From the NCBI GenBank assembly GCA_963807065.1, contig CAWDZQ010000002.1, positions 177,260 to 241,259 of the forward strand: 64,000 nt of DNA. Direction: 5' to 3'. A program made the translations under genes and the position numbers. This document shows, in pieces, positions 1 through 64,000 of the stretch. Each line of letters opens with the position of its first letter. Within the stretch, counting starts at the first letter, position 1. The notes under the pieces are model-generated. The model saw only the letters and a list, made by a program, of their open reading frames with translations. It did no database searches and was not told the DNA's origin. The DNA is from an uncultured Chloroflexia bacterium (lineage in GTDB: Bacteria > Chloroflexota > Anaerolineae > Anaerolineales > E44-bin32).

Positions 1-53
1 AAGGGTGCCAAGCGAGGGAGCCCCTGGGCACGCCCTTCACTGACCCCATGCCC

Positions 54-858
54 CTACAGGCGGTAGATCTCGAGCAGATGGCGTTCCTTTTCCCCCTCCA
101 TATGGGCGACAACCTCGACATAGGCCTCGAGCGTCGAATTGGTCAATATTCGCCGCAGCAGGTCATCCACCTGGAAGATACCGACCGAATTGTTGAGATG
201 GATGTTGAGGCGGATCGGGCGCTCTTCACCGCGCTCGATGCTCACCGACTCGACCGCCTGGGCGGAAACCGAGTGGATGTTGATCTCGCCGGCCTCGAAC
301 AGGATGCGCGACCGCTCCTCGGTCATGTCCAAGGCATCGGCCACTTTGAGAACGCCGGCTTCCAGGCTTAGGCAGCCGACATCCCAGCGATGGGCGATCA
401 CGGCGTGCAGTACCTCGGCCACCACCTTGGTCAACACCGCCTCTTGGTAAAGGCCGGTGAGAAGTTGACGCGCCTTGGGATAGGCCAGGATCAGGGAATA
501 GCTTTCGTGATTGTCCCGATGAACCGCGATGCCGATATCGTGCAAGCAGGCGACTGTCACCACCATGTCTCCGCGTCTTCATACGTCAGACCACAGTCCT
601 TCACGACGCTAGGGGGACCCCAGAATCCCGCAGCAGCCTAAAGAGCTTGCCGCAGGCATTGGCCACAATTTGGATATGCACCGGACCGTGGTCGCTGATT
701 CCCGCTCGATCGATGGCGGTGACGTTGGGGCACTCCCAAAGCTGCAGCAGTTCCTGATTGGCGTTGACCCGCTTCAGCAGACCTTCCTGTTTCTGACTGC
801 CTTGTGTGCTGACTTTGAACGCCACACTGCCTCCTGACCCGCACCAGCTGACCCGCAT
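54..858 (-). pseudogene. HDIG/HD-domain metal-dependent phosphohydrolase with a broken reading frame
   Basis: ORF 54..566 carries the HDIG motif (VACLHDIG) and the C-terminal part. The upstream part, including the first His region (NANQELLQLWECPNVTAIDRAGISDHGPVHIQIVANACGKLF), lies in another frame as the tail of ORF 601..1272. A third frame reads DCGLTYEDAET between them. Joining needs shifts near the G5 run at 612-616 and near 565-572. The start is ATG 858 or a GTG about 30 nt downstream. Confidence 0.6.
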
Positions 859-917
859 TCTGGATTCATTACGAATCCGCGCCGGGCCCGCGCCGCCAAG
901 CCGGGATTCGTCCATTT

Positions 918-933
918 TGTGAAATTTCCCACA
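918..933. promoter_or_regulatory. CRP/FNR-type site TGTGA-N6-CCACA (one mismatch)
   Basis: The sequence is attttGTGAaatttcCCACAaatt, with flanks matching the extended ATTTGTGA..TCACAAAT pattern of the other copies. It lies between the stop of the 1035..1475 gene and the start of the HDIG gene. Confidence 0.45.
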
Positions 934-1034
934 AATTCTGGCCATCCGTTGCAGGATCGACGTGCAGACAGCAAGCATCGCCAGGCGGATCCACGGCCGC
1001 CTGGCATGGGCAACCACCGCCTGAAGAGGCGGAG

Positions 1035-1475
1035 TCAGGCGATTTCCGGCTCGGTCAAATCGGGAGCCTGGCCGCTGGCACTCTCCGGCACCATGACGCC
1101 TACTGGCCGAGGGGCGTATTGCCGAGCATGCCGAGCGAATGTTATGGAGAGCCACAGGATGACGGCAGCGTTGATCGGGTGCAAGGCGGCAATCCACGGT
1201 ACGCTGTGGCGCAGCGAAGGCAGGATTGTCTGGATCACGTACACCAGGAACAGCAGTCCCAACCTGCCCCATGCCGCCCTAGGCAATCGGCCAAGCAGCC
1301 CAAAGATCACATTGAGCAGCAAGAGATAGCCGATGCTGAAACCAACCCCGATGTGGAAATCCCAGATCAGTCCGCTGTCGAACAAGGCCAGTCCCGCCAG
1401 GACGAACTGTGTGATCACGCCCCCCGCGAACAGCCAAAGTATGACCACGTACGCGCTCCTCATTACGCCACGCAT
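1035..1475 (-). CDS. small integral membrane protein (about 4 TM helices), function unknown
   Basis: The 146-aa ORF has hydrophobic segments (VVILWLFAGGVITQFVLAGLALF, FSIGYLLLLNVIFGLLG, LLFLVYVIQTIL, AAVILWLSITF). Coding looks better than in the overlapping frames. Confidence 0.6.
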   Translation of the reverse strand: MRGVMRSAYVVILWLFAGGVITQFVLAGLALFDSGLIWDFHIGVGFSIGYLLLLNVIFGLLGRLPRAAWGRLGLLFLVYVIQTILPSLRHSVPWIAALHPINAAVILWLSITFARHARQYAPRPVGVMVPESASGQAPDLTEPEIA

Positions 1476-1590
1476 TACTCAGCCTCCTCCCGAGAGTTTC
1501 CCAAATCCGCCGCACTCGACGCTGGGGCGGCAAGCACAAGCATCAGTTTAGTCTTGGGGAACCGGGCGCGTCATGAGGGGCCAACCCCAA

Positions 1591-1617
1591 CCGGCCCGGG
1601 AAAGTTTCCCGGGCCGG
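1591..1617 (-). terminator. GC-rich hairpin downstream of the ApbE/ferric-reductase-like operon
   Basis: ccggcccggga-aagtt-tcccgggccgg forms an 11-bp perfect stem about 35 nt after the stop at 1652. There is no clear U tract. Confidence 0.45.
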
Positions 1618-1651
1618 TCCAAGGGTGGTGAGAGCGCGTGATAGGTTGGAT

Positions 1652-2392
1652 TTAGTGGGATTGTCGTCGTGGTTCAGCGCCCGTCACCAACCCTGACAGC
1701 CGGCGCTGCAAGCCAATGACCAGCCAGTAGGTCGTCAAGAAGACGATGATCAGGAAGGTTCCAGCATACAGCAGCCGCGTGAACCAGAGTGCCGAGTCGG
1801 TCCCAGCCAAAAGCGCGTGCGCAGCCACCCCAAGATAAGCGACCAGGCTGAGCGTGTGAATCGCCCGGAAGGCCCGGCTCCCGATTCGGCCGCGCATATA
1901 GAACGTTACCGTCACCAGCAGGATCAGGTAAAGACTGATCACGCCCAGGCCAACCCACACAGGGCGATAAGGTGACAGGAAGGGCACCAGGGCCTGAGCC
2001 AGGGTGTAGGGAAGATAGTGATCGAACATCAATACGCCGACGTGGAGGGCGACGAATCCGATCGACAGCAGAGAGATAAACTGGTGATAGTCGTAGGTGA
2101 ACGTCCGATGGAGCATTCGGTCGAGGATCTTGCTCGAAACCGCCAACCCCCACGCGGTCGACAACCATAAGAGGAAATAGGCCATTAAGCCTGAAGCGCG
2201 TGTGATGTACCACATGACCTGTACACTGCTCAGGGCGAAGATCGGATCAAGCGCGTCGGTGAAACGGGCCCCCAGAGTCGAGCTGGCCAGCATGTAGATC
2301 CCAGCGCCTCCCAGGAAGGCCACCGTCCCCGCCAGGGCCAGCCAGCCCATGCTGCCGGATGACTCGGCGTCAGATTTCCAGGCCTGCGACAT
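1652..2392 (-). CDS. ferric-reductase-like (MsrQ/YedZ-type) transmembrane haem-binding protein
   Basis: Polytopic membrane ORF with conserved His residues in the TM helices (HQFISLLSIGFVALHVG, AIHTLSLVAYLGVAAHAL). I chose the ATG at 2392 because AGGAG lies 7 nt upstream. It overlaps the ApbE stop by 23 nt. Confidence 0.75.
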   Translation of the reverse strand: MSQAWKSDAESSGSMGWLALAGTVAFLGGAGIYMLASSTLGARFTDALDPIFALSSVQVMWYITRASGLMAYFLLWLSTAWGLAVSSKILDRMLHRTFTYDYHQFISLLSIGFVALHVGVLMFDHYLPYTLAQALVPFLSPYRPVWVGLGVISLYLILLVTVTFYMRGRIGSRAFRAIHTLSLVAYLGVAAHALLAGTDSALWFTRLLYAGTFLIIVFLTTYWLVIGLQRRLSGLVTGAEPRRQSH

Positions 2393-3312
2393 GAGATAAC
2401 TCCTGACTTTGAGCTGAGCCCTGCAAACGGCCGTCGCCATCGACGGCCAGGTAGACCATCCCCGTCCGGGTTGCCACCAACTCCGGGGCAAGCTGTGGTC
2501 CGCCGATCAAGCACGCCTTGGCAAAAGCTTCGGCTTCGGTGGCGGAAGGCGACAGGACGGTGACGCTCAGCCACGGCGACTGCGCCGGCTCGCCGGTCCT
2601 CGGATCGATGATGTGGTGCATGGTCTCTCCCGACTGGAGCCATTTGCGCTTGGTCACGGAAGACGTTGCACAGGAGCCGGAGCGCAAGGTCAGGGTGGTC
2701 AAATCCCTGTCCGGCTGACGGGGATCCTCCAGCCCGACGGACCAGCCATCGGCGTCCTTGGGAAGCCCGAGCACGGAGATGTCGCCTCCGGCGCTGACGG
2801 CACAGCCATCGGCGTACTCCGCCAGCCGCTCCGCCGCCTTGGCGGCCAGCCACCCTTTTGCGATTCCCCCCAAGTCGATCTGCATGCCTTGCGGAAGGCG
2901 AACCCGTCGTCCAACGGGGTCCAGTTCCGCCTCAGCGAAGTCGGGGGGCGTTTCGGACGGCGAATGCCGGTCCGGAGTTCGATGGCGTCGCCTCCAGAAG
3001 TTCGATGCTCCGGTCGTAGCCGCTGGCCGCCAGGGCCGGCAGCACGGCTGGATTGAACAGGCCCCGGGTTGGGGCCACATAGGATTGGGCGGCCAGCAAC
3101 AGGTCAAACATGTCTTGAGATACCTCCCGCCACTTACCGGACGAGCGGTTCAGCCTCATCAACTCGCTGTCAGGCGAGAAGCGCGTGAATCGGCGCTCGC
3201 CATCCCGGATCACAGCCCGCGCCTCGCGAAACCCAAGCCGCACGTGCTCCAGTCGGCCCTCCGCCGCGAACAGGATCTCAGTGGTCATCGCCCGAAAGTG
3301 ATCGAAGTGCAT
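2370..3312 (-). pseudogene. apbE: FAD:protein FMN transferase (ApbE family), frame interrupted once
   Basis: The N-terminal half is in ORF 2932..3435 from M at 3312 (HFRAMTTEI, FSPDSELMRLN, GLFNPAV, GYDRS). The C-terminal half is in ORF 2370..3107 (DLGGIAKGW, SAGGDI, HHIIDPRTGEP). Removing one base from the G6 run at 2943-2948 gives a continuous ...AVRNAPDFAEAELDPVGRRVRLPQGMQIDLGGIAKGW. Confidence 0.75.
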
Positions 3313-3334
3313 TTCGGCATCTCCACGATGGGTC

Positions 3335-3607
3335 CTAGGATCCACCGGTGCGCATGACGGGAAGAAACGACCGCGAGCGGAAACTCGGAACGGAAGGCGC
3401 CGGCTGACTGAACTCGCTCCCCCCGATGTTGGCATTCAGGGGAGGGAGCGGTGTGAGGGTCGCCATCGGCGCCACGGCGGGATCACTTCCGGCACTGCTG
3501 GATGAGGCCGGTTTGGGAGCGTGGGCCAGAAGCACCCAGCCTCCCATGAACCCCCCGAGACTGACACTGGCCATCCACAATCGCAGGACATCTTTCGTGT
3601 GTTTCAT
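3335..3607 (-). CDS. small N-terminally anchored Ser/Pro-rich protein, unknown function
   Basis: The 90-aa ORF has one TM segment (WMASVSLGGFMGGWVLLA). It is packed tightly between the upstream gene (stop 3612) and the apbE start (3312). Confidence 0.5.
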   Translation of the reverse strand: MKHTKDVLRLWMASVSLGGFMGGWVLLAHAPKPASSSSAGSDPAVAPMATLTPLPPLNANIGGSEFSQPAPSVPSFRSRSFLPVMRTGGS

Positions 3608-3611
3608 CTTA

Positions 3612-3983
3612 CTACCTCCGAGGGATCAGGATCGTACCGTCGCCTTGAATGGCGATCACCCCGCGTGCCTGGAGCTCCCCCAGTATCTGCTGCAAGACTT
3701 GCACCTGCTGCTGCTCCTGACTCGCCTGCTGCTGCAGGCTCTGAAGCTGCGACTGGTACTGCTGCTCGCGAGCCTGGTACTCCGATATCCGGGACTGCAG
3801 CTGCTGGACTTGAGATGTCGAATTTGCCACATTGCTGACCGAGCTGCTGCCGGCTGCGGTCGCCGAGTTGAGCGTCGGTGCGGTGTTCTGGTTGAACAGA
3901 GCGTTGGCTCCGATGCCGAGCATCGCCAACCCGACGATGCCGGTCATGATCAACGCTGCGAACAGGGCTGGGATGTGTTTCAT
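3612..3983 (-). CDS. membrane-anchored Gln-rich coiled-coil protein, unknown function
   Basis: The 123-aa ORF has an N-terminal TM segment (IPALFAALIMTGIVGLAMLGIG) followed by a Q-rich heptad-like region (QVQQLQSRISEYQAREQQYQSQLQSLQQQASQEQQQVQVLQQ). It is the first gene of the operon. Confidence 0.6.
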   Translation of the reverse strand: MKHIPALFAALIMTGIVGLAMLGIGANALFNQNTAPTLNSATAAGSSSVSNVANSTSQVQQLQSRISEYQAREQQYQSQLQSLQQQASQEQQQVQVLQQILGELQARGVIAIQGDGTILIPRR

Positions 3984-4018
3984 GTCCTATCCTTTGAACC
4001 TTCGTGTGTGAACCGTCT

Positions 4019-4063
4019 CGCTGGCTGGGGCCGGCGCAGAGCCGGCGCCGGTCCCAGCCAGCG
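4019..4063 (-). terminator. long GC-rich hairpin after htrA
   Basis: cgctggctggggccggcgc / gcgccggtcccagccagcg are 19-nt arms with one mismatch and a 7-nt loop. The hairpin starts 17 nt after the htrA stop (4080). Confidence 0.5.
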
Positions 4064-4079
4064 CTGTTCCAGCTCAGCC

Positions 4080-5330
4080 CTAGCCGCCAATCTGCTTCGG
4101 AAGCGCTCCCAGGGTGAGGGACACATTCTTCGTCTGGCCGTTCCGCAGGATGGTCAATGTGATCGTCTGTCCGACCTGGGTATCGTCGAACAGGATCGAG
4201 GCCAGATCTTCAAAGCTGTTGACGCTCTTTCCGTCTATGGCCGTGATCACATCACCACCGACGGGGATCTGCTGTCCGTTGATGGTGGCCTGCTGATTGC
4301 TGCCCTGCAGCCCGGCCTTGGCCGCCGGACCGTTGCTGGCGACGTCCACCACCAATGCACCCTTCTGCTGCGGGTCCAGATTCATCGCCTGAGCCAGGTC
4401 GTAGTTCAGACTAGTTCCGCTGATACCGATCCACGGGTGCCGGTACTGCCCAGTCTGGATCAGAGACGTGACTACCGTGTTGACAATGTTGGAAGGGATG
4501 GCGAAACCGATGCCGGCATTGGCGTCGACCGGCGACTGAATGGCGGCGGTTACTCCGATCACCTGCCCGTTCGTGTCCAAGAGAACTCCCCCGGAGTTGC
4601 CCGGGTTGATAGCGGCATCGGTCTGGATGATGTCGGGGATCGAGTAGGTGGGGCCGGAGGATCCGCTCGAGGATTGCACCGGGAGCGAACGGCCCATGGC
4701 GCTGACAATGCCCTGGGTCATGGTGCCGGCCAACCCGTAGGGGTTGCCGATAGCGATGTCGATTTCGCCGACCTTGACCGTGCTGGAGTTGGCCAATGTG
4801 ACCGGTTTGAGCAGACTCGAATCAACCTTGACGTTGATCACCGCCAGATCGCTGTTGGGGTCCGTCCCAACCACCGTCGCCGGGACGGACGTCCCGTCGG
4901 AGAAGGCAACGTCAATCTGGCTCGCACCGGCGACCACGTGGTTGTTGGTGACGATGTCCCCCTGCTTGTCCCACACGAAGCCGGATCCCAGCGCCTGCTG
5001 GGTCGGCTGCTGCTGGGAGAAGCCGAAGGGATTGCCCGGGAGCCCCTGGAATGAGGAATTCCGAGGGGCAGATTCCACGACATGGACGTTGACCACAGAC
5101 GGATTGACCTGCGTGTAGATCGACTCAAACAGGTTCTGTGTGGCTCCGAGGTCGGTCAGTGACCCCGCGCTCGATGCCGGAAGCGATGGCGATGAGACGT
5201 CCGGTGCGGCTTGGGCCACGGCTGGCGTGGCGCTCGCCTGATTGTGTGAAACCAGCGCCGCCCCGCTGAAACCGCTCAAGAGCATGATGGGCACAACCAG
5301 CAAGATGGCGAACTTCTTCGAGATCTTCAT
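4080..5330 (-). CDS. htrA: HtrA/DegP-family periplasmic serine protease with a C-terminal PDZ domain
   Basis: Has a signal/TM N-terminus and trypsin-like motifs (TNNHVV, DLAVI, GNSGGVLLD) followed by a PDZ-like tail. AGGAGG lies 8 nt upstream of the ATG. Confidence 0.9.
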   Translation of the reverse strand: MKISKKFAILLVVPIMLLSGFSGAALVSHNQASATPAVAQAAPDVSSPSLPASSAGSLTDLGATQNLFESIYTQVNPSVVNVHVVESAPRNSSFQGLPGNPFGFSQQQPTQQALGSGFVWDKQGDIVTNNHVVAGASQIDVAFSDGTSVPATVVGTDPNSDLAVINVKVDSSLLKPVTLANSSTVKVGEIDIAIGNPYGLAGTMTQGIVSAMGRSLPVQSSSGSSGPTYSIPDIIQTDAAINPGNSGGVLLDTNGQVIGVTAAIQSPVDANAGIGFAIPSNIVNTVVTSLIQTGQYRHPWIGISGTSLNYDLAQAMNLDPQQKGALVVDVASNGPAAKAGLQGSNQQATINGQQIPVGGDVITAIDGKSVNSFEDLASILFDDTQVGQTITLTILRNGQTKNVSLTLGALPKQIGG

Positions 5331-5365
5331 TTGGATACCTCCTGCAATCTACCGAATTGCCGATT

Positions 5366-5381
5366 TGTGAAACCTTGCACA
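5366..5381. promoter_or_regulatory. CRP/FNR-type site TGTGA-N6-GCACA (one mismatch)
   Basis: The sequence is cgatTTGTGAaaccttGCACAAtc, in the divergent htrA / response-regulator intergenic region, 36-51 nt upstream of the htrA ATG. Confidence 0.45.
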
Positions 5382-5557
5382 ATCTGTCCGGCCGATGCCG
5401 GCGGTCCTGTGCGAACTTTCCGAAGTCTACTCACCCAACATGACAGTCGGATGACAAAGCCCGGCGAGTTTTCTACCGGTGCGCTCGGCCGGCGTTCATC
5501 TGGCTGTCATCTGACTGTGTTGGAGTATTCTTAAGCAAGGAACAGTCCCGGAAACAC

Positions 5558-6256
5558 GTGGGAGATTTCCTCTTGCGGATCTTGTTGGTGGAAGACAACC
5601 AGAGGTTGAGCGACTCGCTGAAGCGGAGCCTGACCGAGGATGGCTATGCCGTCGATGTGGCCTACGACGGTGAGGATGGCGAGGCCTGGGGGTTGAGTTA
5701 TGAGTATGACGCCATCATCCTGGACATCATGCTCCCCAAGAAGGACGGCTTGGCCGTTTGTCGGGCGTTGCGAGATGAACGCGTCAGGAGCCCGATCATC
5801 ATGCTGACCGCCAGAGACACGGTGGGCGACCGGGTCAGCGGCCTGGACAGCGGGGCTGACGACTACTTGGTCAAGCCTTTCGCCCTCGAAGAACTGCTGG
5901 CTCGGCTGCGCGCCCTTCTCCGCCGGGATTCAGATGACAGGTCCGCCGAGTTGCGAGTGGGCGACCTGAAGCTCGATCCAGCCACCCATCGCGTCGAGCG
6001 CGACGGACATGACATCCGGCTGACCGCCAAGGAATTCGCCCTTCTGGAGTACTTCATGCACAATCGCGGGCGTATCGTCACCCGGGAGATGGCGGAAGAC
6101 CACATCTGGAGTTACGACTTCCAGGCGTCTTCCAACGTGGTGGACGTTTACGTTCGCCGGCTCCGGCGCAAGATTGATGACCCATTCGAGACCCAGTTGC
6201 TTGAAACGGTCCGCGGTTCAGGCTACCGTCTGGTCCATCCGGATGAGACCGAATGA
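5558..6256 (+). CDS. OmpR/PhoB-family response regulator
   Basis: Has a receiver domain (RILLVEDN, ILDIMLPKKDG, LTARD, KPF) and a winged-helix output domain (LTAKEFALLEYFM, GSGYRL). An alternative TTG start at 5573 would give MRILLVEDN. Confidence 0.9.
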   Translation: MGDFLLRILLVEDNQRLSDSLKRSLTEDGYAVDVAYDGEDGEAWGLSYEYDAIILDIMLPKKDGLAVCRALRDERVRSPIIMLTARDTVGDRVSGLDSGADDYLVKPFALEELLARLRALLRRDSDDRSAELRVGDLKLDPATHRVERDGHDIRLTAKEFALLEYFMHNRGRIVTREMAEDHIWSYDFQASSNVVDVYVRRLRRKIDDPFETQLLETVRGSGYRLVHPDETE

Positions 6257-7779
6257 GCACCCGACTGGCCAACCTTTGGCGGCGCGTGGGGGACGTCATC
6301 GGCAGCATCCGCTTCCGGCTGACGCTGTGGTTCGTAGCCATCCTGGCCGTCATTCTGCTTGTATTCTCAACCTTCATCTACATCCAACAAGCCCGCGCCC
6401 TACGGGAGGCCAGCCTGGCGAGGCTCGAGAATAAGTTCACCCAGCTTCAGACGCTGGTCCAGCTCCCCGTGCGTGAGCTCACCCGTGCCGGTCATCTGAC
6501 TCTGCCGAGCATGCCCGACAATGCGCAACCGCTCCTGCAAGATGGGGACGTCATGGCCATCACCGACACCTCCGGGCAGGTGGTCCAAGCCACCGGGCCG
6601 CTGAGCGTGGGGACCATCGCCCGCATCACCCAGTCAGAGCTGAACGAACGTCAGAATTCCGATCCCCGCACCTACACGATCACCCCCGAAGCGGACGAGA
6701 CCCAGGCGCGGAGGGCTCAATATCTCTTCCTATTCGCGCCGATCTCCCTGGGCAACAGCGTCATCGCTTTCCTGGTCATGGGCAGCCCGGTCGACCCCGA
6801 CGGCCAACTGCAAAGGCTGATCCTGACCCTGCTCCTGGGATCCATCGGCACCCTGGTCGTCGCCCTGGGCGGCGGATTCTGGCTGGCAGATCGGGCGATG
6901 CGCCCGGTGAAGACGATCACCCACACCGCCCAAGACCTGGGCGAATCCGATCTGAGCCGGCGCTTGAATCTTGGCCGGCACGATGAGTTGGGCGAACTGG
7001 CGGACACCTTCGACGCCATGCTGGACCGCCTTCAGGCCGCCTTCGACCGCCAGCGGAGGTTCACGGCCGACGCCAGTCACGAACTGCGCACGCCCTTGAC
7101 GATCATCAACCTGGAGGCCGGCCGCGCCGCCCAGCCAGGTCGCAGTATGGAAGATATGTTGCAGGCCATGGCGGTTATCCGCTCCGAAAATGAGTTCATG
7201 ACCCGGCTGGTGACCAATCTCCTGACCCTGTCACGGATGGATTCGGGGCAGACGGCCCTCTCATTCGAACCGGTCGACCTGAGCGATGTGGCGCTGGAGG
7301 GCGTCGAGCGCTTGGCTCCGCTGGCGGCCCGCCAGCACGTGAGCCTGACGGCCGGCGACCTGCCTGAGTTGATCATTTCCGGCGATCGGCAGTTCCTGGC
7401 CCAAATGGTCAACAACTTGATTGAAAACGGGATCAAATACACGGCGGGGGCCAGCGAGCGGAAGGTCTGCGTCGAGACCGGCCCGTGCGCCGACGCGGAC
7501 CGGCAGATGGGCTGCCTGCGCGTGGTGGACAGCGGTCAGGGCATCGCCCCCGAACACCTTTCGCACCTCTTCGAACGTTTCTATCAGGCCGACGCCGCCC
7601 GCACTCGCGGAAGATCGGATGGAGAAGACGAAGCATCCTCTTCTGGAGTCGGTTTAGGGCTGTCGATTGTGGACTGGATTGCACGCGCCCACGGGGGGAA
7701 AGTGCGGGTCGAGAGCAGCCTCGGCAAGGGGACGACGTTCGAAGTTCTCCTCCCGCTGGCCTCCGGCGCCAACGGTTGA
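6253..7779 (+). CDS. sensor histidine kinase (TM-sensor-HAMP-HisKA-HATPase_c)
   Basis: Has an H-box (FTADASHELRTPLT), an N-box (NLIENGIKYT) and G-boxes (DSGQGI, GVGLGLSIV). An ATGA overlap couples it to the regulator stop. Confidence 0.9.
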   Translation: MSTRLANLWRRVGDVIGSIRFRLTLWFVAILAVILLVFSTFIYIQQARALREASLARLENKFTQLQTLVQLPVRELTRAGHLTLPSMPDNAQPLLQDGDVMAITDTSGQVVQATGPLSVGTIARITQSELNERQNSDPRTYTITPEADETQARRAQYLFLFAPISLGNSVIAFLVMGSPVDPDGQLQRLILTLLLGSIGTLVVALGGGFWLADRAMRPVKTITHTAQDLGESDLSRRLNLGRHDELGELADTFDAMLDRLQAAFDRQRRFTADASHELRTPLTIINLEAGRAAQPGRSMEDMLQAMAVIRSENEFMTRLVTNLLTLSRMDSGQTALSFEPVDLSDVALEGVERLAPLAARQHVSLTAGDLPELIISGDRQFLAQMVNNLIENGIKYTAGASERKVCVETGPCADADRQMGCLRVVDSGQGIAPEHLSHLFERFYQADAARTRGRSDGEDEASSSGVGLGLSIVDWIARAHGGKVRVESSLGKGTTFEVLLPLASGANG

Positions 7780-7789
7780 CTCCCTGCCC

Positions 7790-8689
7790 CTAGGACGCCC
7801 CAAACAGTCCGATCTCGACGTAGCGCCACTCGCCGTCCAGCTCGGCGAAGAAGGCCACCATGGTGTGCGCCGGCACGGGGTTCAGAACCGACCCGCTGCA
7901 GCATTCGTAGTGCGGAATCTGGCTATAGCCGAGATCGGCGTCCTGGCCGGCGTAGCTCACCCCGATCGTCCCATCCCGTTCGTAGAAGTAGAACGGCTTT
8001 CCGCCCATCAGTTGAAAGCCAAACGCCTCATCATAGCCCAGTTGATCGTTGAGCAGCTGCCCATCCACGTAGACCTGCCCGACCCATAGATCGGGCGTGG
8101 CCATCAGCAGCTCCAGTGACCAATGGCTATCATAAGTCCACAGCCCCTGGAGGGTCGATGCCGGGCTGGGGAAGCCGGCCGGCGCGCTGAAGATCAGCCG
8201 ATCCCCCTGCCACAGCTCAGCCGTCTGTGCCTGCGTGGCGGCATCGGTTTCGATTCTGGCCAGCAGCGTGCCACCTTCGAATTCGGCGGTCAGCGCTGGG
8301 CGGTACTGATCGTCGCTCCGCAAGTCGAGATGGTATTCGTCTTGTCGCTCGGCAGCGCGCCGGGCCAGCACACTTTTCTGCGTGCCAACGACGGGTCGAA
8401 ATGTAAGTGGGTCGAGGGTCGGCTGGCCGACCAGCGGGTACACCTCCAGCACCAAACCGCCCGGCAGAGATTGTGTCTCTGGCGGACTGAGAGCCGGGAG
8501 TGCCGCAGCGGCTTGCGTAGGCTCAGTCGGCACCTGCACCGCAGGCGGTAGCAAGCTTGAGGTGGCGGGGATAGATGTCACCGCAGCTTGACCACCCGGC
8601 GTGGGCGGTCCAGGATGGGCGGCGGGGGCACAAGCCGTCATGGCGAGGATGATCACCGGGGCCAACAGGCAGGGAAGGAGGACGCGCAT
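7790..8689 (-). CDS. predicted lipoprotein, unknown function
   Basis: The internal start at 8689 gives MRVLLPCLLAPVIILAMTAC, a lipobox-like signal. The longer ORF to 8854 would overlap the neighbouring gene. I recognise no motif. Confidence 0.6.
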   Translation of the reverse strand: MRVLLPCLLAPVIILAMTACAPAAHPGPPTPGGQAAVTSIPATSSLLPPAVQVPTEPTQAAAALPALSPPETQSLPGGLVLEVYPLVGQPTLDPLTFRPVVGTQKSVLARRAAERQDEYHLDLRSDDQYRPALTAEFEGGTLLARIETDAATQAQTAELWQGDRLIFSAPAGFPSPASTLQGLWTYDSHWSLELLMATPDLWVGQVYVDGQLLNDQLGYDEAFGFQLMGGKPFYFYERDGTIGVSYAGQDADLGYSQIPHYECCSGSVLNPVPAHTMVAFFAELDGEWRYVEIGLFGAS

Positions 8690-8774
8690 CGTCGTTCGGG
8701 CTCCCGCAAACAGCATAGCACACGATCGGCCGGGGCCGAAGTGACACTCGTCTAAATCTCCGGGGATCGGCGAT

Positions 8775-10455
8775 TCAGTAGGGGAACCAATAGGCGTCAA
8801 GCTGTGCCCAGGGGGGCGTGAGCATCTCTTCGATCGGCGTGAAGATGTAGCCATTCAGGATGTGGTGATCAGAAGAGTAGGTTGTATCGGGACCAAGGGC
8901 ATAGTCCCCCCCAAAGACACAATCAAACACCACCCGGAACGAATTGGCGGGGGAAATGGCCGGATAAAGCTGCGAGTTGCAGCCCTGGGGCAGTTGATAG
9001 GTATTCAGGATGCCGATCTTGGTCAGAAGGTTCTTTTGGTCGGGGGGGTTGTCCCAGTCGAAACCGAATGCCGGTCCTGTGTCGGATCCCAGGATGATGA
9101 TGGGATCGGTGGTGAAGTCCTTAATCAAGACGTCCAGCATTTCCAGCGTGCGTTTGTTAATGTACAGGAGTTGGTCGCGATACTCACCGGCCTCCTGGGC
9201 CGCGTTCGTCGTCGGGGTGCTGTCGTCGAAGTTCAGTGCGCCTAACGGTGAGGTGCACTCACCATTCGCCCCGAAGAGATACGGCCGATGAGGCGACACA
9301 AAATGGGTGAAGACGAACTTTGGCCCCGGCAACGGCGGGATCCTCGGAAGTTGGTCAAAGGTCCAAAGCACAAGCTGCCGTTGCGCTTCGTTGCCCTCCA
9401 ACACATCCAAAGATTGGGCCAGGGCCGCCAGGCGACGCGCCCTGAGTTCATCCAACGGGAGACGGAGCCAGGTAGTGCTGATCAGGAAGGCTTCAAAGGA
9501 AGTGGGCTGAGGAATGCTCAGGCTCTGAGCCTGCCCCAAGCTGTTCTGACCCGGCGGAGGAAGAGGGGGGCCTTTTGATTGAAGTGGGCGACCATCCACT
9601 GGGGAGGGTCACGGTCCGACAGCCGAGATGTTCGAGCTGCTTGCCTACCAGGCTGTTTCGGATCGGATCGGTGAGGGGAGCCGGGTAGGTGCCAGGTGGC
9701 AGGTCGGTCCCCAGGTGGGGGAGCGTGGCCATGTTGAGGGACGACGCCAGAGAGAAGGCTGTCGACACATGATTGGCATCGCTCTTGTCGGCCACATAGC
9801 AGGCGCGCTGGCGAGCGGCCTGGATGAAGTCATGATCGTCGAACCCATACAGGTCGCGCATGACGTCTTCACAGGCAGACGAATCAATGATTTTCTAGTA
9901 GATGTCCGGCAACTGGCCTGGACCGTCTCAATGCAAGGCACCTGCCTCTGCCAACCCAGGGCTGGTGAATGCCGCCCGGCTGGAGAGCACGCCCAGGCGT
10001 GCCATAGACACGAGTGGCAGAGCGACCGCCACCACGCATGCGGCGTTGAGGAAGCTGTTGCTCGGGCCCAAACGAACAGCGGGGGTCCGCCAAGTGAGCC
10101 AAACCACACCGCCAAGGAGTCCCAGCCAAAGCAGAGTCAGATAGCGGTGACGCCCCAGCACCACACCGCCGAGGGCGTCATTTTTGATCAGGTCATAGAT
10201 CAGGCCGTAAGAGAAGAACAGAAGCAGGAACGAGCTGGCGAGAATGCCGGCCTTCAACCAGTCGCCAGCGAGACCTCGAAGGATGGGCCACAGCAGAAGT
10301 GCTCCGAGCAGGCTCAATGCCAGAGGCCGGAGCGCTTCGATCCATAGGATCTGCTGGATACTGGCGGCAACCAACCACAAGACGGGGTAAGCGGCCAAAG
10401 CCAAACGATGGATGATAAGCCGCCGCCGTGGACTTGGTCGACCTGTTGAACTCAT
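8775..10455 (-). pseudogene. membrane-anchored sulfatase/alkaline-phosphatase-superfamily protein, decayed (two in-frame stops plus one frameshift)
   Basis: Three ORF pieces fit together: 9928..10500 (polytopic membrane N-terminus), 9493..9861 and 8775..9599 (catalytic-domain-like). The first two are in the same frame but separated by TGA (9928-9930) and TAG (9895-9897), the latter inside LPDIY*KIIDS. The third piece needs a frameshift within 9493-9599. Confidence 0.65.
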
Positions 10456-10682
10456 GCCTTTTCCCCCTCCCGGATCTCGCATGCGATCCAACAGGATCAT
10501 ATATTGTTTTCATTCTCACCGTCTCAATGTTCTGGCGAGGGCCGGCCAAGCCTGGACCAAGCCGCGCTCAGCCCACATGAGACATCGGCCGTCGACGCGA
10601 AGACGGCTCCCTATTGGTCCGTCCTTGATACGGCCGATGGGGAGCCGGAATTGTCCGGAGAGCAGGAGAATGGTGGTAAGGA

Positions 10683-11057
10683 TCAGGCCAGCAGGCTGAC
10701 GGCGTGCATTCCGCAGAACCGGCACGTGCCTTCAAGCCTGGTCAGATTTCCCAGTCGATCGGCGTGCAGGGCATAGCCGGTGGCCCTGCAGTAGGGACAG
10801 CGTTCGTCAACCCTGGCCGCGCCTCCTCGTTCAACCCGGCGTGCCGCTGGTCCAAGCCGCGGCCGGGCCAAACGAGTGGTGGGCAACGTCTTGCCTGGGA
10901 TTTGACTTGGGAGTGCCGATGACAAGGACGACGTGGGCAAATCGAGGGAAGCGCAGGCTATGTGGGCTTGTTGGTCGCCGACAGATGCCTGCGACGGGAG
11001 TCCGGCGGGGGAGTGGGCCTGGATCGCTGCAATTGGTTCTGCATTTGGTTTCATCAT
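10683..11057 (-). CDS. hypothetical protein with a C-terminal CxxC...CxxC zinc-ribbon-like motif
   Basis: The 124-aa ORF has CPYC...CRFC near the C-terminus. It has no clear RBS and a low-complexity N-terminal half. Confidence 0.3.
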   Translation of the reverse strand: MMKPNAEPIAAIQAHSPAGLPSQASVGDQQAHIACASLDLPTSSLSSALPSQIPGKTLPTTRLARPRLGPAARRVERGGAARVDERCPYCRATGYALHADRLGNLTRLEGTCRFCGMHAVSLLA

Positions 11058-11231
11058 GAGAACACAATAGCCCAGCGAAATTAAGCATCCGTGAAGGCGT
11101 CGTTAAGCCTCCATAAACGCCAGCCCGCCCTTGGCCGGAGATCCAGATGACAATGCGCATGCCCAATCGGGGGATATGGATCTTCGCAAGCCTCGGGTGC
11201 GTTCGCCACCAAGACTGACTAACCGACGATT

Positions 11232-11247
11232 TGTGATTTTCTTCACT
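11232..11247. promoter_or_regulatory. CRP/FNR-type site TGTGA-N6-TCACT (one mismatch) upstream of bfr
   Basis: The sequence is cgatTTGTGAttttctTCACTagc, centred about 33 bp upstream of a TATAGA -10-like hexamer (11272-11277) and 64 nt upstream of the bfr ATG. Confidence 0.5.
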
Positions 11248-11303
11248 AGCCACCGGCCGGCAGATGCGTCAGTATAGAGGCGAGATGAAAGGAGCATCAA
11301 CCA

Positions 11304-11774
11304 ATGAAGAGCGAACCCAAACTGATCGACACCCTCAATGAACTGTTGGCCGATGAACTCACCGCCATCAGCCAGTATATGGTGCACTCGGAAATGTGCG
11401 CCCACTGGGGCTTTGGGGGTCTGCATGAGGCAATTGAGTCCCAGGCCAAGGATGAGATGCACCACGCCGAATGGCTGATTGAGCGCATCCTGTTCTTGGA
11501 GGGCATGCCGGTGGTCACCAACTTGAGGCCGATGAAGATCGGCAGCACGGTGGAACAGATCATCGCCGGTGACCAGGAAGCCGAGATGGGTGCCGTCAAG
11601 GCGTATAACGCCGGCATTGCCCTGGCCAGCGGCCAAGCGGATGAAGCCACGGCGGACTTGCTGACGGAAATCTTGAAGATGGAAGAGGGCCACGTCGACT
11701 GGGCCGAGAAGCAGCGAACTCTGATGGCCCAAATGGGCACGGAGAACTACCTGGCGACCCAACTCGAAGAATAG
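11304..11774 (+). CDS. bfr: bacterioferritin
   Basis: The 156-aa ORF has ferroxidase-centre ligands in the Bfr pattern (LNELLADELTAISQYMVH, AKDEMHHAEWLIERILFLEG, LKMEEGHVDW). AAAGGAG lies upstream of the ATG. Confidence 0.92.
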   Translation: MKSEPKLIDTLNELLADELTAISQYMVHSEMCAHWGFGGLHEAIESQAKDEMHHAEWLIERILFLEGMPVVTNLRPMKIGSTVEQIIAGDQEAEMGAVKAYNAGIALASGQADEATADLLTEILKMEEGHVDWAEKQRTLMAQMGTENYLATQLEE

Positions 11775-11825
11775 GCCGAAACACCACCTAATGGCCTTGC
11801 GGCGGCATCTCCGGTGACCGGCCGC

Positions 11826-11859
11826 AGAACCGGGCGCCCTTATCAGGGCGCCCGGTTCT
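11826..11859. terminator. bidirectional hairpin between convergent bfr and the PEP-binding-domain gene
   Basis: agaaccgggcgccc-ttatca-gggcgcccggttct forms a perfect 14-bp stem. It overlaps the TAG of the minus-strand gene. Confidence 0.6.
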
Positions 11860-14059
11860 ATTCCGGAGTCGAGTCCTGCCGTTGAGACGCCGCGGGGTCT
11901 TGCCGGGCAGAGTCAGCCGCCAGGAAGATCGCCGCCCGATTGCGATCGCTGTCCATCACCAGGTCCATGTGATGCCCCGGGCGGTAGGTCGCCACTTCGA
12001 TCATGCGCAAGATGCCGCCAAATGACAAGTCGGGGCCGGCCCTTTCAGCCAACGCGCTGGGGGCGGCGTAGAAGAACTCGTGCCGGAAGATGTTATCTTC
12101 CTCTTCGATCGGAACAGCGAGAGGGTAAATCGCGGCTTCCATCAGGTCCTGGAAGAAATGTGTCCCAAGCGAAGCATCCGGAGCTACGCCCATGCCATCC
12201 CCTGAGAGCTCGACCAGGGCACCTGCGTTGCAGATATCGGCATAGCTGACGCTTACACCCAGATCCGGATTGGTCGAACCCCAACGGCCGGGGCCGACAC
12301 AGATGAATGACTTTGGCTCAAGCTCGGCGTTCAACTGCGAGATGGCGGCGGTTAGTGCGGAGCGGGCAGCCGGGGTGGCCATGGTCATATATCTCTTGGG
12401 ATCCACGAAAAGCACGTGACGAATCCCGGAGAGTCTTCCCTGGGGAACCATGAACCCGGTCGAGAGAACCACGTCCTCTTCCCGGAGATCTTCGGGGAGG
12501 CTGGCAGGCGCCGCTGTGGAGATCTGGCTCAGCGGCCGACATTGCAGCAGGGCGATGTCGACCTGTGGCGTTGGGCCGGCCCCCCTCACCCGCAGCGTGA
12601 ACTCCACATCCACCGGCACGCCATAATGCTGCTCCAGATTCTGCAGCAACGACTTCATCATAGGCACCAGCGGCGTCCTACGGAGCAACCCGTCGAACGT
12701 GATGGTGAACTTGGACACGTCGTCACGCCCGATCAAACCCATCGGTGGCCTAAGGTACTCATCCTCGGCCAGTTCGACCAGATAGTTCAAGCCGGGATAG
12801 TTCGGCCGAAGAACGTCGTGGACCGGCTTCGAGGCCAGGCTGTTTGTCTGCATTTCGATCACGTCTACGAACTGCTGCGAGTAGCGTCGGATGGCCTGCG
12901 GCGAGTCATCCGGATGCAGTGTTGGATGGCTAAGCGCCACAATCCTCGGGTAGTCGTTGCCCACCCGCTCCACGGCGCGGGTGCCCAGACCCCAAACCAG
13001 CCGCATGAAGCCATCTTCGCGCCGGATTTGAGGCGCCCAGCGATAGAAATTGCGGCTGAATGCGACACCCGCTGCAAATGGGAAATACGCCTGCTCCCAG
13101 GCTTCACCTTGAACCTGCTGAATGAGGACCGCCATGCGTTCGTCGTAGTCCTGCAAACCCTTGCTGCGCCGGTACAGCAGCGGGTCCGGCTTGAACGTGC
13201 TGGCGTACGTCAAGGCGATAGCGCGCGTCAGGGCCTTCAGGTTTTGTTCCGGTGACCCCTGATTGGGGCAGAAGTGGCTGTCGTACTTGCCGGCAAACGA
13301 AGTCCCCAAGCTGTCTTCCAGCTGGCTCGACGATCGGACGATGAGGGGGCACGACCCTATGGTCTCAAGCATGTCTCGGAAGGCGTCAAGCGCTTCCGGA
13401 GGAAAGTCGCCCGCCTCGAATTCCTGGCGGATCGACGGATAGTCGGACTTGATCTGGTGATCCGGCTTGTACTTTTGGTCGGTCCAGTGCGTCAGTCCAT
13501 TCATGGCCATAAAGACGTACATCAGCTCCGAGCCGATGAAGAACGATTCCGGAACATGGACGTGGGCCCTGAGATCTTCCGAGCCAACCTGCTCCAAGAT
13601 TTTCCCGGCCAGCAGCATGCCGGCCGACTTACCGCCGATACGGCCGTGGCCAATGCGGTGACGGTAGACGTCGGCCAGATCCTCGACCGTCAGCCAGCGC
13701 TTGGCGATGTCAATGTAGTCCAAGCGATCGCTGATCAAGCGGCGGATCAGCGTCACTTTGAGTTCGGTAAGGTGGGGTTCGAGCGGCGCGCGCTCATCGG
13801 AGGACAAGCGCTCGATCTTGAGTGCGTGCTCGATGAGCTTGTTCTCCGGGATCAGCTCCGGTTCGAAGACATCCGGCAGCGTATAGGCCTGCCGCACAGG
13901 CGGCGCCGGGGCTGCTAAGGCAGTCAGTTCGTCACCGCGCTGCCAAAGCGTGACTATCAGGTCCGGTCTGTCCAGCAGCCCCGCCACCCCCCGGTGCTGC
14001 CGAATATCCCGATCGTCCAGAAACTGGATGTCCAGCGTGAAGCAGTCCGAAATCGGCAT
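11858..14059 (-). CDS. PEP/pyruvate-binding (ATP-grasp, PpsA N-terminal-like) domain protein
   Basis: The 733-aa ORF has GGKSAGMLLAGKIL and RSSSQLEDSLGTSFAGKYDS motifs typical of the PEP-utilising-enzyme nucleotide-binding domain. I did not recognise a canonical phosphohistidine swivel domain. Confidence 0.8.
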   Translation of the reverse strand: MPISDCFTLDIQFLDDRDIRQHRGVAGLLDRPDLIVTLWQRGDELTALAAPAPPVRQAYTLPDVFEPELIPENKLIEHALKIERLSSDERAPLEPHLTELKVTLIRRLISDRLDYIDIAKRWLTVEDLADVYRHRIGHGRIGGKSAGMLLAGKILEQVGSEDLRAHVHVPESFFIGSELMYVFMAMNGLTHWTDQKYKPDHQIKSDYPSIRQEFEAGDFPPEALDAFRDMLETIGSCPLIVRSSSQLEDSLGTSFAGKYDSHFCPNQGSPEQNLKALTRAIALTYASTFKPDPLLYRRSKGLQDYDERMAVLIQQVQGEAWEQAYFPFAAGVAFSRNFYRWAPQIRREDGFMRLVWGLGTRAVERVGNDYPRIVALSHPTLHPDDSPQAIRRYSQQFVDVIEMQTNSLASKPVHDVLRPNYPGLNYLVELAEDEYLRPPMGLIGRDDVSKFTITFDGLLRRTPLVPMMKSLLQNLEQHYGVPVDVEFTLRVRGAGPTPQVDIALLQCRPLSQISTAAPASLPEDLREEDVVLSTGFMVPQGRLSGIRHVLFVDPKRYMTMATPAARSALTAAISQLNAELEPKSFICVGPGRWGSTNPDLGVSVSYADICNAGALVELSGDGMGVAPDASLGTHFFQDLMEAAIYPLAVPIEEEDNIFRHEFFYAAPSALAERAGPDLSFGGILRMIEVATYRPGHHMDLVMDSDRNRAAIFLAADSARQDPAASQRQDSTPE

Positions 14060-14426
14060 TTGGACACCCGAGCTGTCGCCGAGACTGCGCCAGGGCGGCT
14101 TCGATCTGCCCAGCCCGGGCCGATTGTGAGTCGCACTTGGATTCCACCCACAACCCCAGGTGGATTGCGGCCGCCAGGCGCGGGTCGTCCGGCGTGCCGG
14201 CGAGGCCAGCCTGGAGGTTGACTTGAAATACCGCTTTCAGACCCTGAAATTCGCGCTCGAGGTGTTTAGACAACGGGGAACACAGCGCCCGCGACAGGCA
14301 GGCGCAGTGGGCACACTCGCCCCGAAGCAACGCCAGCCGAATCCGGCGTTCATCCCCAGAGAAGTGCACGGCGGCACAGGTCTCCACCGCCTGCCGCACC
14401 ATGCTGTCGGCCAAGCGCGCGTCCAT
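13932..14426 (-). CDS. hypothetical ORF, possibly the frameshifted N-terminal extension of the PEP-binding-domain protein
   Basis: The ORF from MDARL (14426) overlaps the downstream gene by 128 nt in another frame. Its tail after ...QSRRQLG looks non-proteinaceous. A single shift near 14050-14075 would fuse the two. Confidence 0.35.
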   Translation of the reverse strand: MDARLADSMVRQAVETCAAVHFSGDERRIRLALLRGECAHCACLSRALCSPLSKHLEREFQGLKAVFQVNLQAGLAGTPDDPRLAAAIHLGLWVESKCDSQSARAGQIEAALAQSRRQLGCPNADFGLLHAGHPVSGRSGYSAAPGGGGAAGQTGPDSHALAAR

Positions 14427-14443
14427 CGGTTCACCTTCTGCTT

Positions 14444-14475
14444 CAGGGGTCAGGCCCGGGCGGGCCTGACCCCTG
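14444..14475 (-). terminator. perfect 14-bp GC-rich hairpin downstream of gdhA
   Basis: caggggtcaggccc-gggc-gggcctgacccctg lies about 60 nt after the gdhA stop. There is no U tract. Confidence 0.5.
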
Positions 14476-14533
14476 GTTTCACCTCTGCAATCTACAGCGC
14501 CAGGGCCCACCACCCATGGCCGGCATCCGCGCC

Positions 14534-15892
14534 TCAGACCACCCCGAAGGCAAGCATGGCGTTGGCGACCTTCAGGTAACCAGCGATGTTGGCCCCGGTT
14601 AGGTAGTCTCCCGGCTTGCCGTAGGCTTCGGCTGCCTCAAGAGATGCCTTGTGGATGCTCTTCATGATCCCGTGCAGACGTTTGTCGACCTCTTCCCGGT
14701 CCCAGGACAAACGCATGCTGTTTTGGGCCATCTCAAGACCGGAGGTGGCCACGCCGCCGGCGTTGGCAGCCTTGGCCGGGCCGTAGAGCAGGCCATTGTC
14801 TTGATAGATCTTGATCGCTTCCAGATCGGAAGGCATGTTGGCGCCCTCCGACACGCAGATGCAGCCGTTGGTCACCAGAGCCTGGGCCAGGTCGGCGTCA
14901 ATTTCATTTTGCGTCGCCGATGGGAATGCCAGTTCGGCGTTGATTCCCTCGTCTTTGGCCACTTCCCAGACGCTCTTGCCGTCGTGGTAGGTCACGCCTG
15001 TGAACTTGTCGGCGTACTCCTTGATGCGGCCGCGGCGAACGTTCTTCAGATCCAAAACGAACTTCAGCTTGTCCCGATCGATGCCTTCTTCGTCGACGAT
15101 GGTGCCCGTCGAGTCCGACAGGGTGATCGGCTTACCGCCCAAGTCGAGCAGCTTCTCCACCGTGTACTGGGCCACGTTCCCCGAGCCGCTGACGATGGCG
15201 GTCTTGCCCTTGATCTCCTGCGTGCGCGTGGCGAGCATCTCAGCCGCAAAATACACCGCACCATAGCCGGTGGCCTCGGGTCGGATCAGGCTCCCTCCGT
15301 ACTCGAGTCCTTTGCCTGTGAGCACACTGGCATTGTTGTTGACGATCTTCTTGTAGATGCCGTACAGGTAGCCGATCTCGCGCCCGCCGACGCCGATATC
15401 GCCGGCTGGGACATCCGTGTCGGGGCCGATATGGCGATAGAGCTCCATCATGAAGGACTGGCAGAAGCGCATGACTTCACCGTCCGACTTGCCTTTGGGA
15501 TCGAAGTCCGAACCGCCTTTGCCACCGCCCATGGGCAGGGTCGTGAGCGCATTCTTGAAGATCTGTTCAAACCCCAAGAACTTGATGATCCCCAGGTTGA
15601 CCGACGGATGAAGTCGAAGGCCGCCCTTATAGGGGCCAATGGCGTTGCTGAACTGCACCCGATAGCCCCGGTTGACCTGCACTTCGCCTTTATCATCGAC
15701 CCAGGGAACACGGAACAAGATCACGCGGTCCGGGATGACCAACCTTTGCAGGATTTTGGCTTTGGTGAATTCGGGATGCCTGTCGACCGTCGGTTCCAGG
15801 GTGGTCAAGACCTCCTTGACCGCCTGGTGAAACTGGGGTTGGCCGGGCTCTTTCTCCTGAACCGATGCGATCACATCTTGAATCAAGGACAT
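14534..15892 (-). CDS. gdhA: NADP-specific glutamate dehydrogenase
   Basis: The 452-aa ORF has GDH signatures (GPYKGGLRLHPSVN, LPMGGGKGGSDFDPKGKS, GVGGREIGYL) and a Rossmann GSGNVAQ. Confidence 0.95.
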   Translation of the reverse strand: MSLIQDVIASVQEKEPGQPQFHQAVKEVLTTLEPTVDRHPEFTKAKILQRLVIPDRVILFRVPWVDDKGEVQVNRGYRVQFSNAIGPYKGGLRLHPSVNLGIIKFLGFEQIFKNALTTLPMGGGKGGSDFDPKGKSDGEVMRFCQSFMMELYRHIGPDTDVPAGDIGVGGREIGYLYGIYKKIVNNNASVLTGKGLEYGGSLIRPEATGYGAVYFAAEMLATRTQEIKGKTAIVSGSGNVAQYTVEKLLDLGGKPITLSDSTGTIVDEEGIDRDKLKFVLDLKNVRRGRIKEYADKFTGVTYHDGKSVWEVAKDEGINAELAFPSATQNEIDADLAQALVTNGCICVSEGANMPSDLEAIKIYQDNGLLYGPAKAANAGGVATSGLEMAQNSMRLSWDREEVDKRLHGIMKSIHKASLEAAEAYGKPGDYLTGANIAGYLKVANAMLAFGVV

Positions 15893-16132
15893 GGTTTCAC
15901 TCCTGGTGCGAACAGCGGCCGCTTCGAACTTGGCGGCCAGAATCCGGTGTCTCTGCGTGACATAAGCTGCTGCAAGTGATGTGGCCGTGACGAGAGAGAC
16001 GGCAAGCTGGCGCGTCGAAGGATCGCCCCCATTCCACCGGCACGTCGGCTAGGCTCGAGGGCTTCGGGTCACCTCCTGTCCAAGTCTCGATCGATACTCA
16101 GCGAAACCTCGGACGACACGGCATCTTTGAAG

Positions 16133-16350
16133 AAAAAAAACGACCAGCTGAGCCTTGTGGGGCAGCTGGCCATGGATCACGCCGGGATGTGGCTTGCAAC
16201 CGATAGGCGAAAATAAGCCCGCCTCGCAGATCAGGCAACTCTGAATGACCCGAGGTCCTACCATTGTGTACCACGTCCAAAGGATACCCCCAGAAACCGA
16301 TCCGGACCAGGAAACCTGACGGCTGCGCAGGGTTCCACATTCGAGAGTAT
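16133..16350 (-). ncRNA. candidate structured small RNA or cis-regulatory leader ending in a canonical intrinsic terminator
   Basis: About 330 nt of the region between DinB (stop 16460) and gdhA (start 15892) has no credible ORF. On the minus strand CCAGCUG-N12-CAGCUGG is followed by U8 (16133-16170). Upstream segments (GCAGC, UGGUCCGGAUC) can pair with GAUCCAUGGCCA-GCUGC, which overlaps the terminator's left arm. The 5' end is not defined. Confidence 0.3.
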
Positions 16351-16459
16351 GCCGGGGTCCGGGGACTCTCTAATGAGAGAAGTCACCCCCGCCTTCGCTG
16401 AACGTCACAACCGAAGCTCATGCCTGGGCAGGATCAAGAACGGCCCCCGGGCCGGGAGC

Positions 16460-16966
16460 CTATGCGGGGCGGAAAGGGGCCTCGCCATCAAGATCGCCCA
16501 CAAACACCGGAAGCCCGGTATGGCCAAGCACTTGCCGCACAGCCTGGTTTTCGCCCGTGTGATACCAGTAGTGGTAGATGACTCTGAGCAACAGCGAGCC
16601 GAGGGTGAAGGCCCTCTCCTTCCCGTGAATGACGAGCGGTTGGGGCAGCGCCTCCGGAGAAAGCCCGTCGAGCCACGGGTCCACGGCTTGTGTGATCAAT
16701 TCCCACACCGCGAGCATCTCGCTGAATGCTGGCGTGCTGGCCGGTGATCCGTAAGAGAAGGCCTCGTCGATTTCCGGGTAAGGCTGAAGCTCCTGGGTGA
16801 ACGTGAGGAAGTAGCGCTGCTCTTGGGCGGCCAGGTGGCCCACATTCCAGCTGATGCAGTTCATCGGCATCAGGCGGCGAGCGGCGTCGTCATCACTCAC
16901 CCCTTCTACACCCCGGCGGAACTCCTGCCGGGTGAATCTCAGTTGATCGACGAGAGGATGGGGCAT
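16460..16966 (-). CDS. DinB-family (DinB_2-like) metal-binding protein
   Basis: The start at 16966 (MPHPLV) has GGAGG 7 nt upstream. The sequence is four-helix-bundle-like with His motifs (WNVGHLAAQEQ, YHYWYHTGE). Confidence 0.8.
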   Translation of the reverse strand: MPHPLVDQLRFTRQEFRRGVEGVSDDDAARRLMPMNCISWNVGHLAAQEQRYFLTFTQELQPYPEIDEAFSYGSPASTPAFSEMLAVWELITQAVDPWLDGLSPEALPQPLVIHGKERAFTLGSLLLRVIYHYWYHTGENQAVRQVLGHTGLPVFVGDLDGEAPFRPA

Positions 16967-17255
16967 AGCCGAGCCTCCGAATTCAGCCGTCAAGCGTCCG
17001 AAGAGAAGAATACCACCCGTCATAGGACGCTCTGACCGGGCTCCGCCCCTCCGGAAGAAACATCTGACTTGGATGGGTATTCTAGCTTGTTTGAGCGGCC
17101 TGGCCATCACGGACCCTTGGAAGACATCTTTCGCCTTGGGGCTGGAGCCATCCCGGGTGTAGGCCGGAGTTTCAGGTCGTACGACGGCTGTGTCTCGGCC
17201 GATGATCAGCTGAAGACCGGCGGCCTTTGCCCCTCGATGCTCGCTGATGGGGGAC

Positions 17256-17273
17256 GGCAACGCGACCGTTGCC
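17256..17273 (-). terminator. short GC hairpin after the helicase gene
   Basis: ggcaacg-cgac-cgttgcc forms a 7-bp stem about 25 nt after the stop at 17296. It is weak and has no U tract. Confidence 0.3.
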
Positions 17274-17295
17274 CGGCCGACTTTCTGGCTTGAAG

Positions 17296-18453
17296 TCACC
17301 GTAGTTGAAACCCGCCAACCGTTGCCTTTCCAAGGAACTCACCAAGCACGTGTTCGATCTGGCGCACCATGGGTTCATCTTCGGGCTGGGCCAGGGTCAG
17401 CGCGGCACCGATGTGATGGGCGCGGCCGGTGCGGCCGACGCGGTGCGTGTAGGCGTCAGCCGTGTCCGGCATGTCGTAGTTGATAACCTGCGCGATGTCC
17501 ACCACGTCAATTCCACGCGAAGCCACGTCGGTGGCGACCAGGATATCGTACCGATGGCTTCGGAAGCCGTCGATGGCTTCCTGGCGTCGATTTTGAGTCA
17601 TGTTGCCTTGCAACGCTTCAGCCCGAAAACCCTGTTTGTCCAGGTCCTTTGCCAGGCCGCGGGCGCGGTGCTTGGTGCGGGTAAAGATCAGCGTCCGACT
17701 CCCCTCGCCACGCTTCAGCATTTCCAGCAGAAGCTGCTTCTTCAGGCTGCCCACGATCGGGTAGAGGGCGTGGGAAACCGTGGCCGGCGGAGCCGTGGCG
17801 CCGACCTGAACCGTCGCAGGATCACGCATGATCCCGTCCGCCAGCCGACGGACATCATCCGGCATCGTCGCCGAGAAAAACAGCGACTGGCGCCGGGCGG
17901 GGATCAGCTTGATGATGCGCCGGACCTCGGGCAAGAAACCCATATCGCACATGCGATCGGCCTCGTCCAGGACAAGCACTTCAACCCGAGACAAGTCGAT
18001 ACTTCCTTCCCCAGCCAAATCGAGCAAGCGCCCTGGGCAGGCCACCACGATCTCGGCCCCTCGGCGGAGCGCATCCACCTGCCGCTTCTTGCCCACGCCG
18101 CCGTAGATCGCCACGCTTCGAACCCGTGTCCCCCGCCCGAACTGACGGGCGACCTGGTGAATCTGTTCGGCCAGCTCGCGTGTGGGCGCCAGGACCAACG
18201 CCCGGACGCCGCGACTTGGCCGGGCGATCAGGCGCTGGAGGATCGGAAGCAAGAAGGCCGCCGTTTTGCCGGTCCCCGTCTGAGCGATGCCGATCAGATC
18301 CTGGCCCGCGAGGATGGGGAGTATGGCCTGTTGTTGGATTGGGGTGGGCGACGAGTAGCCGGCGGATTTGATCCCGGCCCTGAGTCGGTCGTCCAGGGGA
18401 AAAGCTGAGAAACTCAAGAGAATGCTCCTTGGCTGTGTTGAGCCAGGTCGCAC
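17296..18453 (-). CDS. DEAD-box ATP-dependent RNA helicase (RhlE/CshA-like core)
   Basis: Has the Q motif (PTPIQ), AQTGTGKT, PTRELA, DEAD (VLDEADRM), SAT, ARGID and HRVGRTGR. Confidence 0.92.
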   Translation of the reverse strand: MRPGSTQPRSILLSFSAFPLDDRLRAGIKSAGYSSPTPIQQQAILPILAGQDLIGIAQTGTGKTAAFLLPILQRLIARPSRGVRALVLAPTRELAEQIHQVARQFGRGTRVRSVAIYGGVGKKRQVDALRRGAEIVVACPGRLLDLAGEGSIDLSRVEVLVLDEADRMCDMGFLPEVRRIIKLIPARRQSLFFSATMPDDVRRLADGIMRDPATVQVGATAPPATVSHALYPIVGSLKKQLLLEMLKRGEGSRTLIFTRTKHRARGLAKDLDKQGFRAEALQGNMTQNRRQEAIDGFRSHRYDILVATDVASRGIDVVDIAQVINYDMPDTADAYTHRVGRTGRAHHIGAALTLAQPEDEPMVRQIEHVLGEFLGKATVGGFQLR

Positions 18454-18717
18454 CCTCAGCTCACCATCAACAAAAAACCGGCAGCCCTATGCTGCCAGTC
18501 ATAGAGATTGTCAGACAGGGATCCCATGTCCTCTGTCTCGAGCCGCACTATACCACGCCCACGTGGCTGAGTCTATGGCCGGCGACGCCCCCCGACGGTG
18601 GAGCCATCTTGGCAGCCGCGTTCCCCAGCTCATTGTGCGAGGGAAATCGCAATAGATCCGGACCTCACCCGCCCGAGCCGAGAAGCCCCGCTCCAATCCA
18701 ACATTAATTTGTCCGGT

Positions 18718-18747
18718 TTGACATGCCAACTCGGCGGGCGATACAAT
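18718..18747 (+). promoter_or_regulatory. near-consensus sigma-70-type promoter (TTGACA-18-TACAAT)
   Basis: TTGACA is at 18718-18723 and TACAAT at 18742-18747. It points toward the xylF-like operon, 280 nt upstream of its ATG. Confidence 0.45.
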
Positions 18748-18851
18748 TTTGGGGTGCCGATGCTTTCCCGAAGGCCGACTCCAAGCCCGACCGGGGGCCG
18801 TCCGAAGGGCAGCACGGTTCTCCGATCCCCGTTCCCAATGGGGGTGATCGG

Positions 18852-18879
18852 CCAATTTGTGAAGATCTTCACAAATTGG
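18852..18879. promoter_or_regulatory. perfect 28-bp palindrome containing a CRP/FNR-type TGTGA-N6-TCACA core
   Basis: The palindrome is CCAATTTGTGAAGA|TCTTCACAAATTGG, with its core at 18858-18873. It lies about 105 nt downstream of the predicted promoter and 150 nt upstream of the xylF-like ATG. Confidence 0.6.
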
Positions 18880-19028
18880 ATGCTTTCAAAGACCCGGCTC
18901 GGGATGGCTGATCCCAATTCGACCCGGACAGGAAAGGAGGTTCGACCACCACAAAACGAAGATGATCAGACTTTGTTGAGGTAGTTCAACCCTTAGACGG
19001 TAGATCAGTGTATAGGTAGGAGTTGAAG

Positions 19029-20216
19029 ATGAAAAGCAAGATGTTAAAGCTCGTCACCTCGGTGATGGTCCTAGGCCTCGCCGCCGCAGCCTGCGGCCCA
19101 GCGGCCACCCCCACAACCGCCGCCACATCGGCACCAACCTCAGTTATGCCTCAGGCCACGGCGACGGAAGCCATGTCATCCACCTCAGCGCCGACCCAAG
19201 CTGCCAGCAGCGGAGGCACGATCGCCTTGCTGCTGCCGGAAACCAAGACGACCCGTTATGAGACCGCCGACAAGCCGGACTTCGAAGCCAAGTTCCAACA
19301 GCTGTGCCCGGACTGCCAGATCATCTACAGCAACGCCAACCAGGACGCCAACGCCCAGCTATCGCAAGCGGAAGCGGCCCTGACCAACGGCGCCAAGGTG
19401 TTGGTGCTCGACCCCGTGGACTCGGCCTCGGCCGGCGCCATCGCCGACAAGGCCAAGGCCCAAGGCGTGCCCGTCATCGCCTACGACCGGCTGATCCTCA
19501 ACTCGGACGGCGTCAACTACTACATCTCCTTCAACAACGTCAAAGTTGGCCAGCTTCAGGCGCAGAGCCTGGTGGACGCGCTGAACGCCATGAGCGTTTC
19601 CAAGCCGCAGATCGTGATGATCAACGGCTCTCCGACGGATAACAACGCCAGCCTGTTCAAGCAGGGGGCCCACAGCGTGTTCGACCCGCTGGTGACCTCC
19701 GGCGACCTGACCATCGCCAAGGAATACGACACGCCCGACTGGAGCCCGGATCAGGCGCAGAACGAGATGCAGCAGGCCCTGACGGCCATGAACAATCAGG
19801 TTGACGGGGTGTACGCCGCCAACGACGGCACCGCTTCCGGCGCCATCGCTGCCATGAAGGCCGCCGGCCTGAGCCCGCTGCCTCCGGTGACCGGGCAAGA
19901 CGCGGAACTGGCAGGTATCCAGCGCATCCTGACGGGTGAGCAATACATGACGGTCTACAAGGCGATCAAGCCTGAAGCCGAAGCCGCTGCCCAGCTCGCG
20001 TATGACCTGATGAAGGGCACCAGCGTGCCGGACAGCATGACCAACGGCGATACGACCAACAACGGCTCCATCGACGTTCCCTCCGTCTTGCTGACCCCGG
20101 TGGCCGTCACCAAGGACAACATCGCCGACACCGTGGTAGCCGATGGGTTCTGGACCATCGACCAGATCTGCACCGCCGACTACGCAGACGCCTGCACCGC
20201 AGCGGGTCTGAAGTAG
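19029..20216 (+). CDS. xylF: sugar (xylose-type, PBP1) ABC transporter substrate-binding lipoprotein
   Basis: Has a lipoprotein signal (LGLAAAACG) and a Thr/Ala/Pro linker, then XylF-like periplasmic-binding-fold sequence (VIAYDRLI, YISFNNVKVG, AANDGTASGAI, TGQDAE, MTVYK). I preferred the ATG at 19029 (AGGAG 7 nt upstream) over the TTG at 19023. Confidence 0.85.
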   Translation: MKSKMLKLVTSVMVLGLAAAACGPAATPTTAATSAPTSVMPQATATEAMSSTSAPTQAASSGGTIALLLPETKTTRYETADKPDFEAKFQQLCPDCQIIYSNANQDANAQLSQAEAALTNGAKVLVLDPVDSASAGAIADKAKAQGVPVIAYDRLILNSDGVNYYISFNNVKVGQLQAQSLVDALNAMSVSKPQIVMINGSPTDNNASLFKQGAHSVFDPLVTSGDLTIAKEYDTPDWSPDQAQNEMQQALTAMNNQVDGVYAANDGTASGAIAAMKAAGLSPLPPVTGQDAELAGIQRILTGEQYMTVYKAIKPEAEAAAQLAYDLMKGTSVPDSMTNGDTTNNGSIDVPSVLLTPVAVTKDNIADTVVADGFWTIDQICTADYADACTAAGLK

Positions 20217-20280
20217 GGATCGCGGCCTCCGCATCATCTCTCGCCCGAAGGCAGACGGTGATGCCGGACGACAACCCTCT

Positions 20281-20313
20281 GGAGCAGCCGCGGCCAGGTG
20301 CCGCGGCTGCTCC
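20281..20313 (+). other. intercistronic 13-bp GC hairpin between the binding-protein and ATPase genes
   Basis: ggagcagccgcgg-ccaggtg-ccgcggctgctcc. This position is typical of mRNA-stabilising or attenuating hairpins in ABC operons. Confidence 0.5.
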
Positions 20314-20328
20314 AAGTGGAGAGTGCGC

Positions 20329-21135
20329 ATGAACCAACCCAATTCAGCACCAATCCTTGAGCTCAAGGGGATCAGCAAACGCTTCGGCGCCGTCCAGGCG
20401 CTGGATTCGGTAGATTTCGAGGCCTACGCCGATCAGGTCGTGGGTTTGGTCGGCGACAACGGCGCCGGCAAGTCGACGCTGGTCAAGATCATTTCCGGGG
20501 TGTATCAGCCGGACGAAGGGACATTTTCCTTCGAGGGCAGGCCTGTGAACATCGACCAGCCGTCGGACGCCACCCGGCTCGGAATCGAGACCGTCTACCA
20601 GGATCTGGCGCTGTGTGACAACCTCGACGTGGTAGGAAATCTCTACCTAGGCCGTGAATTGCTGCGGCCGTTGATCCCCGGCTTGTTGTCCACCATGGAT
20701 GAAATCGAGATGGAGCAGACGGCTCTCAGGCTTGTCGGAGATCTGCATGTCACGCTCCCCTCTGTCCGCGAAGAGGTCGCCAGCCTCTCCGGCGGTCAGC
20801 GGCAGTCGGTGGCCGTGGCCCGGGCCGTGCTCTGGAACTCCAAGGTTTTGCTCCTTGACGAACCGACGGCCGCCCTGGGTGTGGAGCAAACCCAGCAGGT
20901 CAAGGCCCTGATCAAACGCCTGCGCCAGCGCGGCCTAGCCGTGGTGATCATCAGCCACAATTTGGCAGATATCTTCGATGTCTCCGATCGCATCATAGTG
21001 CTGCGCTTGGGCCACCGTGTGGCCACCTTTGACACCAAGGACACCAACGCCGAGTCCGTCGTTGGAGCCATCACCGGTGCCGAGTTCGGCGCACTGGACT
21101 CGGAGTCGAAGTCCAAGAGAGGCTCGAATGCTTGA
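20329..21135 (+). CDS. sugar ABC transporter ATP-binding protein (single NBD)
   Basis: Has Walker A (GDNGAGKST), the signature (LSGGQRQ) and Walker B (LLLDEPTAAL). The start is ATG 20329 or GTG 20323. Confidence 0.88.
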   Translation: MNQPNSAPILELKGISKRFGAVQALDSVDFEAYADQVVGLVGDNGAGKSTLVKIISGVYQPDEGTFSFEGRPVNIDQPSDATRLGIETVYQDLALCDNLDVVGNLYLGRELLRPLIPGLLSTMDEIEMEQTALRLVGDLHVTLPSVREEVASLSGGQRQSVAVARAVLWNSKVLLLDEPTAALGVEQTQQVKALIKRLRQRGLAVVIISHNLADIFDVSDRIIVLRLGHRVATFDTKDTNAESVVGAITGAEFGALDSESKSKRGSNA

Positions 21136-22375
21136 CCCAGCTGCAGATGGCGAGAAGGACCCGCCCTCATCCCTTGCTTCGAGGCTCCAGTATCTCATCC
21201 CCCAGCGCCTGACGGACGGTGATTTGGGCTCTCTGCCGATCCTGATCGGATTGGCCGTCATCGCCGGCATCTTTCAGATGGCCAATCATCATTTCCTTTC
21301 CCCGTTGAACCTGACCAATCTGGTGGTCCAGATCTCGGCCATCGGCACCATTTCCGTGGGGGTGGTCCTGGTGCTCCTCATCGGAGAAATCGATCTGTCG
21401 GTCGGCGCCGTCAGCGGCCTCACGGCCGGGGTGATGGCGGTGTTTGCGGTCAAATCCGGATGGCCCGGGCCGCTGGCCGTGCTGGCCGGAATCCTGGCCG
21501 GTGCCGGGATCGGGCTGCTGCAGGGAGCCTGGTTTGCCAAACTCCACGTGCCCTCCTTCGTGGTCACTCTGGCGGGATACCTGGGCTGGCAGGGCGCCCT
21601 GCTCTACGTCCTGGGAAGCACTGGCACGATCAACCTCAACGATCCCTTCATTGTCGGTTTGGCCAATACGCGCATGCCTGTCTGGTTCGGCTGGGCTTTG
21701 GCCGGCCTGCTCCTATCGGTCTTTGGCTGGCGCGTGCTCGCCGACTGGTCCCGCCGGAAGAAGCTCCATCTGCAGGTCGCCTCCGGCTGGTCCATTGCGG
21801 GGCGGATCGGCATCGTCGCCGTGGCCGCTCTGGGGTCGGTCACCCTAATGAGCGTCAACCGCAACCCGGTGAAGGGTGGCCCTGCCATCAGCGGTGTCCC
21901 ATCGGCTATCCTGGCCCTGTTAGCCTTCGTCATCTGTTTCGATTTGATCCTGCGGCGCACGCGCTTCGGCCGGGCCGTTTTTGCCGTCGGCGGGAATGTA
22001 GAAGCCGCTCGGCGAGCCGGGATCGACGTCGATCGTTTGCGCATCACCATCTTCGTGCTCTGTTCCGCCCTGGCTGCCGCCGGCGGCCTGCTGGCCGGGT
22101 CCCGCCTTCAGGCAGTCAACCAGTCATCGGGGAGCGGGGACGTCCTTCTCAATGCCATCGCGGCTGCCGTCATCGGCGGCACCAGCCTGTTCGGGGGACG
22201 CGGCAGCACGTGGGCGGCCCTGCTGGGGGCGTTGGTGATCGGCTCGATTTCCAATGGGATGGACTTGCTGGCTTTCGCGTCTTCGGTCAAGTTCATGGTG
22301 ACCGGGGCGGTGCTGCTCTTGGCCGTGACGGTGGACGCCCTTGGACACTCCCGCCGAGAACAGAGCGGGACCTAG
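21128..22375 (+). CDS. sugar ABC transporter permease (XylH/branched-chain-type)
   Basis: Polytopic membrane protein. The start at 21128 overlaps the ATPase stop. The longer ORF from 21017 is an out-of-frame overlap with the ATPase gene. Confidence 0.85.
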   Translation: MLDPAADGEKDPPSSLASRLQYLIPQRLTDGDLGSLPILIGLAVIAGIFQMANHHFLSPLNLTNLVVQISAIGTISVGVVLVLLIGEIDLSVGAVSGLTAGVMAVFAVKSGWPGPLAVLAGILAGAGIGLLQGAWFAKLHVPSFVVTLAGYLGWQGALLYVLGSTGTINLNDPFIVGLANTRMPVWFGWALAGLLLSVFGWRVLADWSRRKKLHLQVASGWSIAGRIGIVAVAALGSVTLMSVNRNPVKGGPAISGVPSAILALLAFVICFDLILRRTRFGRAVFAVGGNVEAARRAGIDVDRLRITIFVLCSALAAAGGLLAGSRLQAVNQSSGSGDVLLNAIAAAVIGGTSLFGGRGSTWAALLGALVIGSISNGMDLLAFASSVKFMVTGAVLLLAVTVDALGHSRREQSGT

Positions 22376-22447
22376 CCGGCAGCCCGTGACGGCTCTCACC
22401 ACCTCAAACTGACCTGATCAGATCCCCTGACCCCCCTTCGTCCCGAT

Positions 22448-22463
22448 TGTGAGAGTTTTCACA
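22448..22463. promoter_or_regulatory. perfect CRP/FNR-type site TGTGA-N6-TCACA at convergent gene ends
   Basis: The sequence is cgatTGTGAgagtttTCACAAac. Its right half-site contains the TGA stop (22459-22461, minus strand) of the DMT transporter gene. It lies 73 nt after the permease stop. Confidence 0.45.
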
Positions 22464-23421
22464 AACCGTTTGGCCGCGCCCCAAGACGCGGCCAAGCGAG
22501 CAGGCTCACGCCCCCCACCACAAGCACCGCGCCCGCCAGCTGCAGGCCATCCAATCTTTCTCCCAACAGCAGATAGGACAACACGGCAGCGAAGGCGACC
22601 TCCGAGTTGGAAGTAATGGAGGCCACGCTGGCCTGTGGGCGGTGCAACCCGGCCGTGTACAGGCCGAACCCGGCCACCGTCGTGAACAGGACCAATCCAG
22701 CGAAGGAAGCCAGCACCCGAGGCTGGAACGACCAGGGCATCGCCGCCTGGCCAACTTGGAACGGCAGGAGTGCCAGGGCGGCGAATCCGAAGACATACAC
22801 CAGAATGGTCCACGAACTGTAGGAACCGGCGAGCTTCTTTCCGATGAGAGAGAAGGATCCGTACAACAGCGCCGAGAGCAGCGCCACGCCAAACCCAGTC
22901 AAGGTGATGCTCATCCCCTGAAGCCGGTCCAAACGCGCAATGAGGACGACCCCAGCCAGAGCCAAAAGAATCGCCAACAACTTGAGCCGCGTCAGGGGCT
23001 CCTTCCACACAACCCAGGCGGCCAGGGTCACGAAGAGGGGGGCGAGGCATTGGATCACGGTTGAAATCGACACGCCGTTGAGCAGGATGGACGTGTTCCA
23101 CAAGACGTGGAATGCGCCTATGCCGATGGCGCCCATGCCGGCCAGCCAGGGGAGGTCTTGCCGCCGGACCCGGAGAAGCACAGGCCGAAACACGGCCAGC
23201 CCGATGAGCAGCGCACAGAAGGTGAACAAGTCACGCCAAAACGCCAGCCCCACGGCCCGCATTCGGCTTCCATCCGAGATGTAGCGGATGAAGATGCCGG
23301 AGGTCGACCAACAAGCCGTCGCCAGCAGGACCATCGCGAATCCAGGGGAATTGGAGGTCGTGACGCCGCCCTCATCGACCCGGCTCCAGGCCCGGATGGC
23401 TGCGGCCGGGTCAGCCTTCAT
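22459..23421 (-). CDS. DMT-superfamily (EamA-like) transporter
   Basis: The 320-aa ORF has 10 predicted TM helices with a duplicated EamA-like architecture. Its start overlaps the upstream stop by 1 nt (TAATG). Confidence 0.85.
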   Translation of the reverse strand: MKADPAAAIRAWSRVDEGGVTTSNSPGFAMVLLATACWSTSGIFIRYISDGSRMRAVGLAFWRDLFTFCALLIGLAVFRPVLLRVRRQDLPWLAGMGAIGIGAFHVLWNTSILLNGVSISTVIQCLAPLFVTLAAWVVWKEPLTRLKLLAILLALAGVVLIARLDRLQGMSITLTGFGVALLSALLYGSFSLIGKKLAGSYSSWTILVYVFGFAALALLPFQVGQAAMPWSFQPRVLASFAGLVLFTTVAGFGLYTAGLHRPQASVASITSNSEVAFAAVLSYLLLGERLDGLQLAGAVLVVGGVSLLAWPRLGARPNGL

Positions 23422-25019
23422 TACCGGCTTGCATTTAGTCCGGTGGCTTCAGGGGTGAGCGCCATCGCATCCACATATCGCTGCATGAAATTGGGCTCCA
23501 GGTCGAGGTCGACCTGTTGTGCTTGCTCAGCCAGAGCTTCGCCTCGGGCAAACCCATCGTCGAATAAGAACTTGGCTGCCCCGAAACCGGCCCCATTGGC
23601 GATCGTCTCCACCGTCTCCCGGCTGAAAGGCGGAATCATCCCCAGCGAGAGCACGGCATCAATCTCCACCTGCCCCCCAAAGGACCCCGTCAGGATCACC
23701 TGCCGCATGTCGCCGGGGGCCAAGTTGAGTTTCGCCATCAGGATATTGATGGCGGCGCGGATGGCAGCCTTGGCTTTTTGAAGCTCGCGGATGTCCCACT
23801 GTGTCAGATAGAGGCCTGTGCCAGGCACGAGATTGAGCCGGGCGGCGCCCGTCGAGTCCCGATCGAATCGGCCTGCCAACAAGGAAGGCTTGGCGGAAAA
23901 GCGGCCATTGGGCTCTATCAAGCCCGACCGGCGCAGTTCGTGGACCAAGCTCATCAGGCCCGATCCTGTCATCCCGATGGGCAATTCTTTGGCGATCGTG
24001 TCGAACGCCAGGTCACCGTCAGACCAGGACGCCCGGACGATCGCACCGTCCACCGCCCGACTGCCACAGGAGATGTTGACCCCTTCAAACGCCGGCCCGG
24101 CGGCCGTCGAAGCCGTCAGGATGCGTTGCCCGTCGGTCACCATCACTTCCCCATTGGTCCCCAGGTCGATGGCGGCCTTCGGCCCATCCACCTGATCGAA
24201 ACCGAACTGGACCATGCAGGCCAGTGCATCCGACCCCACGAATCCGCCGATAAGCGGGGGGAGCATCACCTGAACGCTTTCGGGAAAAATGCCTTCCATC
24301 ATGCGGCCGGCGTCCTTGATCGCATGGCGTTCAAAGGGTTGAAAGGGCATCTGGGCCAGGCTCTCCACGGGCAGACCCGTAAGCAGGTGGTGCATGGCCG
24401 TGTTGCCGACGATGGTGGCTCGTGCCACGCACTGCAGGATTTTCTCAGGCAGGTGCAAGCCATCAACCGCCTGGTTGATGGACGCCAGAGCCAGCCGCCT
24501 CAGCCGATCCCGATCTTCATCCCGGTTGATGGCGGCGTTCAGACGGGAAATCACATCGGCGCCGTACACGGTCTGCTGATTGAGACTCCCCGAGCCCGCA
24601 CAAACTTCACCGTCATCCAGCATCACCAGGAAGGCAGCCACTGTGGTCGTCCCAAGGTCGATCGCCAGGCCGATCGGGGCCTGGCTGCGTTTGTACCGGT
24701 TGCTGCTGCGGAAGATCTTGTTTGAATAGACCACGATCGGCGAAAGGACCACTCGGGTGTCCCCGGCCACCGTCGCCCTGCAGGCCAGCCGGCTGTTGAG
24801 CGCTAACTCGCCGGCTGTCAGGTGCTCGAGTTCCACCTCATCCGGCGGCGCGACGCCCTTCTCGGCCAACACCTTGCACAACCCACAGATGCCGCGTCCA
24901 GCGCAGGGCTGCTCTAAAGGAAGGCCAGTCCCGGCGATCACATCGCCGATGATTTGACCAACCTCGGCAGTGGTGGATTTTGTCGTCTCGCCGTAGATCA
25001 CGGTCACATTGGGCATCAA
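23421..25019 (-). CDS. 2Fe-2S ferredoxin domain fused to an ASKHA-fold ATPase (RACo-like / DUF4445-type)
   Basis: The N-terminus has plant-type ferredoxin Cys spacing (CAGRGICGLCKV...C). The central part has LAIDLGTTTV and DLGTNGE actin-like ATPase motifs. Confidence 0.8.
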   Translation of the reverse strand: MMPNVTVIYGETTKSTTAEVGQIIGDVIAGTGLPLEQPCAGRGICGLCKVLAEKGVAPPDEVELEHLTAGELALNSRLACRATVAGDTRVVLSPIVVYSNKIFRSSNRYKRSQAPIGLAIDLGTTTVAAFLVMLDDGEVCAGSGSLNQQTVYGADVISRLNAAINRDEDRDRLRRLALASINQAVDGLHLPEKILQCVARATIVGNTAMHHLLTGLPVESLAQMPFQPFERHAIKDAGRMMEGIFPESVQVMLPPLIGGFVGSDALACMVQFGFDQVDGPKAAIDLGTNGEVMVTDGQRILTASTAAGPAFEGVNISCGSRAVDGAIVRASWSDGDLAFDTIAKELPIGMTGSGLMSLVHELRRSGLIEPNGRFSAKPSLLAGRFDRDSTGAARLNLVPGTGLYLTQWDIRELQKAKAAIRAAINILMAKLNLAPGDMRQVILTGSFGGQVEIDAVLSLGMIPPFSRETVETIANGAGFGAAKFLFDDGFARGEALAEQAQQVDLDLEPNFMQRYVDAMALTPEATGLNASR

Positions 25020-25020
25020 C

Positions 25021-25209
25021 TCAGGCGCCTCCCTGGCGCGCCTCGTTCCCCGCCTTCAGTAACATCCATGAGCCCTGTAGAACCCCACGACCCGAGATGA
25101 GCGCCCTTCGAAACTTGAATGTGCAACCCATGCGTGTTGGTCCCCTGCTTGGGCAGGGCGATGCCCGCTCATCGAATGGGCACAAGCCGGGGAGGTCATC
25201 AGCGATCAA
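25021..25209 (-). CDS. possible 62-aa Cys-containing small protein filling the gap between two operon genes
   Basis: A TTG start overlaps the upstream TGA (TTGA), and the stop is 1 nt before the downstream ATG (25019). I have no homology argument. It could also be a frame-shifted tail of the upstream Fe-S protein. Confidence 0.25.
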   Translation of the reverse strand: MIADDLPGLCPFDERASPCPSRGPTRMGCTFKFRRALISGRGVLQGSWMLLKAGNEARQGGA

Positions 25210-25757
25210 TGGGCAAGCTCGTCCCCTGCCGGCCCTGGGATCAACGCTCTGATTTCAAACAAGTTGCCAAGGTGGGCGTCTTCCAGCAATACGGGGCAAT
25301 CCTCCGGCACACGTCGGTGAGCCACGAGCTTGAGAGCAAATATGAAGCAGGTGGGCTCTCCACACTTCTGGCAGTTGGACCGAGGCAGCAGCTTGTAGAC
25401 GTCCGTCGGCACCGGACGCTGGTGGGTTTCAAAGTCGGGGGTGATGTCCGCCCGCCGTGACCAGGTCCAATTCACGAGTTCGACAAGCTCGTCCAGTTGG
25501 GTGATGGCCTGTGCTCGATCTTCAACATTGGCCACCGCGATCTGCGTGGCGTGGAACGAGACGGGCAGGCCGCCCATCTTGCAGGTTAGGGCTTCGGCAC
25601 GCGGATGATAAACCGCTCCCACCAGGCAGGCGTTCAGCAGAGGCAGCACCCCGCGAATATCCGCCTCCAAGTGAGCGATCGCCGCGAAGCTCTCAGTGCC
25701 CGGTTCGCAGGGCGGGGTAAACACTTCGAGTGTGTAATCCTGGATCAGCCCCGCCAT
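25206..25757 (-). CDS. small protein with an RnfB/CdhD-type 4Fe-4S 'FeS' domain
   Basis: Has the LLPRSNCQKCGEPTCFIFALKLV motif. The start at 25757 has GGAGGAGAAA directly upstream. Confidence 0.7.
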   Translation of the reverse strand: MAGLIQDYTLEVFTPPCEPGTESFAAIAHLEADIRGVLPLLNACLVGAVYHPRAEALTCKMGGLPVSFHATQIAVANVEDRAQAITQLDELVELVNWTWSRRADITPDFETHQRPVPTDVYKLLPRSNCQKCGEPTCFIFALKLVAHRRVPEDCPVLLEDAHLGNLFEIRALIPGPAGDELAH

Positions 25758-25815
25758 TTTCTCCTCCGGGGGCACGCGCTGCCCCCTGCCAGGGACGTCG
25801 GGTTCGCGTTGCGCC

Positions 25816-27339
25816 TTAGCCCAACTTACCGACCGCTCCTTCCACGGCGGCCAATATGTCACCGGACTTGACCAGGTCATGCATTCGGTTGTGATCGGGG
25901 TACAGCGGCCGATCCACGTCGAGGTGCTTCACATGCTCGCGGATCACTTGACGCGCCGCCTGAATGCCCGTTCCCGGTGTGAAATCGCGGAAATCAAGAG
26001 CTTGAGCCGCAGCCATCAGTTCGATGCCCACCACCCCGTACGCATTGTCCAGTATCTGGTCGTTCTTCAGAGCGGTGTTCATCCCCATGGACACAAAGTC
26101 TTCCTGGTCTGCCGCGGCCGGAATGGATTGAATGCTGGCCGGCGCGGACAGGATGCGCTGCTCGACGATCAAATGGTCCGCCGTGTACTGGGACAACATC
26201 ATCCCGGAATAGAAGCCGGGTTCATGGGCCAGGAAGTCTGGAAGCCCCCCCGAAAGCGCTGGATTCGTCAGCCGGTTCATCCGCCGCTCTGACATCACGG
26301 AAACCATGGTGACGGCGGCCCCGGCCATGTCCATAGGCAGGGACACGGGCGAACCCTGGAAGTTGGCCCCCGTCAGAGTGAGCTTTGTCTCGGGAACAAA
26401 CACCGGGTTGTCGCCGACGCCGTTCAGTTCGATCTCCACCTGGGAGCGGGCGTAGGCCAAAGCGTCGCGGGCCGCCCCGATCACCTGGGGCGTCGAACGC
26501 ATCGAGTAGGCATCCTGAACCTTGGTCTTCATCTTCCCGGTCATCAGGTCCGAGCCATCGATCAACTTCATAATGTTCTGGGCGGAGACAATCGCCCCCC
26601 GGAACCCCCGCAGCTCGTGCAGCTTGGTCGTGTACGGCTTCAAGTTTCCGAGGAGGGCTTCGATCGACATCGCCGCCGCGATTTCGGCATGCTTGAGCCA
26701 GCGGGTCATATCGAAGATGTGCACGCCGGACAAGGCCGTCAAGACGTTGGACCCATTGATGGCTGCCAGGCCGTCGCGCGCATGCAGGCCGGGGACGGTC
26801 ACCCCGGCGCGTCGCATCGCTTCTTCGCCCGGAAGGCGTTCCCCCTTATAGAACGCCTCACCCTCCCCCATCAGCAGCAGGGCCGCCTGGGCCATCGGCG
26901 CCAGATCCCCGCTGGCGCCCACCGACCCCTTCCGGCAAACCACCGGTGTAACGCCCTTATTCAACATGTCGACCATCGCCAGAGTGATCTCGGGCCGGCA
27001 GCCCGAGTTCCCGTGGGCATGCACATTGATGCGGCTGGTCAGCGCAGCTCGGACATATTCAGCGGGCAGCGGGTCACCGATGCCAGCGGCGTGGTTATAA
27101 ACCAGGAATTTCTGAAACTCCTTGACCTGATCGTCGTCGAGGACCACTTCCGAGAACTCGCCGATCCCGGTGTTGGTGCCGTACATGATCTCTTTCTTGA
27201 CCAGTTTGTCCTCGACCATGGCCCGGCAAACTCGGATCCGCTCCAGCGCCTCGGCGGATAATGCTACTTGTTGCTGGTCCCGGGCTATCGCCACCAAGGT
27301 TTCAATTGTGAGGGATGAGCCGTCGAGTGTGAGGGTCAT
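25816..27339 (-). CDS. MIO-dependent aromatic amino acid/histidine ammonia-lyase family enzyme
   Basis: The 507-aa ORF has the MIO-forming triad in GSVGASGDLAPMA, plus GTNTGIG and NGSN motifs. Substrate specificity is not assignable by eye. Confidence 0.9.
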   Translation of the reverse strand: MTLTLDGSSLTIETLVAIARDQQQVALSAEALERIRVCRAMVEDKLVKKEIMYGTNTGIGEFSEVVLDDDQVKEFQKFLVYNHAAGIGDPLPAEYVRAALTSRINVHAHGNSGCRPEITLAMVDMLNKGVTPVVCRKGSVGASGDLAPMAQAALLLMGEGEAFYKGERLPGEEAMRRAGVTVPGLHARDGLAAINGSNVLTALSGVHIFDMTRWLKHAEIAAAMSIEALLGNLKPYTTKLHELRGFRGAIVSAQNIMKLIDGSDLMTGKMKTKVQDAYSMRSTPQVIGAARDALAYARSQVEIELNGVGDNPVFVPETKLTLTGANFQGSPVSLPMDMAGAAVTMVSVMSERRMNRLTNPALSGGLPDFLAHEPGFYSGMMLSQYTADHLIVEQRILSAPASIQSIPAAADQEDFVSMGMNTALKNDQILDNAYGVVGIELMAAAQALDFRDFTPGTGIQAARQVIREHVKHLDVDRPLYPDHNRMHDLVKSGDILAAVEGAVGKLG

Positions 27340-27746
27340 GGGCGGTCTTCTCCAGAATGGGGTGAATAGCTTGGCTGAGGGTGACGCATCCCGGTCCGAG
27401 CATTATGCCGCGATCTGGCTGATTCGTGGACGGCTCGAGGGCGTTCAGCTCCGATCATTGACAGGTCTTCATTTAGAGGCACCCCCAATCCATGCTCGGG
27501 GCCTCCTGCCTATTATTCTAAGGGTACGGAAGGCGAATGCAATCCGGGGCTTGCCGCCCATAAGCTTGCGTTGTTGGCCACGGTCCGGCGACCCTTGAGT
27601 AAGTCAGTTGGGAGCTTCGCAAGCTTCACCTCAGCCCTGCAGGCAATCATACCCCCCGCATGTCTCTCCTATGGCATGGTGCATCCCGCCAAACCACCCG
27701 TGATGAAATGGCCCTGCAGATCGTGTCTTGACGACCAGAAGAGGTG

Positions 27747-29240
27747 CTAGCTTGAACCGAGCCCGTGCAATGAGGGTTTGAGCGAGGGGTAGAGTTGGCG
27801 GTATATCGGATAAAGCGCATCGTAGTCGGCAGCAGCGGAGCCCGGTGTCGTCCGCCCAGTAATATGAACGACCTGCAGGCAAACGCTGCGCACATTGGGA
27901 AAAACGCCAGTGCCCGTGGCCGCCAAGAGGGCCGCACCGAATGCCGCACCCTCTCTAGAGTTGACCGTAACAAGCTCTGCTTGGAGAACATCGGCGAGGA
28001 TCTGTCGCCATAATGGGCTCTTTGCGCCGCCCCCTGTGACACGAACTTGGGTGATTTCTCCCAATCCAGCAGCTTCCATGAGTTCGAAGCTTTCTCTTAA
28101 GCCAAATGCAACGCCTTCCAATACCGATCGTGTCAAATGGGGCAAGGCATGCCGAACCGTCAAGCCGACGAACGCTCCGCGGGCCAGAGGATCCGAATGC
28201 GGAGTACGTTCACCGGTCAAGTAAGGCAGAAACAGCAGGCCATCGCTTCCTGGGGGTATCTTGCTCACATCCTCCAGCAGGGAATCGAAATCAACACCGG
28301 GAGCAAATGTGTCGCGATGCCAACGCAGGCTCCCACCTGCGGAGAGCATGACGCCCATCAGATGCCACTTTCCGGGGACGGCGTGACAGAACGCGTGCAG
28401 GCGCCCCGCCGGTTCGATGGTGGGTTGATCCGTGGTGGCGAAAATCACCCCAGATGTCCCCAAGCTGAGTGAGACGATCCCTTCTTCAACCGCGCCCGTG
28501 CCGACCGCAGCAGCGGCCTGGTCCCCTGCTCCCCCCACGATCGGCGTCCCCTCTTCCAATCCCGTAGCTTTGGCGGCTTCGGCACTCAACTTGCCTGCCA
28601 CTCTTGGGCCTTCATATGTCGTGGGCAGGTACCGACGATCAATCTCAAGAGCGTCAAGTACCTCGAGGGACCAATCACGGCCGCGTATGTCAAAGAGCAG
28701 CGTGCCAGACCCCCCGGCGCGGTCCATGGCGAATTCACCGCTAAGCCGATAGCGGACGTAGTCCTTGGGCAGCAAGATGTGGGCGACCTTCCGATAGAGA
28801 TCGGGTTCTTCCTGCTGAACCCACAGGATTTTGGGCGCGGTGAAACCCGTGAGAGCGTCGTTGCCGGTGACCTGGATCAAATGATCCTTGCCAAGCCGGG
28901 CGCGGATATCATCGCATTGTTTTCCGGTACGTTGATCATTCCAGAGCAAGGCCGGTCGGATCATTTTCCCGTCTTTGTCCAGGAGAACCAACCCGTGCAT
29001 CTGACCGGTGAGCCCAATGCCTTCCACGTCGCTGGCCGGCACCCCTGAGGATTGCATGACGGCGCGGATGCTGGTCACCGCAGCATCCCACCACAGTTGG
29101 GGATCTTGCTCGCTCCACAAGGGACGCGGAGTGTCAAAGGTGTATTCCGACGAAGCGACGGCCACGACGCGGCCCTTGTCATCAATCAAGAGAGCCTTCG
29201 TCGCCGTGGTCGAGGCATCGATGCCAAGGCAGTAGCTCAT
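27747..29240 (-). CDS. xylB: xylulokinase (FGGY family)
   Basis: The 497-aa ORF has LGIDASTTATKALL, GAGDQAAAAVG and TGGGAKSPLWRQILADV motifs. Confidence 0.88.
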   Translation of the reverse strand: MSYCLGIDASTTATKALLIDDKGRVVAVASSEYTFDTPRPLWSEQDPQLWWDAAVTSIRAVMQSSGVPASDVEGIGLTGQMHGLVLLDKDGKMIRPALLWNDQRTGKQCDDIRARLGKDHLIQVTGNDALTGFTAPKILWVQQEEPDLYRKVAHILLPKDYVRYRLSGEFAMDRAGGSGTLLFDIRGRDWSLEVLDALEIDRRYLPTTYEGPRVAGKLSAEAAKATGLEEGTPIVGGAGDQAAAAVGTGAVEEGIVSLSLGTSGVIFATTDQPTIEPAGRLHAFCHAVPGKWHLMGVMLSAGGSLRWHRDTFAPGVDFDSLLEDVSKIPPGSDGLLFLPYLTGERTPHSDPLARGAFVGLTVRHALPHLTRSVLEGVAFGLRESFELMEAAGLGEITQVRVTGGGAKSPLWRQILADVLQAELVTVNSREGAAFGAALLAATGTGVFPNVRSVCLQVVHITGRTTPGSAAADYDALYPIYRQLYPSLKPSLHGLGSS

Positions 29241-29246
29241 CTTGAC

Positions 29247-30134
29247 CTATCCCGCTTTGATGACTGAGAGGACTTGGACGAGGTCATCGGACCACTCAAT
29301 TCCTTCGTGCAGGTCCCAGACCTCGATATGCTCGATACTGCCTCCCGGCAACAGCGATGTGATTGGTGCGAGCGTCTCCAGCTCCAAGAACCGCGGGTCA
29401 CAATAGCACTCGCTGGAGCTTCCGCGGTCAAAATACTCGGCGCCCTGAAAATAGCTTGCACGTTTGACAAAGAGTGACCCATTGAGCCAGTACGCCAGCC
29501 ACCCCTCAGGGTTCGGGAAACCGATCTTGAGCTTGCCCCCCTTCATTTTGGCTCGAACAAGGACAATCTCATTTCCCCAGCTGATGTAATCCGAGTTGAT
29601 GTCTGTATAGGACCAGAGTGTGATGGTGCGGTTGGGCTGGATGGGACTCCCCCAAATGCCGTTTGTACACTGGGGCAGGATGGCCACGCCCCCCGGCCTC
29701 AGCTGGGTGATGGCCCACGGTGACAGGGTTTGTTCCGTATCTCCCCTGTTCGTCAATGTGTGTCTGACCTCAACGGAAGCGCGATGGCTGGCCAAGCGAA
29801 CTTCGAGCACCTTTTCAAGCATCGTCCTCGGATCCGCTGGTTGGGTGAGGCGGATGCCATCACCAAGAGACTTCACATCAATGGGGGAGTCATCTGGTAA
29901 ATAGGTTATCGGGGGATTCTCGGGGGCATGCCATAGGCGATGGCCGCCGTAGAAGTGGAAGGGAGCCCCTCCGGGATGTTCCAATATGGCCCCCGGGAGC
30001 ACGGCAAGAATATTATCACCCCTGCTTGACTTCAACGACAGGATGCGCGGGCCAACCGAAATGGTCGCCAATATTGAAAGGTGATCACTGGCGATCTCAG
30101 CACATTCAATTCCCTGAAATTCAATCGTCTGCAT
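29247..30134 (-). CDS. galactose-mutarotase-fold / aldose-epimerase-like protein, uncharacterised
   Basis: The start at 30134 is MQTIEF. Has a GGHRLWHAPE motif and a beta-sandwich-like sequence. It sits between xylA and xylB. Confidence 0.6.
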   Translation of the reverse strand: MQTIEFQGIECAEIASDHLSILATISVGPRILSLKSSRGDNILAVLPGAILEHPGGAPFHFYGGHRLWHAPENPPITYLPDDSPIDVKSLGDGIRLTQPADPRTMLEKVLEVRLASHRASVEVRHTLTNRGDTEQTLSPWAITQLRPGGVAILPQCTNGIWGSPIQPNRTITLWSYTDINSDYISWGNEIVLVRAKMKGGKLKIGFPNPEGWLAYWLNGSLFVKRASYFQGAEYFDRGSSSECYCDPRFLELETLAPITSLLPGGSIEHIEVWDLHEGIEWSDDLVQVLSVIKAG

Positions 30135-30162
30135 ATCTCGCCGCGTCCGATTGAGCGGACTT

Positions 30163-31332
30163 CTAGCGTACGCCCATGATGAGTTCAACCACCAATTGAT
30201 CAAGGCGCTCATATTTCAATCCACGCTGTCCAAGTTTCTCCCGATCGAAGGTCAAGGCTTTTAGACTTGATGCTTTCTCGGGTGAATACTTGCCCTTGAA
30301 CGGATCCATCTCGCCATCGTCGGCGGTTATCTCTGCCAGGAGGGCCTGGATTTCGGGGTCATGGCCGAATTGGGCCGCCTTTTGCTTCAGGATCAGGTAG
30401 GTGCGCATGCAGCCCCGGGCGAAGTCCTTTACACCCTCGTAATCCTCGGTACGGTAGGCATGTGCATCAAAGTGACGGCTGCCGGAATAGCCAGAGTCCT
30501 CCAGCAGTTTGACAAGGAAGAAAGCGCTCTTGAGATTGACCGCACCGAAACGAAAATCCTGGTCAAAGCGGCCAAAGGCCTGGTCGTTCAGATCGATATG
30601 GAAAAGCTTTTCCGTTTCAAGGGCTTGGGCCACCGCGTGTACGAAGTTAAGTCCGGCCATGTGTTCGTGAGCGACTTCCGGGTTTACTCCGACCATTTCA
30701 GGGTGATCAAGGGTTTCGATGAAGGCCAGCATGTGCCCTGTCGTCGCGTTGTACATGTCACCGCGCGGCTCATTGGGTTTTGCCTCGAGGGCAAACTTCA
30801 GCTGGTAGTCTCTATCCAGGACGTATTCACAGAGGAAGTTCATCGCCTCACGTGTGCGCTTGATAGCCACAACAGGATCTTTGCCCGCATCGGTTTCCGT
30901 CCCTTCGCGCCCCCCCCAAAAGACATAGACCTTTGCACCCAATTCCACACCGAGGTCGATCGCATGCATCGTTTTCTGGAGCGCGTACGCCCGCACACGC
31001 GGGTTGTTTGCAGTGAAGGCACCATCCTTAAAGACCGGATCCCCGAAGAGGTTGGTGGTTGCCATAGGGACGCACAGGCCGGTTGCCTGCAGAGCCCGCT
31101 GAAACTCCGCCACAATTCTATGGCGATCAGAAGGACTGGCATCGATCGGGACCAGGTCATTGTCGTGGAGATTGACACCATAGGCCCCGACGTCGGCAAG
31201 CAGGTGTACAAGCTCAACTGGAGATAGCGAAGAGCGCACAGGTCCGCCAAATGGGTCGCGTCCGATGTTCCCGACGGTCCACAAGCCGAATGTGAACTTA
31301 TGCTCGGGCTTGGGCTGAAAAGGATCAGGCAT
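30163..31332 (-). CDS. xylA: xylose isomerase (short, actinobacterial-type class I)
   Basis: The start at 31332 has AGGAGA upstream. Has [16 protein letters not shown]-like, WGGREG and PKPNEPRGD-like motifs. The product is 389 aa. Confidence 0.92.
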
Positions 31333-31391
31333 CAAATTTCTCCTATACGCCGGTCGGGGCGTGGCAGCATGTTCATGTCCTACTTCTCCGC

Positions 31392-33714
31392 CTAGGTCCC
31401 GACTTCTACCGGGCATTCGAACAGCCGCTTGTTGATGACTTCGGCCTGCCGGCCCACGACTTCGAATGAGCCTTGTAAGCGAATGTCCTCGGACGAGCTG
31501 CCCACCATAACGATCATCCGACCGGGCTCAAGCACCAGTTCCAGGTCCTGGTTGTAGAATGCCAGCAGGTTTACGGGCAAACTGAATGTGACCTTCTTTC
31601 GTTCGCCGGATTGGAGTTCGATTCGCGTGTAGCCGACGAGTTGCTTCACCGGCCGCGGTGAACTCGCGAACATGTCCCGAGCATAGAGCTGGACAACCTC
31701 CTCACCGGGGAGCGATCCTGTGTTGGTCAATTCAACCGCCACGGCAACGCATTCACCACAGGACACTTGAGGCTTGCCCACCGATAGATTGCTGTATTCG
31801 AATGTCGTATAACTCAGGCCGTGGCCGAAGGGATAGAGCGGGGCGGTCTTCTCTGAGACATAATCGCCGTACCAGTGGGATTTCATGGCCGAGGGTTGGT
31901 GATTGTAGAAAATCGGCAGCTGTCCGACATGGCGCGGGAATGTTACCGGGATCTTGCCCCCAGGATTGACGTCACCAAAAAGGACGTCGGCCACTGCGCC
32001 CCCCCCTTCTTCACCGGGAATCCAGGCTTCGAGAATGGCGTCGGCCATCTCATCAAGCCAAGGAATGGCATACGGGCGCCCGTTGATCAAGACAGCCGCC
32101 ACCGGTTTGCCAGTGGCCAGCACCGCCCTTGCCAGATCTTCCTGCACGCCGGGCAGACGAAGGTCAGCGCTATCGCGAGTTTCCCCAGTAGTGCATTCAG
32201 GCATCAGCCCGGATCGATCGCCAAGAACGAGAATCACCGCGTCAGCTCGATCGGCGGCCGCAAGTGCGCTATCAAATCCACCCTTGTCTTCATCCAGATT
32301 GTCGCAACCTTTGGCATACAGCACTTTCGTCTTCGGCGAGACGGCCGCTTTGATGTTTTCAAGCACCGTGGTCACCTGTATTTCATGTCGAGCAATTGCA
32401 TTGGCATCGACTTCTCACAAATGAAGAATTAGGCGGAGACTGGTAAATCATCAGCTCTTTGGTGGCCTCATAGGAATAATCGCCCAGCAGACCACGGGCA
32501 TGATCTGCGTTGGGGCCAAGAACAGCCACAGTGCCGATGTCCTTCTCGAGTGGCAGGAGCCCATTGTTCTTGAGGAGAACGATGCTCTTACGGGCGATCT
32601 CTCGCGCCAAGCTACGCTGTGCGCCGGTCTCATATACCTCGAGCACACGCCCTTCATCCACGAAAGGATTAACGAACAGACCAAGGTCAAGTTTCTTCTG
32701 CAGGTGTCGGCGCACGGCCGTATCAACGGTTCCGATATCAAGGTCGCCAGCATCCAGCGCGGCCATGAGCGGCTCGGCATAGCAAACCGCTGTCGGCAAC
32801 TCCACGTCGATACCTGCGTCGAGCGCAAGACATGCCGCCGTGGACTTATCCACAGCCAGGTTGTGAAAGTTGTGGATCATAAGAACGGCTTCGTAGTCCG
32901 AGACCACCAGGCCGTCGAATCCGAGTTGGTCTCGTAGGAGTTCGGTCAAAATGCGGCGCGACGCAGCGACCAACTCGCCATCCACTTCGGGATAGGCGTT
33001 CATGATGCTGGCCAAGCCAGCCTCCCCTATGGCGGCTTGGAATGGGGCGAGATACACCTCGAATAACTCATGCCATCCCACATGGACGGGCCCGCAGTTG
33101 AGACCGCCCTGGGATAGGCCGTGTCCGATGAAATGTTTCCCAGTCGCCATCACGCCATCTGTCAGGCTGTCTCCCTGCAACCCGCGGACGTAGGCCACGC
33201 CAAACTGACTGACCAACATTGGGTCTTCGCCAAAGGTCTCTTCTATGCGTCCCCACCGTGGGTCGCGGGCGACATCCAGCACCGGTGCCAGCGCCTGGCG
33301 CGCCCCGATGGCCAGCATCTGTTGGCGGATGGCGCTTGTCATTTGTTGGGCCAATTCGGGCTGAAATGTGGCGGCCAAGCCGAGCATCTGCGGGTAGCAT
33401 GTTCCTCCAAGCACCACGGTCCCGCAACAACATTCCTCGTGAAGAATTGCCGGTATGCCTAAACGTGTGCGTTCCACAAGGAATCTCTGGATCTGATTGC
33501 CGGCTATGGCTGCCGACAGCGGATCTAGAGTTGAAGCGCCGGCGACCCGAGTGATCTGGCCCATGCCGAGGCTGAGTTTCGACTGGATCTTTTCCGGATC
33601 CAGCTTCGCATCCTTTTGCAGCTCATACATCCAGCAGGAGCCCAGTTGAGCCAATTTCTCATCCAAGGTCATCTGTGTTATGAGTTTCTCGATGGAGGGC
33701 AAGATGGATGTCAT
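31392..33714 (-). pseudogene. GH3 beta-glucosidase (BglX-like), split by one frameshift
   Basis: ORF 32383..33714 is the N-terminal (beta/alpha)8 domain (GRIEETFGEDP, KHFIGHG, VVSDY). ORF 31392..32375 is the C-terminal alpha/beta plus FnIII-like part (ILVLGD, INGRPY, EAWIPGEEGG). The frames can only be joined within 32385-32414. Confidence 0.85.
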
Positions 33715-33832
33715 GCAGCCTCTCTGTCCGGACCTTCATGCCTATTTTGGGCATCGAAGTTTCTGGAACGAACCAGGTCCCCTATGAGCCAGACTTTGAA
33801 CCAATGATCATCGAAATACGGTAGAGATCGCA

Positions 33833-35201
<1,369 letters not shown>

Positions 35202-37668
35202 CTACCGACCCAGCCAGCCCTGGATCTGGACTTTGTTCACCCCATTGACGGGCATTGGGATGACGTTTCCACTGACCGGCGTTCCATCCACAAGCAATTG
35301 GATGGCCTTGCCCGGCCCTTCCCTTTTCACGTTAATGTCATATTGGACACCCCGAAAGTGGCGCACTGCTTCAAATCCTTTCCAGGCCGCGGGAATGACC
35401 GGCGCTACCTGCAGCCCATCGTAGGTCGGACGGATCCCCAGAATCCACTGCGTGATGGCAACATAATTCCAGGCGGCCGTGCCCGTCAGCCATGAATTCT
35501 TGGCCTCGCCGTGCGTGGGCGCGTCCTTGCCGGCAATCATCTGGGCATAGACATAGGGTTCGCACTTGTGAAGATGGCTCAGATCCTCACGGGCGGAGGG
35601 ATTGATCCTTAAGTAGTAGTCGTGAGCCCTGTCCCCGCGCCCGATCATGGCCTCGGCGATCATGATCCAGGGATTGGTATGACAGAAAATGCCAGCGTTC
35701 TCTTTGAAACCTGGGGGATAGGACGAGATCTCACCCAAATGCAAATGATACCGGCTGAAGGCTGGGCGCAGCAGGACAATTCCGTGGGGTGTCGCCAGAT
35801 GCTCGCCAACTGCATCTAATGCTTGGAGGGCGCGTCCGTCTTCTACGCCCAATCCGGCCATGACACAGATGCCCTGCGGCTCGATGAAGATTTGGCCTTC
35901 ATCGTTCTCCTCCGAGCCCAGGACCCCGCCGAAATTGTCATAGGCGCGACGGAACCAACCACCATCCCAACCGGCTGCCCAGATAGCTTCCTCCATCGCT
36001 TGTGCAGACTTCGCATGCTCGTCGGCTCGATGCGTATCCCCCATGCGGGCAGCGATATCCCTCATCTCCTTGGCCGCCAGCACGAACAATCCGGCGATGA
36101 AGACGCTTTCCGCGATCTTGCCTTCTTCATTCGTCGTCGTTTGAAATGACTGCCCCGGCTCATTTGAGAAACAATTCAGATTTAGGCAATCGTTCCAATC
36201 TGCACGGCCAATGAGCGGCAAGCCATGAGGGCCAAGTCGATCGAGTGTGAATTGAATTGATCGCCCGAGGTGGCCGATTAGTGGTTCTTCCGTCCCGTTC
36301 TGGTTCTCATACGGGACCGGATGATGGAGAATGCTCCAATCGCCGGTCTCCTTCAGATAGGCCGCAACAGACAGCACAAGCCAAAGGGGATCATCGTTAA
36401 AACCGTCGCCTATGTCGTCGTTGCCTCGCTTGGTTAGCGGCTGGTACTGATGGTAGGCGCCTCCACTCAGCAGTTGCGTCGCCGCCAAATCCAGTATCCG
36501 GTCCCGGGCTTTCTCAGGGCAAAAGGGCATGAGCCCAATTAGGTCTTGGTTCGAATCCCTGAAGCCGATACCACGCCCAATTCCTGATTTAAAGTACGTG
36601 GCGGAGCGCGATAGTCTAAAGTTGACCATCACCTGATAGGCATTCCAGATATTGACCATGCGGTTTGTGTGCGTGTCCGGTGTCGTAACCTGAAACCTGT
36701 TCAACAACCTTCCCCAATGTAAGCGCAAAGCCATGAACGCCTTTTCAACCTCCTCCGGTTGAAGATACCGCTTGATAATCGGCGCTACGCCGCGCTGTAT
36801 TGATGAGCTGTGACTCCGGGGGATCGAATTTGTCGTCAGATGGGTTTTCGAAATAGCCCAGAACGAAAATGATCTTTTTGCGCGTTCCGGGTGGCAATTG
36901 GATGCTCGCCTGCAGGGCTCCAATGGGTTGCCAGCCGTGCGCGATCGAACCAGCCAACTGGCCGGCCTCGACAGCAGAAGGCGAATCCCATCCCCGATAG
37001 GGTCCCAGGAAGGCCTCGCGCTGCGTATCAAATCCGACAACAGATTCCGAACCGGCCAGATAAGCGAAATGATTTCGCCGTTCCCGATATTCAGACTTGT
37101 GATATATGACTCCGTCCACGACCTCCACTTCGCCAATGGAAAGATTGCGCTGATAGTTGGTGGAATCGTCCAACGCGTCCCACAGATTGAACTCTACGGC
37201 CGCGAAGACCGAAAGTTGGACAGCCTCCTCCCTGAGGTTGCACAGCGTCAGTTCCCAGATCTCAAGGTTTTCATCCAGAGGGACAAAGTATCTGGTGGTG
37301 GACTCGATTCCGGATAGGCTCGAACGGATGGTGGTGTAGCCCAGCCCATGCCGGCATTCGTAGGCATCCAGCGGAGTTCGCACCGGTCGCCATGACGGGG
37401 ACCAGAACTGAACCGCAGCGGAATTTGCAGATGGGCTGTCGACGTGGAGGTACACATGGCGCCCCCCTGTATCCAAGGGAGCCCCGTTGTACCGGTATCG
37501 GGTTAGCCGGCGCAGCCGGGCGTCTTTGTAGAACGAATAGCCGCCCGCCGTGTTGGAGATGAGACCTGTGAAGTCGTGGTCGCCAAGGAAGTTAATCCAC
37601 GGCAAGGGCGTATCGGGGCGATCAATGACGTACTCCCGTCGCTCATCGTCAAAGTGACCATAACGCAT
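35202..37668 (-). pseudogene. GH94 cellobiose/chitobiose-type phosphorylase, split by one frameshift
   Basis: The N-terminal part runs from M at 37668 (MRYGHFDDERREYVIDRPDTPLPWINFLG) in ORF 36745..37842. The remainder is in ORF 35202..37136 ([14 protein letters not shown]). The join lies around 36780-36800. The total of about 822 aa fits the family. Confidence 0.85.
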
Positions 37669-37690
37669 AGTGCCTCGATGTCTGGCTTCT

Positions 37691-38537
37691 CTATTCTTTA
37701 ATGGCGCCCAGGGCAATGCCGCTGACAATGTAACGCGAGAAGATAGCGTAGATGATGATGATCGGGACAACCGTAATGGCAAGTCCCAAGTAGATCGCAC
37801 CATACTCTGTACGATACACGTCACCACGCATGGTTTGCACAAGCATCGGCAGGGTGTACTTCTTTATAGATGAAATCAGGATGAACGGGGTGAAAAAGTT
37901 GTTCCATGATGCGACGAACGCAAAAATACCCATGGTGGCCGCACCTGGAACCGCAAGAGGCATGATAATCCTGTGAAAGATCCCCAGTTCACCGGCGCCA
38001 TCGATTTTGGCAGCATCGATCAGATCTTGGACCACCATTGACTTCGAAGTACTGCTTGCCAAAGAACACCGCCGAGGCATTGGCAATCAGGGGCAAGATA
38101 AGCGAAGCATAATTGTCTGTCAATCCCAGGGTGGACATGAATTGATAGAAACCCACGATAGAGAGCTGCATGGGGATCATGACCAGCACGATGATGAAGT
38201 TGGAGAAGAGCTTTTTCCCCTTGAAGTCGTAGACAACCAGGCCATAGGCGGTCATCATCGAGAAATAGACTGTGACCAGCGTCGAGGAGACCGCCAGGTA
38301 TAAGCTGTTGGCGAAGCCTCTCGGCATGTCCAAACCTCTGCCGATCAACAGTCCGTAGTTCTCGATAACATGCGTGCTCGGCAGCAGGCTAATCCCCTGT
38401 TGAATCTCCGTTGTTGAACGGGTTGCGTTCACGATCAGCAACCAGATTGGCAAGATGGTGATGACCAACAGGAGAATCAGGAACGTGTAGACTAAAATGC
38501 GGAGGACACCCGTGCCAAATCTGTATTGGCTGATCAT
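37691..38537 (-). pseudogene. CUT1-family sugar ABC permease (MalG-like), split by one frameshift
   Basis: ORF 37989..38537 is the N-terminal TM helices. ORF 37691..38086 carries the EAA-loop region (LIDAAKIDGAGELGIFHRIIMP). The join is near 38030-38045. Confidence 0.85.
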
Positions 38538-39492
38538 GATAGCAACCCCTCACGATTCCTTCCCTTGAGCGGCCACAACTTCTTCCGGTTTCCGTCACCC
38601 ACATCCCATCGTGTAGGAAGTAGAAGATACCCAGCGCGCATACGCTGGTCATGATGAACACCAGCACGCCGACCGAGGAGGCCGCTCCGATGTGACCCTG
38701 GCTGCTAGCGAATTTCATGTACATCAGAATGTTGTTGGTTTGAATCGAGCTCAACGGGGAACCTCTGCCATCGGTCAAAAGGAACGGGATGTCAAACATC
38801 TGCATGCCGCCCACCAACGATGTCACAAAGACAAATATGAGGATAGGCTTCAATAACGGCAAGGTGATATGCCTGAACATTTGCCAGTCGCTTCCGCCAT
38901 CGACCATGGCGGCTTCATATAAGTGAACTGGTATGGACGTCATGCCTGCCATGAGAATGATTGCCGTCTGGCCGAACCACATCCACCATTGGATGAATAT
39001 CACCAAACCGCGCGTGATCCAGACACTCTCCAGAAACCGCATGGCTTCAGTCAAGAATCCCAGCTTCACCATGAGCTGGTTAGCTGGGCCATAGTAATCA
39101 AACAGTGCGTGAAACAATGCCGCTACGGCCGCAGGCACCAGCAGATTCGGCAAGAAGAACAACGCACGCCATGTCCCGACGGCCTTGATCTTCAACCGGA
39201 CACTGGTGAACAGAACCGACAACAGCATGGCGATGCCGATCTGAGGGATGAAATTCAGCAACCAGATCAACCAGGTGTTCCCCACCGCCCTCACGAAGAC
39301 GATATCGGCGAACAGCCGTTTGAAGTTTGCCAAGCCGGTAAATTTGCTCGTACTCGACATCAAGGTTGTGTTGGTGAAGCTAAGAGCCAGGGTGTTGTAA
39401 ACCGGGTAAAGGCCAAAGATGAGAAAGCCGATGACGAATGGCGCAAGAAACATATAACCGTAGTAATTGCTCCAAGACTTCGCTCTATTCAT
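38534..39492 (-). CDS. CUT1-family sugar ABC permease (MalF/LacF-like) with a probable frame problem at the extreme C-terminus
   Basis: Has the EAA loop (LYEAAMVDGGSDWQMFRHITLP). As drawn, ORF 38389..39525 runs 149 nt into the next gene. A shift near 38600-38620 gives a tail ending in TGA that overlaps the next ATG (ATGA at 38534-38537). The start is uncertain (39492, 39516 or 39525). Confidence 0.75.
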
Positions 39493-39611
39493 CTCGCCCT
39501 CGAGTTTCTCCGTCATCGAAAACAAGTCGCCCGATCAGCCAGTTTGAACGATCGGGGTGGGTCAGTGTATTCTTGGGAATACACTGGCCCACCCTCCCTT
39601 TCAGATTGCGG

Positions 39612-41045
39612 CTACTGTACAGGCGGGGCAGGAATGGTCAGATCGGGAAATTCGTTCCGAACTGCGTCCAGCCACGTAGACCACATCTCTGCTTCGGTCG
39701 TCGTTCCGCTAAGATACGCGGCCAGCGGGTCGTTTAGGGCACGCTGAATGGCGTCGTCAGAGCCGGTCAGCAACGCGCCATTTACACTCGGTGCGGCCTG
39801 GGCGAAGGCTCCATATGAGTTCTCCCCACCGAGGAAGTCGGACAGTGTGGAATTGTCGAAGCTGCTCGTAATCTTGTCGACTACCACCTGGCTGGAGACG
39901 AAATCTCCAGCCGCCTGAGCCTGGTCGTCGGGCGTGGTCGGATCGATGGCCTTCAGGTATTCATTGGTGTAAACGCCCGTTGCCCAATTGGTCAGGTTCT
40001 GTTCGTCGAGGGCGACGAACCTGACGAATTCCGTCGCCAGTTCACTATTCGGGCTACCCTTCAGGACGCCGACCCATGTGCCACCCCACTGGTAGGAGAG
40101 CGGACCGTTGACCATGGCCCAGTCACCGCCGGTGCCCGCCCCGCCAGACGCCGGGACGGAGTTGGGGCTCAAGACATACGGAAGGCCCCAGGTCGGGAGG
40201 AAGTAGCTGAAGACCTTCTTGGGGGTGCCATTGGCATCCACCAGCGTGTCATTCATACCGGAAAACCAGCCTTCAGTCCACTGCGTCGCTCCAGATTCGT
40301 AGCCCATGTCGCGCATCAGTTTGGCGAAATGGACGTACTCCACGATCTTAGGATCAATCACCAGTGTATCGTCGACTACCCAGGGCTGAGCGCGATTGGA
40401 GAGGAAGGGTGTAAACAACTCGGCACCAGTTCCAACCATGAAGTAATCGCCAGTGCCGCAGGCCTTAATCTTGGCGGCGGTGTCAAGGAACTTGGTCATG
40501 TCAGCGACCATGGCCTGCACCGCAACCGGATCATCGGTGCCGAGGCATTCTTTCGCGATGCTCCGGCGATAGAAGAAGGCTCCCGGAGTGGCCTGGTAAG
40601 AATAGGCCCTTGTCTCGCCGTTGAAGGTACCGACCTGGACCACGTTTTGGTAGGTCTTGAGGGTTTTGGTCAGAGGCAGAAGCGAATTCAAGTTGGCCAA
40701 CAGGTCGGACTCAACCCACTCTTTCACGAAAGCGGCTTCAAGCGCAACCACATCCGGAGAATTGGCGGTTCCAGCGGCCGCTTTCACTTTGGTTTGATAT
40801 TCACCGTTGGTCATAGGGATCAAGGTGTAGTTGACGGTCACCCCAGGGTGGACACCTTCAAAAGCAATCGCCATCGTCCTCAGTTCGGCGGTGAACGACC
40901 ACACGTTCAGGGTGCCAGTTAGTTCGGCAGGAGTGGGTGTATCCGCAGCCGCCGGTGCTTGGGTTGCTGGGGCACCACCGCAGGCGACCAAGAGCATACC
41001 TGTGACCATCATGAAGCTAAGGGCGGATACTGCAGACTTGCGCAT
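39612..41045 (-). CDS. CUT1-family extracellular solute-binding lipoprotein (oligosaccharide-type)
   Basis: The 477-aa ORF has a lipoprotein signal (MLLVACGG) and family-1 SBP-like sequence. It is the first gene of the transporter operon. Confidence 0.88.
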   Translation of the reverse strand: MRKSAVSALSFMMVTGMLLVACGGAPATQAPAAADTPTPAELTGTLNVWSFTAELRTMAIAFEGVHPGVTVNYTLIPMTNGEYQTKVKAAAGTANSPDVVALEAAFVKEWVESDLLANLNSLLPLTKTLKTYQNVVQVGTFNGETRAYSYQATPGAFFYRRSIAKECLGTDDPVAVQAMVADMTKFLDTAAKIKACGTGDYFMVGTGAELFTPFLSNRAQPWVVDDTLVIDPKIVEYVHFAKLMRDMGYESGATQWTEGWFSGMNDTLVDANGTPKKVFSYFLPTWGLPYVLSPNSVPASGGAGTGGDWAMVNGPLSYQWGGTWVGVLKGSPNSELATEFVRFVALDEQNLTNWATGVYTNEYLKAIDPTTPDDQAQAAGDFVSSQVVVDKITSSFDNSTLSDFLGGENSYGAFAQAAPSVNGALLTGSDDAIQRALNDPLAAYLSGTTTEAEMWSTWLDAVRNEFPDLTIPAPPVQ

Positions 41046-41226
41046 GTGTCTTCTCCTTCGTATGCTTTAGGCGGAGAGAAATCTCCGTTCGACTGTGCAG
41101 GTCTTCCTTCGTCCGCTCATGGCAGAAGTGAAGACCTGTGCATTTCTTAGCAGGGCCTCAGAATCACCTCCCTTTCTTTAGGTGCTCTTTGCATTGCACA
41201 AAAGTTTCGAGCCAGCAACGCCCGAG

Positions 41227-42303
41227 CTAAGTTGTTCTTGTCAAGGCACGACAGGAACTTCTTCTCACCAAGCTAGTGGGCATCTTATAGACTTGTTCAT
41301 CCAGGGTTTCATGATCGACGAGCTCGATGAGCATCTGCACTGCAACGTAGCCCATCTCCTCCAGGGATTGATCGACAGTGGTCAGGCCCAAGTACTTGGC
41401 TTCGGCAATGTTGTCAAAACCCACCACCGACAAGTCCTCGGGGATGCGCACGCGCAACTCTTCTGCCGCCTGAAAAACCCCGATCGCGGATTGATCATTC
41501 GCCGCAAAAATCGCCGTAGGTGGAGTCTCCAAGCCAAGCAAATCGAGCGTACACTTGTATCCTTTCTCAGCCGAAAAGTCCCCTAGCGCCACATACTCCT
41601 CGGGCACCCCAATCCCCGCTCTGGCAAGTGTGTCCCGATAGCCCTCCAGGCGACGCTCACCACTTCCAATTTCAGGTCGGCCGGTAATGAACGCAATTCG
41701 TCGATGGCCCAGCCCAATCAGGTACTCCATCGCATCAACGGCGCCCTGGTAGTTTGTGGCCTGAACGTAAGGGTAATTTGGGTCATCGCCATGAGGATCC
41801 ACGGAGACGATCGGGGCGTCCGAAACAAAGTTGGCCGCCGCGGACGCCACAATAATCACACCGTCAGTCATCGAGTTGCTAAGAATGGAAACATAGTGCT
41901 GTTCATGGGATGCGGCGCCGATTTTTCTGATATCCCCGGTTGTGTACACCAAAAGATCGAACGTCAATTCCACGATCGCACGGTTGATACCCTTCATAAT
42001 CTCAATCGAATATGGGAAGCCGATGTCTGGAACGACAAGGCCGATAAGATTCTTTTTTCGACTGCGCATACTCCGCGCAGCCAAGCTCGAGGCATAGCCG
42101 AGCTTGTCGATGACCTTTTGGACCCGCACCGAGGTCTCGGCGGAGACATCATCTTTGTTGTTTAGAACACGGGAAACGGTCGAGACTGAAACGCCGGCTC
42201 TCTCAGCGACATCGAAGATGGTGATCGAACGCTTCTTGGTGTTCAATGCTGGCAGCCCCGATAATGTTACCGGGAACGTTACCGGATTGATCCATTCTTG
42301 CAT
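41227..42303 (-). CDS. LacI-family transcriptional regulator
   Basis: Has an HTH (ITIFDVAERAGVSVSTVSRVLNN) and a periplasmic-binding-fold effector domain. The true start may be the TTG at 42246. Confidence 0.88.
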   Translation of the reverse strand: MQEWINPVTFPVTLSGLPALNTKKRSITIFDVAERAGVSVSTVSRVLNNKDDVSAETSVRVQKVIDKLGYASSLAARSMRSRKKNLIGLVVPDIGFPYSIEIMKGINRAIVELTFDLLVYTTGDIRKIGAASHEQHYVSILSNSMTDGVIIVASAAANFVSDAPIVSVDPHGDDPNYPYVQATNYQGAVDAMEYLIGLGHRRIAFITGRPEIGSGERRLEGYRDTLARAGIGVPEEYVALGDFSAEKGYKCTLDLLGLETPPTAIFAANDQSAIGVFQAAEELRVRIPEDLSVVGFDNIAEAKYLGLTTVDQSLEEMGYVAVQMLIELVDHETLDEQVYKMPTSLVRRSSCRALTRTT

Positions 42304-43222
42304 ATTCTGTGGGCAGAGTCAAGTAGGTTGTTTCCCCCGGGTTGTGGTGTCACGCGCCGAAAGCCGGGGCCGAGAAAGGCCGACCATCGATGACGTCGCT
42401 CAAGATCGCCGACACGGGCCGCCACCGCTCCACCCTTCGTTCGACCCAGAAATCACAGCACCTAAATGCGCGGCCGTGGATGAGCGGTATCTCGCCTTGA
42501 AGTCGCGCTCGACCTTGTTGCATGCGAGCCGCCTGGAAGTCACTGGTTGTGACTGTTCGGACCCGAAGCACGCTGGGGAGGCAGTTGGACAAGAGAACGC
42601 CCACCAGCCAAGCTGGCTGACCCATACGCCGCCGAGGCTGGGTAGCGGTGGGCGGCGCCGATATGGCGCACTGAGAAGGCGAGGTTGGCCGAAGTCATCG
42701 CCCTGATCAGAGCCGCGTTGCGTTACCTGCCCGACTTCACCTACCGACAGCTTCAAACGCTCCAGGTTCCATCGCCCCCTTCGTGCGTTTCGCCGACCCC
42801 GACTTGACCATATTCGTTGATGTCGTCGGCCAGCCCGTCGGTTTGGTTTCCCAGCATCCCCAATCTGGAAAGAAGACCTGATCGGGGTTGATGGCTTGCG
42901 CCATGTTGCGGACTGCGCCCGCCTGTGGTGGGCAATCCGCCGGCGCCCGGGCTGCCTGGCGAGCAAGAGGCTGCTCGTGTTGCCCTAGTTCTGGGACACC
43001 GGGGTGGCGCGGCTACTATCTGACAAAGTGGCCCGCTGGGCCAGGGGGAAAGGCTGCCTTTGGGCGCAACTGACTGAGGCCTCGACTGACAACCCCCATA
43101 CACCCGGCCTTGCGGATCGCCTGTGCACGAAGCTTCACAAGCGCCATTGAGTCTATCCCAAGCCGCTCACGCCCCCTCGCTTCAGCCAACCCCAGCGGTC
43201 GAGGGGGGCCTCCGTGCTCGTT

Positions 43223-43238
43223 TGTGACGCGCTTCACA
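43223..43238. promoter_or_regulatory. perfect CRP/FNR-type site TGTGA-N6-TCACA in an ORF-poor region
   Basis: The sequence is cgTTTGTGAcgcgctTCACAAAtcg. It lies 58 nt downstream of the MFS gene stop (43296) and about 920 nt upstream of the LacI ATG. Confidence 0.45.
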
Positions 43239-43295
43239 AATCGGCCGGCATGGCCCACTGGTCCCCCCTTGCGGTTGTCCCCTATCAATGGGTGG

Positions 43296-44714
43296 TCAGG
43301 CTTGATCCAACCTGAGCGGCCTGTCGTTTCCCCGGCTGAAGGAAACTCCAGCCGCCAGCACTGCCACCCCGCTGGCGAAGACCATGCTGACGTCAAAAGC
43401 GTGCACCAGGATCGCCCGGTCGGCGCCGCCGCTCGGGCCTAACAGGGTATTGAAGATGGCGCCGGTCAGCCCGATCCCCAGCGCCATGCCGACGTTGCGC
43501 GCCAGCGCCAGCACGCCGGCGGCAATCCCTTGTTTGGTTGGGGGCGCGGCACCCATCAGCGCGCTGTTGTTGGGGGCGACGAACAGCCCCGTGCCTAGGC
43601 CACAAATTGCCAGGCCGGCCACGGTCAGCCCGAGCGGCGAGGTTTGCCGCATGAGGGATAGGACACACAATCCCGCGGCCAGGAGCGACATGCCCAGCGT
43701 GGTCGGGATGCGTGACCCGACGCGATCAGAGAGGCTGCCGCTGAGGGGCGCCGTTACGGCCATCACCAGGGGTTGAGCCGCGAGAATCAGCCCCGCCTGG
43801 GCCGCCGAAAGCCCCCGCGCCAGAATGAGGAAGAACGGCAGGAGGAAAGTGACGCTGTAAAGGCAGATGTAGTTGAGGATCGGGGTGACCGTTGAAACGG
43901 CAAAAACGCGGTGCTTGAATAGTCCGAGGTCCAACATCGGCGCCTGGACGCGCCTCTCGAGCCCGATGAAAAGTCCAATGAGAGCCAGGGCCCCTGCCAG
44001 GGTCCCCAAGATGACCGGCGACAGCCACCCCAGATTATGACCCTGGTCAAGCGCAAAGAGCAGTCCCGTCAACCCCACGGCAAAAGTCGCCGCCCCCGCC
44101 CAGTCAAACCGCTCGTGCTCGCCGGCTGGCCGGTCAACCGGTATCACCGCCAGGCTGAGCGACATGGCCAGGAGGCCGATCGGAACATTGATAAAGAAGA
44201 CACTGTGCCAGCCAAAGGTGTCGGCCAACCACCCGCCGAAAGACGGACCCGTCGTCAGGCCCAGATAGGTCATCGTGCCCTGGACGCCAAGCGCCTGGCC
44301 GCGCTGCCGGGCGGGGAAGTTCTTGGTGAGGATGGCCGGGGAGATGGCGAAGAGCATCGCTGCGCCGATAGCCTGCAGCCCGCGGGCGGAGATTAGAAGG
44401 GCCGGCGAAGGGGCAAGGCCGCACAGGGCCGAACCGATGATGAAGACCCCGAAGCCGGCGAGGTAGATGATCTTGTTGCCGCGCATATCCCCCAGGCGGC
44501 CGACGGTCAACAGGAGCGCGCTCACCACAAGAAGGTACGTGGTCACTACCCACTCCACCGTGGCCACATCCGTCTTGAAGGTGGTGGTCACCACGGGCAG
44601 GATCGTGTTCACCACGCTCCCGTCCAGCGCTGACATGTAGGTACCGATGCCGATGGCCACCAGCACCAGCCACTTGCGTTCGATGGAGAATCTGCCTCTC
44701 GCGTCAATGCCCAT
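43296..44714 (-). CDS. MFS transporter, 14-TM drug:H+ antiporter (DHA2/EmrB-like) type
   Basis: Has 14 predicted TM helices and MFS motif A-like GRLGDMRGNK. I preferred the start at 44714 (MGIDARG). Confidence 0.88.
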   Translation of the reverse strand: MGIDARGRFSIERKWLVLVAIGIGTYMSALDGSVVNTILPVVTTTFKTDVATVEWVVTTYLLVVSALLLTVGRLGDMRGNKIIYLAGFGVFIIGSALCGLAPSPALLISARGLQAIGAAMLFAISPAILTKNFPARQRGQALGVQGTMTYLGLTTGPSFGGWLADTFGWHSVFFINVPIGLLAMSLSLAVIPVDRPAGEHERFDWAGAATFAVGLTGLLFALDQGHNLGWLSPVILGTLAGALALIGLFIGLERRVQAPMLDLGLFKHRVFAVSTVTPILNYICLYSVTFLLPFFLILARGLSAAQAGLILAAQPLVMAVTAPLSGSLSDRVGSRIPTTLGMSLLAAGLCVLSLMRQTSPLGLTVAGLAICGLGTGLFVAPNNSALMGAAPPTKQGIAAGVLALARNVGMALGIGLTGAIFNTLLGPSGGADRAILVHAFDVSMVFASGVAVLAAGVSFSRGNDRPLRLDQA

Positions 44715-44958
44715 GAATGGGATCCTTGGCCTCCGACCATAGACTGCCCATTGGGTAGGGAACACAAAGGCGGCCCCCGAGGCTGTCAGGCGGCCGCGAA
44801 CCACGTAGGGCAACTTCGTGGGGGAAATCGAGGCTTGCGCCTGGGGTCACCCTCTTGGTTGTCGCCAACTCATTGGCCGCAGAGGAGTGTCCGCTCGGTT
44901 GGCGTCCATCAGCTGCGGCGGGTCGCCGGTCCGAATCCAAACCTTCCAATCAGGCAGC

Positions 44959-45582
44959 TCAGGCTCTCTGATTCGGCATCAAGAACCTGTCGGGGAACAC
45001 GTACGGCGTTTGGCTGTCCTTGAGCCAGTCAATGAGCTTGAGAATGCCGATGTAGTTGAGCGCAACGCCCAGGACAAGTCCCAAGACCCAATCGGTGGGC
45101 GTCACCAAGCTGCCTGCCACCAGCACATACCCATAAGACATGGCGATTGGAGCAAACAGAAGCAGGGCGGTGAGCATGCCAGGGTTGTAGCGCGTTCTGC
45201 CTTTGAGGTTGAAGAGGAAAGTGTGCGCGATGACGTTCCCGACGGAGACCAACATGGCGGCGATGCCAAGCCAGGAGAATCTTCCGCCCAGCACGGCTGC
45301 CAGCAGGTAGGTCATCCAGCCCACAAGAATGTTGATGATCATGGCCGTGTTGGTGTTCAGTGGAAAGCGATCAGGCTGACGGCTGTTGAACATCACGGCG
45401 TTCATCATGCCGGGGAAGTAGCCCGGAAAACGATACTCCTCGAACTGGTGCAGGAACAGGGCAATCAGATTGGCCCACAGCAAGAGTGAGAGCATCTCCA
45501 AGCGGCTGGAAAGAACGTAGCCAGCGCTCAGGACAGCGAATCCGATGCCGACGTCGAACCAATGCAATCGCAGAAAGTTCAT
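44959..45582 (-). CDS. HXXEE-domain membrane protein
   Basis: Has an HQFEEY motif in a polytopic membrane protein. I preferred the start at 45582 (MNFLRLHWFD). Confidence 0.7.
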   Translation of the reverse strand: MNFLRLHWFDVGIGFAVLSAGYVLSSRLEMLSLLLWANLIALFLHQFEEYRFPGYFPGMMNAVMFNSRQPDRFPLNTNTAMIINILVGWMTYLLAAVLGGRFSWLGIAAMLVSVGNVIAHTFLFNLKGRTRYNPGMLTALLLFAPIAMSYGYVLVAGSLVTPTDWVLGLVLGVALNYIGILKLIDWLKDSQTPYVFPDRFLMPNQRA

Positions 45583-45653
45583 TCGGGCCTCCCGCCGGCC
45601 TCGATCGCTCTCAAGGGTCTCCAAAGCACGCTGCCAAGGCTGGACCCCCGACC

Positions 45654-46775
45654 CTAATCCGCGGCGGGCTGACCTTCCCTCTGCGCGGTCTCACGGAAAT
45701 ACCGCCTATGCAGCCCGAAAGCAACATTCACCAGACCGATCATCACCGGGACTTCGATCAGCGGACCGATGACAGCGGCGAAAGCCGCACCGGAGTCGAT
45801 GCCGAACACGGCCACGGAGACGGCGATAGCCAGCTCGAAGTTGTTGCTGGCGGCGGTGAAGGCCAGCGTGGTGGTCTTCGAATAGTCGGAGCCGATCCGC
45901 CGCCCCATCCAAAACGAGACCATGAACATCACGATGAAATAGATCACGAGCGGGAGCGCGATCCGCACCACGTCCAGCGGGATGGTGAGAATGAGATTCC
46001 CCTTGAGGCTGAACATGACCACGATAGTGAACAACAATGCGACCAGGGTCAGCGGGCTGATGCGCGGCACGAACCGTCCCTCATACCAACTTCTTCCCCT
46101 AAACCTGATCAGGACCCACCGAGTCAAGAACCCGGCCGCAAATGGGATGCCCAAGTAGATAAACACGCTGCGGGCGATCTCGCCGATGGTGACGTGGACC
46201 GTGCTCCCGGGCAAACCCATCCAGGTCGGCAATACGGTGATGAATACATAAGCGTACAGGCTGTAGAAGAAGACCTGAAACAGGCTGTTGAACGCCACCA
46301 GGCCTGCGGCGTATTCCGTGTCCCCGCCGGCCAGCTCATTCCAGACGATGACCATGGCGATGCATCGCGCCAGCCCGATCATGATCAAGCCGGCCATATA
46401 CTCGGGATAACCTCTCAGGAATACAACCGCCAGGACGAACATCAGGATGGGCCCGATGATCCAGTTCTGAATGAGGGAGAATCCCAGAATTCTACGATTT
46501 CGGAACACATCCCCTAGTTCTTCATAGTGCACCTTGGCCAGCGGCGGATACATCATCAGGATCAATCCTAGGGCAATCGGGATGTTGGTCGTGCCCACGG
46601 AAACCGCCTGATTGAACGCTTCCACGGTACGCGGGAGGGCATACCCCAGGCCCACGCCCAGCGCCATCGCCATGAAGATCCAAAGGGTGAGAAAGCGGTC
46701 CAAGAAGGACAGCCGCTTGGCTGGCTGCGACGAATTACCCTGGACGGCAGCGCTCTCAGTCAAGGTCTGCCTCAA
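45654..46775 (-). CDS. acr3: ACR3-family arsenite efflux permease
   Basis: The 373-aa polytopic protein has ACR3-like sequence ([28 protein letters not shown]). It sits in an ars operon context. Confidence 0.9.
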
Positions 46776-47208
46776 AGCCAGGGGAAGCTACCGGGTCGGT
46801 TTGAGCAAGAATCCCTGGGATGTCACGAACGATGGCGTCCCGGACGTCGCGAAAGACATTCATCATCTCTTCCTCCAAGCCAACAGCTTTGGCGGGGTCC
46901 GGAAAGCCATGGTGGACGCGCCTACCGCGTCCCAGCCACACGGGACATTCCTCCGCCGCTGAGTCGCACACTGTCACGACCAGATCGAACTCAAAGTCTT
47001 GGAACTCAACCGCCGACTTGGAGCGTCCCTGATGGTGAATACCGATCTCCTCAAGCGCTCTGATAGCTCTGGGATGAACAGAGCCCGCCGGGTGCGTTCC
47101 GGCGCTGTACGCTACCCACTGCCCGCCGAATCGAGCGTTGACGATCGCCTCCGCCATCTGCGATCGGCAAGAATTGCCCGTGCACAGGAAGAGGACTTTG
47201 CGCTTCAC
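46756..47208 (-). CDS. arsC: arsenate reductase, LMW-PTPase (thioredoxin-coupled) type
   Basis: Has the [13 protein letters not shown]-loop. The GTG start at 47208 overlaps the arsR stop (GTGA). Confidence 0.88.
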
Positions 47209-47588
47209 CCGGGCCGTCCATCGTCCCGCATGGCCAAGCCGCCCGATTCTGCGAGAGCGACTTGCGGTCCGCACGTCAATCGACGGGGTTGGACCCGCTC
47301 AATATCAAAGAAGGCGCCCAAAGCGCCATTGAGCGCTTTCAACGTCGCCTTGTTGACCGAGTAATACACCCATCGGGCGTCAAGGGCATCGCGCTCGCTC
47401 TCTATCAGGCCGGAGTCTCGCAGGACGCCAAGATGATGAGAGATGAGGTTGGCCGGTAGTCCGAGCTCGTCTCCCAGCTGACAGTTGCATTGGTAGCCAC
47501 GAATGATCCGATCGAGAAGCGCCAGGCGGTTCGGTTCAGCCAACACCTTGAGGACTTGGACCATATTCTCTTGCCGTGAAGCATTCAT
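47205..47588 (-). CDS. arsR: ArsR/SmtB-family metalloregulator
   Basis: Has a winged HTH (LKVLAEPNRLALLDRI) and a CNC-containing metal site (YQCNCQLGDELG). Confidence 0.88.
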   Translation of the reverse strand: MNASRQENMVQVLKVLAEPNRLALLDRIIRGYQCNCQLGDELGLPANLISHHLGVLRDSGLIESERDALDARWVYYSVNKATLKALNGALGAFFDIERVQPRRLTCGPQVALAESGGLAMRDDGRPG

Positions 47589-47614
47589 CGCCGCAACCCC
47601 ATCCCACGCACATT

Positions 47615-47634
47615 AGTTCAACCGACATTGAAGT
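47615..47634. promoter_or_regulatory. candidate ArsR operator (imperfect inverted repeat)
   Basis: AGTTCAA-ccgaca-TTGAAGT lies 27 nt upstream of the arsR ATG. Confidence 0.3.
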
Positions 47635-47772
47635 TTACCTTTGTTCCTAGGAGACGACAAACGACCCAACGGCGACTGCCGCTTCATGCTTGGGTCATGC
47701 ATTCCCGACATGATCCTCCTACCCGATTTCATATTCCCGTCCAGGCGCGGACTGTGGGCAGTAGTGTATAAT

Positions 47773-47787
47773 CCGAACACTGTTCGG
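47773..47787. promoter_or_regulatory. TetR-type operator CCGAACA-C-TGTTCGG abutting a TATAAT box
   Basis: A perfect 15-bp palindrome immediately downstream of TATAAT (47767-47772) and upstream of tetR. Confidence 0.6.
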
Positions 47788-47810
47788 TGAAGGTGGGAAG
47801 AGGAATTCTC

Positions 47811-48419
47811 GTGACTGACAAGGTCCAATTGGGAGGCACGCACGATACGCGGGAAGCGATCATTTCGACCGCCCTCCAGCTCATTCAAGAATTCGGCCCG
47901 GAACAGTTTTCATTGCGCGAAATCGCCCGTCGGATCGGATACAGTCCCGCTGGGCTGTACGAATACTTCGACGGCAAGGCAGAGATCGTGCAGGCCGTCC
48001 GCCGGCGGGCGTTGGAGAAATTCTTGAGAGCGATGCACTCGGTACCGTGGGATTTGTCCAGTGACGAATACTTGGTGCAACTGGGCTTGGCCTACATCGC
48101 CTTTGCCAACCGGAACCCGCAGGAATTCTTGCTGCTCTTCACTCATCTGCGGGGATCCGTTAATGAGACGGACATAGAGCGGGAACTGTCGCAAGGCAGC
48201 TATTCATACCTAGAACGAGGGGTGCGACGAGCGATAGAAGAAGGCGTGATCCAGCTATCCGCCGGTTTGGATGATTCTGAGGCCGCCTACAGCCTGTGGG
48301 CGCTGGTTCACGGGATGGCGATGCTGCAAGTCAGCTATCCGCGGAAAATGCCGCTTGATTTCGAGGCGGTCGACCAGGCCTCGCTGCGCGCCATGGTCCA
48401 GGGCTTAGGGTCGGGGTAA
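47811..48419 (+). CDS. TetR/AcrR-family transcriptional regulator
   Basis: Has an HTH (FSLREIARRIGYSPAGLYEYF). The GTG at 47811 has GAGG 8 nt upstream. GTG 47787 is the alternative. Confidence 0.88.
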   Translation: MTDKVQLGGTHDTREAIISTALQLIQEFGPEQFSLREIARRIGYSPAGLYEYFDGKAEIVQAVRRRALEKFLRAMHSVPWDLSSDEYLVQLGLAYIAFANRNPQEFLLLFTHLRGSVNETDIERELSQGSYSYLERGVRRAIEEGVIQLSAGLDDSEAAYSLWALVHGMAMLQVSYPRKMPLDFEAVDQASLRAMVQGLGSG

Positions 48420-48460
48420 AGGTCGTCTAGGACAGATCGGCCACATTTTTTTTGCTGCCG

Positions 48461-48475
48461 TCGAACAGTGTTCGG
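48461..48475. promoter_or_regulatory. second copy of the TetR-type operator (TCGAACA-G-TGTTCGG)
   Basis: It has the same half-sites as 47773..47787 and lies 24 nt upstream of the oxidoreductase ATG. Confidence 0.55.
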
Positions 48476-48498
48476 GTCGGAAGGAGGAGGGTAAAGGC

Positions 48499-50139
48499 AT
48501 GCCAGACTTCGACACGATCGTCATAGGCTCCGGGGCGGGTGGTATGACGGCTGGGATCGCCCTGGCGCGCTCGGGCCAGCGGGTGCTGGTTTGCGAGCAG
48601 CACGAAGTGGCAGGAGGGTGGCTGCACTCCTTCACTTTGGATGGCCACCGCTTCAACACTGGCGTGCACTACATCGGTGAGCTTGGTCCTGGTGAGATGC
48701 TGCGCCGGATCTACGAGGGGCTCGGACTTTCGAACGACCTGGCGTTTATGGAGCTGAACCCTGATGGATACGACCACATCCTGGTAGGAGATCAGCGCCT
48801 TGACATCCCGAAAGGAAAGGACGCCTATCTGGCGCGCTTGAAAGATTCGTTCCCTCATGAAGCGAAGGGAATTGAGCGCCTGTTTGGCACCACAACCGAT
48901 GTCTTCTGGGCGCTGAAGAGGATGGTGGACGAAGACTGGCTCGCTTTGTTGGCGCGGCCGCGGGTGCTGCCCTGGTTCGCACGCTCTGGCGGGGTGTTGA
49001 TCGACCACTACATCGGCGACCGCACGTTGCGTGCATTGCTCAAGGGACAGGCGGGGGCCCATGGGATGGCTCCGAACTTGGTGTCATCGGCGCTGCATGC
49101 CGCCATCATTCACCACTACATTGAAGGTGCCTATCATCCACTTGGCGGCGGGATGGCCATCGCTCGCGCCGGCGTTCGGGCCCTCAAGCGGGCTGGTGGG
49201 GAAATCCGTCTGCAGGCACCTGTGAGTCGTGTCCTATTGGACGGAAGGCAAGCAGTTGGGGTCGAATTGGCGACGGGTGAGCGCCTGTCCTCAGCCAGTG
49301 TGATCAGCAACGCAGATCCTCACGGGACCTTTATTAATCTGATCGGTCGCCACCATCTCAGCCGTCACCTATGCCGCAAGCTGGATCGGGTTGGCTACTC
49401 GACGTCGTGCCTGAGCCTGTACTTGGTCGTAGATTGTGATCTCGAAGCGATGGGATTGGATTCGGGTAACTACTACATTCACAGTCATGATGATGTTGAC
49501 GGGATCTTCGGACGAGCAGCGACCAATCGGGCGCTGACCGAGCCTCCGGAACTCGTCTTCATGACGGTTACCAGCATGAAGGATCCGAGCAAGTATCGTC
49601 CGGGACAACACCAAATCGAGGTCTTCTGCTTCGCCGACTATGATCCGTTTGCCCGCTGGGAGAACCAGCCTTCCGGTGATCGTGATACAGAGTATCAGCA
49701 GCTGAAGTCGTCGATCAGCCAGCGGATGATCGAGTTCGTCGATCGACGGTTCTCTGGCATCAAGCATGCCATCATCTTCCAGGCGCTTGGCACCCCGTTA
49801 ACCAACCGCTACTATGTACGGGCGCACTTGGGCAACATCTACGGGATCGATAAGGGGATCTGGCAGGCGGGGCCGCTCGGCTTCCGGACCCGGACAGAGT
49901 TCAAGAACTTGTACTTGTGCGGTGCCAGTACGATGGCGCATGGTGTGGCCTACGCCAGCAATTCAGGGCTGACGGCGGCGTCCAAGATCCTTGGCTGTCG
50001 GCCCGATGACCTTCTCACCGGCACCGGGCCCGAACTGGCCATCTTCCAGTGCGAGGACCCAACGACTTGGCCAGCCAGATACCGACGAGAGCTGCCAGTG
50101 GAGGGCGAACGAGTCCACTCCTTAGGGTCGGCAGCCTAG
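48499..50139 (+). CDS. FAD/NAD(P)-dependent oxidoreductase of the phytoene-desaturase (CrtI-like) family
   Basis: Has an N-terminal dinucleotide fold (DTIVIGSGAGGMTAGIALARSG) and a 546-aa CrtI-like architecture. GGAGGAGGG lies upstream of the ATG. Confidence 0.85.
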   Translation: MPDFDTIVIGSGAGGMTAGIALARSGQRVLVCEQHEVAGGWLHSFTLDGHRFNTGVHYIGELGPGEMLRRIYEGLGLSNDLAFMELNPDGYDHILVGDQRLDIPKGKDAYLARLKDSFPHEAKGIERLFGTTTDVFWALKRMVDEDWLALLARPRVLPWFARSGGVLIDHYIGDRTLRALLKGQAGAHGMAPNLVSSALHAAIIHHYIEGAYHPLGGGMAIARAGVRALKRAGGEIRLQAPVSRVLLDGRQAVGVELATGERLSSASVISNADPHGTFINLIGRHHLSRHLCRKLDRVGYSTSCLSLYLVVDCDLEAMGLDSGNYYIHSHDDVDGIFGRAATNRALTEPPELVFMTVTSMKDPSKYRPGQHQIEVFCFADYDPFARWENQPSGDRDTEYQQLKSSISQRMIEFVDRRFSGIKHAIIFQALGTPLTNRYYVRAHLGNIYGIDKGIWQAGPLGFRTRTEFKNLYLCGASTMAHGVAYASNSGLTAASKILGCRPDDLLTGTGPELAIFQCEDPTTWPARYRRELPVEGERVHSLGSAA

Positions 50140-51050
50140 CCAGCCCCCTCTGTCTCTGGAACGGAGGTCATCAGGCGCAAACGGCCACGCCTCCATCTGC
50201 TCGGAACTGTTTTCCGCCGACGATCATGGTCCTCCCTACCTGGATGACCTTGTCCCTAGGACCCACAGATGGACCGCGTCTGCCAGATTCCGCATGTTCT
50301 AGCCGGGCAGGGATCTGTTCTCGTTGACATCTGACCGATGAAACCATACAGTCCGAATGCTCTTTGAAACAGGTGGGAGTAGGAATTCTCCTGACGACAC
50401 TGTTTATTGAAGTGGAGACTTGGTCAATGTGGATAGGAATGGGGAAGGTCGGGCCGACAATCTGTACCGACACGTGGATCGGATGGCCGCAGCCGCGGAT
50501 CTCTACCCGGTTTCGGTGAAAAACGGCAATCAGTTCTCACTCGGCATTCGCCCGATGATGTTAAGGAATTCTCCACCGGCAGCCGCCCTCGGGCTGCCTC
50601 TGCGGGCCGAAGCGAATGTTGCCGCGATGCCTCCCGGCAGACACTTCGCTGGGGTCAATCTCCGCAATCGGATATCTTTCCAGCCGTCACCCGATCACGA
50701 TGGGCAAAGTCCCCCGGGCTGGGTCGGGGGCTGGAAGAACCGCTTGGGGACCTGCCGACCGAACTGATTTGGTGCGCTTCCCTCCCGCCCCACTCGCTGG
50801 AGAATGTCAGCCGCTCTGGTCTCACGCTTTGTGCTGTCGAAGTCAAGCGGGACTCACCCCAATGCGCAGCACGGATCTCGGGGCTGTGGCTCGGAGGGGG
50901 ACCGCCCTGCGGGCCAGGCTGTGAACCGTCAGCCGCACCCGACGCCGTCGCCAAAAAACCGCTTCTCGCTCACCTGGCTCCGTAGCTGCATCCCAAGGGC
51001 AGGATGTTGGAGCAGGAGGCGCCGAGCTGTCGGGCACGTGCCCGAAGCGC

Positions 51051-51545
51051 TTACTCCCCGATGATCTGCAACCTCACCTTGCGCTCCCGACCTCGGGTCT
51101 GGTCGAAATCGGCGAAGTAGATCCTGCCGAATTCCCCCAGCACCATGGCACCGCCTTCCAATGGCACCAACACCGAACGGCCGAGGATTACCGACCGGAG
51201 ATGCGCGTCGGTGTTAAGCGACCAGGAAGCCAGCTCGTCTCGCCCCAGCGCGGCCTCAATGTGCTTTGGCCCCGGGTGAAGATACTGATTCTGGGTCAAG
51301 CAGGTGGGTATGATCTTCCCCAATGCTCCGACCAGGTCCTGCATCAGGAATTCCGTCCCCCAGTAGTCGGTGTCGTCCGAAGCCTCCTGGAGCAACACAC
51401 TGCAGGTGGTGTGCTGCGAGAAGACCATCAGGATTCCATCACGGATTCCGGAGTCGGACACGGCTGCTTCGACTCGCTCGGTCACATCGTCGAAGGTCGG
51501 CCTCGGCTCGGATTGGATGGTGAACGTGTGATGATAGATGGTCAT
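51051..51545 (-). CDS. YjbQ/UPF0047-family protein
   Basis: Has FSQHTTCSVLLQE and DAHLRSVILG motifs typical of YjbQ-like proteins. The start is at 51545. Confidence 0.78.
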   Translation of the reverse strand: MTIYHHTFTIQSEPRPTFDDVTERVEAAVSDSGIRDGILMVFSQHTTCSVLLQEASDDTDYWGTEFLMQDLVGALGKIIPTCLTQNQYLHPGPKHIEAALGRDELASWSLNTDAHLRSVILGRSVLVPLEGGAMVLGEFGRIYFADFDQTRGRERKVRLQIIGE

Positions 51546-51559
51546 AGCAAAGTCACCTT

Positions 51560-52267
51560 TTATCTCCGGGTTTGGTCCCACGCCAGTCGGACGTTCGAGA
51601 TCATCTCTTCCAGCATCGAAAACGGATCGGGGGCCTTCAGGACACCGCTCGTTGACCCCGTCGCCTCGGCCCCATCGGCGATGATGTCGAAGACATCCTT
51701 ACCATTGCTGATCCCCGCGGCATGAAGGACTCGCGTCCCGGGGCTGATCCCGTGCACCAGCTGGTTGATGGCCGGGATGCTGAGCCGATCCTCCGCCGAC
51801 GTCGATCCCGCGCCGATCAGATCGGGCGACTCGGCGATAATGATGTTGGGGGACAACCGGCTCACCCTCTCGACTTCGCGCAAGTCCCCTGCACAGACGA
51901 GGGTGGCCAAACCGACCTCGTCCGCCCGCAAAATGGTCTCCTCCAGCACGTCCGGCAGCAGCGGCTTCTCCGCATGGTTGAGCATCGTTCCCTTGGCGCC
52001 GGCAGCCTTCAGGGCCTCCGGCAGCACGGAGCCGTTGCCCCTTCCAATGCGGATCGGGTCCATGTGTTGGGCGAAGATGAGCAGATGAGTGGTCTCCTTA
52101 ACCAGACTGGGTATATCGACCGCCTGGGGCGTCAGGATGATTCTGACGTCGTACTTCGCGCTCAGGGCATCGGCGTGCCGCGCCAAGGCCACCAGGTCAT
52201 CCCCAAAGATGTAGGCTTTGGGCCCAAGCTCGAAGAAAGGTGCCTCAAGAGCAAAATCCGAAATCAT
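51560..52267 (-). CDS. triose-phosphate-isomerase-family (archaeal-size, TIM-like) isomerase
   Basis: The 235-aa ORF has GTMLNHAEK (an NHSE-like catalytic His/Glu region) and an AESPDLIG segment. The substrate is unknown. Confidence 0.72.
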   Translation of the reverse strand: MISDFALEAPFFELGPKAYIFGDDLVALARHADALSAKYDVRIILTPQAVDIPSLVKETTHLLIFAQHMDPIRIGRGNGSVLPEALKAAGAKGTMLNHAEKPLLPDVLEETILRADEVGLATLVCAGDLREVERVSRLSPNIIIAESPDLIGAGSTSAEDRLSIPAINQLVHGISPGTRVLHAAGISNGKDVFDIIADGAEATGSTSGVLKAPDPFSMLEEMISNVRLAWDQTRR

Positions 52268-52357
52268 GCTTGCGCCCTTTCTTGGCTGGATTCTTCCCGG
52301 CCTGTTTCAAATCTCGGGGACAAGCGTTTCGGCCAATAGCCTGTCTTGAGATCTCGA

Positions 52358-53314
52358 CTAAGAGGCATCGGTCGGGGGAACAATGTCGAAGTCCCAAACC
52401 GGTGCGCCCAATGTCACCAAAGCGCTGCGAACCGTCTCGATTTGATCCGGCGGACACAGCGCGATCATGCAGCCGCCCCCTCCGGCGCCCATTTGTTTTG
52501 CCCCCCAGGCGCCGGTTTGTCTTGCCGTCTGGCAGAACAGTTCAAGCCGATCGGTCGATGTGCCCATGGCCAGTTCGAGCGCCTGTTGTCGGTCCATGAT
52601 GGCGCCGAGGCTTCCGAGATCGTCGTCAAGAATGGCGGCCCGGCCCTCCTCTACCAGCGCTACGACCTGATCCAGGGGACCCATCAGGCTGGGATCGCCC
52701 TCGGCTATTCGGCGCCGAAGCCACTTTTGCAGCGCCTGCGTGTCGTGCGACTCCTGCGTATCGGCCACCAGCACCGGCAGCGACGGGACAGGCAGGCGCT
52801 CTACCCCGGCTTCATCGCCGGTTTGGATGTAGGTTACCCCGCCGTATGCGATGGCATACTGATCCATGCGGCCGCATTCGACGTCCAGGTCATAGCGTTC
52901 AATTTGAAACGACAACTCTGCGATTTCGTCGGTGGTGTAGGTGACCCCGCTTAGCTGCTGCAACGCACGAATGCTTGCAATGCACAGAGCCGTTGAAGAT
53001 GACAATCCGGCGCTGACGGGGATCTCGGAATGAATGGTCAGGTCGAACCCATGCTCCAAACGATCCGCCAAGCGTGCGTAGACCGCCTTGACGTACTTGA
53101 GGGGAGAATCGAGTGCAACGGGGTCGCCGAGGTGAAATGATTCCTGGAAACCAATATCGGCTCCTGTCAAAACCACCAAATCGTCGTCGCGCTTTTCCAC
53201 CTCGACCGCCAGGATGGCAGACACAGCGGCGGCAATGGCCGGCTTCTCCAGGAGATCAGCGTTATCGCCCAGCAGACATATTCGGCCGGGCGCCTTCCCG
53301 ATCACAGACGTCAT
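52358..53314 (-). CDS. GHMP-family sugar kinase
   Basis: Has APGRICLLGDNADL (motif I), PVSAGLSSSTAL (motif II) and GAGGGGCM (motif III). Confidence 0.85.
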   Translation of the reverse strand: MTSVIGKAPGRICLLGDNADLLEKPAIAAAVSAILAVEVEKRDDDLVVLTGADIGFQESFHLGDPVALDSPLKYVKAVYARLADRLEHGFDLTIHSEIPVSAGLSSSTALCIASIRALQQLSGVTYTTDEIAELSFQIERYDLDVECGRMDQYAIAYGGVTYIQTGDEAGVERLPVPSLPVLVADTQESHDTQALQKWLRRRIAEGDPSLMGPLDQVVALVEEGRAAILDDDLGSLGAIMDRQQALELAMGTSTDRLELFCQTARQTGAWGAKQMGAGGGGCMIALCPPDQIETVRSALVTLGAPVWDFDIVPPTDAS

Positions 53315-53343
53315 CGATGCGCACCTCTTCGCTATGGGCAGGG

Positions 53344-53382
53344 CTCTGTGAGCCGGCAGATAAGAACTGCCGGCTCACAGAG
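53344..53382 (-). other. perfect 16-bp intercistronic hairpin
   Basis: ctctgtgagccggcag-ataagaa-ctgccggctcacagag lies between the binding-protein stop (53420) and the GHMP kinase start (53314). There is no U tract. Confidence 0.5.
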
Positions 53383-53419
53383 GCTAATCTTACGATCTTG
53401 CAGCAAACGCTCGACCGCC

Positions 53420-54532
53420 CTACTGGACGATCTGGCTCCATCCGTCGGCGATGTTCGTGGCCGCGTCCGTCAGCTTCGAGAAATCCTTGGGGAAGGTGAC
53501 GTACTGGTCGTAGATCGACTTCGCCGGAAACATCCCAGCCAAATCAGCCGGAAGCTCGATGTCGCGGATCGGATGCGTGAAGCCTTGGGCATAGGCCAGC
53601 TGGCCCTCGTCCGAGTATTCAAGTTCGAGCAACAGCTTGGCGGCATTCGGGTGCGGTGCGGCAACGGTGGCGAACTGGATGTACAACCCGGCCACCGTGC
53701 CATCACTGGGGATGACCAGCTGCAGCGGCATGCCCAGATCCTTGGCCTTACTCAGGCAGTCGAAATCCCAGAAGAGGGCAATGGGCACCTCACCTGCCTG
53801 GATGTTGGACGTGCTGGGGGAAACTGCTCGCATCTGGCCGGCGGCATACATCTGTGAGAAGTAGTCGAGGCCGGGCTGGACATTGGTCTCGTCGCCGCCG
53901 TTACCGAAGGCGGCACCCAGGACGACATAGTTGGCCGTTCCGGATTCCCGCGGATCCTTCATGGAAACCATGTCCTTATACATCGGATCCAGCAGGTCGG
54001 CCCAGCTCTGTGGGACCACGGGCACCAGATCCGTGTTGACGCAGAACCCGATGGCGCCCCAGTAGGCGGCTGACCACAGACCGTTCGGATCCTTGGCATA
54101 ATCAGGGATCTCGGACCAATGCGAGTTCTGGTAGGGTTGAGATAGGCCTTCGACCACGACCTGGTTGGCGAAGTTGATGCCCAGGTCGGTGATATCGGCC
54201 ACGCCGGAGGTCTTCTCAGCTTCCAGTGCGGAGATGATCTCGCCACTGCCCATGTCGGTGTCCAGATGCTGGATACCGTACTTGCTCTCATACACGGACC
54301 ACATGCCGCCGTAGTTCACCCAGTCATCGGGGAGACCGTAGCTGACGATCTCGCCTTCGGCCTTGGCTGCGTCGACAAGCCCCGCCATCATGTCAGCGGG
54401 CGCCTCGGTCGGCTGCATCGCCGGTGCTTCCGTGGGCTGCGCCTGCGTCGTGGGCGGTGCCGTTTGGCAGGCCGGCAACAACACCATCGAGGCTACGACC
54501 AAGAGCGCGAGGATTTGCATGCTCTTCTTCAT
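53420..54532 (-). CDS. ABC transporter substrate-binding lipoprotein (PotD/Fe3+-type, PBP2 fold)
   Basis: The start at 54532 has AAGGAGGG upstream. Has a lipoprotein signal (VLLPAC) and a Thr/Pro/Ala linker. Confidence 0.85.
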   Translation of the reverse strand: MKKSMQILALLVVASMVLLPACQTAPPTTQAQPTEAPAMQPTEAPADMMAGLVDAAKAEGEIVSYGLPDDWVNYGGMWSVYESKYGIQHLDTDMGSGEIISALEAEKTSGVADITDLGINFANQVVVEGLSQPYQNSHWSEIPDYAKDPNGLWSAAYWGAIGFCVNTDLVPVVPQSWADLLDPMYKDMVSMKDPRESGTANYVVLGAAFGNGGDETNVQPGLDYFSQMYAAGQMRAVSPSTSNIQAGEVPIALFWDFDCLSKAKDLGMPLQLVIPSDGTVAGLYIQFATVAAPHPNAAKLLLELEYSDEGQLAYAQGFTHPIRDIELPADLAGMFPAKSIYDQYVTFPKDFSKLTDAATNIADGWSQIVQ

Positions 54533-54655
54533 TGTTCCCTCCTTGAGGGCAGTTAGGATGTTCACATGCACGGATTGAGGTCACTCTTTCATGAGTTTGA
54601 AATGCTGCCTGTCTCACCTCCTCGTTTCAAGTGCCTGCCATCGGCCACAATGGTT

Positions 54656-55736
54656 TCAGGACTCCTGCTCGCGCATCACGCGGCAAGCACTGGCCTGGAA
54701 ACAGACCAGCACGTCTTCGCCGCGCGCAAATCGACTGCGTTCGTTGGTGTTTACATCGGCCACCAGAGGCAGGCCGTGACAGGTCAGCGACAGCCGGATG
54801 ACTGGGCCCAAAAGGGTCACGCTCTCCAGAGTCGCAGGCAAGATGTTGTCGGCTTGCACGGGTTCTCCGGCTTGGGCGATCCGAATCGCTTCCGGGCGGA
54901 CAAACACGTTGACCCGTTCTCCTTCACCGAATTCGGGGCTCAGGTCCCTGCCCACCACCAGCTCGACGTCACCAGCCCGAACCCGACCAGCTCGCCCATC
55001 ATCCACAACCGCTTCGAATCTTGTCGTGGTCCCGATAAAAGTGGCCACAAACTGTGTCTTCGGTGAGGTGTAGATCTCGATCGGTGTGCCGATCTGCTCG
55101 ATTTCGGCCCTGCGCATCACCACCACCCGATCGGAGATCGAGAGCGCTTCCTCCTGGTCGTGGGTGACGTAGACCGTGGTAATTCCCAGCTGAGATTGGA
55201 TCCGCCGAATCTCCTGTCGCAAACTCACCCGTACAACCGCATCCAGGGCGCTCAGCGGTTCGTCCAGCAGGAGCACTTTGGGCTCGATCGCCAACGCCCT
55301 GGCCAAGGCCACTCGCTGCTGTTGGCCTCCACTGAGCTCCGCAGGGTATTTCTGGCTGGCGTCCCCCAGCCCGACCAGATCCAGCAGCTCCACGACCCGT
55401 TGGTTGATCTGGCTGGCGGACTGCTTAGACACTCTTAGACCGAAGGCCACATTGCCCCAGGCAGTCATGTTGGGGAATAGGGCATACGACTGGAAGACCA
55501 TTCCCATGCCTCTGTGGTGTGGCGGCACCTCGGTGATGTCCTCCCCATCGAGACGGACGGTCCCTCGGTTGGGAGTTCTCGAAACCGGCGATGATCCGAA
55601 GCGTCGTTGTCTTGCCGCACCCCGACGGCCCAAGCAGGGATATGAACTCGCCTTTGTCGACGACGAGGTTGAAATCGCTGACGGCATCCACCTCGCCATA
55701 AGTCTTGACCAGGCCATCCAGCTCCAGGTAACTCAT
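54656..55736 (-). pseudogene. ABC transporter ATP-binding protein (PotA/MalK-like), split by one frameshift
   Basis: The Walker A part (MSYLELDGL...[16 protein letters not shown]) is in the tail of ORF 55425..56066 from ATG 55736, which overlaps the permease stop as ATGA. The rest ([11 protein letters not shown]..., LSGGQQQRVALARAL, LLLDEPLSALD) is in ORF 54656..55717. The join is at about 55575. Confidence 0.85.
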
Positions 55737-56593
55737 ACCGTCCCTCCAACCGACGCCTGCTTTGACGCGAGCTCGCCTTTGACGTCTCGCCCGGCGCCAC
55801 GCCGTGTCCCCCAAGTGGCGACCCACAAGATAACCAGCGAAGTCACCCACGCGACGGTGAAGCTGATCACCGAGTACGCCGAGGCAATCCTGCCGTCCCG
55901 GCGCGTGTAGTACACAAGCTGCATCGGGAATGTCTTGAATCTGGCGCCCACAAGCAGGGTGGCCAAGGTGAACTCTCCGAAAACTGTGGCGAAGACGAGC
56001 AATCCGCCGCTCAGAATCCCAGGCATGATATTGGGAAGAATGACCTGTACCAGGGTCCTCGGCCATGATGCGCCGAGACTCTGGGCGGCTTCCGTCAGCC
56101 TGCGGACGTCAACTGCCTCCAGGCTGCTGGCCACAGGCCGATACATGAACGGAAGCGTGAAGATGACATAGGCCAGGACCAGCATAGGCGGCGTGCGCGC
56201 AAGCTGCAGGGGCCCTTGCCCGTACAGCTTGATCAGGCCCAGGGCCAACACCACCGCCGGGATCGCAAAAGGCAGGGTGGAGATCAGGTTCAACAGGGGC
56301 AGCGCCCGCGGCAGTCGGAGGTGAACCCAATAGGCAGTGGGCACAATCAGGACCACGCTGGTGAGGACCGTGGCCGCGGAGAGCGTGATGGAATGGGTAA
56401 AAACGATCAGGAACCATCGATCCTGGAACGCCGTCCGGTACCAATCAAGCGTCAACCCCTCAGGCAGGATGGACCGATCCCATCTGACGGCTACCGAGAA
56501 GATGTAGGTGGCCAAAATGGGCAAGAACATGTAGCCCAGGAAGAGGAGGATGCTGACCGTCCCAGCCGGGTTCCTGTTCTTCACTGACGCCAC
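55733..56593 (-). CDS. ABC transporter permease (PotC-like)
   Basis: The 286-aa ORF has 6 TM helices and an EAA-like loop ([22 protein letters not shown]). Confidence 0.85.
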
Positions 56594-57456
56594 CTTCGGG
56601 CACGACGTGCCGCGAGTTGGTACAAGGTGATCGTGAGACCCATCAAAGTGAGAGTCAGCACACCCATGGCATCGCCGGCTCCGGGATCACGCAGGACCTC
56701 GCCCGTCAAGAGGGAGCCGAGCTGCAATGTCACCAGGTTGAAACGCGACCCGGTGAGCGTATAGGCTGTTGCATACGCGCCGAACGCATTCGCAAACAGC
56801 AGGAGCAAGTTGGCCAGGATCGCCGGGGCAAGAATGGGCAAGCCGATGTAACGCCAGTAGGCGCGGGCGTTGCCGCCCAGACTCAGGGCAGCTTCGCGCC
56901 ACTCGTCCTTCAATCCGGCGATGGCCGGAAGAACCAGAAGAACCATCAGCGGAAGTTGAAAATACGTGTAGGCGAGGACCAATCCCCAAAACGAATAGAC
57001 ACTGAAGTCGGGGTAGATCTTCCAGCCAAAGTACTGTGTCAAGAACAAGGTCAGGACCCCGTTGCTTCCGAGTACGACAATGAAGGCAAAGGCGAGCGGA
57101 GCACCCGAAAAATTGGAGGTTACGTCACACAGAGTTATCACCAATTCCTTGATCCGCCCGCTTCTGATCCGGAAGGTGAAGTAGCCCACGGCCGTCCCAA
57201 GCAGGGTGCCCAAGAGCGCCGTGATCCCAGATAGAAGAATGCTGTTTCGGAAGGATTGTGTGTAGAGGGGTGCCCTCATCGCGAGATAGTTGTCGAGGGT
57301 CAACAATCCCTCTCTCGACCTGAAGCTGCCCTCGAGCATGAACGAGAGGGGCAGGACCATGATCGCCAAAGTGATGACGAGGAAGGGAATCAAAGGCAGC
57401 CAATTCCACCAACCCCCATAAGAAGACCGTACCTTGGTCCTGAAATTGGCTAGCAC
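56581..57456 (-). CDS. ABC transporter permease (PotB-like)
   Basis: The 291-aa ORF has an EAA-like loop (WREAALSLGGNARAYWRYIGLP). The GTG start has GGAGG 7 nt upstream. Confidence 0.85.
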   Translation of the reverse strand: MLANFRTKVRSSYGGWWNWLPLIPFLVITLAIMVLPLSFMLEGSFRSREGLLTLDNYLAMRAPLYTQSFRNSILLSGITALLGTLLGTAVGYFTFRIRSGRIKELVITLCDVTSNFSGAPLAFAFIVVLGSNGVLTLFLTQYFGWKIYPDFSVYSFWGLVLAYTYFQLPLMVLLVLPAIAGLKDEWREAALSLGGNARAYWRYIGLPILAPAILANLLLLFANAFGAYATAYTLTGSRFNLVTLQLGSLLTGEVLRDPGAGDAMGVLTLTLMGLTITLYQLAARRARRWRQ

Positions 57457-57471
57457 TGCCTGCCCTCCGGG

Positions 57472-58944
57472 TCAGCCAGAGATTTCGACGAGCGGATGGT
57501 CATGATGAACTCTGAGAGTCGATGCCGCTTCATCCCAGATCCAGCCCGAGTTCGACTCGCCGTCCATCGCCCCCAGTTCCATCCCTCCACTCGACACGTG
57601 CTGTGGGGCAAATGTCAGCTTGAGCACTTCCGAAGCATTGGGGTCAAAGGTCTGATACCGGACCGTGTGCGGCGCATATGTGATAGAAGTCACAATCGAA
57701 GTCGTTCCCAATAGATGGTCGGCCGAGCCGGGCGCCAGATCCGGCAGTGCGGCCATGCCATCCAAAAAGTGGGGCACAAAGTCGAAATAGCCGTCGGTGA
57801 ACCAGCATTGGTTGTAGTAGTCGGGTCGATCGACCCCGACATGAACGTAGCCTTCGTCGGTCACCATGTAGCTCGCCCAGCCGAAGTTGCGACGAGCCAG
57901 ATCGGCGTATCTGGCCTCCCCCGTGAGCGCAGCATGTTGAGCGCAGATGGACGCCAAGCGCGCCGTGTGACTTCCCATCACGTGGAAGCAGAACGTCTGC
58001 TCGTGGATTGGCACCGACTTGAAGAAGGGATCGCTCCCAAAGGTCGTCAACACCCATTCAATGATCGATTTAACATGGGCGGGCGCGTCGGGATCGCAGT
58101 CGGGGTGTTGAAGGAGATATCGGGCAGTCGCCAAGGCACTGTACTGTTCTCTGTTTTTGTTATCGGGGTCCAACCGAATGTCTTCGAAATACCCTTTCCA
58201 GCAACCGTTCTGCATGGGAAACGTCATGATCCAGCGCCAGGCGGTTTCACGTGCCGCTGCCAGGAGATCGGGTTGGCCGACGCCCAAATCGAGCAACTCG
58301 TCGAAAAGGCGAACAGCAGCAACGGTGTGGCTCGAGTAGAGTTCGACCGGCGTGCCATCCCGCGCATCAACCCGGAACGGCCAGGGCGAGTGTTCGTCAT
58401 CGCCTTCCTGGCATTTGTCCGCCAGCACACGCGCGCAGCTCTCCGCCTGGCGGAGGTACTTCTCCTCACCGGTGAGTTTGAAGAAGCGCAGAAACCCCAG
58501 AGCGGCCTGGGCGACTTTGTCCGGCTCGGTAACATAGTGGCCGTCAGCCCTTGCCCCAAAATAGACGCCGTGCATGGGTTCGGCAGAGGCGTAAGGAACT
58601 CCGGGCCAAGCAAAATGCTCGGGGGTATGGTAGGAAATCAGACGGTCCAGCATGGACCGGACGGGCTCGATGAACCAGGTTTCGCCTGTGTAGGACTGAT
58701 AACGAACGAGCGTTTCGACGGCCATAGCGAACTTGCCGGCCGGATTGTCGGGCCAGTCGGTGGGGCGCAGCGGATCGGTCCAAAAGCATGAATACGCCAA
58801 GTACCAGGGCAGACCCGTCCGTTCATCGACCGGACAGCGGCGCAGAAAATCCATCGCCAGCCAGACCACGGAATCCGCATCCGCCTGGGCCAGCAGGCCC
58901 TCTGACGCATCAAGCTTCAGCTCGCGCCCGTTGATTTCGATCAC
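57472..58944 (-). CDS. conserved-looking hypothetical protein (490 aa), possibly an (alpha/alpha)6-barrel glycosidase/lyase-like fold
   Basis: A long intact ORF with normal composition and Trp/Tyr/Asp-rich repeated helical segments. I recognise no signature motif, and the fold suggestion is a guess. Confidence 0.7.
   Translation of the reverse strand: MIEINGRELKLDASEGLLAQADADSVVWLAMDFLRRCPVDERTGLPWYLAYSCFWTDPLRPTDWPDNPAGKFAMAVETLVRYQSYTGETWFIEPVRSMLDRLISYHTPEHFAWPGVPYASAEPMHGVYFGARADGHYVTEPDKVAQAALGFLRFFKLTGEEKYLRQAESCARVLADKCQEGDDEHSPWPFRVDARDGTPVELYSSHTVAAVRLFDELLDLGVGQPDLLAAARETAWRWIMTFPMQNGCWKGYFEDIRLDPDNKNREQYSALATARYLLQHPDCDPDAPAHVKSIIEWVLTTFGSDPFFKSVPIHEQTFCFHVMGSHTARLASICAQHAALTGEARYADLARRNFGWASYMVTDEGYVHVGVDRPDYYNQCWFTDGYFDFVPHFLDGMAALPDLAPGSADHLLGTTSIVTSITYAPHTVRYQTFDPNASEVLKLTFAPQHVSSGGMELGAMDGESNSGWIWDEAASTLRVHHDHPLVEISG
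57679..57694. promoter_or_regulatory. perfect TGTGA-N6-TCACA core inside a coding region
   Basis: The sequence is atatGTGAtagaagTCACAAtc, within the 3' part of the 490-aa ORF and about 225 nt upstream of the first permease gene. Its flanks fit the extended consensus less well. Confidence 0.25.
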
Positions 58945-59049
58945 AAGGTCCTACCGCATCTCCCCAAGGGGCGGATGTCTTCCACGCGCCCCAAGCGAAC
59001 CTGTGTCTGCCTGCCCAGAGGGGTCTGCAGGCGCCTGACCCCGAAGAAC

Positions 59050-60444
59050 TTAGATCGCAACAACCTCCACGCCGAGAAGCTCGCCGACCTTTTCCACTTG
59101 CTCGCTCAGGTGACCGTAGGCCAAGGCCATGTGGTGAGGGGACCCTGCCAGAAGCCAGCGATTGCAGAAGTCTTCGATGGAGCCGTTCTTGTAGCGGAAG
59201 AGCATTTGCGGCGCGGCGACCGGGCGCGGCGTCATGGGCAGGGACTCGCCCTCGCCGACGATCATGCGCCATTCCCCATCGCCCAGCGGGATCAGGGAAA
59301 GGATCGTGACGTCACCCGGTGCATAGGCGAATTCGAGACCGGCCCCCCGGCCGTTGACCCCTTCATAGTAGATGCTGGGCTTGATCTTCACCTGCTTTGG
59401 ATCCGCGGCCATGGCTGGATTGCCATGCCCATCGTGAGAGAGGATGATGGCATCCTCGTCGAAGTCGATCACATAGTTCTCCAGGAAGGTGACCTCTCCG
59501 GCCAACTCTTGAAGCACCATCATGGCTGACAGCGTGGTGACATCCGCCTCCGTCGCCACGGGAATGTGTTCGGCACACAGAATCCCCGTACCGTAGCTGG
59601 GGATAATCCCCACTCGCGGATCGGTCAGCCAGATTTGGTCGAACGTGGCCAGGCCGTCGAACTTGCCCTCGCGTGCGATGTCAAGCATGGCGAGGGTCAG
59701 GCGGGCCGACCTATCGAAGAGTTCCTTCGGCATCTCGCTCGCGTCGTAGGCTTCGGATTGAGAAGTCATAAAGTCCTTGACTCGCCCGTCGTCCATCGCT
59801 TGGGCCGCCACGGCCACCTTCTCCGGCTCGATGGGCCAGCAGACCGGTCCGATAACGTCCCGCAAGCTCAAGCCATCGACCATCAAATCGGTCATGCCTT
59901 CAAATGCGTGCCCAATGACGCCGATGCGCATCTTCTCAAGCCTGCGAATGGCTCCGGCAGCGGCCGCGTACTGGCCGATCTGTGCCAGGCCAGCCGGGTC
60001 TTGAATGTGGCTCGTTAGCAGTTGGAACGGCCGGCCGGACCGAATAAGGGCGCTGGTGAGTTCCGGCAATCCGGCCATGCCCGAGTTTTCCATAATGACA
60101 TCGAAATCGGCTTCTTCGGGCAGGCGGCGGATCTGCTGTGTGTTCCACACCAGGATCGGCGCGTTCACCCTCAGCAAAGTGCGCATCGGGATGATGCCCT
60201 TTTGGTAGGCCAGCTCGATGGCCACCACCAGGTCCACGTTTTCGGCGTTGAAGACCTGCGTGGCTCGATCCGCATCCGGCTCATATTCAACGAAGCCCGG
60301 ATTGATGACCTCGCCGTAGGGCTTCAAAATGTCGGCAATCCGGTCGGTCGCCTCGGCCATCTTGGGGCGCATGTGGCCGGTCTTGTTGTAGTCGTCCTCG
60401 AGCAACGCGGTCACAAACAGACCGAGCTTGGGCTTCACAGTCAT
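59050..60444 (-). CDS. L-arabinose/L-fucose-isomerase-family sugar isomerase
   Basis: The start at 60444 has AGGAGG 6 nt upstream. The 464-aa ORF has AraA/FucI-like organisation. The longer ORF to 60957 is an out-of-frame overlap with the kinase gene. Confidence 0.78.
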   Translation of the reverse strand: MTVKPKLGLFVTALLEDDYNKTGHMRPKMAEATDRIADILKPYGEVINPGFVEYEPDADRATQVFNAENVDLVVAIELAYQKGIIPMRTLLRVNAPILVWNTQQIRRLPEEADFDVIMENSGMAGLPELTSALIRSGRPFQLLTSHIQDPAGLAQIGQYAAAAGAIRRLEKMRIGVIGHAFEGMTDLMVDGLSLRDVIGPVCWPIEPEKVAVAAQAMDDGRVKDFMTSQSEAYDASEMPKELFDRSARLTLAMLDIAREGKFDGLATFDQIWLTDPRVGIIPSYGTGILCAEHIPVATEADVTTLSAMMVLQELAGEVTFLENYVIDFDEDAIILSHDGHGNPAMAADPKQVKIKPSIYYEGVNGRGAGLEFAYAPGDVTILSLIPLGDGEWRMIVGEGESLPMTPRPVAAPQMLFRYKNGSIEDFCNRWLLAGSPHHMALAYGHLSEQVEKVGELLGVEVVAI

Positions 60445-60481
60445 GGTTGGCCTCCTAGGCTGGACATATGGGTACGCGCCA

Positions 60482-62017
60482 TCACGTAGGCTTCTTTTCG
60501 ATTGGTTCACGCAAGACGGGTACGATCGCATCAAAGAGCCGCACGTAGCGGTTGAACGCGGCGTCGTACACATCACGGTTGTCGGGATTGGGATGGATTC
60601 GTTCGCCGAGGGACACCATCGCATCCGCCGCCTCGTGCAGATTCTCGAAGGCCCCCACCGCCATGCCCGCCAGCATGACGTCCCCCAGAAGGGCCGTGTC
60701 TTCCACCTGCAGGGAAGCCACCGGCAGCTGGCATACGTCGGATTTGATCTGACGCCAGAGCGGGCTTCGAGCGCCCCCGCCGGTGGATCTGATTTCTTGC
60801 AGCTGAACTCCGGAGCCGCGCACCAGGTCGATGTTCCGGCGCAGCATGAAGGCCACAGCCTCCAGAACCGCTCGGGCGAAATGTCCCTTCTCATGTGCCA
60901 AAGTGAAACCAGCAAAGACGCCGCGGGCAGCTGGCTCGTACTCCGGGCTGAAGGCACCGGTGAGATGGGGCAGCATCACCAGGCCATCGCATCCAGGGGC
61001 GATCCTATCCGCCATGGCCGTTATCAGATCGTAGGCATCTTGGTTGATTTCCCGGGCGCGGGCCATCTCAGATTGACAGAACACGTCCCGGAACCATTTG
61101 AGCGCCATGCCGCCGGTCTCACACACCGGGTCGAAGAGGTACTTCCCCGGAAGCGCATGCAGGTACACCGGGATTCGACCCTCGGGATCGAGATCGGGCC
61201 GATCCACCGTCACGTGCAGCGTGAGGGCGCCGCCCGTGCTCTCGGAAATGATCTCCGGGCTGAGATTGCCCGCCCCGACAGCGCCCGCGATCTGATCCAT
61301 GCCGGCCAGCACCACAGGCAGGCCGGGGCTGAGACCCATGGCCTCAGCCGCCTCACGCGTCAACGGTCCTGCCACTTCCCCGATGTGTTTGAGGTCGGGA
61401 AGCTGGTCCGGCGAAAGGCCCACGGCTTCCAGGGCGCGGTCCCACCAGGTGTGCGTGTTGATATCCAGCAGCAGCGAAGTACAGGCGACGCCACCATCGG
61501 TGACAAACGCACCCGTCATACGCTGGATGATGAAGTTCTGCACCAGGAGAAATCGATGCGTCCGCCGGAAAACATCCGGTTCATGATCCCGAATCCAAGC
61601 GATTTTGCAGGCTGTCCAAGTGGGATCGATCGTCGGGATGCCGGTATAGGCGTAGGCTTCCTCCCCGAGTATCCGATCGAGGGTCCGTGCCTCTTCCAAC
61701 GCTCGATGATCCAGCCACACCAACGCCGGGTACAGCGGCTTTCCCGCCTGGTCAACGGAGAGCGTGGTCTCGCCCTGGCTGGAGACCCCCACGGCGAGGA
61801 TGGAGTCGGGCGCAGTGCCGGCTTCCGCCATGGCCTCGTTCACCACGCGACAGGCGGAGGTCCAATAATGCTCCGGATCGAGCTCGACGCGATCTGGCGC
61901 CGGCGTCGCCAGGCGGTAGTCCTGGATCCCCATGCCAAGGCACTTTCCGGCCAGGTCGAAGATCGCCGCCTTGACCGACGTCGTGCCTATATCGAGCCCG
62001 AGAAGAAAACTCATCAC
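60482..62017 (-). CDS. FGGY-family carbohydrate kinase
   Basis: Has LGLDIGTTSVKAAIF, AGMDQIAGAVGAG and TGGGARSPLWRQIKSDV motifs. Confidence 0.88.
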   Translation of the reverse strand: MMSFLLGLDIGTTSVKAAIFDLAGKCLGMGIQDYRLATPAPDRVELDPEHYWTSACRVVNEAMAEAGTAPDSILAVGVSSQGETTLSVDQAGKPLYPALVWLDHRALEEARTLDRILGEEAYAYTGIPTIDPTWTACKIAWIRDHEPDVFRRTHRFLLVQNFIIQRMTGAFVTDGGVACTSLLLDINTHTWWDRALEAVGLSPDQLPDLKHIGEVAGPLTREAAEAMGLSPGLPVVLAGMDQIAGAVGAGNLSPEIISESTGGALTLHVTVDRPDLDPEGRIPVYLHALPGKYLFDPVCETGGMALKWFRDVFCQSEMARAREINQDAYDLITAMADRIAPGCDGLVMLPHLTGAFSPEYEPAARGVFAGFTLAHEKGHFARAVLEAVAFMLRRNIDLVRGSGVQLQEIRSTGGGARSPLWRQIKSDVCQLPVASLQVEDTALLGDVMLAGMAVGAFENLHEAADAMVSLGERIHPNPDNRDVYDAAFNRYVRLFDAIVPVLREPIEKKPT

Positions 62018-62021
62018 CTGC

Positions 62022-62840
62022 TCAGGTCAACTTGTGGGACTTGGCGGCCTTCTGCGGCGAAACACCCCCCTTGACCACGTCCTTGAGTGCCTCCAACAGC
62101 GCCTGAGGGCGGCGGGCCTGGACTACATTGCGCCCGAAGACCACGCCCCTTGCCCCCGCCTCGACTGCCGCCTGGGCCAGCTTGAGCGCATCCAACTCGG
62201 AAGGCTTCTTGAGCGCCCCCAGGGCGAAAATGGGGATCGGCGTCGCTTCGGTGATCTTGTGGAACTGCTTGCCGGTGTAGAAAGTCTTTACCAGATCGGC
62301 GCCCAACTCGGCCGCCATCCGGCAGCCGATGAGAACCTGTTCCTGAAGCTCTTCGGGCTGTGCGAAGTCGCCCCCGATGGGATACACCTCGCAGATCAGA
62401 GGCACGCCGGCGATCTCCTTCTGCTGCACGTAGCGGGAAAAGAGATCGACGTTAACCGAATCCTCGAGCTGGTCAGGGGCACGCAGCGTCAGACTGGCAA
62501 CCACCACGTCAGCTCCCAGGTGCAGGGCGTCATCGACCGAGAGCAGAGGCACGGAATGAGAATGGCCATAGTCCCATTCGGCCATATAGTTGGTCGCCCA
62601 GTTGAGCCGGGTGATCATCGCTGGGGCGTCGCGCCGGGCAAAAAACTGCCGACAGTGACGAATCATGCCCGCGCCCAACAGCACGCCATCGGCGGCCGAG
62701 AGCTTTTGGATCACCTTGGGCAGATCAATCAGGCCCGGCAGGGGCCCGAAATAGAGACCGTGATCGATGGCAACGATCACAGCATTCGGCGAGCCAGAAA
62801 AGAGACGACCTAAGCGGATCTCTTCTCCAACCATAGCCAT
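62022..62840 (-). CDS. class I aldolase of the DhnA/FbaB/LsrF family
   Basis: The 272-aa TIM-barrel-like ORF has the family-typical LVKTFYTG (Schiff-base Lys region) and FGRNV tail motifs. AAGGAGAG lies upstream of the ATG. Confidence 0.82.
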   Translation of the reverse strand: MAMVGEEIRLGRLFSGSPNAVIVAIDHGLYFGPLPGLIDLPKVIQKLSAADGVLLGAGMIRHCRQFFARRDAPAMITRLNWATNYMAEWDYGHSHSVPLLSVDDALHLGADVVVASLTLRAPDQLEDSVNVDLFSRYVQQKEIAGVPLICEVYPIGGDFAQPEELQEQVLIGCRMAAELGADLVKTFYTGKQFHKITEATPIPIFALGALKKPSELDALKLAQAAVEAGARGVVFGRNVVQARRPQALLEALKDVVKGGVSPQKAAKSHKLT

Positions 62841-63036
62841 GGCCTACTCTCCTTGGGATCGGCCGGGGACATCGGCGGCGATTAGAGCGTTTATCGGCGA
62901 TCACCTGGCCCCATCATACTGGCAATTCTTCGGATAGTCAATCGTTTCCCTTCGGTTTATCACCGCTTTCTTGTTGCTTTTTGTTGGATTTGGGGTATGA
63001 TCAGAACAGTTTCGGGCGTTTTCAGGGTAACAGGGG

Positions 63037-63814
63037 ATGAATACCCATCAACGGCGCGACCTGATTGCACAGAAGGTTCTCGAACAGGGCCGGATCCATG
63101 TTTCCGACTTGGTCCAAGAGTTCGGAATGACCGACACGTCGATCAGGAACGACCTCACAATCTTGGAAGAGAGGGGGTTGCTGCGGCGAATCCACGGCGG
63201 TGCCGTATCGACCAATCGATCCATCCAACTAGCTGCCTACGACACACGGCTAGGACTGCAGCGAGAGCCGAAAGTCCACATCGCTGCCGCGGCTGCCGAC
63301 CGCCTGCATTCAGCCGACATCGCCTTGCTCGACTCCGGAACATCCATCCAGTACCTCGCCCGCCAAATCCCAGCTCGAGGGGCGCCCTCCGGCCGGTTGC
63401 GAATCGTCACCAATTCCATCCCGGTGCTGGAGGAGATCGGGGGCTGGGCCTCCCACAATCTGCTCATGCTGGGCGGGATCTTCTTGCCCGAGCATCAAGC
63501 TACGGTGGGTCCGGAAACGTTGCGCGGTCTGCAGCAATTTAACGCCACCTGCGCATTCCTCGGCTGCGACGGGCTGACGCTCGAAGGCGGTATCACATCG
63601 GCTCATCCCCTGGTCGCCGAAGTCGGCCGAGTGATGGCCGAGAGAGCCGAAGAGGTGATTGTCTTGGCCGACAGCAGCAAACTTGGGCAAGCCGGCTTTG
63701 TCCCGATTATCCCCTTGGGGAAGATCAACGTGCTTATCACCGATGCCGGCGCGCCGAGTTCCCATCGTAGACGGGCTTCGGCGACAGGGCGTCGAAGTGC
63801 TCCTGGTGGCCTAG
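63037..63814 (+). CDS. DeoR-family transcriptional regulator with a frame problem about 20 codons before the natural stop
   Basis: This ORF is not in the supplied ORF track because the frame runs off the window end. It has MNTHQRRDLIAQKVLEQGRIHVSDLVQEFGMTDTSIRNDLTILEERGLLRRIHGG (HTH) and a DeoR C-terminal sugar-phosphate-binding-like domain. After ...LITDAGAP, a +1 shift near 63751-63759 gives VPIVDGLRRQGVEVLLVA-TAG (63812-63814), a typical DeoR ending. Confidence 0.8.
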
Positions 63815-64000
63815 AAACGGGGACGATGATCCCCCTGCACGAAGCGGATTGCCTGAATGTGAGCTTGTTCGAAGAGGCGGCCATGCCAAGGCCCATCTCG
63901 AAACCCGACCTTTTCCCTCCGAAGCGGTTGAGGCGGGCCAGCCGGCACGTCATTGGCGAACAAAGCTCATGGCTTGGAATCCAAGGAAGGCTGTATTCAC

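Follow-up and report, generated by a model that had tools for sequence, protein, structure and literature searches.

The window, by which we mean the whole stretch of DNA analysed (64 000 nt, with a G+C content of 60%), belongs to an uncultured Anaerolineales (Chloroflexota) genome and encodes proteins that are identical or near-identical to those of the MAG GCA_964509245.1 and of sediment metagenomes. The named relatives are entered as 'Anaerolineales bacterium'. The left-hand part of the window carries an HD-domain gene, htrA, a ferritin/bacterioferritin-like gene (bfr), and a xylose-type ABC transporter operon that is divergent from a DEAD-box helicase gene across the intergenic region 18454–19028. 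From 28000 to 42000 there is a sugar-utilisation island with a G+C content of 53–58%, compared with ~61% elsewhere. It contains genes for an FGGY kinase, a xylose-isomerase-like protein, GH3, GH1 and GH94 proteins, an ABC transporter and a LacI-family regulator. Further to the right are an MFS transporter gene and, at 47787–50139, TetR-family and amine-oxidase genes located between UPF0047/YjbQ and arsR-arsC-ACR3. The HD (54–825, with three frames within ~50 bp), GH3 (31392–33714), GH1 (33833–35198) and GH94 (35202–37842) genes are split by frameshifts, which suggests indel errors of a long-read assembly, or pseudogenes.

Six copies of an inverted repeat are found in this DNA, based upon the 18-mer TTGTGAA-N4-TTCACAA (TTGTGAANNNNTTCACAA). 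They are itemized here together with two promoters; each site is scored by its matches to the 14 specified bases of the 18-mer, and no strand is assigned to the sites.

917..934, no strand: site TTGTGAAATTTCCCACAA, 12/14; its centre is 100 bp 5′ of the GTG of the HD-domain gene (825, minus strand)
5365..5382, no strand: site TTGTGAAACCTTGCACAA, 13/14; 34 nt 5′ of the htrA ATG (5330, minus strand)
11231..11248, no strand: site TTGTGATTTTCTTCACTA, 12/14; 55 nt 5′ of the ATG of the ferritin/bacterioferritin-like gene (11304–11774, plus strand)
18575–18547, minus strand: putative sigma-70-type promoter TAGACT-17-TATAGT, conserved; points to the DEAD-box helicase gene
18718..18747, plus strand: putative sigma-70-type promoter TTGACA-18-TACAAT, agreeing at 11/12 consensus positions; the transcription start is predicted
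18857..18874, no strand: site TTGTGAAGATCTTCACAA, 14/14 to the Rex-type consensus; core of the 28-bp palindrome 18852–18879
22447..22464, no strand: site TTGTGAGAGTTTTCACAA, 13/14; 72 nt past the stop of the ABC permease gene (22375)
43222..43239, no strand: site TTGTGACGCGCTTCACAA, 13/14; 56 nt past the stop of the MFS transporter gene (43296–44813, minus strand)

At the centre of each site is the core TGTGA-N6-TCACA. Perfect copies of the core begin at 18858, 22448, 43223 and 57679 in the 64-kb window, against 0.05 expected from dinucleotide shuffles, and none of 100 shuffles of the window reached four. Allowing one mismatch raises the number in the window to eight (1.72 expected), adding 918, 5366, 11232 and 35184. 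The initial annotation had listed all of these except 35184, with coordinates that proved correct throughout on recount, and its description of 18852–18879 as a perfect 28-bp palindrome is accurate. It had also pointed to flanks shared beyond the core. Aligning the copies with their flanks bears this out and defines the longer repeated unit, the 18-mer. Within two mismatches the 18-mer is present six times in the window (917, 5365, 11231, 18857, 22447 and 43222, each with 12–14 of the 14 specified bases) against 0.07 expected, so that the 18-mer is far more strongly enriched than the 10-base core. The earlier judgement that the copies are not due to chance is thus upheld against shuffled controls, both for the perfect cores and for the 18-mer. 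So is the intergenic bias that was to be looked for: all six 18-mer copies are located outside gene calls and, with 13% of the window non-coding, this would occur by chance with a probability of ~5 × 10−6. Half-sites on their own are no more frequent than expected, and the sugar-utilisation island contains no site within two mismatches.

Two of the core copies are not part of this set. That at 57679 is a perfect core and had been counted with the other three, but it matches the 18-mer at only 11/14 bases, is without the flanks and is located inside a conserved 490-aa ORF, whose orthologues read ATCGTCACTGCCATCACA at that position. It was rejected as an operator and is regarded as a codon-level coincidence, being within a gene, without flanks and unconserved. 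The copy at 35184 (10/14, at the start of the GH1 gene) is chance-like. A restriction-type motif, GAA-N4-TTC, was also considered and set aside; by itself it occurs 20 times against 14.7 expected, and is not enriched.

The site at 18857 starts ~171–172 bp (centre ~164 bp) 5′ of the ATG at 19029, where the gene for the xylose-type ABC substrate-binding protein begins. In three relatives (L083, L084 and L086) the orthologous leader site is equally far from the ATG. The half-sites are identical and the spacers differ; the site reads TGTGAAGATCTTCACA in the window, TGTGAAGTTTCTCACA in L083 and TGTGAATTCTCTCACA in L086. The promoter at 18718–18747 is a fully conserved block in the alignment with the same three relatives, and most likely drives the ABC operon. 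Counting from its predicted start, the site would be at ~+110 inside a leader of ~275 nt, which we infer to be the position of a repressor or a roadblock. The leader contains further conserved blocks, GGAAAGGAGGTTCG (~18931–18944) and TAGTTCAACC..GACGGTA.

The same operon has a site at its other end. The site at 22447 overlaps the convergent EamA gene by 6 nt at its stop codon, and the site 3′ of the permease gene is kept in the relatives (14/14 in L083/L084 and 13/14 in L086) despite divergent surrounding DNA. The ABC operon is thus framed by a pair of sites, one in the leader and one at the 3′ end. In L083 (13396–15750) and L086 (10524–12876) a hydantoinase gene is interposed between the permease and EamA genes, where the window (22376–22458) has none; the site stays with the 3′ end of the permease gene although the gene that follows differs. 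An intrinsic terminator, GAGCGCCC-loop-GGGCGCTC with a T-run, is located ~130 nt 3′ of the site on the operon strand in L083 (13600–13690) and L086 (10730–10815), so that the site there comes after the stop codon and before the terminator. Conserved blocks lie in the stretch from the site to the terminator; this stretch may represent a small RNA or a 3′ untranslated region with structure. In 22 other Chloroflexota genomes the DNA upstream of distant orthologues of the binding-protein gene has no site, so the leader site is specific to the clade.

The most strongly conserved site is that of the ferritin-like gene. Amid divergent flanks, a 22-nt block, AATTTGTGATTTTCTTCACTAG (11228–11249), has the same sequence in the window and in four different relatives (contigs L083 and L093, being one and the same, are counted once). 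The identity extends to the spacer and both 'mismatches', and at all other sites the spacer drifts; a second, overlapping constraint may therefore act upon the block. Downstream of the site there is no convincing −35 element.

At the HD-domain gene the orthologous sites match at 14/14 in L089, L092 and L093 and at 13/14 in L094, again with different spacers. In the relatives the gene for nicotinate phosphoribosyltransferase (pncB) is 3′ of the HD gene on the same strand; the equivalent position here would be just outside the start of the window. In L176 the HD gene is present without a following nicotinate phosphoribosyltransferase gene, and also without the upstream site. The site is 42–79 nt 5′ of a conserved −10-like block (TCGTATAGAAT), a distance that varies among the relatives and would place it at −62 to −100, with no helical phase kept.

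The site at 5365 is also 176 nt 5′ of a divergent response-regulator/histidine-kinase operon (an OmpR-type two-component system). This copy, reported previously as the core at 5366, is present in the window, yet its conservation is patchy: L089, L093 and L094 have a degenerate version, and a 13/14 copy is found 30 bp 5′ of htrA in the more distant L176. On this comparison it is the weakest of the six. Between 5423 and 5534 (minus strand) direct repeats TGTCATCCGACTGTCAT (5440–5456) and GATGACAGCCAGATGA (within 5495–5513) are conserved in all the relatives, and better so than the site. They probably serve as binding boxes of the OmpR-type response regulator encoded alongside.

The site at 43222 is at the edge of ~1 kb without a credible ORF (42304–43295), between the MFS and LacI-family genes. 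In L101–L104 it is again 3′ of the orthologous MFS gene, and there it lies ~105 bp 5′ of flavodoxin-like and Zn-ADH-like genes. L096 (6700–7120) is identical to the window through the MFS gene and the site, and then diverges to the left of ~43100, which looks like a rearrangement boundary.

The relatives compared above are congener contigs, with proteins 79–92% identical, that were obtained from protein searches and a metagenome scan. In them the sites appear as islands of identity at fixed positions, with half-sites kept while the spacers drift. The phylogenetic footprinting proposed in the initial annotation thus finds the sites at the same places in congeners, patchily so in the case of htrA. 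Relatives hold five more orthologous groups of sites that include a 14/14 copy. Further sites are found upstream of the arsR-arsC-ACR3 operon, upstream of uncharacterised genes and between convergent genes, and several of the conserved sites are at operon 3′ ends or between convergent genes. L104 (3882–4109) and L173 (17933–19070) are without the TetR-family and amine-oxidase genes at this place, and have a 13–14/14 site 5′ of arsR that is missing from the window.

The orthologous sites were grouped as G1–G12, and the statistics of half-sites and stem pairs were taken from 11 of these groups. Position 1 of the half-site is T in 22/22 cases (with some selection bias at this position), and TT/AA flanks are present in all conserved sites. 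Position 7, directly after TGTGA, is A in 16/22 (73%, ~1 bit, a value that selection may inflate). Position 8, which played no part in selecting the sites, is a purine in 20/22. In the clade there are ~12 orthologous groups in ~100 kb, i.e. about one site per 8–10 kb; since the sampled DNA of the clade is all linked to the window, a figure for the whole genome is an extrapolation. Elsewhere (~1.9 Mb) the same 18-mer search stays at chance level, with a single site in the 1.35 Mb sampled from other genomes and none in ~528 kb of other metagenome loci or in L177/L178. In the DNA sampled, the sites are present in relatives with a 73% identical HtrA and absent at 64%.

The palindrome family is real and conserved, and belongs to a known type of element. 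Its six non-coding copies are most likely operators of one dimeric, sequence-specific DNA-binding protein, a reading drawn from the pattern of substitution. The half-sites are kept, the spacers drift, and the deviations within the stems are uncompensated, all of which argue for a dimeric protein bound to DNA and not for a hairpin. Departures from the consensus affect 11 stem pairs across the 11 groups; none of these pairs is compensated to a Watson–Crick pair (three are G-T), and one stem sequence is common to all copies with no covariation. It is very improbable that the palindrome acts by structure, whether as an RNA or DNA hairpin (a terminator or a stabiliser of mRNA 3′ ends) or as a REP/MITE-like repeat. 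That several copies are in transcribed leaders or directly after stop codons would suit such a role, as would the folding of the 28-bp palindrome (−15.1 kcal/mol, z = −4.4). The four other copies that were folded reach only −3.7 to −10.6 kcal/mol, and three of these four are indistinguishable from shuffles. The copy at 918 is marginally better than its shuffles (z = −2.6, 1/200 shuffles), and the weakest hairpin of all (−3.7 kcal/mol) is that of bfr, the most conserved site. No T-run follows the stems of the window sites and none is called as a terminator; a hairpin or intrinsic terminator was rejected on the lack of compensatory changes and of a U-tract, and on weak folding in all but the 28-bp palindrome. 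A REP/MITE-like repeat was rejected because the flanks are unrelated between copies and the orthologous copies hold their positions in relatives. The lack of over-represented single half-sites likewise counts against a structural role, as does an Rfam scan of the window that matched no RNA family.

The leading candidate for the bound protein, at about even odds, is a Rex-type redox repressor, serving as a global regulator in this clade of uncultured Anaerolineales. The 18-mer of the window is the published Rex consensus, which the site at 18857 matches at 14/14. The Rex operator is given as TTGTGAANNNNTTCACAA, a palindrome of 18–20 bp, in a passage of PMC6391272 that cites Ravcheev 2012; the Staphylococcus aureus consensus is TTGTGAAW4TTCACAA (PMC2883068), and related forms occur in Streptomyces, Bacillus and Streptococcus pneumoniae (PMC6018154). 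Some of the linked genes resemble Rex targets, i.e. the HD gene with pncB in the relatives, and the flavodoxin-like and Zn-ADH-like genes, also in relatives; pncB and a Zn-dependent ADH are experimentally shown targets of Rex in S. pneumoniae (PMC6018154). Rex orthologues are reported in Chloroflexi, according to a passage of PMC6682613 citing Ravcheev 2012. Rex is favoured by the enrichment of the 18-mer, its non-coding location, the footprints, the A at position 7 and purine at position 8, and the linked genes of Rex type. Further points in its favour are L176, in which the HD-upstream site and a following nicotinate phosphoribosyltransferase gene are both missing, and the repressor-type geometry predicted for the site at ~+110. 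Set against this, the site of the HD gene at 42–79 nt 5′ of the −10-like block, with variable spacing, would be odd for a pure repressor. Some conserved sites are between convergent genes, and the motif is not diagnostic. A density of about one site per 8–10 kb is far above that of published Rex regulons and more like that of a global CRP-type or nucleoid-associated factor. Sites also adjoin htrA, bfr and the sugar ABC and ars operons, none of which is a classic Rex target. Queried by phmmer with Rex of B. subtilis and of Thermus, the six-frame ORFs of the window and ~2.4 Mb of fetched loci gave no rex gene; neither rex nor crp/fnr is present in ~350 kb of clade loci or in ~1.9 Mb of other Chloroflexota loci.

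The initial annotation had assigned the sites to the CRP/FNR family, as operators of a global regulator (cNMP-binding plus HTH_Crp domains). Such a protein would activate or repress according to position; we regard this assignment as possible though doubtful. The TGTGA-N6-TCACA core has the sequence and spacing of the classic CRP core. A global CRP-type factor would be in keeping with the high density and the heterogeneous targets, among which is a xylose-type ABC operon near a sugar-utilisation island. The position 42–79 nt 5′ of the −10-like block, or that at bfr where no −35 element is recognisable, could be those of an activator. A Desulfovibrio consensus, TTGTGAnnnnnnTCACAA, that is identical to the 18-mer was first assigned to the CRP/FNR-like HcpR (PMC545781), and a later report has Rex and HcpR1 binding identical sites (PMC5701242); the motif alone is therefore insufficient to assign the family. 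The CRP/FNR assignment does not follow, however, from the sites themselves, since the extended consensus is that of the Rex operator. The E. coli-type extended consensus AATGTGA-N6-TCACATT is at chance level, with two copies within three mismatches in the window against 1.46 expected. This rules out an E. coli-like specificity only, and not the whole CRP/FNR family. The A at position 7 and purine at position 8 are informative and form a Rex signature, whereas the E. coli consensus AAATGTGATCTAGATCACATTT has T after TGTGA. The base after TGTGA is only weakly conserved in CRP sites. Moreover, the spacing from site to promoter varies among the relatives without keeping helical phase, and the site at 18857 would be ~110 nt downstream of the sole strong conserved promoter. 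An activator of the CRP/FNR family would be expected near −41.5 or −61.5 and in helical phase with its promoter; the predicted positions are ~+110 at the ABC operon and −62 to −100 at the HD gene. The earlier statement that the window contains no cognate regulator agrees with our searches. Using phmmer with E. coli CRP, GlxR and FNR no CRP/FNR homologue was detected in the six-frame ORFs, and Pfam gave no CRP/FNR or rex gene among ~70 window ORFs. Over 178 fetched loci phmmer placed CRP-like genes only in Sorangium and Dormibacterota, with none in Chloroflexota, the loci of the clade included. As the best match is a Rex box and no regulator gene was found in the Chloroflexota loci searched, a CRP/FNR label is premature. 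The suggestion of a global regulon is supported, as the sites adjoin heterogeneous genes. It is unlikely that the operators belong to some other dimeric family with the same dyad (GntR, MarR/PadR, Rrf2 or a nucleoid-associated protein peculiar to the clade). Neither Rex nor CRP typically shows such a density, about one site per 8–10 kb, or such positions at operon 3′ ends and between convergent genes, and no rex or crp/fnr gene was found in the window or in the Chloroflexota loci searched; against this, two known families match the consensus exactly. We know of no other family, GntR, MarR/PadR or Rrf2-like, that has this consensus. The LacI-family regulator encoded at 41227–42303 was considered as the binder and rejected. 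LacI-type operators have adjacent half-sites and a central CG, which the 6-nt gap between the pentamers and the variable centre contradict.

If the protein is Rex, it would comprise a winged-helix DNA-binding domain and a Rossmann NAD(H)-binding domain, and would occupy TTGTGAA-N4-TTCACAA at a low NADH/NAD+ ratio, leaving the DNA as NADH rises. A dimer at ~+110 in the ABC operon would block elongation or hold the operon off. At the ferritin-like gene, with 55 nt between site and ATG, it would bind beside or over the core promoter, and at the HD-domain gene upstream of the conserved −10-like block. In this scheme, which protein binds, in which direction it regulates and where the promoters lie are all predicted.

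A wider role can also be envisaged, in which a Rex-like or CRP-like protein has come to serve the whole genome, binding hundreds of high-affinity dyads at about one per 8–10 kb, including those in leaders and at operon 3′ ends such as the pair around the sugar ABC operon. We consider this rather unlikely. Were it so, the redox (or nucleotide) state would control elongation, read-through and convergent transcription across the chromosome, with a reach beyond a small fermentation regulon. The Anaerolineales are abundant, mostly uncultured fermenters of sediments and digesters, and their gene regulation is almost undescribed. A conserved and very abundant operator is a direct handle on a master regulator, one that would tie redox or carbon state to sugar uptake, iron storage, NAD salvage and envelope stress. 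There is also a warning for annotation. TGTGA-N6-TCACA is routinely called 'CRP', yet the same DNA is a Rex box, and for such cores the flanks and the inventory of regulators need to be checked ahead of assigning a family.

The position of the site in the ABC leader may be compared with that of the CcpA cre of the B. subtilis xyl operon, a roadblock site for catabolite control inside a leader or gene. In both an operator of a global regulator is placed ~100 nt past the start of a transcript for pentose utilisation, the start being predicted in the present case. The motif and protein family differ, and the clade sites are known from sequence alone. With the operators of CRP/FNR proteins (E. coli CRP, GlxR and HcpR1) the sites share the same 5+6+5 core and spacing and a global, heterogeneous set of neighbouring genes. 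They differ from the E. coli CRP consensus in having TT/AA flanks and not AAA/TTT, and an A that carries information stands directly after TGTGA. No CRP/FNR gene is near the window sites, and 18857 is far downstream of its promoter, judged from the predicted start. Compared with published Rex regulons the clade sites are one to two orders of magnitude denser by extrapolation, there being 63 predicted Rex sites in the whole genome of C. bescii (PMC6391272). Several are at operon 3′ ends or between convergent genes, and their sugar ABC, ars operon, htrA and ferritin-like neighbours are not classic targets. The window sites are based upon the same 18-bp inverted repeat, TTGTGAA-N4-TTCACAA, as the operators of Rex, known from Streptomyces, Bacillus, Staphylococcus, Thermus, Clostridia and Desulfovibrio, with a centre that tends to be A/T-rich or purine/pyrimidine. 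In relatives the orthologous sites are linked to NAD salvage (pncB) and to a Zn-ADH-like gene, and the host is an anaerobic fermenter of a phylum in which, as stated in a passage of PMC6682613, Rex orthologues are reported.

Follow-up and report, generated by a model that had tools for sequence, protein, structure and literature searches.

Independent gene modules brought together in one lineage probably account for a string of lyase, Fe-S protein, RACo-like activase and EamA transporter genes in an Anaerolineales genome

The gene string at positions 22459 to 27339 on the minus strand of the window (the whole stretch of 64 kb that was analysed) consists of four genes arranged head to tail, encoding a lyase, an Fe-S protein, a RACo-like ATPase and an EamA transporter, and is likely to be a mosaic of independent modules specific to one lineage rather than a single pathway. 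Elsewhere, the usual neighbourhood differs from each of these genes to the next, which favours the fallback reading of the original prediction, namely that unrelated functions share the string. Its leading idea, an uncharacterised pathway that couples the lyase to export and to a transfer of low-potential electrons driven by ATP, is unsupported, as one close relative (L176) carries the lyase without the Fe-S gene and another (L091) carries the RACo-EamA pair within an MttB cluster. The neighbourhood survey that had been suggested indicated that the linkage is essentially unique, if not to this one genome then to a narrow clade: lyase, Fe-S and RACo genes occur together only in the window's organism, in L006 and in L173, in the last with an MTTB gene in between.

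The string had been described as five packed genes with gaps or overlaps of 1-60 nt, of which four were retained, with domain assignments borne out by profile matches, while the fifth was not. The quoted letters are in place (TAATG at 23421, TTGA at 25206-25209 and TGA/TTG/ATG at 25023-25016), but two starts were revised. The start of the Fe-S gene (25206..25757) is most likely ATG 25757, to judge from a preceding GGAGGAG ribosome-binding site and from the length of the resulting protein (183 aa), since homologues are all about 178-187 aa long and one of 183 aa (P0001) is 100% identical; with this start the gene does not overlap the lyase gene but is separated from it by a gap of 58 nt. The RACo-like gene (23421..25016) was likewise real, its start being moved to ATG 25016 (531 aa, as in the homologue P0121), which leaves a non-coding spacer of about 186-189 nt (25017..25205) after the Fe-S gene. 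The start of the EamA gene (22459..23421, 320 aa) overlaps the RACo-like stop by 1 nt. The rejected member, a 62-aa ORF with a TTG start (25021-25209), is unlikely to be a gene: it matches nothing in Pfam or NCBIfam, its GC content by codon position is 0.59/0.60/0.67 versus about 0.64/0.44/0.76 in the four real genes, and tblastn gave no match in relatives beyond the same organism. The spacer that holds it matches no Rfam family, contains neither a terminator nor a promoter and has an ordinary folding energy (z = +0.94); its counterpart in L006 is about 690 nt long, cannot be aligned with it and contains the remnant of a WXG100-like repeat gene. The spacers on either side of the Fe-S gene are conserved only at the ribosome-binding sites. 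A search for terminators and promoters between the four genes found none, so co-transcription is possible; same-strand packing of this kind is normal in bacterial genomes and by itself not beyond chance.

The lyase (25816..27339, minus strand, 507 aa) is a MIO-dependent enzyme of the HutH type. It scores 539 bits against PF00221, with GSVGASGD at residues 138-145, passes the cut-off of the NCBIfam histidine ammonia-lyase (HAL) model PRK09367 (540, cut-off 524) and falls slightly below that of the hutH equivalog TIGR01225 (515, cut-off 539). Its best solved relatives are HALs (7tqr, 304 bits; Pseudomonas putida 1gkm, 294 bits). It shares fold, length and the Ala-Ser-Gly triad, at the identical positions 142-144 (A142-S143-G144), with P. 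putida HAL (1B8F/1GKM) and the Thermoplasma-type HAL 7TQR, and the counterparts of P. putida Tyr53, His83, Asn195, Gln277, Tyr280, Arg283, Phe329 and Glu414 are conserved. The active-site comparison that had been proposed for guessing the substrate thus found every HAL catalytic and substrate residue present, as in a canonical HAL. The enzyme differs from these HALs in that its matches reach only about 300 bits and in a few residues (Asn for the Ser before His83, Gln for His330 and Phe for the His of the QEDH motif), and unlike hutH it is not beside hutU or hutI in the loci examined. It would deaminate L-histidine to urocanate with no redox partner. The score just under the equivalog cut-off and the absence of hut genes near the window lyase count against a HAL role for this module of the mosaic. 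Among orthologues with 82-85% identity (L170, L171, L172 and L174/L175), tblastn found no Fe-S or RACo gene beside the lyase, and the called neighbours, which include no hut genes, are unrelated and differ from locus to locus. The lyase is a very conserved, usually stand-alone Anaerolineae gene.

The Fe-S protein carries PF04060 at its C-terminus (E = 2e-11). This [4Fe-4S] domain belongs to the type known from the CFeSP large subunit (AcsC/CdhE, 2YCL) and RnfB, with the pattern CxxCxxxxC...C (Cys129, 132, 137 and 154, all conserved in the alignment) and 34% identity to 2ycl_A over 53 residues. In an AlphaFold model (pLDDT 84.6) the predicted C-terminal domain matches 2ycl_A and the N-terminal domain weakly matches TBP half-folds. 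In contrast to the CFeSP large subunit, where the [4Fe-4S] domain is N-terminal, it is C-terminal in this protein of 183 aa, which has no TIM-barrel, B12 domain, membrane anchor or extra ferredoxin domains; its N-terminal part is an alpha/beta domain of TBP-like fold in which a further cysteine (Cys17) is conserved. The family is Chloroflexota-wide: a search of the genome collection gave at least 592 loci, with only Chloroflexota among the matches listed. In the best 80 of these loci, a lyase was found only in L010 (which shares a contig with L001), a RACo-like gene in one, and a distant one (30% identity), and EamA in none; 63 of the 80 have an ArsR, thioredoxin, VKOR-Grx, TauE, Acr3, DGC or OsmC gene at a distance of up to 5 kb. 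The usual setting of the family is thus one of ArsR and thiol-redox genes, of arsenic or stress type. In one narrow clade alone, a diverged copy would have become established directly behind the lyase, where its product may act as an electron carrier or a redox/metal sensor unrelated to the lyase chemistry.

The RACo-like protein is a RACo/RamA-like ATP-dependent corrinoid reductive activase with the three-part architecture of RACo from Carboxydothermus hydrogenoformans (3ZYY/4C1N), RamA/RamQ and RamA-like Fer2+DUF4445 proteins, namely an N-terminal [2Fe-2S] ferredoxin (Cys38, 44, 47 and 79), a middle domain and an ASKHA ATPase domain (Fer2 23.8 bits, Raco_middle 128, RACo_C_ter 197; 176 bits to the solved RACo 3zyy), although it scores far under the cut-offs of NCBIfam AcsV and RamA. 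We surveyed 80 metagenome loci centred on this gene and found the lyase and Fe-S genes only in L090, a locus of the same organism as the window. Orthologues (60-83% identity) usually lie behind DUF1638, which is directly upstream in 32 of the 44 loci with enough upstream flank, in CODH/ACS (Wood-Ljungdahl) or MTTB methyltransferase clusters, with CODH, ACS, AcsE-like and MTTB genes nearby. The neighbouring EamA protein has two stretches of PF00892 (134 bits), and an EamA gene immediately follows the RACo orthologue in L091 and L166 (78-79% identity), as it does in L146 and L092, a pairing that sets the window activase apart from RACo and RamA. The RACo-like and EamA genes are a conserved pair of corrinoid-dependent methyl-transfer systems of the MttB-family or Wood-Ljungdahl type. 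The window differs from RACo and RamA loci also in that no client corrinoid protein was found in its 64 kb: in agreement with the original prediction, neither tblastn with the MTTB, MTHFR and DUF1638 proteins of relatives nor a Pfam sweep of most larger ORFs found an MTTB, corrinoid-binding protein or methyltransferase gene. An activase gene with no nearby client can be explained because relatives hold MTTB exactly at this place and because genes for activases of this kind often lie apart from those of the client proteins (PMC5764234, PMC8604678). For instance, Fer2+DUF4445 proteins with DUF1638, a pairing that matches the orthologue neighbourhoods found here, provide methionine synthase with reactivated B12 and show no linkage to their clients (PMC5764234), and in Eubacterium limosum RamQ, the corrinoid protein and MttB homologues lie in separate clusters (PMC8604678). 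The activase would spend ATP on reducing corrinoid proteins in the inactive Co(II) state whose genes lie in other parts of the genome.

The gene orders of close relatives suggest that the window arose by deletion, which brought RACo-EamA, the rest of an MttB module, next to lyase-FeS. L173 has the order lyase-FeS-MTTB(-)-RACo(+), with a RACo 83% identical to that of the window; L001 and L008 have lyase-FeS-WXG-MTTB-MTTB-GntR-MTHFR; L176/L177 have the lyase (86% identity) and the same synteny with MTTB genes. L091 has MTTB-DUF1638-MTTB-hydantoinase-like-GntR-RACo-EamA-hydantoinase-like, followed by the ABC transporter and DEAD helicase of the window (86-90% identity), and, at similar divergence, has neither lyase nor Fe-S gene within 8 kb of RACo-EamA. 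In the window the genes of this sugar-type ABC transporter (binding protein, ATPase and permease; 19023..22375, plus strand) converge on the EamA gene, and they are 86-90% identical to and syntenic with those that follow RACo-EamA in L091 and RACo in L006, which makes RACo-EamA-ABC a conserved block. Relatives thus have at this position what is known from MttB-superfamily quaternary-amine clusters (MtgB, MtpB, MtcB and MtyB with MtqC, MtqA and RamQ), namely MTTB paralogues, GntR, MTHFR, DUF1638, RACo and a transporter, whereas the window retains just the activase and the transporter. In the window's lineage the genes dividing lyase-FeS from RACo, MTTB among them, would have been deleted, making the modules adjacent, and co-transcription of the two, if it occurs, would be incidental. 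Upstream of the lyase, where relatives have MFS_2 and a 378-aa acetyltransferase, lies a sugar-utilisation island (27747..42303, minus strand) with GH3, GH1, GH94, ABC transporter and LacI genes by Pfam and a lower GC content (GC 0.53-0.59; GC3 0.62-0.67 versus 0.72-0.85 elsewhere); a remnant of the acetyltransferase is found at 42624-43171 on the plus strand.

Some observations count against the mosaic, for instance the absence of a terminator or promoter within the string and of a client corrinoid protein in the window; the tight lyase-FeS spacer, despite the divergence of the Fe-S protein, could reflect selection for co-expression, and lyase-FeS may have a functional tie with its MttB-system neighbours. 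The tight spacer connects to an unlikely explanation, in which lyase and Fe-S gene are a genuine two-gene unit of an Anaerolineales clade, RACo-EamA being unrelated, and the diverged Fe-S paralogue serves as redox/metal-sensing partner, regulator or chaperone of the deamination of histidine or the true substrate. The pair is kept in at least six distinct relatives, the Fe-S gene always lying 55-69 nt downstream of the lyase with its own ribosome-binding site (window, L001, L006, L008, L173 and L178), and the linked copies form one monophyletic, fast-evolving clade that averages 55% identity to the general family, compared with 73% within that family; the MarR winged-helix domain fused to one family member (P0383) and the JGI label metal-binding regulator hint at sensing. 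However, L176/L177 keep the lyase and the flanking synteny and have no Fe-S gene or remnant, the Fe-S gene never adjoins lyase orthologues at 82-85% identity, and MIO lyases are not known to require Fe-S partners. Among carriers the Fe-S protein evolves much faster than the lyase (56-73% versus 86-89% identity), suggesting relaxed constraint, and all carriers are close relatives, so that the adjacency may be simple inheritance.

The possible tie with the MttB system underlies a considerably less probable explanation, in which lyase, Fe-S protein, MttB-family methyltransferases, RACo and EamA make up an island for the catabolism of an N-methylated derivative of histidine or a related quaternary amine: corrinoid-dependent demethylation, maintained by RACo, would yield a primary amine for deamination by the lyase, and EamA would move substrate or product. 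MttB-system components are the next genes in every lyase-FeS genome with enough flank and lie 0.1-2 kb from lyase(-FeS) in all such genomes with a lyase of at least 86% identity, in three arrangements (L001/L008/L176, L173 and window/L006), and the equivalents of the imidazole-binding His83 and Glu414 are kept. On the other hand, the MTTB genes run towards lyase-FeS instead of in the same direction, all MTTB genes are missing from the window although its lyase is intact, neighbours of lyase orthologues outside the clade are unrelated, none of the papers listed by a literature search on the MttB superfamily and histidine describes, to judge from title and abstract, an MttB substrate derived from histidine, and the carriers are close relatives, which makes shared synteny weak evidence. 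Finally, delivery of low-potential electrons by the RACo-like ATPase via the Fe-S protein to the lyase or its product (e.g. in a reaction of the reductive aminomutase or urocanate type), EamA serving as exporter, is already disfavoured and very improbable: adjacency on one strand with no predicted terminator and an Fe-S domain of the corrinoid/Fe-S protein type are set against a three-way linkage confined to three organisms, an FeS-RACo spacer that is variable and holds gene debris in L006, where RACo is split over two reading frames, RACo orthologues that belong to corrinoid systems and a canonical HAL active site.

The mosaic of independent modules, which we prefer, would represent ordinary genome mosaicism, not a new redox-coupled lyase pathway. 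Still of interest are the pairing of lyase and Fe-S gene, which is particular to this clade, and the Fe-S family itself, which is uncharacterised.

The string under study was found to consist of four minus-strand genes. Each belongs or is related to a known type of gene, although the architecture of the Fe-S protein is unstudied. They are an MIO ammonia-lyase gene (25816-27339, minus strand; 507 aa, PF00221 539 bits), a gene for an Fe-S protein that carries PF04060 at its C-terminus (FeS, minus strand, probable start ATG 25757 behind GGAGGAG; 183 aa, identical to the database protein P0001), a gene for a RACo-like protein (minus strand, start ATG 25016; 531 aa, equal to the database protein P0121, with Fer2, Raco_middle and RACo_C_ter domains) and an EamA/DMT transporter gene (22459-23421, minus strand; PF00892 133.8 bits in two stretches). 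With two EamA repeats and a length near 300 aa, the transporter is as expected of the DMT family. These four genes and their domains agree with the original prediction, in which three details called for correction: the start of FeS, the start of the RACo-like gene (ATG 25016), and a 62-aa ORF with a TTG start in the spacer between FeS and RACo. With its start at ATG 25757, FeS does not overlap the lyase gene but lies 58 nt from it, and the Fe-S homologues are all of 178-187 aa, in agreement with the 183-aa gene model. The 62-aa ORF lacks a family match, a counterpart in relatives and a coding GC pattern (0.59/0.60/0.67 by codon position versus about 0.64/0.44/0.76 in real genes), and we treat it as presumably spurious. 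A regulatory RNA or riboswitch in the same 186-nt spacer was considered and rejected (no Rfam match there, fold z-score +0.94); an Rfam E-value scan of 22000-28000 gave a single chance match, inside the lyase gene. Neither a terminator nor a sigma-70-like promoter was found in the spacers of the string, and across relatives the ribosome-binding sites alone align in the lyase-FeS and FeS-RACo spacers.

Surveys were centred on the Fe-S, RACo and lyase genes separately. Among the 80 best of at least 592 loci centred on the Fe-S gene, the lyase was found only in L010 (on the same contig as L001, one of the homologous loci discussed below), a distant RACo-like gene (30% identical) in one and EamA in none. 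The 80 metagenome loci centred on RACo contained lyase and FeS only in L090, which is the window's own organism (100% identity). Centred on the lyase, five loci of 82-85% identity (L170, L171, L172 and L174/L175) have unrelated and variable neighbours, and no FeS or RACo genes were detected there by tblastn. The combination of lyase, FeS, RACo and DMT genes was thus not encountered in independent genomes; the linkage occurs in one clade and is variable there, which speaks against the redox-coupled pathway proposed from the gene order. Since the co-occurrence in independent lineages that defines a functional operon was looked for and not found, we regard the string as a case of ordinary genome mosaicism, in line with the fallback already named in the original prediction, i.e. 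unrelated functions sharing one string.

The modules approach each other only in relatives with a lyase at least 86% identical, and there the arrangements differ. The order is acetyltransferase-MFS_2, lyase, 633 nt without a trace of FeS, WXG100-like, MTTB(-) MTTB(-) GntR(-) in L176/L177, lyase-FeS-WXG-like in L178, lyase-FeS-WXG-like-MTTB(-)-MTTB(-)-GntR(-)-MTHFR(-) in L001 and L008, and lyase-FeS-MTTB(-)-RACo(+) in L173, with a RACo 83% identical to that of the window. The MTTB adjoining lyase(-FeS) is orthologous in L173, L008, L176 and L001 (86-92% identity). In L006, lyase-FeS is followed by about 690 nt with the remnant of a WXG-like repeat gene, by RACo in two frames and, with no EamA, by the window's ABC transporter. 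L091 has MTTB-DUF1638-MTTB-hydantoinase-like-GntR-RACo-EamA-hydantoinase-like, and then a permease-ATPase-binding protein set and a DEAD helicase that are 86-90% identical to those at 17.3-22.4 kb of the window; no lyase or FeS was found within 8 kb in this locus. EamA also directly follows the RACo orthologue in L166 (78-79% identity in L091 and L166), L146 and L092, so that RACo-EamA forms a separate module. The simplest reading of these arrangements is a history of deletions, with RACo-EamA-ABC as a conserved block belonging with MttB-type methyltransferase genes, lyase(-FeS) as a second block, and a loss of the genes between the two in the window's lineage.

Several side observations were made in the same loci. 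The protein encoded behind lyase(-FeS) has a WXG100 domain and a variable internal repeat (L001 10795-11802, L176 9158-9823, L178 7894-8532), and a fragment of the repeat is left in the FeS-RACo spacer of L006 (10867-11040). The two-frame breaks in the MTTB of L001 (11944-13390) and the RACo of L006 (11257-12845) are either pseudogenes or frameshift errors of the MAGs; an in-frame pyrrolysine codon was rejected as the cause of the split MTTB, of which the two parts lie in different frames. On the other side of the lyase, the window contains a sugar-utilisation block (27747-42303; xylulokinase, xylose isomerase, GH3, GH1, GH94, an ABC transporter and LacI) with lower GC (0.53-0.59) and a GC3 of 0.62-0.67 versus 0.72-0.85 elsewhere. 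This block looks like an inserted island and occupies the position of MFS_2 and a 378-aa acetyltransferase in relatives, of which only a remnant of the acetyltransferase survives in the window (42624-43171, plus strand). Its GH3 gene (31392-33714) is split into ORFs in different frames (31392-32375 and 32383-33714) and its GH1 gene into overlapping ORFs (33833-34729 and 34686-35198), as a result of either pseudogene formation or assembly frameshifts. A few kb past the lyase, the window (11858-15892, minus strand) and L171 (12871-15524) have a glutamate dehydrogenase gene followed by one for a PPDK_N-domain protein, and glutamate dehydrogenase lies at the edge of L006 (19598-20564). The genes between lyase and glutamate dehydrogenase vary by genome, so the region behaves as a variable hotspot while the backbone is conserved.

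By its domain make-up (Fer2 23.8 bits, cut-off 21; Raco_middle 128.2; RACo_C_ter 197.3) the RACo-like protein is probably a relative of the RACo/RamA-type corrinoid reductive activases, and would as such use ATP to reduce a Co(II) corrinoid protein. Its score against the solved RACo structure 3zyy is 176 bits, and its ferredoxin domain has Cys38, 44, 47 and 79. The NCBIfam scores are under the cut-offs for AcsV (256.7 versus 800) and RamA (116.6 versus 500), and it is therefore a relative and not a named equivalog. Anaerolineae have a large group of orthologues (60-83% identity); in the 80-locus survey DUF1638 was directly upstream in 32 of the 44 loci with enough upstream flank, and other neighbours were an AcsE-like pterin-binding protein, CO dehydrogenase and acetyl-CoA synthase and, in other loci such as L091 and L173, MTTB. 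As originally stated, no corrinoid protein or methyltransferase was found in the window by tblastn with MTTB, MTHFR and DUF1638 of relatives and by a Pfam sweep that covered most larger ORFs; nor did tblastn (E up to 10) return remnants of DUF1638, MTTB, GntR or hydantoinase-like genes. In line with the neighbourhoods of the orthologues, methionine synthase depends for its B12 reactivation on Fer2+DUF4445 proteins and DUF1638, whose genes lie apart from those of the clients (PMC5764234), and in Eubacterium limosum the RamQ activase, corrinoid protein and MttB homologues are found in separate clusters (PMC8604678). In view of these cases, a RACo-like gene without an adjacent client is not odd.

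The lyase is most similar to histidine ammonia-lyases (HAL) among solved structures (HAL 7tqr 304 bits and Pseudomonas putida HAL 1gkm 294, against 277 for a tyrosine aminomutase and 187 for ergothionase). The Ala-Ser-Gly triad from which the MIO cofactor would form autocatalytically is present: GSVGASGD forms residues 138-145, and A142-S143-G144 align to the triad of P. putida HAL (phmmer, 1gkm). The same alignment showed that the substrate and catalytic residues Tyr53, His83, Asn195, Gln277, Tyr280, Arg283, Phe329 and Glu414 of that enzyme are all kept (as Y53, H83, N195, Q275, Y278, R281, F327 and E413). The score exceeded the cut-off for the NCBIfam HAL subfamily NF006871 (540.4, cut-off 524) and stayed under that for the hutH equivalog TIGR01225 (515.2, cut-off 539.15), and the lyase differs from canonical HAL in Asn82 for Ser, Gln for His330 and Phe for the His of the QEDH motif. 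Ergothionase identity was rejected given the MIO triad and the score with 6s7j (187 bits versus about 300 for HALs). Neighbouring genes of the Hut pathway (hutU, hutI, hutG) are supportive of HutH identity and not strictly defining. The Pfam sweep of most larger window ORFs returned no urocanase or imidazolonepropionase family, and neither of the two occurs among the called genes of L001, L006, L008, L170-L172 and L174-L178; the loci of 82-85% identity have no hut genes among their called neighbours. We read the lyase as a probable histidine ammonia-lyase-type enzyme (EC 4.3.1.3) and infer L-histidine as the substrate, which would be turned into urocanate and ammonia. In Anaerolineae the family (P0241-P0360) comprises over 120 database clusters of 82-90% identity, all of about 507 aa; the enzyme is unusually conserved and, in the loci examined, unlinked to hut genes. 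A literature search on HAL in Anaerolineae found nothing relevant.

The Fe-S protein has a PF04060 domain (43.8 bits) with Cys129, 132, 137 and 154 invariant in the family alignment A1, as is Cys17. In the predicted structure, which is of good quality (pLDDT 84.6), the C-terminal domain is similar to the [4Fe-4S] domain in the CFeSP large subunit (2ycl_A). The N-terminal domain forms a TBP-like alpha/beta half-fold, for which no solved structure gave a significant match. The protein shares the four-cysteine cluster of PF04060 with AcsC/CdhE but lacks their TIM-barrel and B12-binding domains, and shares the PF04060 domain with RnfB but, with 183 aa, lacks its membrane anchor and poly-ferredoxin; its NCBIfam scores are below the cut-offs for both CdhE (50 versus 306) and RnfB (19.5 versus 68.7). 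The family was found at at least 592 loci in a one-genome-per-species collection, with every listed record from Chloroflexota and most from Anaerolineae; at E <= 1e-30, clustering at 50% identity gives 135 representatives, and proteins P0361-P0510 belong to it. Of the 80 best loci (L010-L089), 63 have an ArsR-type regulator, small thioredoxin, VKOR-glutaredoxin, TauE, Acr3-type SBF, DGC or OsmC within 5 kb, mostly upstream on the same strand (ArsR being scattered within the 5 kb), and a second paralogue often comes next after the Fe-S gene. One member, P0383, occurs as a fusion with a MarR winged-helix domain. Given these neighbourhoods and this fusion, the family may act as a redox or metal(loid) sensor. 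Variants of 265-306 aa with an extra N-terminal alpha/beta domain were also found, and a literature search on PF04060 found nothing relevant. The window itself has an operon of the arsenic-resistance type (ArsR (HTH_5), ArsC-like LMWPc and an Acr3-type SBF permease; 45654-47588, minus strand), which is syntenic with L001, where it lies about 8 kb upstream of lyase-FeS.

The FeS copies linked to the lyase are monophyletic and evolve fast, with 56-73% identity to each other and about 55% to the general family, while the lyases are 86-89% identical. Within this clade FeS always lies 55-69 nt downstream of the lyase. The pairing could be plain inheritance with relaxed constraint, a view supported by the FeS-less L176, or a real two-gene unit, which we consider unlikely. 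A more far-reaching reading, in which the lyase-linked FeS is a neofunctionalised branch of the possible sensors and the HAL-type lyase is under redox or metal control, possibly in an MttB island degrading a methylated histidine-like compound, has in our view a rather slim chance of being correct. A speculative island of MttB genes and lyase for methylated histidine would fit the recurrence of MttB genes near the lyase in this clade; it is nevertheless very improbable, since the MTTB genes are convergent with lyase(-FeS), the window lost all of them and kept the lyase, and a literature search found no histidine-derived MttB substrate. The electron-transfer coupling of lyase, FeS and ATPase that was originally suggested is scarcely credible. 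What looks like a coupling between an MIO lyase and an ATP-driven reductase arose by chance through gene loss, and so is not one to be pursued as a pathway hypothesis.

The mosaic nature of the string was revealed by centring surveys on each gene separately, and it serves as a caution that even genes packed tightly on one strand, with an overlap of 1 nt, may form a mosaic. As candidate new biochemistry the string carries little weight, with a modest residual interest in the Fe-S family and the clade-specific pairing with the lyase. Two by-products possibly deserve attention: an uncharacterised Chloroflexota-wide Fe-S family that tracks ArsR and thiol-redox genes, and the HAL-type lyase of Anaerolineae, which is unusually conserved and not linked to hut genes in the loci examined.

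Follow-up and report, generated by a model that had tools for sequence, protein, structure and literature searches.

L-Fucose, L-rhamnose and D-arabinose are degraded by pathways (FucI/FucK/FucA and RhaA/RhaB/RhaD) in which aldose-ketose isomerisation, phosphorylation by an FGGY kinase and cleavage by an aldolase yield DHAP and an aldehyde. The locus described here, part of a 64,000-nucleotide stretch of DNA from an uncultured Chloroflexia bacterium (the window), encodes the same three enzyme types, the isomerase being likewise a member of the AraA/FucI superfamily. However, its aldolase is of the archaeal class I (Schiff-base) type, whereas theirs is a class II metal enzyme; it adds a TIM paralogue, a YjbQ protein, a GHMP kinase and a predicted (α/α)6 enzyme; and it has an importer of the AfuA/PhnS/PotD class and lacks an aldehyde reductase or dehydrogenase. 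The tagatose-6-phosphate pathway (LacABCD) is related in that the locus aldolase and the class I tagatose-1,6-bisphosphate aldolase LacD are both PF01791 (DeoC/LacD) proteins. By analogy, two kinase steps and cleavage to two triose phosphates would account for the two kinases and the TIM-like gene, and AraA enzymes can turn D-galactose into D-tagatose. The locus differs in its kinases (FGGY and GHMP, not PfkB), in an isomerase that would work on free sugar rather than sugar phosphate and in an aldolase nearer to MJ0400, FbaB and LsrF than to LacD. The lsr system (LsrK, LsrG, LsrF, LsrR and LsrACDB) also has a neighbouring FGGY kinase and DhnA-family enzyme with a repressor nearby, but the locus has the aldolase Tyr, a DeoR rather than a SorC regulator, an isomerase and a glycan-type enzyme, and is without LsrG and a CUT2 importer. 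Some loci that break down erythritol and threitol (for example, with EryH/TpiA2 in Brucella) likewise combine a DeoR-type regulator and an FGGY kinase with a dedicated TIM-family paralogue; here, by contrast, the TIM paralogue is archaeal-type with G-P-K replacing N-x-K, polyol dehydrogenases are missing, and the locus includes a class I aldolase and an AraA-type isomerase.

Eleven genes occupy the minus strand between positions 51051 and 62840 of the window, opposite a divergent DeoR gene (Table 1). The original prediction had counted thirteen genes on one strand; every gene type that it named was found in its place. Intergenic gaps in the operon range from -13 to 123 nt. In the ABC ATPase gene, the Walker A part and the remainder lie in different frames, with the break near 55576. 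With one base removed, the gene encodes 359 aa sharing 89% identity with the intact homologue of the related locus L001, and DNA alignment with L006, L007 and L014 revealed a single surplus base. The DeoR gene minus one base likewise encodes a 258-aa DeoR-like protein ending at 63814, and it contains a single surplus base relative to L007. Assembly indels are the likeliest cause of both frameshifts, because genes for GH1 and GH3 in other parts of the window are likewise split.

Table 1 Features of the locus and of the divergent intergenic region (window positions).
Feature	Position	Strand	Match or remark
YjbQ/UPF0047 protein	51051..51545	-	last gene; start 14 nt past TIM paralogue end
Archaeal-type TIM paralogue, cluster-specific	51560..52267	-	NF003302
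GHMP-family small-molecule/sugar kinase, 318 aa, mevalonate-kinase-like	52358..53314	-	GHMP_kinases_N + _C
Lipoprotein solute-binding protein, SBP_bac_6 class (AfuA/PhnS/PotD/FbpA group)	53420..54532	-	SBP_bac_6
ABC ATPase, ABC_tran + TOBE_2 type; one-base insertion near 55576	54656..55736	-	
ABC permease B, PhnV/PotC-like	55733..56593	-	BPD_transp_1
ABC permease A, PotB/PhnU-like	56581..57456	-	BPD_transp_1
Uncharacterised 490-aa protein	57472..58944	-	predicted (α/α)6 barrel + C-terminal β-sandwich
AraA/FucI-family metal-dependent aldose-ketose isomerase, 464 aa	59050..60444	-	Arabinose_Iso_C
FGGY-family sugar kinase, nearest XylB + LsrK	60482..62017	-	FGGY_N + FGGY_C
DeoC/DhnA class I (Schiff-base) aldolase, DhnA/FbaB/MJ0400 type; operon's first gene	62022..62840	-	PF01791
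Promoter-like site TTGACT-17-TATGAT	62941-62913	-	promoter scan
Two CTTCGG-type direct repeats	62928-62940 and 62950-62962		within site region 62913..62962
Divergent DeoR-family regulator; one-base insertion near 63759	63037..63814	+	frame followed by eye

In the NCBIfam profile search, no enzyme of the locus attained the cut-off of any characterised equivalog family. The aldolase matched PF01791 (8.5e-19, Pfam) and fell below every NCBIfam cut-off (best PRK07226, 167.7 bits versus 241; LsrF model, 125 bits versus 297); its best PDB matches were MJ0400 (1.5e-29) and LsrF (2e-24). It keeps the Schiff-base Lys (DLVKTFY) and the archaeal FBP aldolase Tyr (EVYPIGG), which is catalytic in FBP aldolase and ADH synthase, is also found in MJ0400 and is lacking in LsrF. 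The FGGY kinase (FGGY_N 1.3e-60 and FGGY_C 6.7e-28 in Pfam) scored 343.6 bits with the XylB model (cut-off 380) and 256 bits with the LsrK model (cut-off 528), and its PDB matches were headed by LsrK (2.2e-62), with XylB at 3.2e-58. The isomerase, whose start at 60444 matches the public gene call, contains Arabinose_Iso_C (1.7e-15, Pfam) and scored 63.7 bits with the AraA model (cut-off 622) and 45 bits with the SftI model (cut-off 700). The four metal ligands of AraA (E306, E333, H350 and H450 in E. coli) are all identical in the alignment and, together with the aldolase Lys and Tyr, they back the isomerase-kinase-aldolase logic that had been proposed for the locus.

The GHMP kinase scored 156.7 bits with the mevalonate kinase model of NCBIfam (cut-off 163), galactokinase and HddA being weaker, and matched mevalonate kinases (~1e-32) and galactokinases and heptose kinases (~1e-19) in the PDB. 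The TIM paralogue exceeded the NF003302 cut-off (166 bits versus 132), with P. woesei TIM as its best PDB match (3.9e-37). Its catalytic Lys, His and Glu align, and the Asn of the N-x-K motif is replaced by Gly; an FFE-x-G-P-K motif is present in 39 of 42 orthologues. Two relatives, each ~60% identical, were examined on their contigs, and both lie inside the same cluster. YjbQ matched PF01894 (1.7e-26, Pfam) and TIGR00149 (84 bits, over the cut-off of 67.75); the physiological function of the YjbQ/UPF0047 family is not known (PMC3010111).

A genome-neighbourhood check, as originally suggested, showed that the gene set recurs together in ~55 genomes of the Anaerolineales, arranged in either of two orders. 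Co-conservation was counted in 37 Anaerolineales (Chloroflexi) loci of at least 17 kb each. The importer (with each permease) and the FGGY kinase were present in all 37, the AraA-type isomerase and DeoR in 36, the class I aldolase in 34, YjbQ in 32 and the TIM paralogue in 31, and YjbQ, where present, always adjoins the TIM paralogue. One of two mutually exclusive GHMP kinase types occurs in 35 of the 37 loci, the 318-aa mevalonate-kinase-like type in 10 and a 483-aa GalK-like type in 25. The gene grouping is far beyond chance. With this co-conservation, enzymes below equivalog cut-offs and no characterised counterpart of the cluster found in the literature, the description of a carbohydrate catabolic locus matching no named pathway holds.

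The most informative part of the locus is the 490-aa protein, which gave no Pfam or NCBIfam match and no significant PDB sequence match. Its AF2 model (pLDDT 87.9, pTM 0.91) comprises an (α/α)6 barrel and a C-terminal β-sandwich, an architecture typical of glycan-active enzymes. The modelled barrel appears to have the fold of AGE-family epimerases, GH127, GH76 and similar enzymes, and the modelled layout as a whole resembles that of GH127-like enzymes. However, the Foldseek matches were generic (α/α)6 only (TM ≤0.58), led by cellobiose 2-epimerases, N-acylglucosamine 2-epimerases and the sulfoquinovose isomerase YihS (E ~1e-7, TM 0.52-0.58), and the GH127 Cys/Zn motif is not kept throughout the 490-aa family. 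Alignment and model place invariant Asp, Glu and His residues at helix starts, as would be expected of a barrel-centre active site; three His and one Arg are invariant. The protein has at least 945 homologues, with no functional name among the 120 listed, and the family comprises 1,485 representative clusters at 50% identity. Signal peptides were present in all of at least 30 Bacteroidota and Pirellulales homologues. Some of these form tandem arrays of up to five copies adjoining FGGY, an SSF transporter and an AraA-like isomerase; a further group lies beside SusC/SusD, FGGY and the same aldolase (41-46% identity); and in Chitinophagales the neighbouring genes make up a route of sugar oxidation (SDR, lactonase, IlvD/EDD dehydratase and DHDPS-like protein). 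Large secreted proteins of several domains (600-1,900 aa) also contain the domain, fused to Ig-like, lectin-like (Laminin_G_3), DUF4082 and T9SS modules. Secreted relatives in glycan-utilisation loci are a feature shared with (α/α)6 carbohydrate-active enzymes. The family is probably a new carbohydrate-active enzyme family, and the 490-aa protein is a candidate glycoside-cleaving enzyme, the founding member of an unnamed family, that would act as a hydrolase (or lyase). With such a large uncharacterised enzyme family in the locus, enzyme and pathway are both open to experiment.

The binding protein, whose N terminus (MKKSMQILALLVVASMVLLPAC) reads as a lipobox, matched SBP_bac_6 (1.6e-24, Pfam) and, weakly, the PhnS (67 bits versus 395) and PotD (31 bits versus 582) models of NCBIfam. 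Its best PDB match, 5T1P (2.8e-61), names no ligand; next came the sugar-phosphate (hexose phosphate) binder AfuA (2e-19), the PLP binder P5PA (1.5e-11), a PhnS-like protein (aminoethylphosphonate; 1e-8) and PotD/PotF (~1e-7). Permease A gave only weak PotB/PhnU matches in NCBIfam, and permease B scored 94.9 bits with the PhnV model (cut-off 358). The importer had been described as a polyamine/Fe3+ type; it is indeed not of the usual sugar type, but among solved relatives of its binding protein the organophosphate binders (AfuA, the PLP binder and PhnS) are at least as close. The class of the importer suggests that the substrate is charged and perhaps phosphorylated or aminated.

We favour, with somewhat better than even confidence, a catabolic operon under DeoR control that serves to degrade a small glycoside or oligosaccharide. 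The compound would be taken up by the AfuA/PhnS/PotD-class lipoprotein and the ABC importer and cleaved in the cytoplasm by the (α/α)6-barrel 490-aa enzyme to give an aldose. This would be converted to a ketose by the AraA-family metal-dependent isomerase and phosphorylated by the FGGY kinase, and the archaeal-type class I aldolase would split the ketose phosphate into DHAP and an aldehyde. The cluster-specific TIM paralogue and YjbQ may handle triose-level products, and the GHMP kinase may phosphorylate either a second moiety set free from the substrate or a product of the cleavage. We infer in what order the reactions follow one another, which position the FGGY kinase phosphorylates, and what the GHMP kinase, TIM paralogue and YjbQ do. 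In favour of this reading stand the gene content and its co-conservation, the catalytic residues kept in the isomerase, the aldolase and the TIM paralogue, the modelled fold class of the 490-aa enzyme and the secreted, glycan-locus context of that enzyme's relatives in other phyla. The AraA-type isomerase, the GalK-like kinase of the sister arrangement and the L-arabinonate-dehydratase-like partner in Chitinophagales give a weak hint of a substrate of L-arabino/D-galacto configuration. Against the glycoside reading, no enzyme attains a characterised equivalog cut-off; the top structural matches of the 490-aa protein are AGE-family epimerases/isomerases, not hydrolases; the importer is not the usual sugar type, its solved relatives binding organophosphates, polyamines or iron; YjbQ is given no chemical role and the altered TIM motif no account; and two genes are frameshifted in this copy. 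No aldehyde-disposal enzyme is encoded in the locus.

The importer would also suit the catabolism of an organophosphate or phosphodiester, a reading that we consider unlikely. A sugar phosphate or sugar phosphodiester, for example from a phosphoglycan or teichoic-acid-like polymer fragment, would enter through the AfuA/PhnS-like system, and its sugar part would pass to the isomerase, kinase and aldolase. The nearest structures with named ligands bind hexose phosphates, PLP and aminoethylphosphonate, and the NCBIfam matches are PhnS-type. Moreover, 22 of the 37 loci encode in the same operon a phosphodiesterase-like MBL protein (RNase Z/cyclic-nucleotide-phosphodiesterase-like) with a second PhnS-like binding protein and permeases, which points to a phosphodiester substrate that a simple glycoside model leaves unaccounted for. 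However, the MBL gene and the second importer are absent from the window's own copy of the cluster, an already phosphorylated substrate makes two kinases hard to justify, PHO4 and PhoU are neighbours in no more than 1-2 of the 37 loci, and relatives in other phyla rely on SusC/SusD, SSF, MFS or EamA transporters. The 490-aa protein might instead be an AGE-type epimerase/isomerase, with a free monosaccharide catabolised through two successive isomerisations, as its best Foldseek matches and the invariant His and Arg residues would allow. We regard this as improbable: the protein has no sequence-level match to the AGE family, its extra C-terminal β-sandwich is not known from AGE-family proteins, and the secreted homologues, arrays of up to five copies, SusC/SusD neighbours and lectin-like, Ig-like and T9SS fusions form a depolymerase-like pattern.

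A variant (sulfo-EMP-like) sulfoglycolysis of sulfoquinovose or its glycosides, in which isomerase, kinase and aldolase would give DHAP and sulfolactaldehyde under DeoR-type control, is very improbable. In E. coli, the sulfoquinovose regulator is of the DeoR family and the aldolase is class I, as here; the importer is of an anion-binding class, the modelled fold of the 490-aa protein resembles that of YihS, and the SftI model matched weakly (45 bits here and 87 bits in the Pirellulales partner isomerase). These scores lie far under the cut-off of 700, however, and the expected sulfolactaldehyde reductase/dehydrogenase and sulfonate exporter were not seen in the annotated Chloroflexi loci, so the reading is not supported. 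In addition, the sulfo-EMP2 aldolase that has been described belongs to class II (PMC10665668), and secreted-paralogue arrays in glycan loci are ill-suited to a sulfolipid head group. We give hardly any credence to lsr-like processing of the quorum signal AI-2 by the FGGY kinase, an LsrF-type enzyme and the regulator, a likeness drawn in the original prediction from the gene types. LsrK is the top PDB match of the kinase and LsrF is matched by the aldolase, but the aldolase has the FBP aldolase/MJ0400 Tyr that LsrF lacks, both proteins fall below the LsrF and LsrK cut-offs, LsrG, LsrB, a CUT2 importer and a SorC-type LsrR are missing from the locus, and such a system has no place for the conserved glycan-type enzyme or the AraA isomerase.

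Homologues of the regulator contain HTH_DeoR and DeoRC domains. The hexamers of the promoter-like site, a CCGAAG element beside the -35 and an AGGAG ribosome-binding site are kept in the orthologous intergenic regions of loci L006-L009 and L014. The CTTCGG-type repeats and promoter-like site are a candidate DeoR operator, and the conserved promoter-like site and ribosome-binding site precede the aldolase gene.

In its overall logic, the cluster at 51051–63814 is a catabolic sugar operon of a known kind. New or unusual are the combination of its components, the pairing of a triosephosphate isomerase (TIM) paralogue with YjbQ, the class of its importer and the large, uncharacterised enzyme family to which its 490-aa protein belongs. 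Our tentative proposal, which we hold to be possible though short of probable, is that this protein founds a new glycan-cleaving family, spread over Chloroflexota, Bacteroidota and Planctomycetota, and that the operon encodes an undescribed sugar pathway in which a class I aldolase, the TIM paralogue and YjbQ act jointly.

An open reading frame listing combined with Pfam and NCBIfam scans identified 11 genes on the minus strand and a divergent DeoR regulator (see the table). The gene types are those of the original prediction, but its count of 13 was too high. Spacing within the cluster ranges from a 13-nt overlap to a 123-nt gap. A promoter scan placed a sigma-70-like promoter (TTGACT-17-TATGAT) upstream of the aldolase gene; this promoter, a CCGAAG element beside its −35 box and the ribosome-binding site are kept in five orthologous intergenic regions. 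The CCGAAG/CTTCGG repeats around the −35 box, kept in five related genomes, are candidate operators for DeoR. A further conserved TATGAT-like element faces DeoR within the divergent intergenic region. No Rfam elements were found between 48 and 64 kb of the window, and a terminator scan was uninformative (12 found versus 9.3 expected).

Features of the cluster and of a second carbohydrate locus in the window, with the number of Chloroflexi loci of at least 17 kb (37 in total) that hold each gene
Feature	Position	Strand	Loci (of 37)	Remark
DeoR regulator	63037–63814	+	36	divergent
Divergent intergenic region	62841–63036
Promoter	62941–62913			upstream of aldolase
Class I DeoC/DhnA-type aldolase	62022–62840	−	34	first in transcription order
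FGGY kinase	60482–62017	−	37
AraA/FucI-family isomerase	59050–60444	−	36
490-aa protein	57472–58944	−		no Pfam or NCBIfam match
Permease 1 of 2	56581–57456	−	37 (importer)
Permease 2 of 2	55733–56593	−	37 (importer)
ABC ATPase	54656–55736	−	37 (importer)
SBP_bac_6 lipoprotein binding protein	53420–54532	−	37 (importer)
GHMP kinase (318 aa)	52358–53314	−	10
TIM-family protein	51560–52267	−	31
YjbQ	51051–51545	−	32	last in transcription order
Oxidoreductase	48499–50136	+
CUT1-type binding protein	39615–41045	−		second locus
GH94	35205–37136	−		second locus
GH1, split	34689–35198 and 33836–34729	−		second locus
GH3, split	32386–33714 and 31395–32375	−		second locus
Xylose-isomerase-like TIM barrel	30166–31416	−		second locus
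FGGY kinase	27750–29240	−		second locus

We fetched 80 genomic loci (L-numbers below) and compared them with the window proteins, the counts referring to the 37 Chloroflexi loci of the table. The gene set is retained across two distinct gene orders, so that a chance assembly of unconnected units can be ruled out. The cultured Pelolinea submarina MO-CFX1 (L025) has the whole cluster, at about 3,468,255–3,489,718 of NZ_AP018437.1. In the second arrangement (for example, L004 2934–3683 and L089 11463–15124), 22 of the 37 loci carry a phosphodiesterase-like MBL protein (RNase Z/cyclic-nucleotide-phosphodiesterase-like) along with two permeases and another binding protein, which is PhnS-like. This second importer has no ATPase of its own and presumably uses the single ATPase of the cluster jointly. 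A phosphate-regulon link through PHO4/PhoU was rejected, these neighbours being present in only 1–2 of the 37 loci.

The isomerase contains the C-terminal AraA/FucI domain (PF11762, 1.7e-15, above the cut-off), and all four AraA metal ligands (E. coli E306, E333, H350 and H450) are identical in a phmmer alignment to 4F2D. It scores far below the equivalog models of both AraA (NF002795, 63.7 bits versus a cut-off of 622) and SftI (45 bits versus 700), and its only plasmid-borne relatives, at about 25% identity, lie in unrelated contexts on rhizobial and Deinococcus plasmids. The FGGY kinase (FGGY_N, 1.3e-60; FGGY_C, 6.7e-28) is nearest to XylB and LsrK, under the equivalog cut-off in either case (343.6 bits versus 380.25 and 256 versus 528, respectively). 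The aldolase belongs to PF01791 (DeoC/LacD fold) and is likewise under the LsrF equivalog (NF006081, 125.4 bits versus 297). Its Schiff-base Lys, in DLVKTFY, corresponds in the alignment to K203 of LsrF and K184 of MJ0400, and the Tyr of its EVYPIGG segment to Tyr146 in the aldolase of T. tenax. The protein keeps the catalytic Tyr of the archaeal class I FBP aldolase and of MJ0400, whereas LsrF is without it; with Schiff-base Lys and Tyr both present, the protein is a true aldolase type rather than an LsrF-type thiolase.

The TIM paralogue is of archaeal type (NF003302, 166.2 bits, above the cut-off of 132), with P. woesei TIM as its best match (3.9e-37). The catalytic Lys, His and Glu align, and the Asn of the N-x-K motif is replaced by Gly. 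The motif FFE-x-G-P-K is present in 39 of 42 orthologues (L003–L058, L088 and L089); in L045, L046 and L048 the paralogue has FFETS(V/I)KN, the aldolase is absent and there are two copies of YjbQ. All of the best 120 homologues share at least 58% identity with it; the two relatives that we looked up both lie in this same cluster, adjoining YjbQ. Where public annotation of the orthologues is given, it is plain triosephosphate isomerase; the paralogue itself appears to be a dedicated isomerase and not the housekeeping enzyme. YjbQ is a member of its family (TIGR00149, 84 bits, above the cut-off of 67.75) and is tightly and exclusively paired in these loci with the modified TIM paralogue. The physiological role of the YjbQ/UPF0047 family is not known (PMC3010111), and this pairing offers a concrete handle on its function.

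The GHMP kinase has both the N- and C-terminal GHMP domains and falls just under the mevalonate kinase cut-off (TIGR00549, 156.7 bits versus 163.05). In 25 of the 37 loci there is instead a 483-aa GalK-like GHMP kinase. The two types never occur in the same locus, which suggests that they do the same job, and the presence of a GalK-like enzyme in place of the 318-aa kinase in sister loci speaks for a role as a sugar kinase.

The AlphaFold model of the 490-aa protein is confident (pLDDT 87.9, pTM 0.91) and has an (α/α)6 barrel with a β-sandwich C-terminal to it. Foldseek returned only generic barrel matches in the PDB, AGE-family epimerases and YihS first (TM 0.52–0.58), followed by GH127, GH76 and GH47, all at 9–16% identity. 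The likeness to the AGE superfamily is one of fold only, at 9–15% identity and with no sequence match in Pfam or PDB profile searches; a profile search of PDB sequences gave nothing significant, and there was no Pfam match to GH127. Residues D142, K143, Y203, E254, D255, E315, Q316, S325, H326, R329, D384, Y386, D388, H392, H410 and Y423 are invariant family-wide. No Cys is invariant in the wider family, nor is any conserved beyond Anaerolineales, and we therefore rejected a GH127-type Cys/Zn catalysis.

At least 945 homologues of this protein are present in a large protein collection; the 120 listed are 53–100% identical, come mostly from Anaerolineales metagenome-assembled genomes (MAGs) and, where their source gives a name, are called ‘hypothetical protein’. 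An exhaustive profile search yielded 1,485 representative clusters (50% identity), 338 of them below 1e-30, and a tblastn search of 72,556 plasmids gave no match. Many of the clusters are proteins of 600–1,900 aa, and these large relatives combine the domain with modules of the Ig-like, fn3, Laminin_G_3, DUF4082 and T9SS sorting types. Every examined homologue from outside Chloroflexi has an N-terminal signal peptide.

The genomic contexts of these homologues differ between groups. In Pirellulales (L059 6418–14078; also L060, L066 and L078), up to five tandem signal-peptide-bearing paralogues, 27–41% identical to the 490-aa protein, adjoin an SSF transporter, an FGGY kinase (37–38% identical), an AraA-like isomerase and an AraC regulator; two of these loci also hold the same aldolase type (41%) and DeoR. 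Bacteroidales MAGs have two or three copies behind SusC/SusD pairs, with the aldolase (43–46%) and an FGGY kinase on the flanks. In Chitinophagales and Sphingobacteriales (L062–L064, L067, L074–L076, L079 and L083), the secreted homologue lies within a conserved block for an oxidative, non-phosphorylative sugar route, comprising a class III aminotransferase, GntR, SDR, EamA, an IlvD/EDD dehydratase closest to L-arabinonate dehydratase, an SMP-30 lactonase and a DHDPS-like protein; the cultured Segetibacter aerophilus has the enzyme in this oxidative context. The enzyme is thus tied to sugar catabolism in three phyla, through one or the other of two classical routes. In organisms with an outer membrane it is extracellular or periplasmic; in Anaerolineales it is cytoplasmic, behind an ABC importer. 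Together with the sugar-catabolic neighbours, this distribution is the pattern expected of an enzyme that would release a monosaccharide from a glycoside or glycan. The conserved aminotransferase of the block is HemL-like, and the same aminotransferase cluster recurs in L071 and L066. It accompanies the enzyme in Chitinophagales, one Bacteroides-labelled MAG and one Pirellulales locus and is absent from the Anaerolineales cluster; we considered that the substrate might be an amino sugar or that the aminotransferase might act on an aldehyde of the pathway.

In the pathway that we propose, a small, probably charged glycoside would be taken up and cleaved in the cytoplasm by the (α/α)6 enzyme. 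The isomerase would convert the released aldose to a ketose, the FGGY kinase would phosphorylate it, and class I aldol cleavage would yield DHAP and an aldehyde. The TIM paralogue and YjbQ may handle the triose-level products, and the GHMP kinase may phosphorylate a second moiety or a cleavage product. Three weak hints, namely the AraA-type isomerase, the GalK-like kinase of sister loci and the L-arabinonate-dehydratase-like partner in Chitinophagales, suggest a sugar of L-arabino/D-galacto configuration. By analogy, a tagatose-bisphosphate-like scheme is attractive, as it would use both kinases, a LacD-family aldolase and a TIM. More speculatively, an L-configured or unusual hexose might give a non-standard triose, and GHMP kinase and TIM paralogue together would then feed it back into glycolysis.

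The strongest rival to a glycoside is a phosphodiester or sugar-phosphate substrate, to which the relatives of the binding protein and the MBL protein of the sister arrangement point. Among PDB entries, the binding protein is closest to 5T1P (2.8e-61; ligand not named) and then to the sugar-phosphate binder AfuA (2e-19), a PLP binder and PhnS, with PotD (about 1e-7), PotF and iron binders only afterwards. The importer had been predicted to be of PotABCD/Fe3+ type; the broad SBP_bac_6 class is correct, but the assignment fails at the level of PotD (31.4 bits versus 582). A phosphodiester or sugar-phosphate substrate may also be complementary to the glycoside model. Fold data alone would allow the 490-aa protein to be an AGE-type epimerase or isomerase, a role that fits poorly with its secreted, multi-copy and lectin-fused relatives. 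Sulfoglycolysis was rejected on very weak scores, that against SftI included, and on the lack of sulfolactaldehyde-disposal genes: neither a sulfolactaldehyde reductase or dehydrogenase nor a sulfonate exporter was found in the window or in annotated related loci. The analogy with AI-2 (lsr) processing drawn earlier fails on the aldolase Tyr and on missing components, the locus containing no LsrG, no LsrB with a CUT2 importer and no SorC-type LsrR.

That the cluster matches no named pathway, as first suspected, is borne out: no equivalog-level match, solved structure or paper in the library searched accounts for it, and literature searches on YjbQ/TIM/FGGY, SftI/arabinose isomerase, sulfo-EMP2/SqiA/SqiK and 5T1P/Cj0727 returned no characterised counterpart. 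Soils, sediments and digesters are rich in Anaerolineales, which are nevertheless poorly characterised. That dozens of Anaerolineales genomes keep the pathway implies that current annotation misses a substrate common in the environment. For the family of the 490-aa protein, with about 1,500 clusters and members in polysaccharide-utilisation loci of Bacteroidota and paralogue arrays of Pirellulales, there is neither a Pfam model nor a solved structure; knowledge of its substrate could establish a new CAZyme family and bring an overlooked glycan to light. If the proposal is right, the operon would also provide the first physiological context for the widespread YjbQ/UPF0047 family.

Two genes of the cluster are frameshifted. 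Relative to intact homologues, the ATPase and DeoR genes each contain one extra base (near 55576 and 63759, respectively), deletion of which restores a full-length protein; once repaired, the ATPase shows 89% identity to an intact homologue. The GH3 and GH1 genes elsewhere in the window are split in what look like frameshifts, and fragmented genes also occur in related MAGs that stem from a long-read project of the same kind, so residual indel errors of long-read assembly are the likeliest cause. True pseudogenisation of the ATPase and DeoR is unlikely, as the insertions are of single bases, the frames are otherwise conserved and at least two unrelated window genes are also split. Both split genes lie in a second, ordinary carbohydrate locus (27750–41045, minus strand). 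The gene immediately downstream of the cluster lies on the other strand and encodes a flavin amine-oxidase/phytoene-desaturase-like oxidoreductase; related loci do not keep it beside the cluster, with which it probably has no connection.
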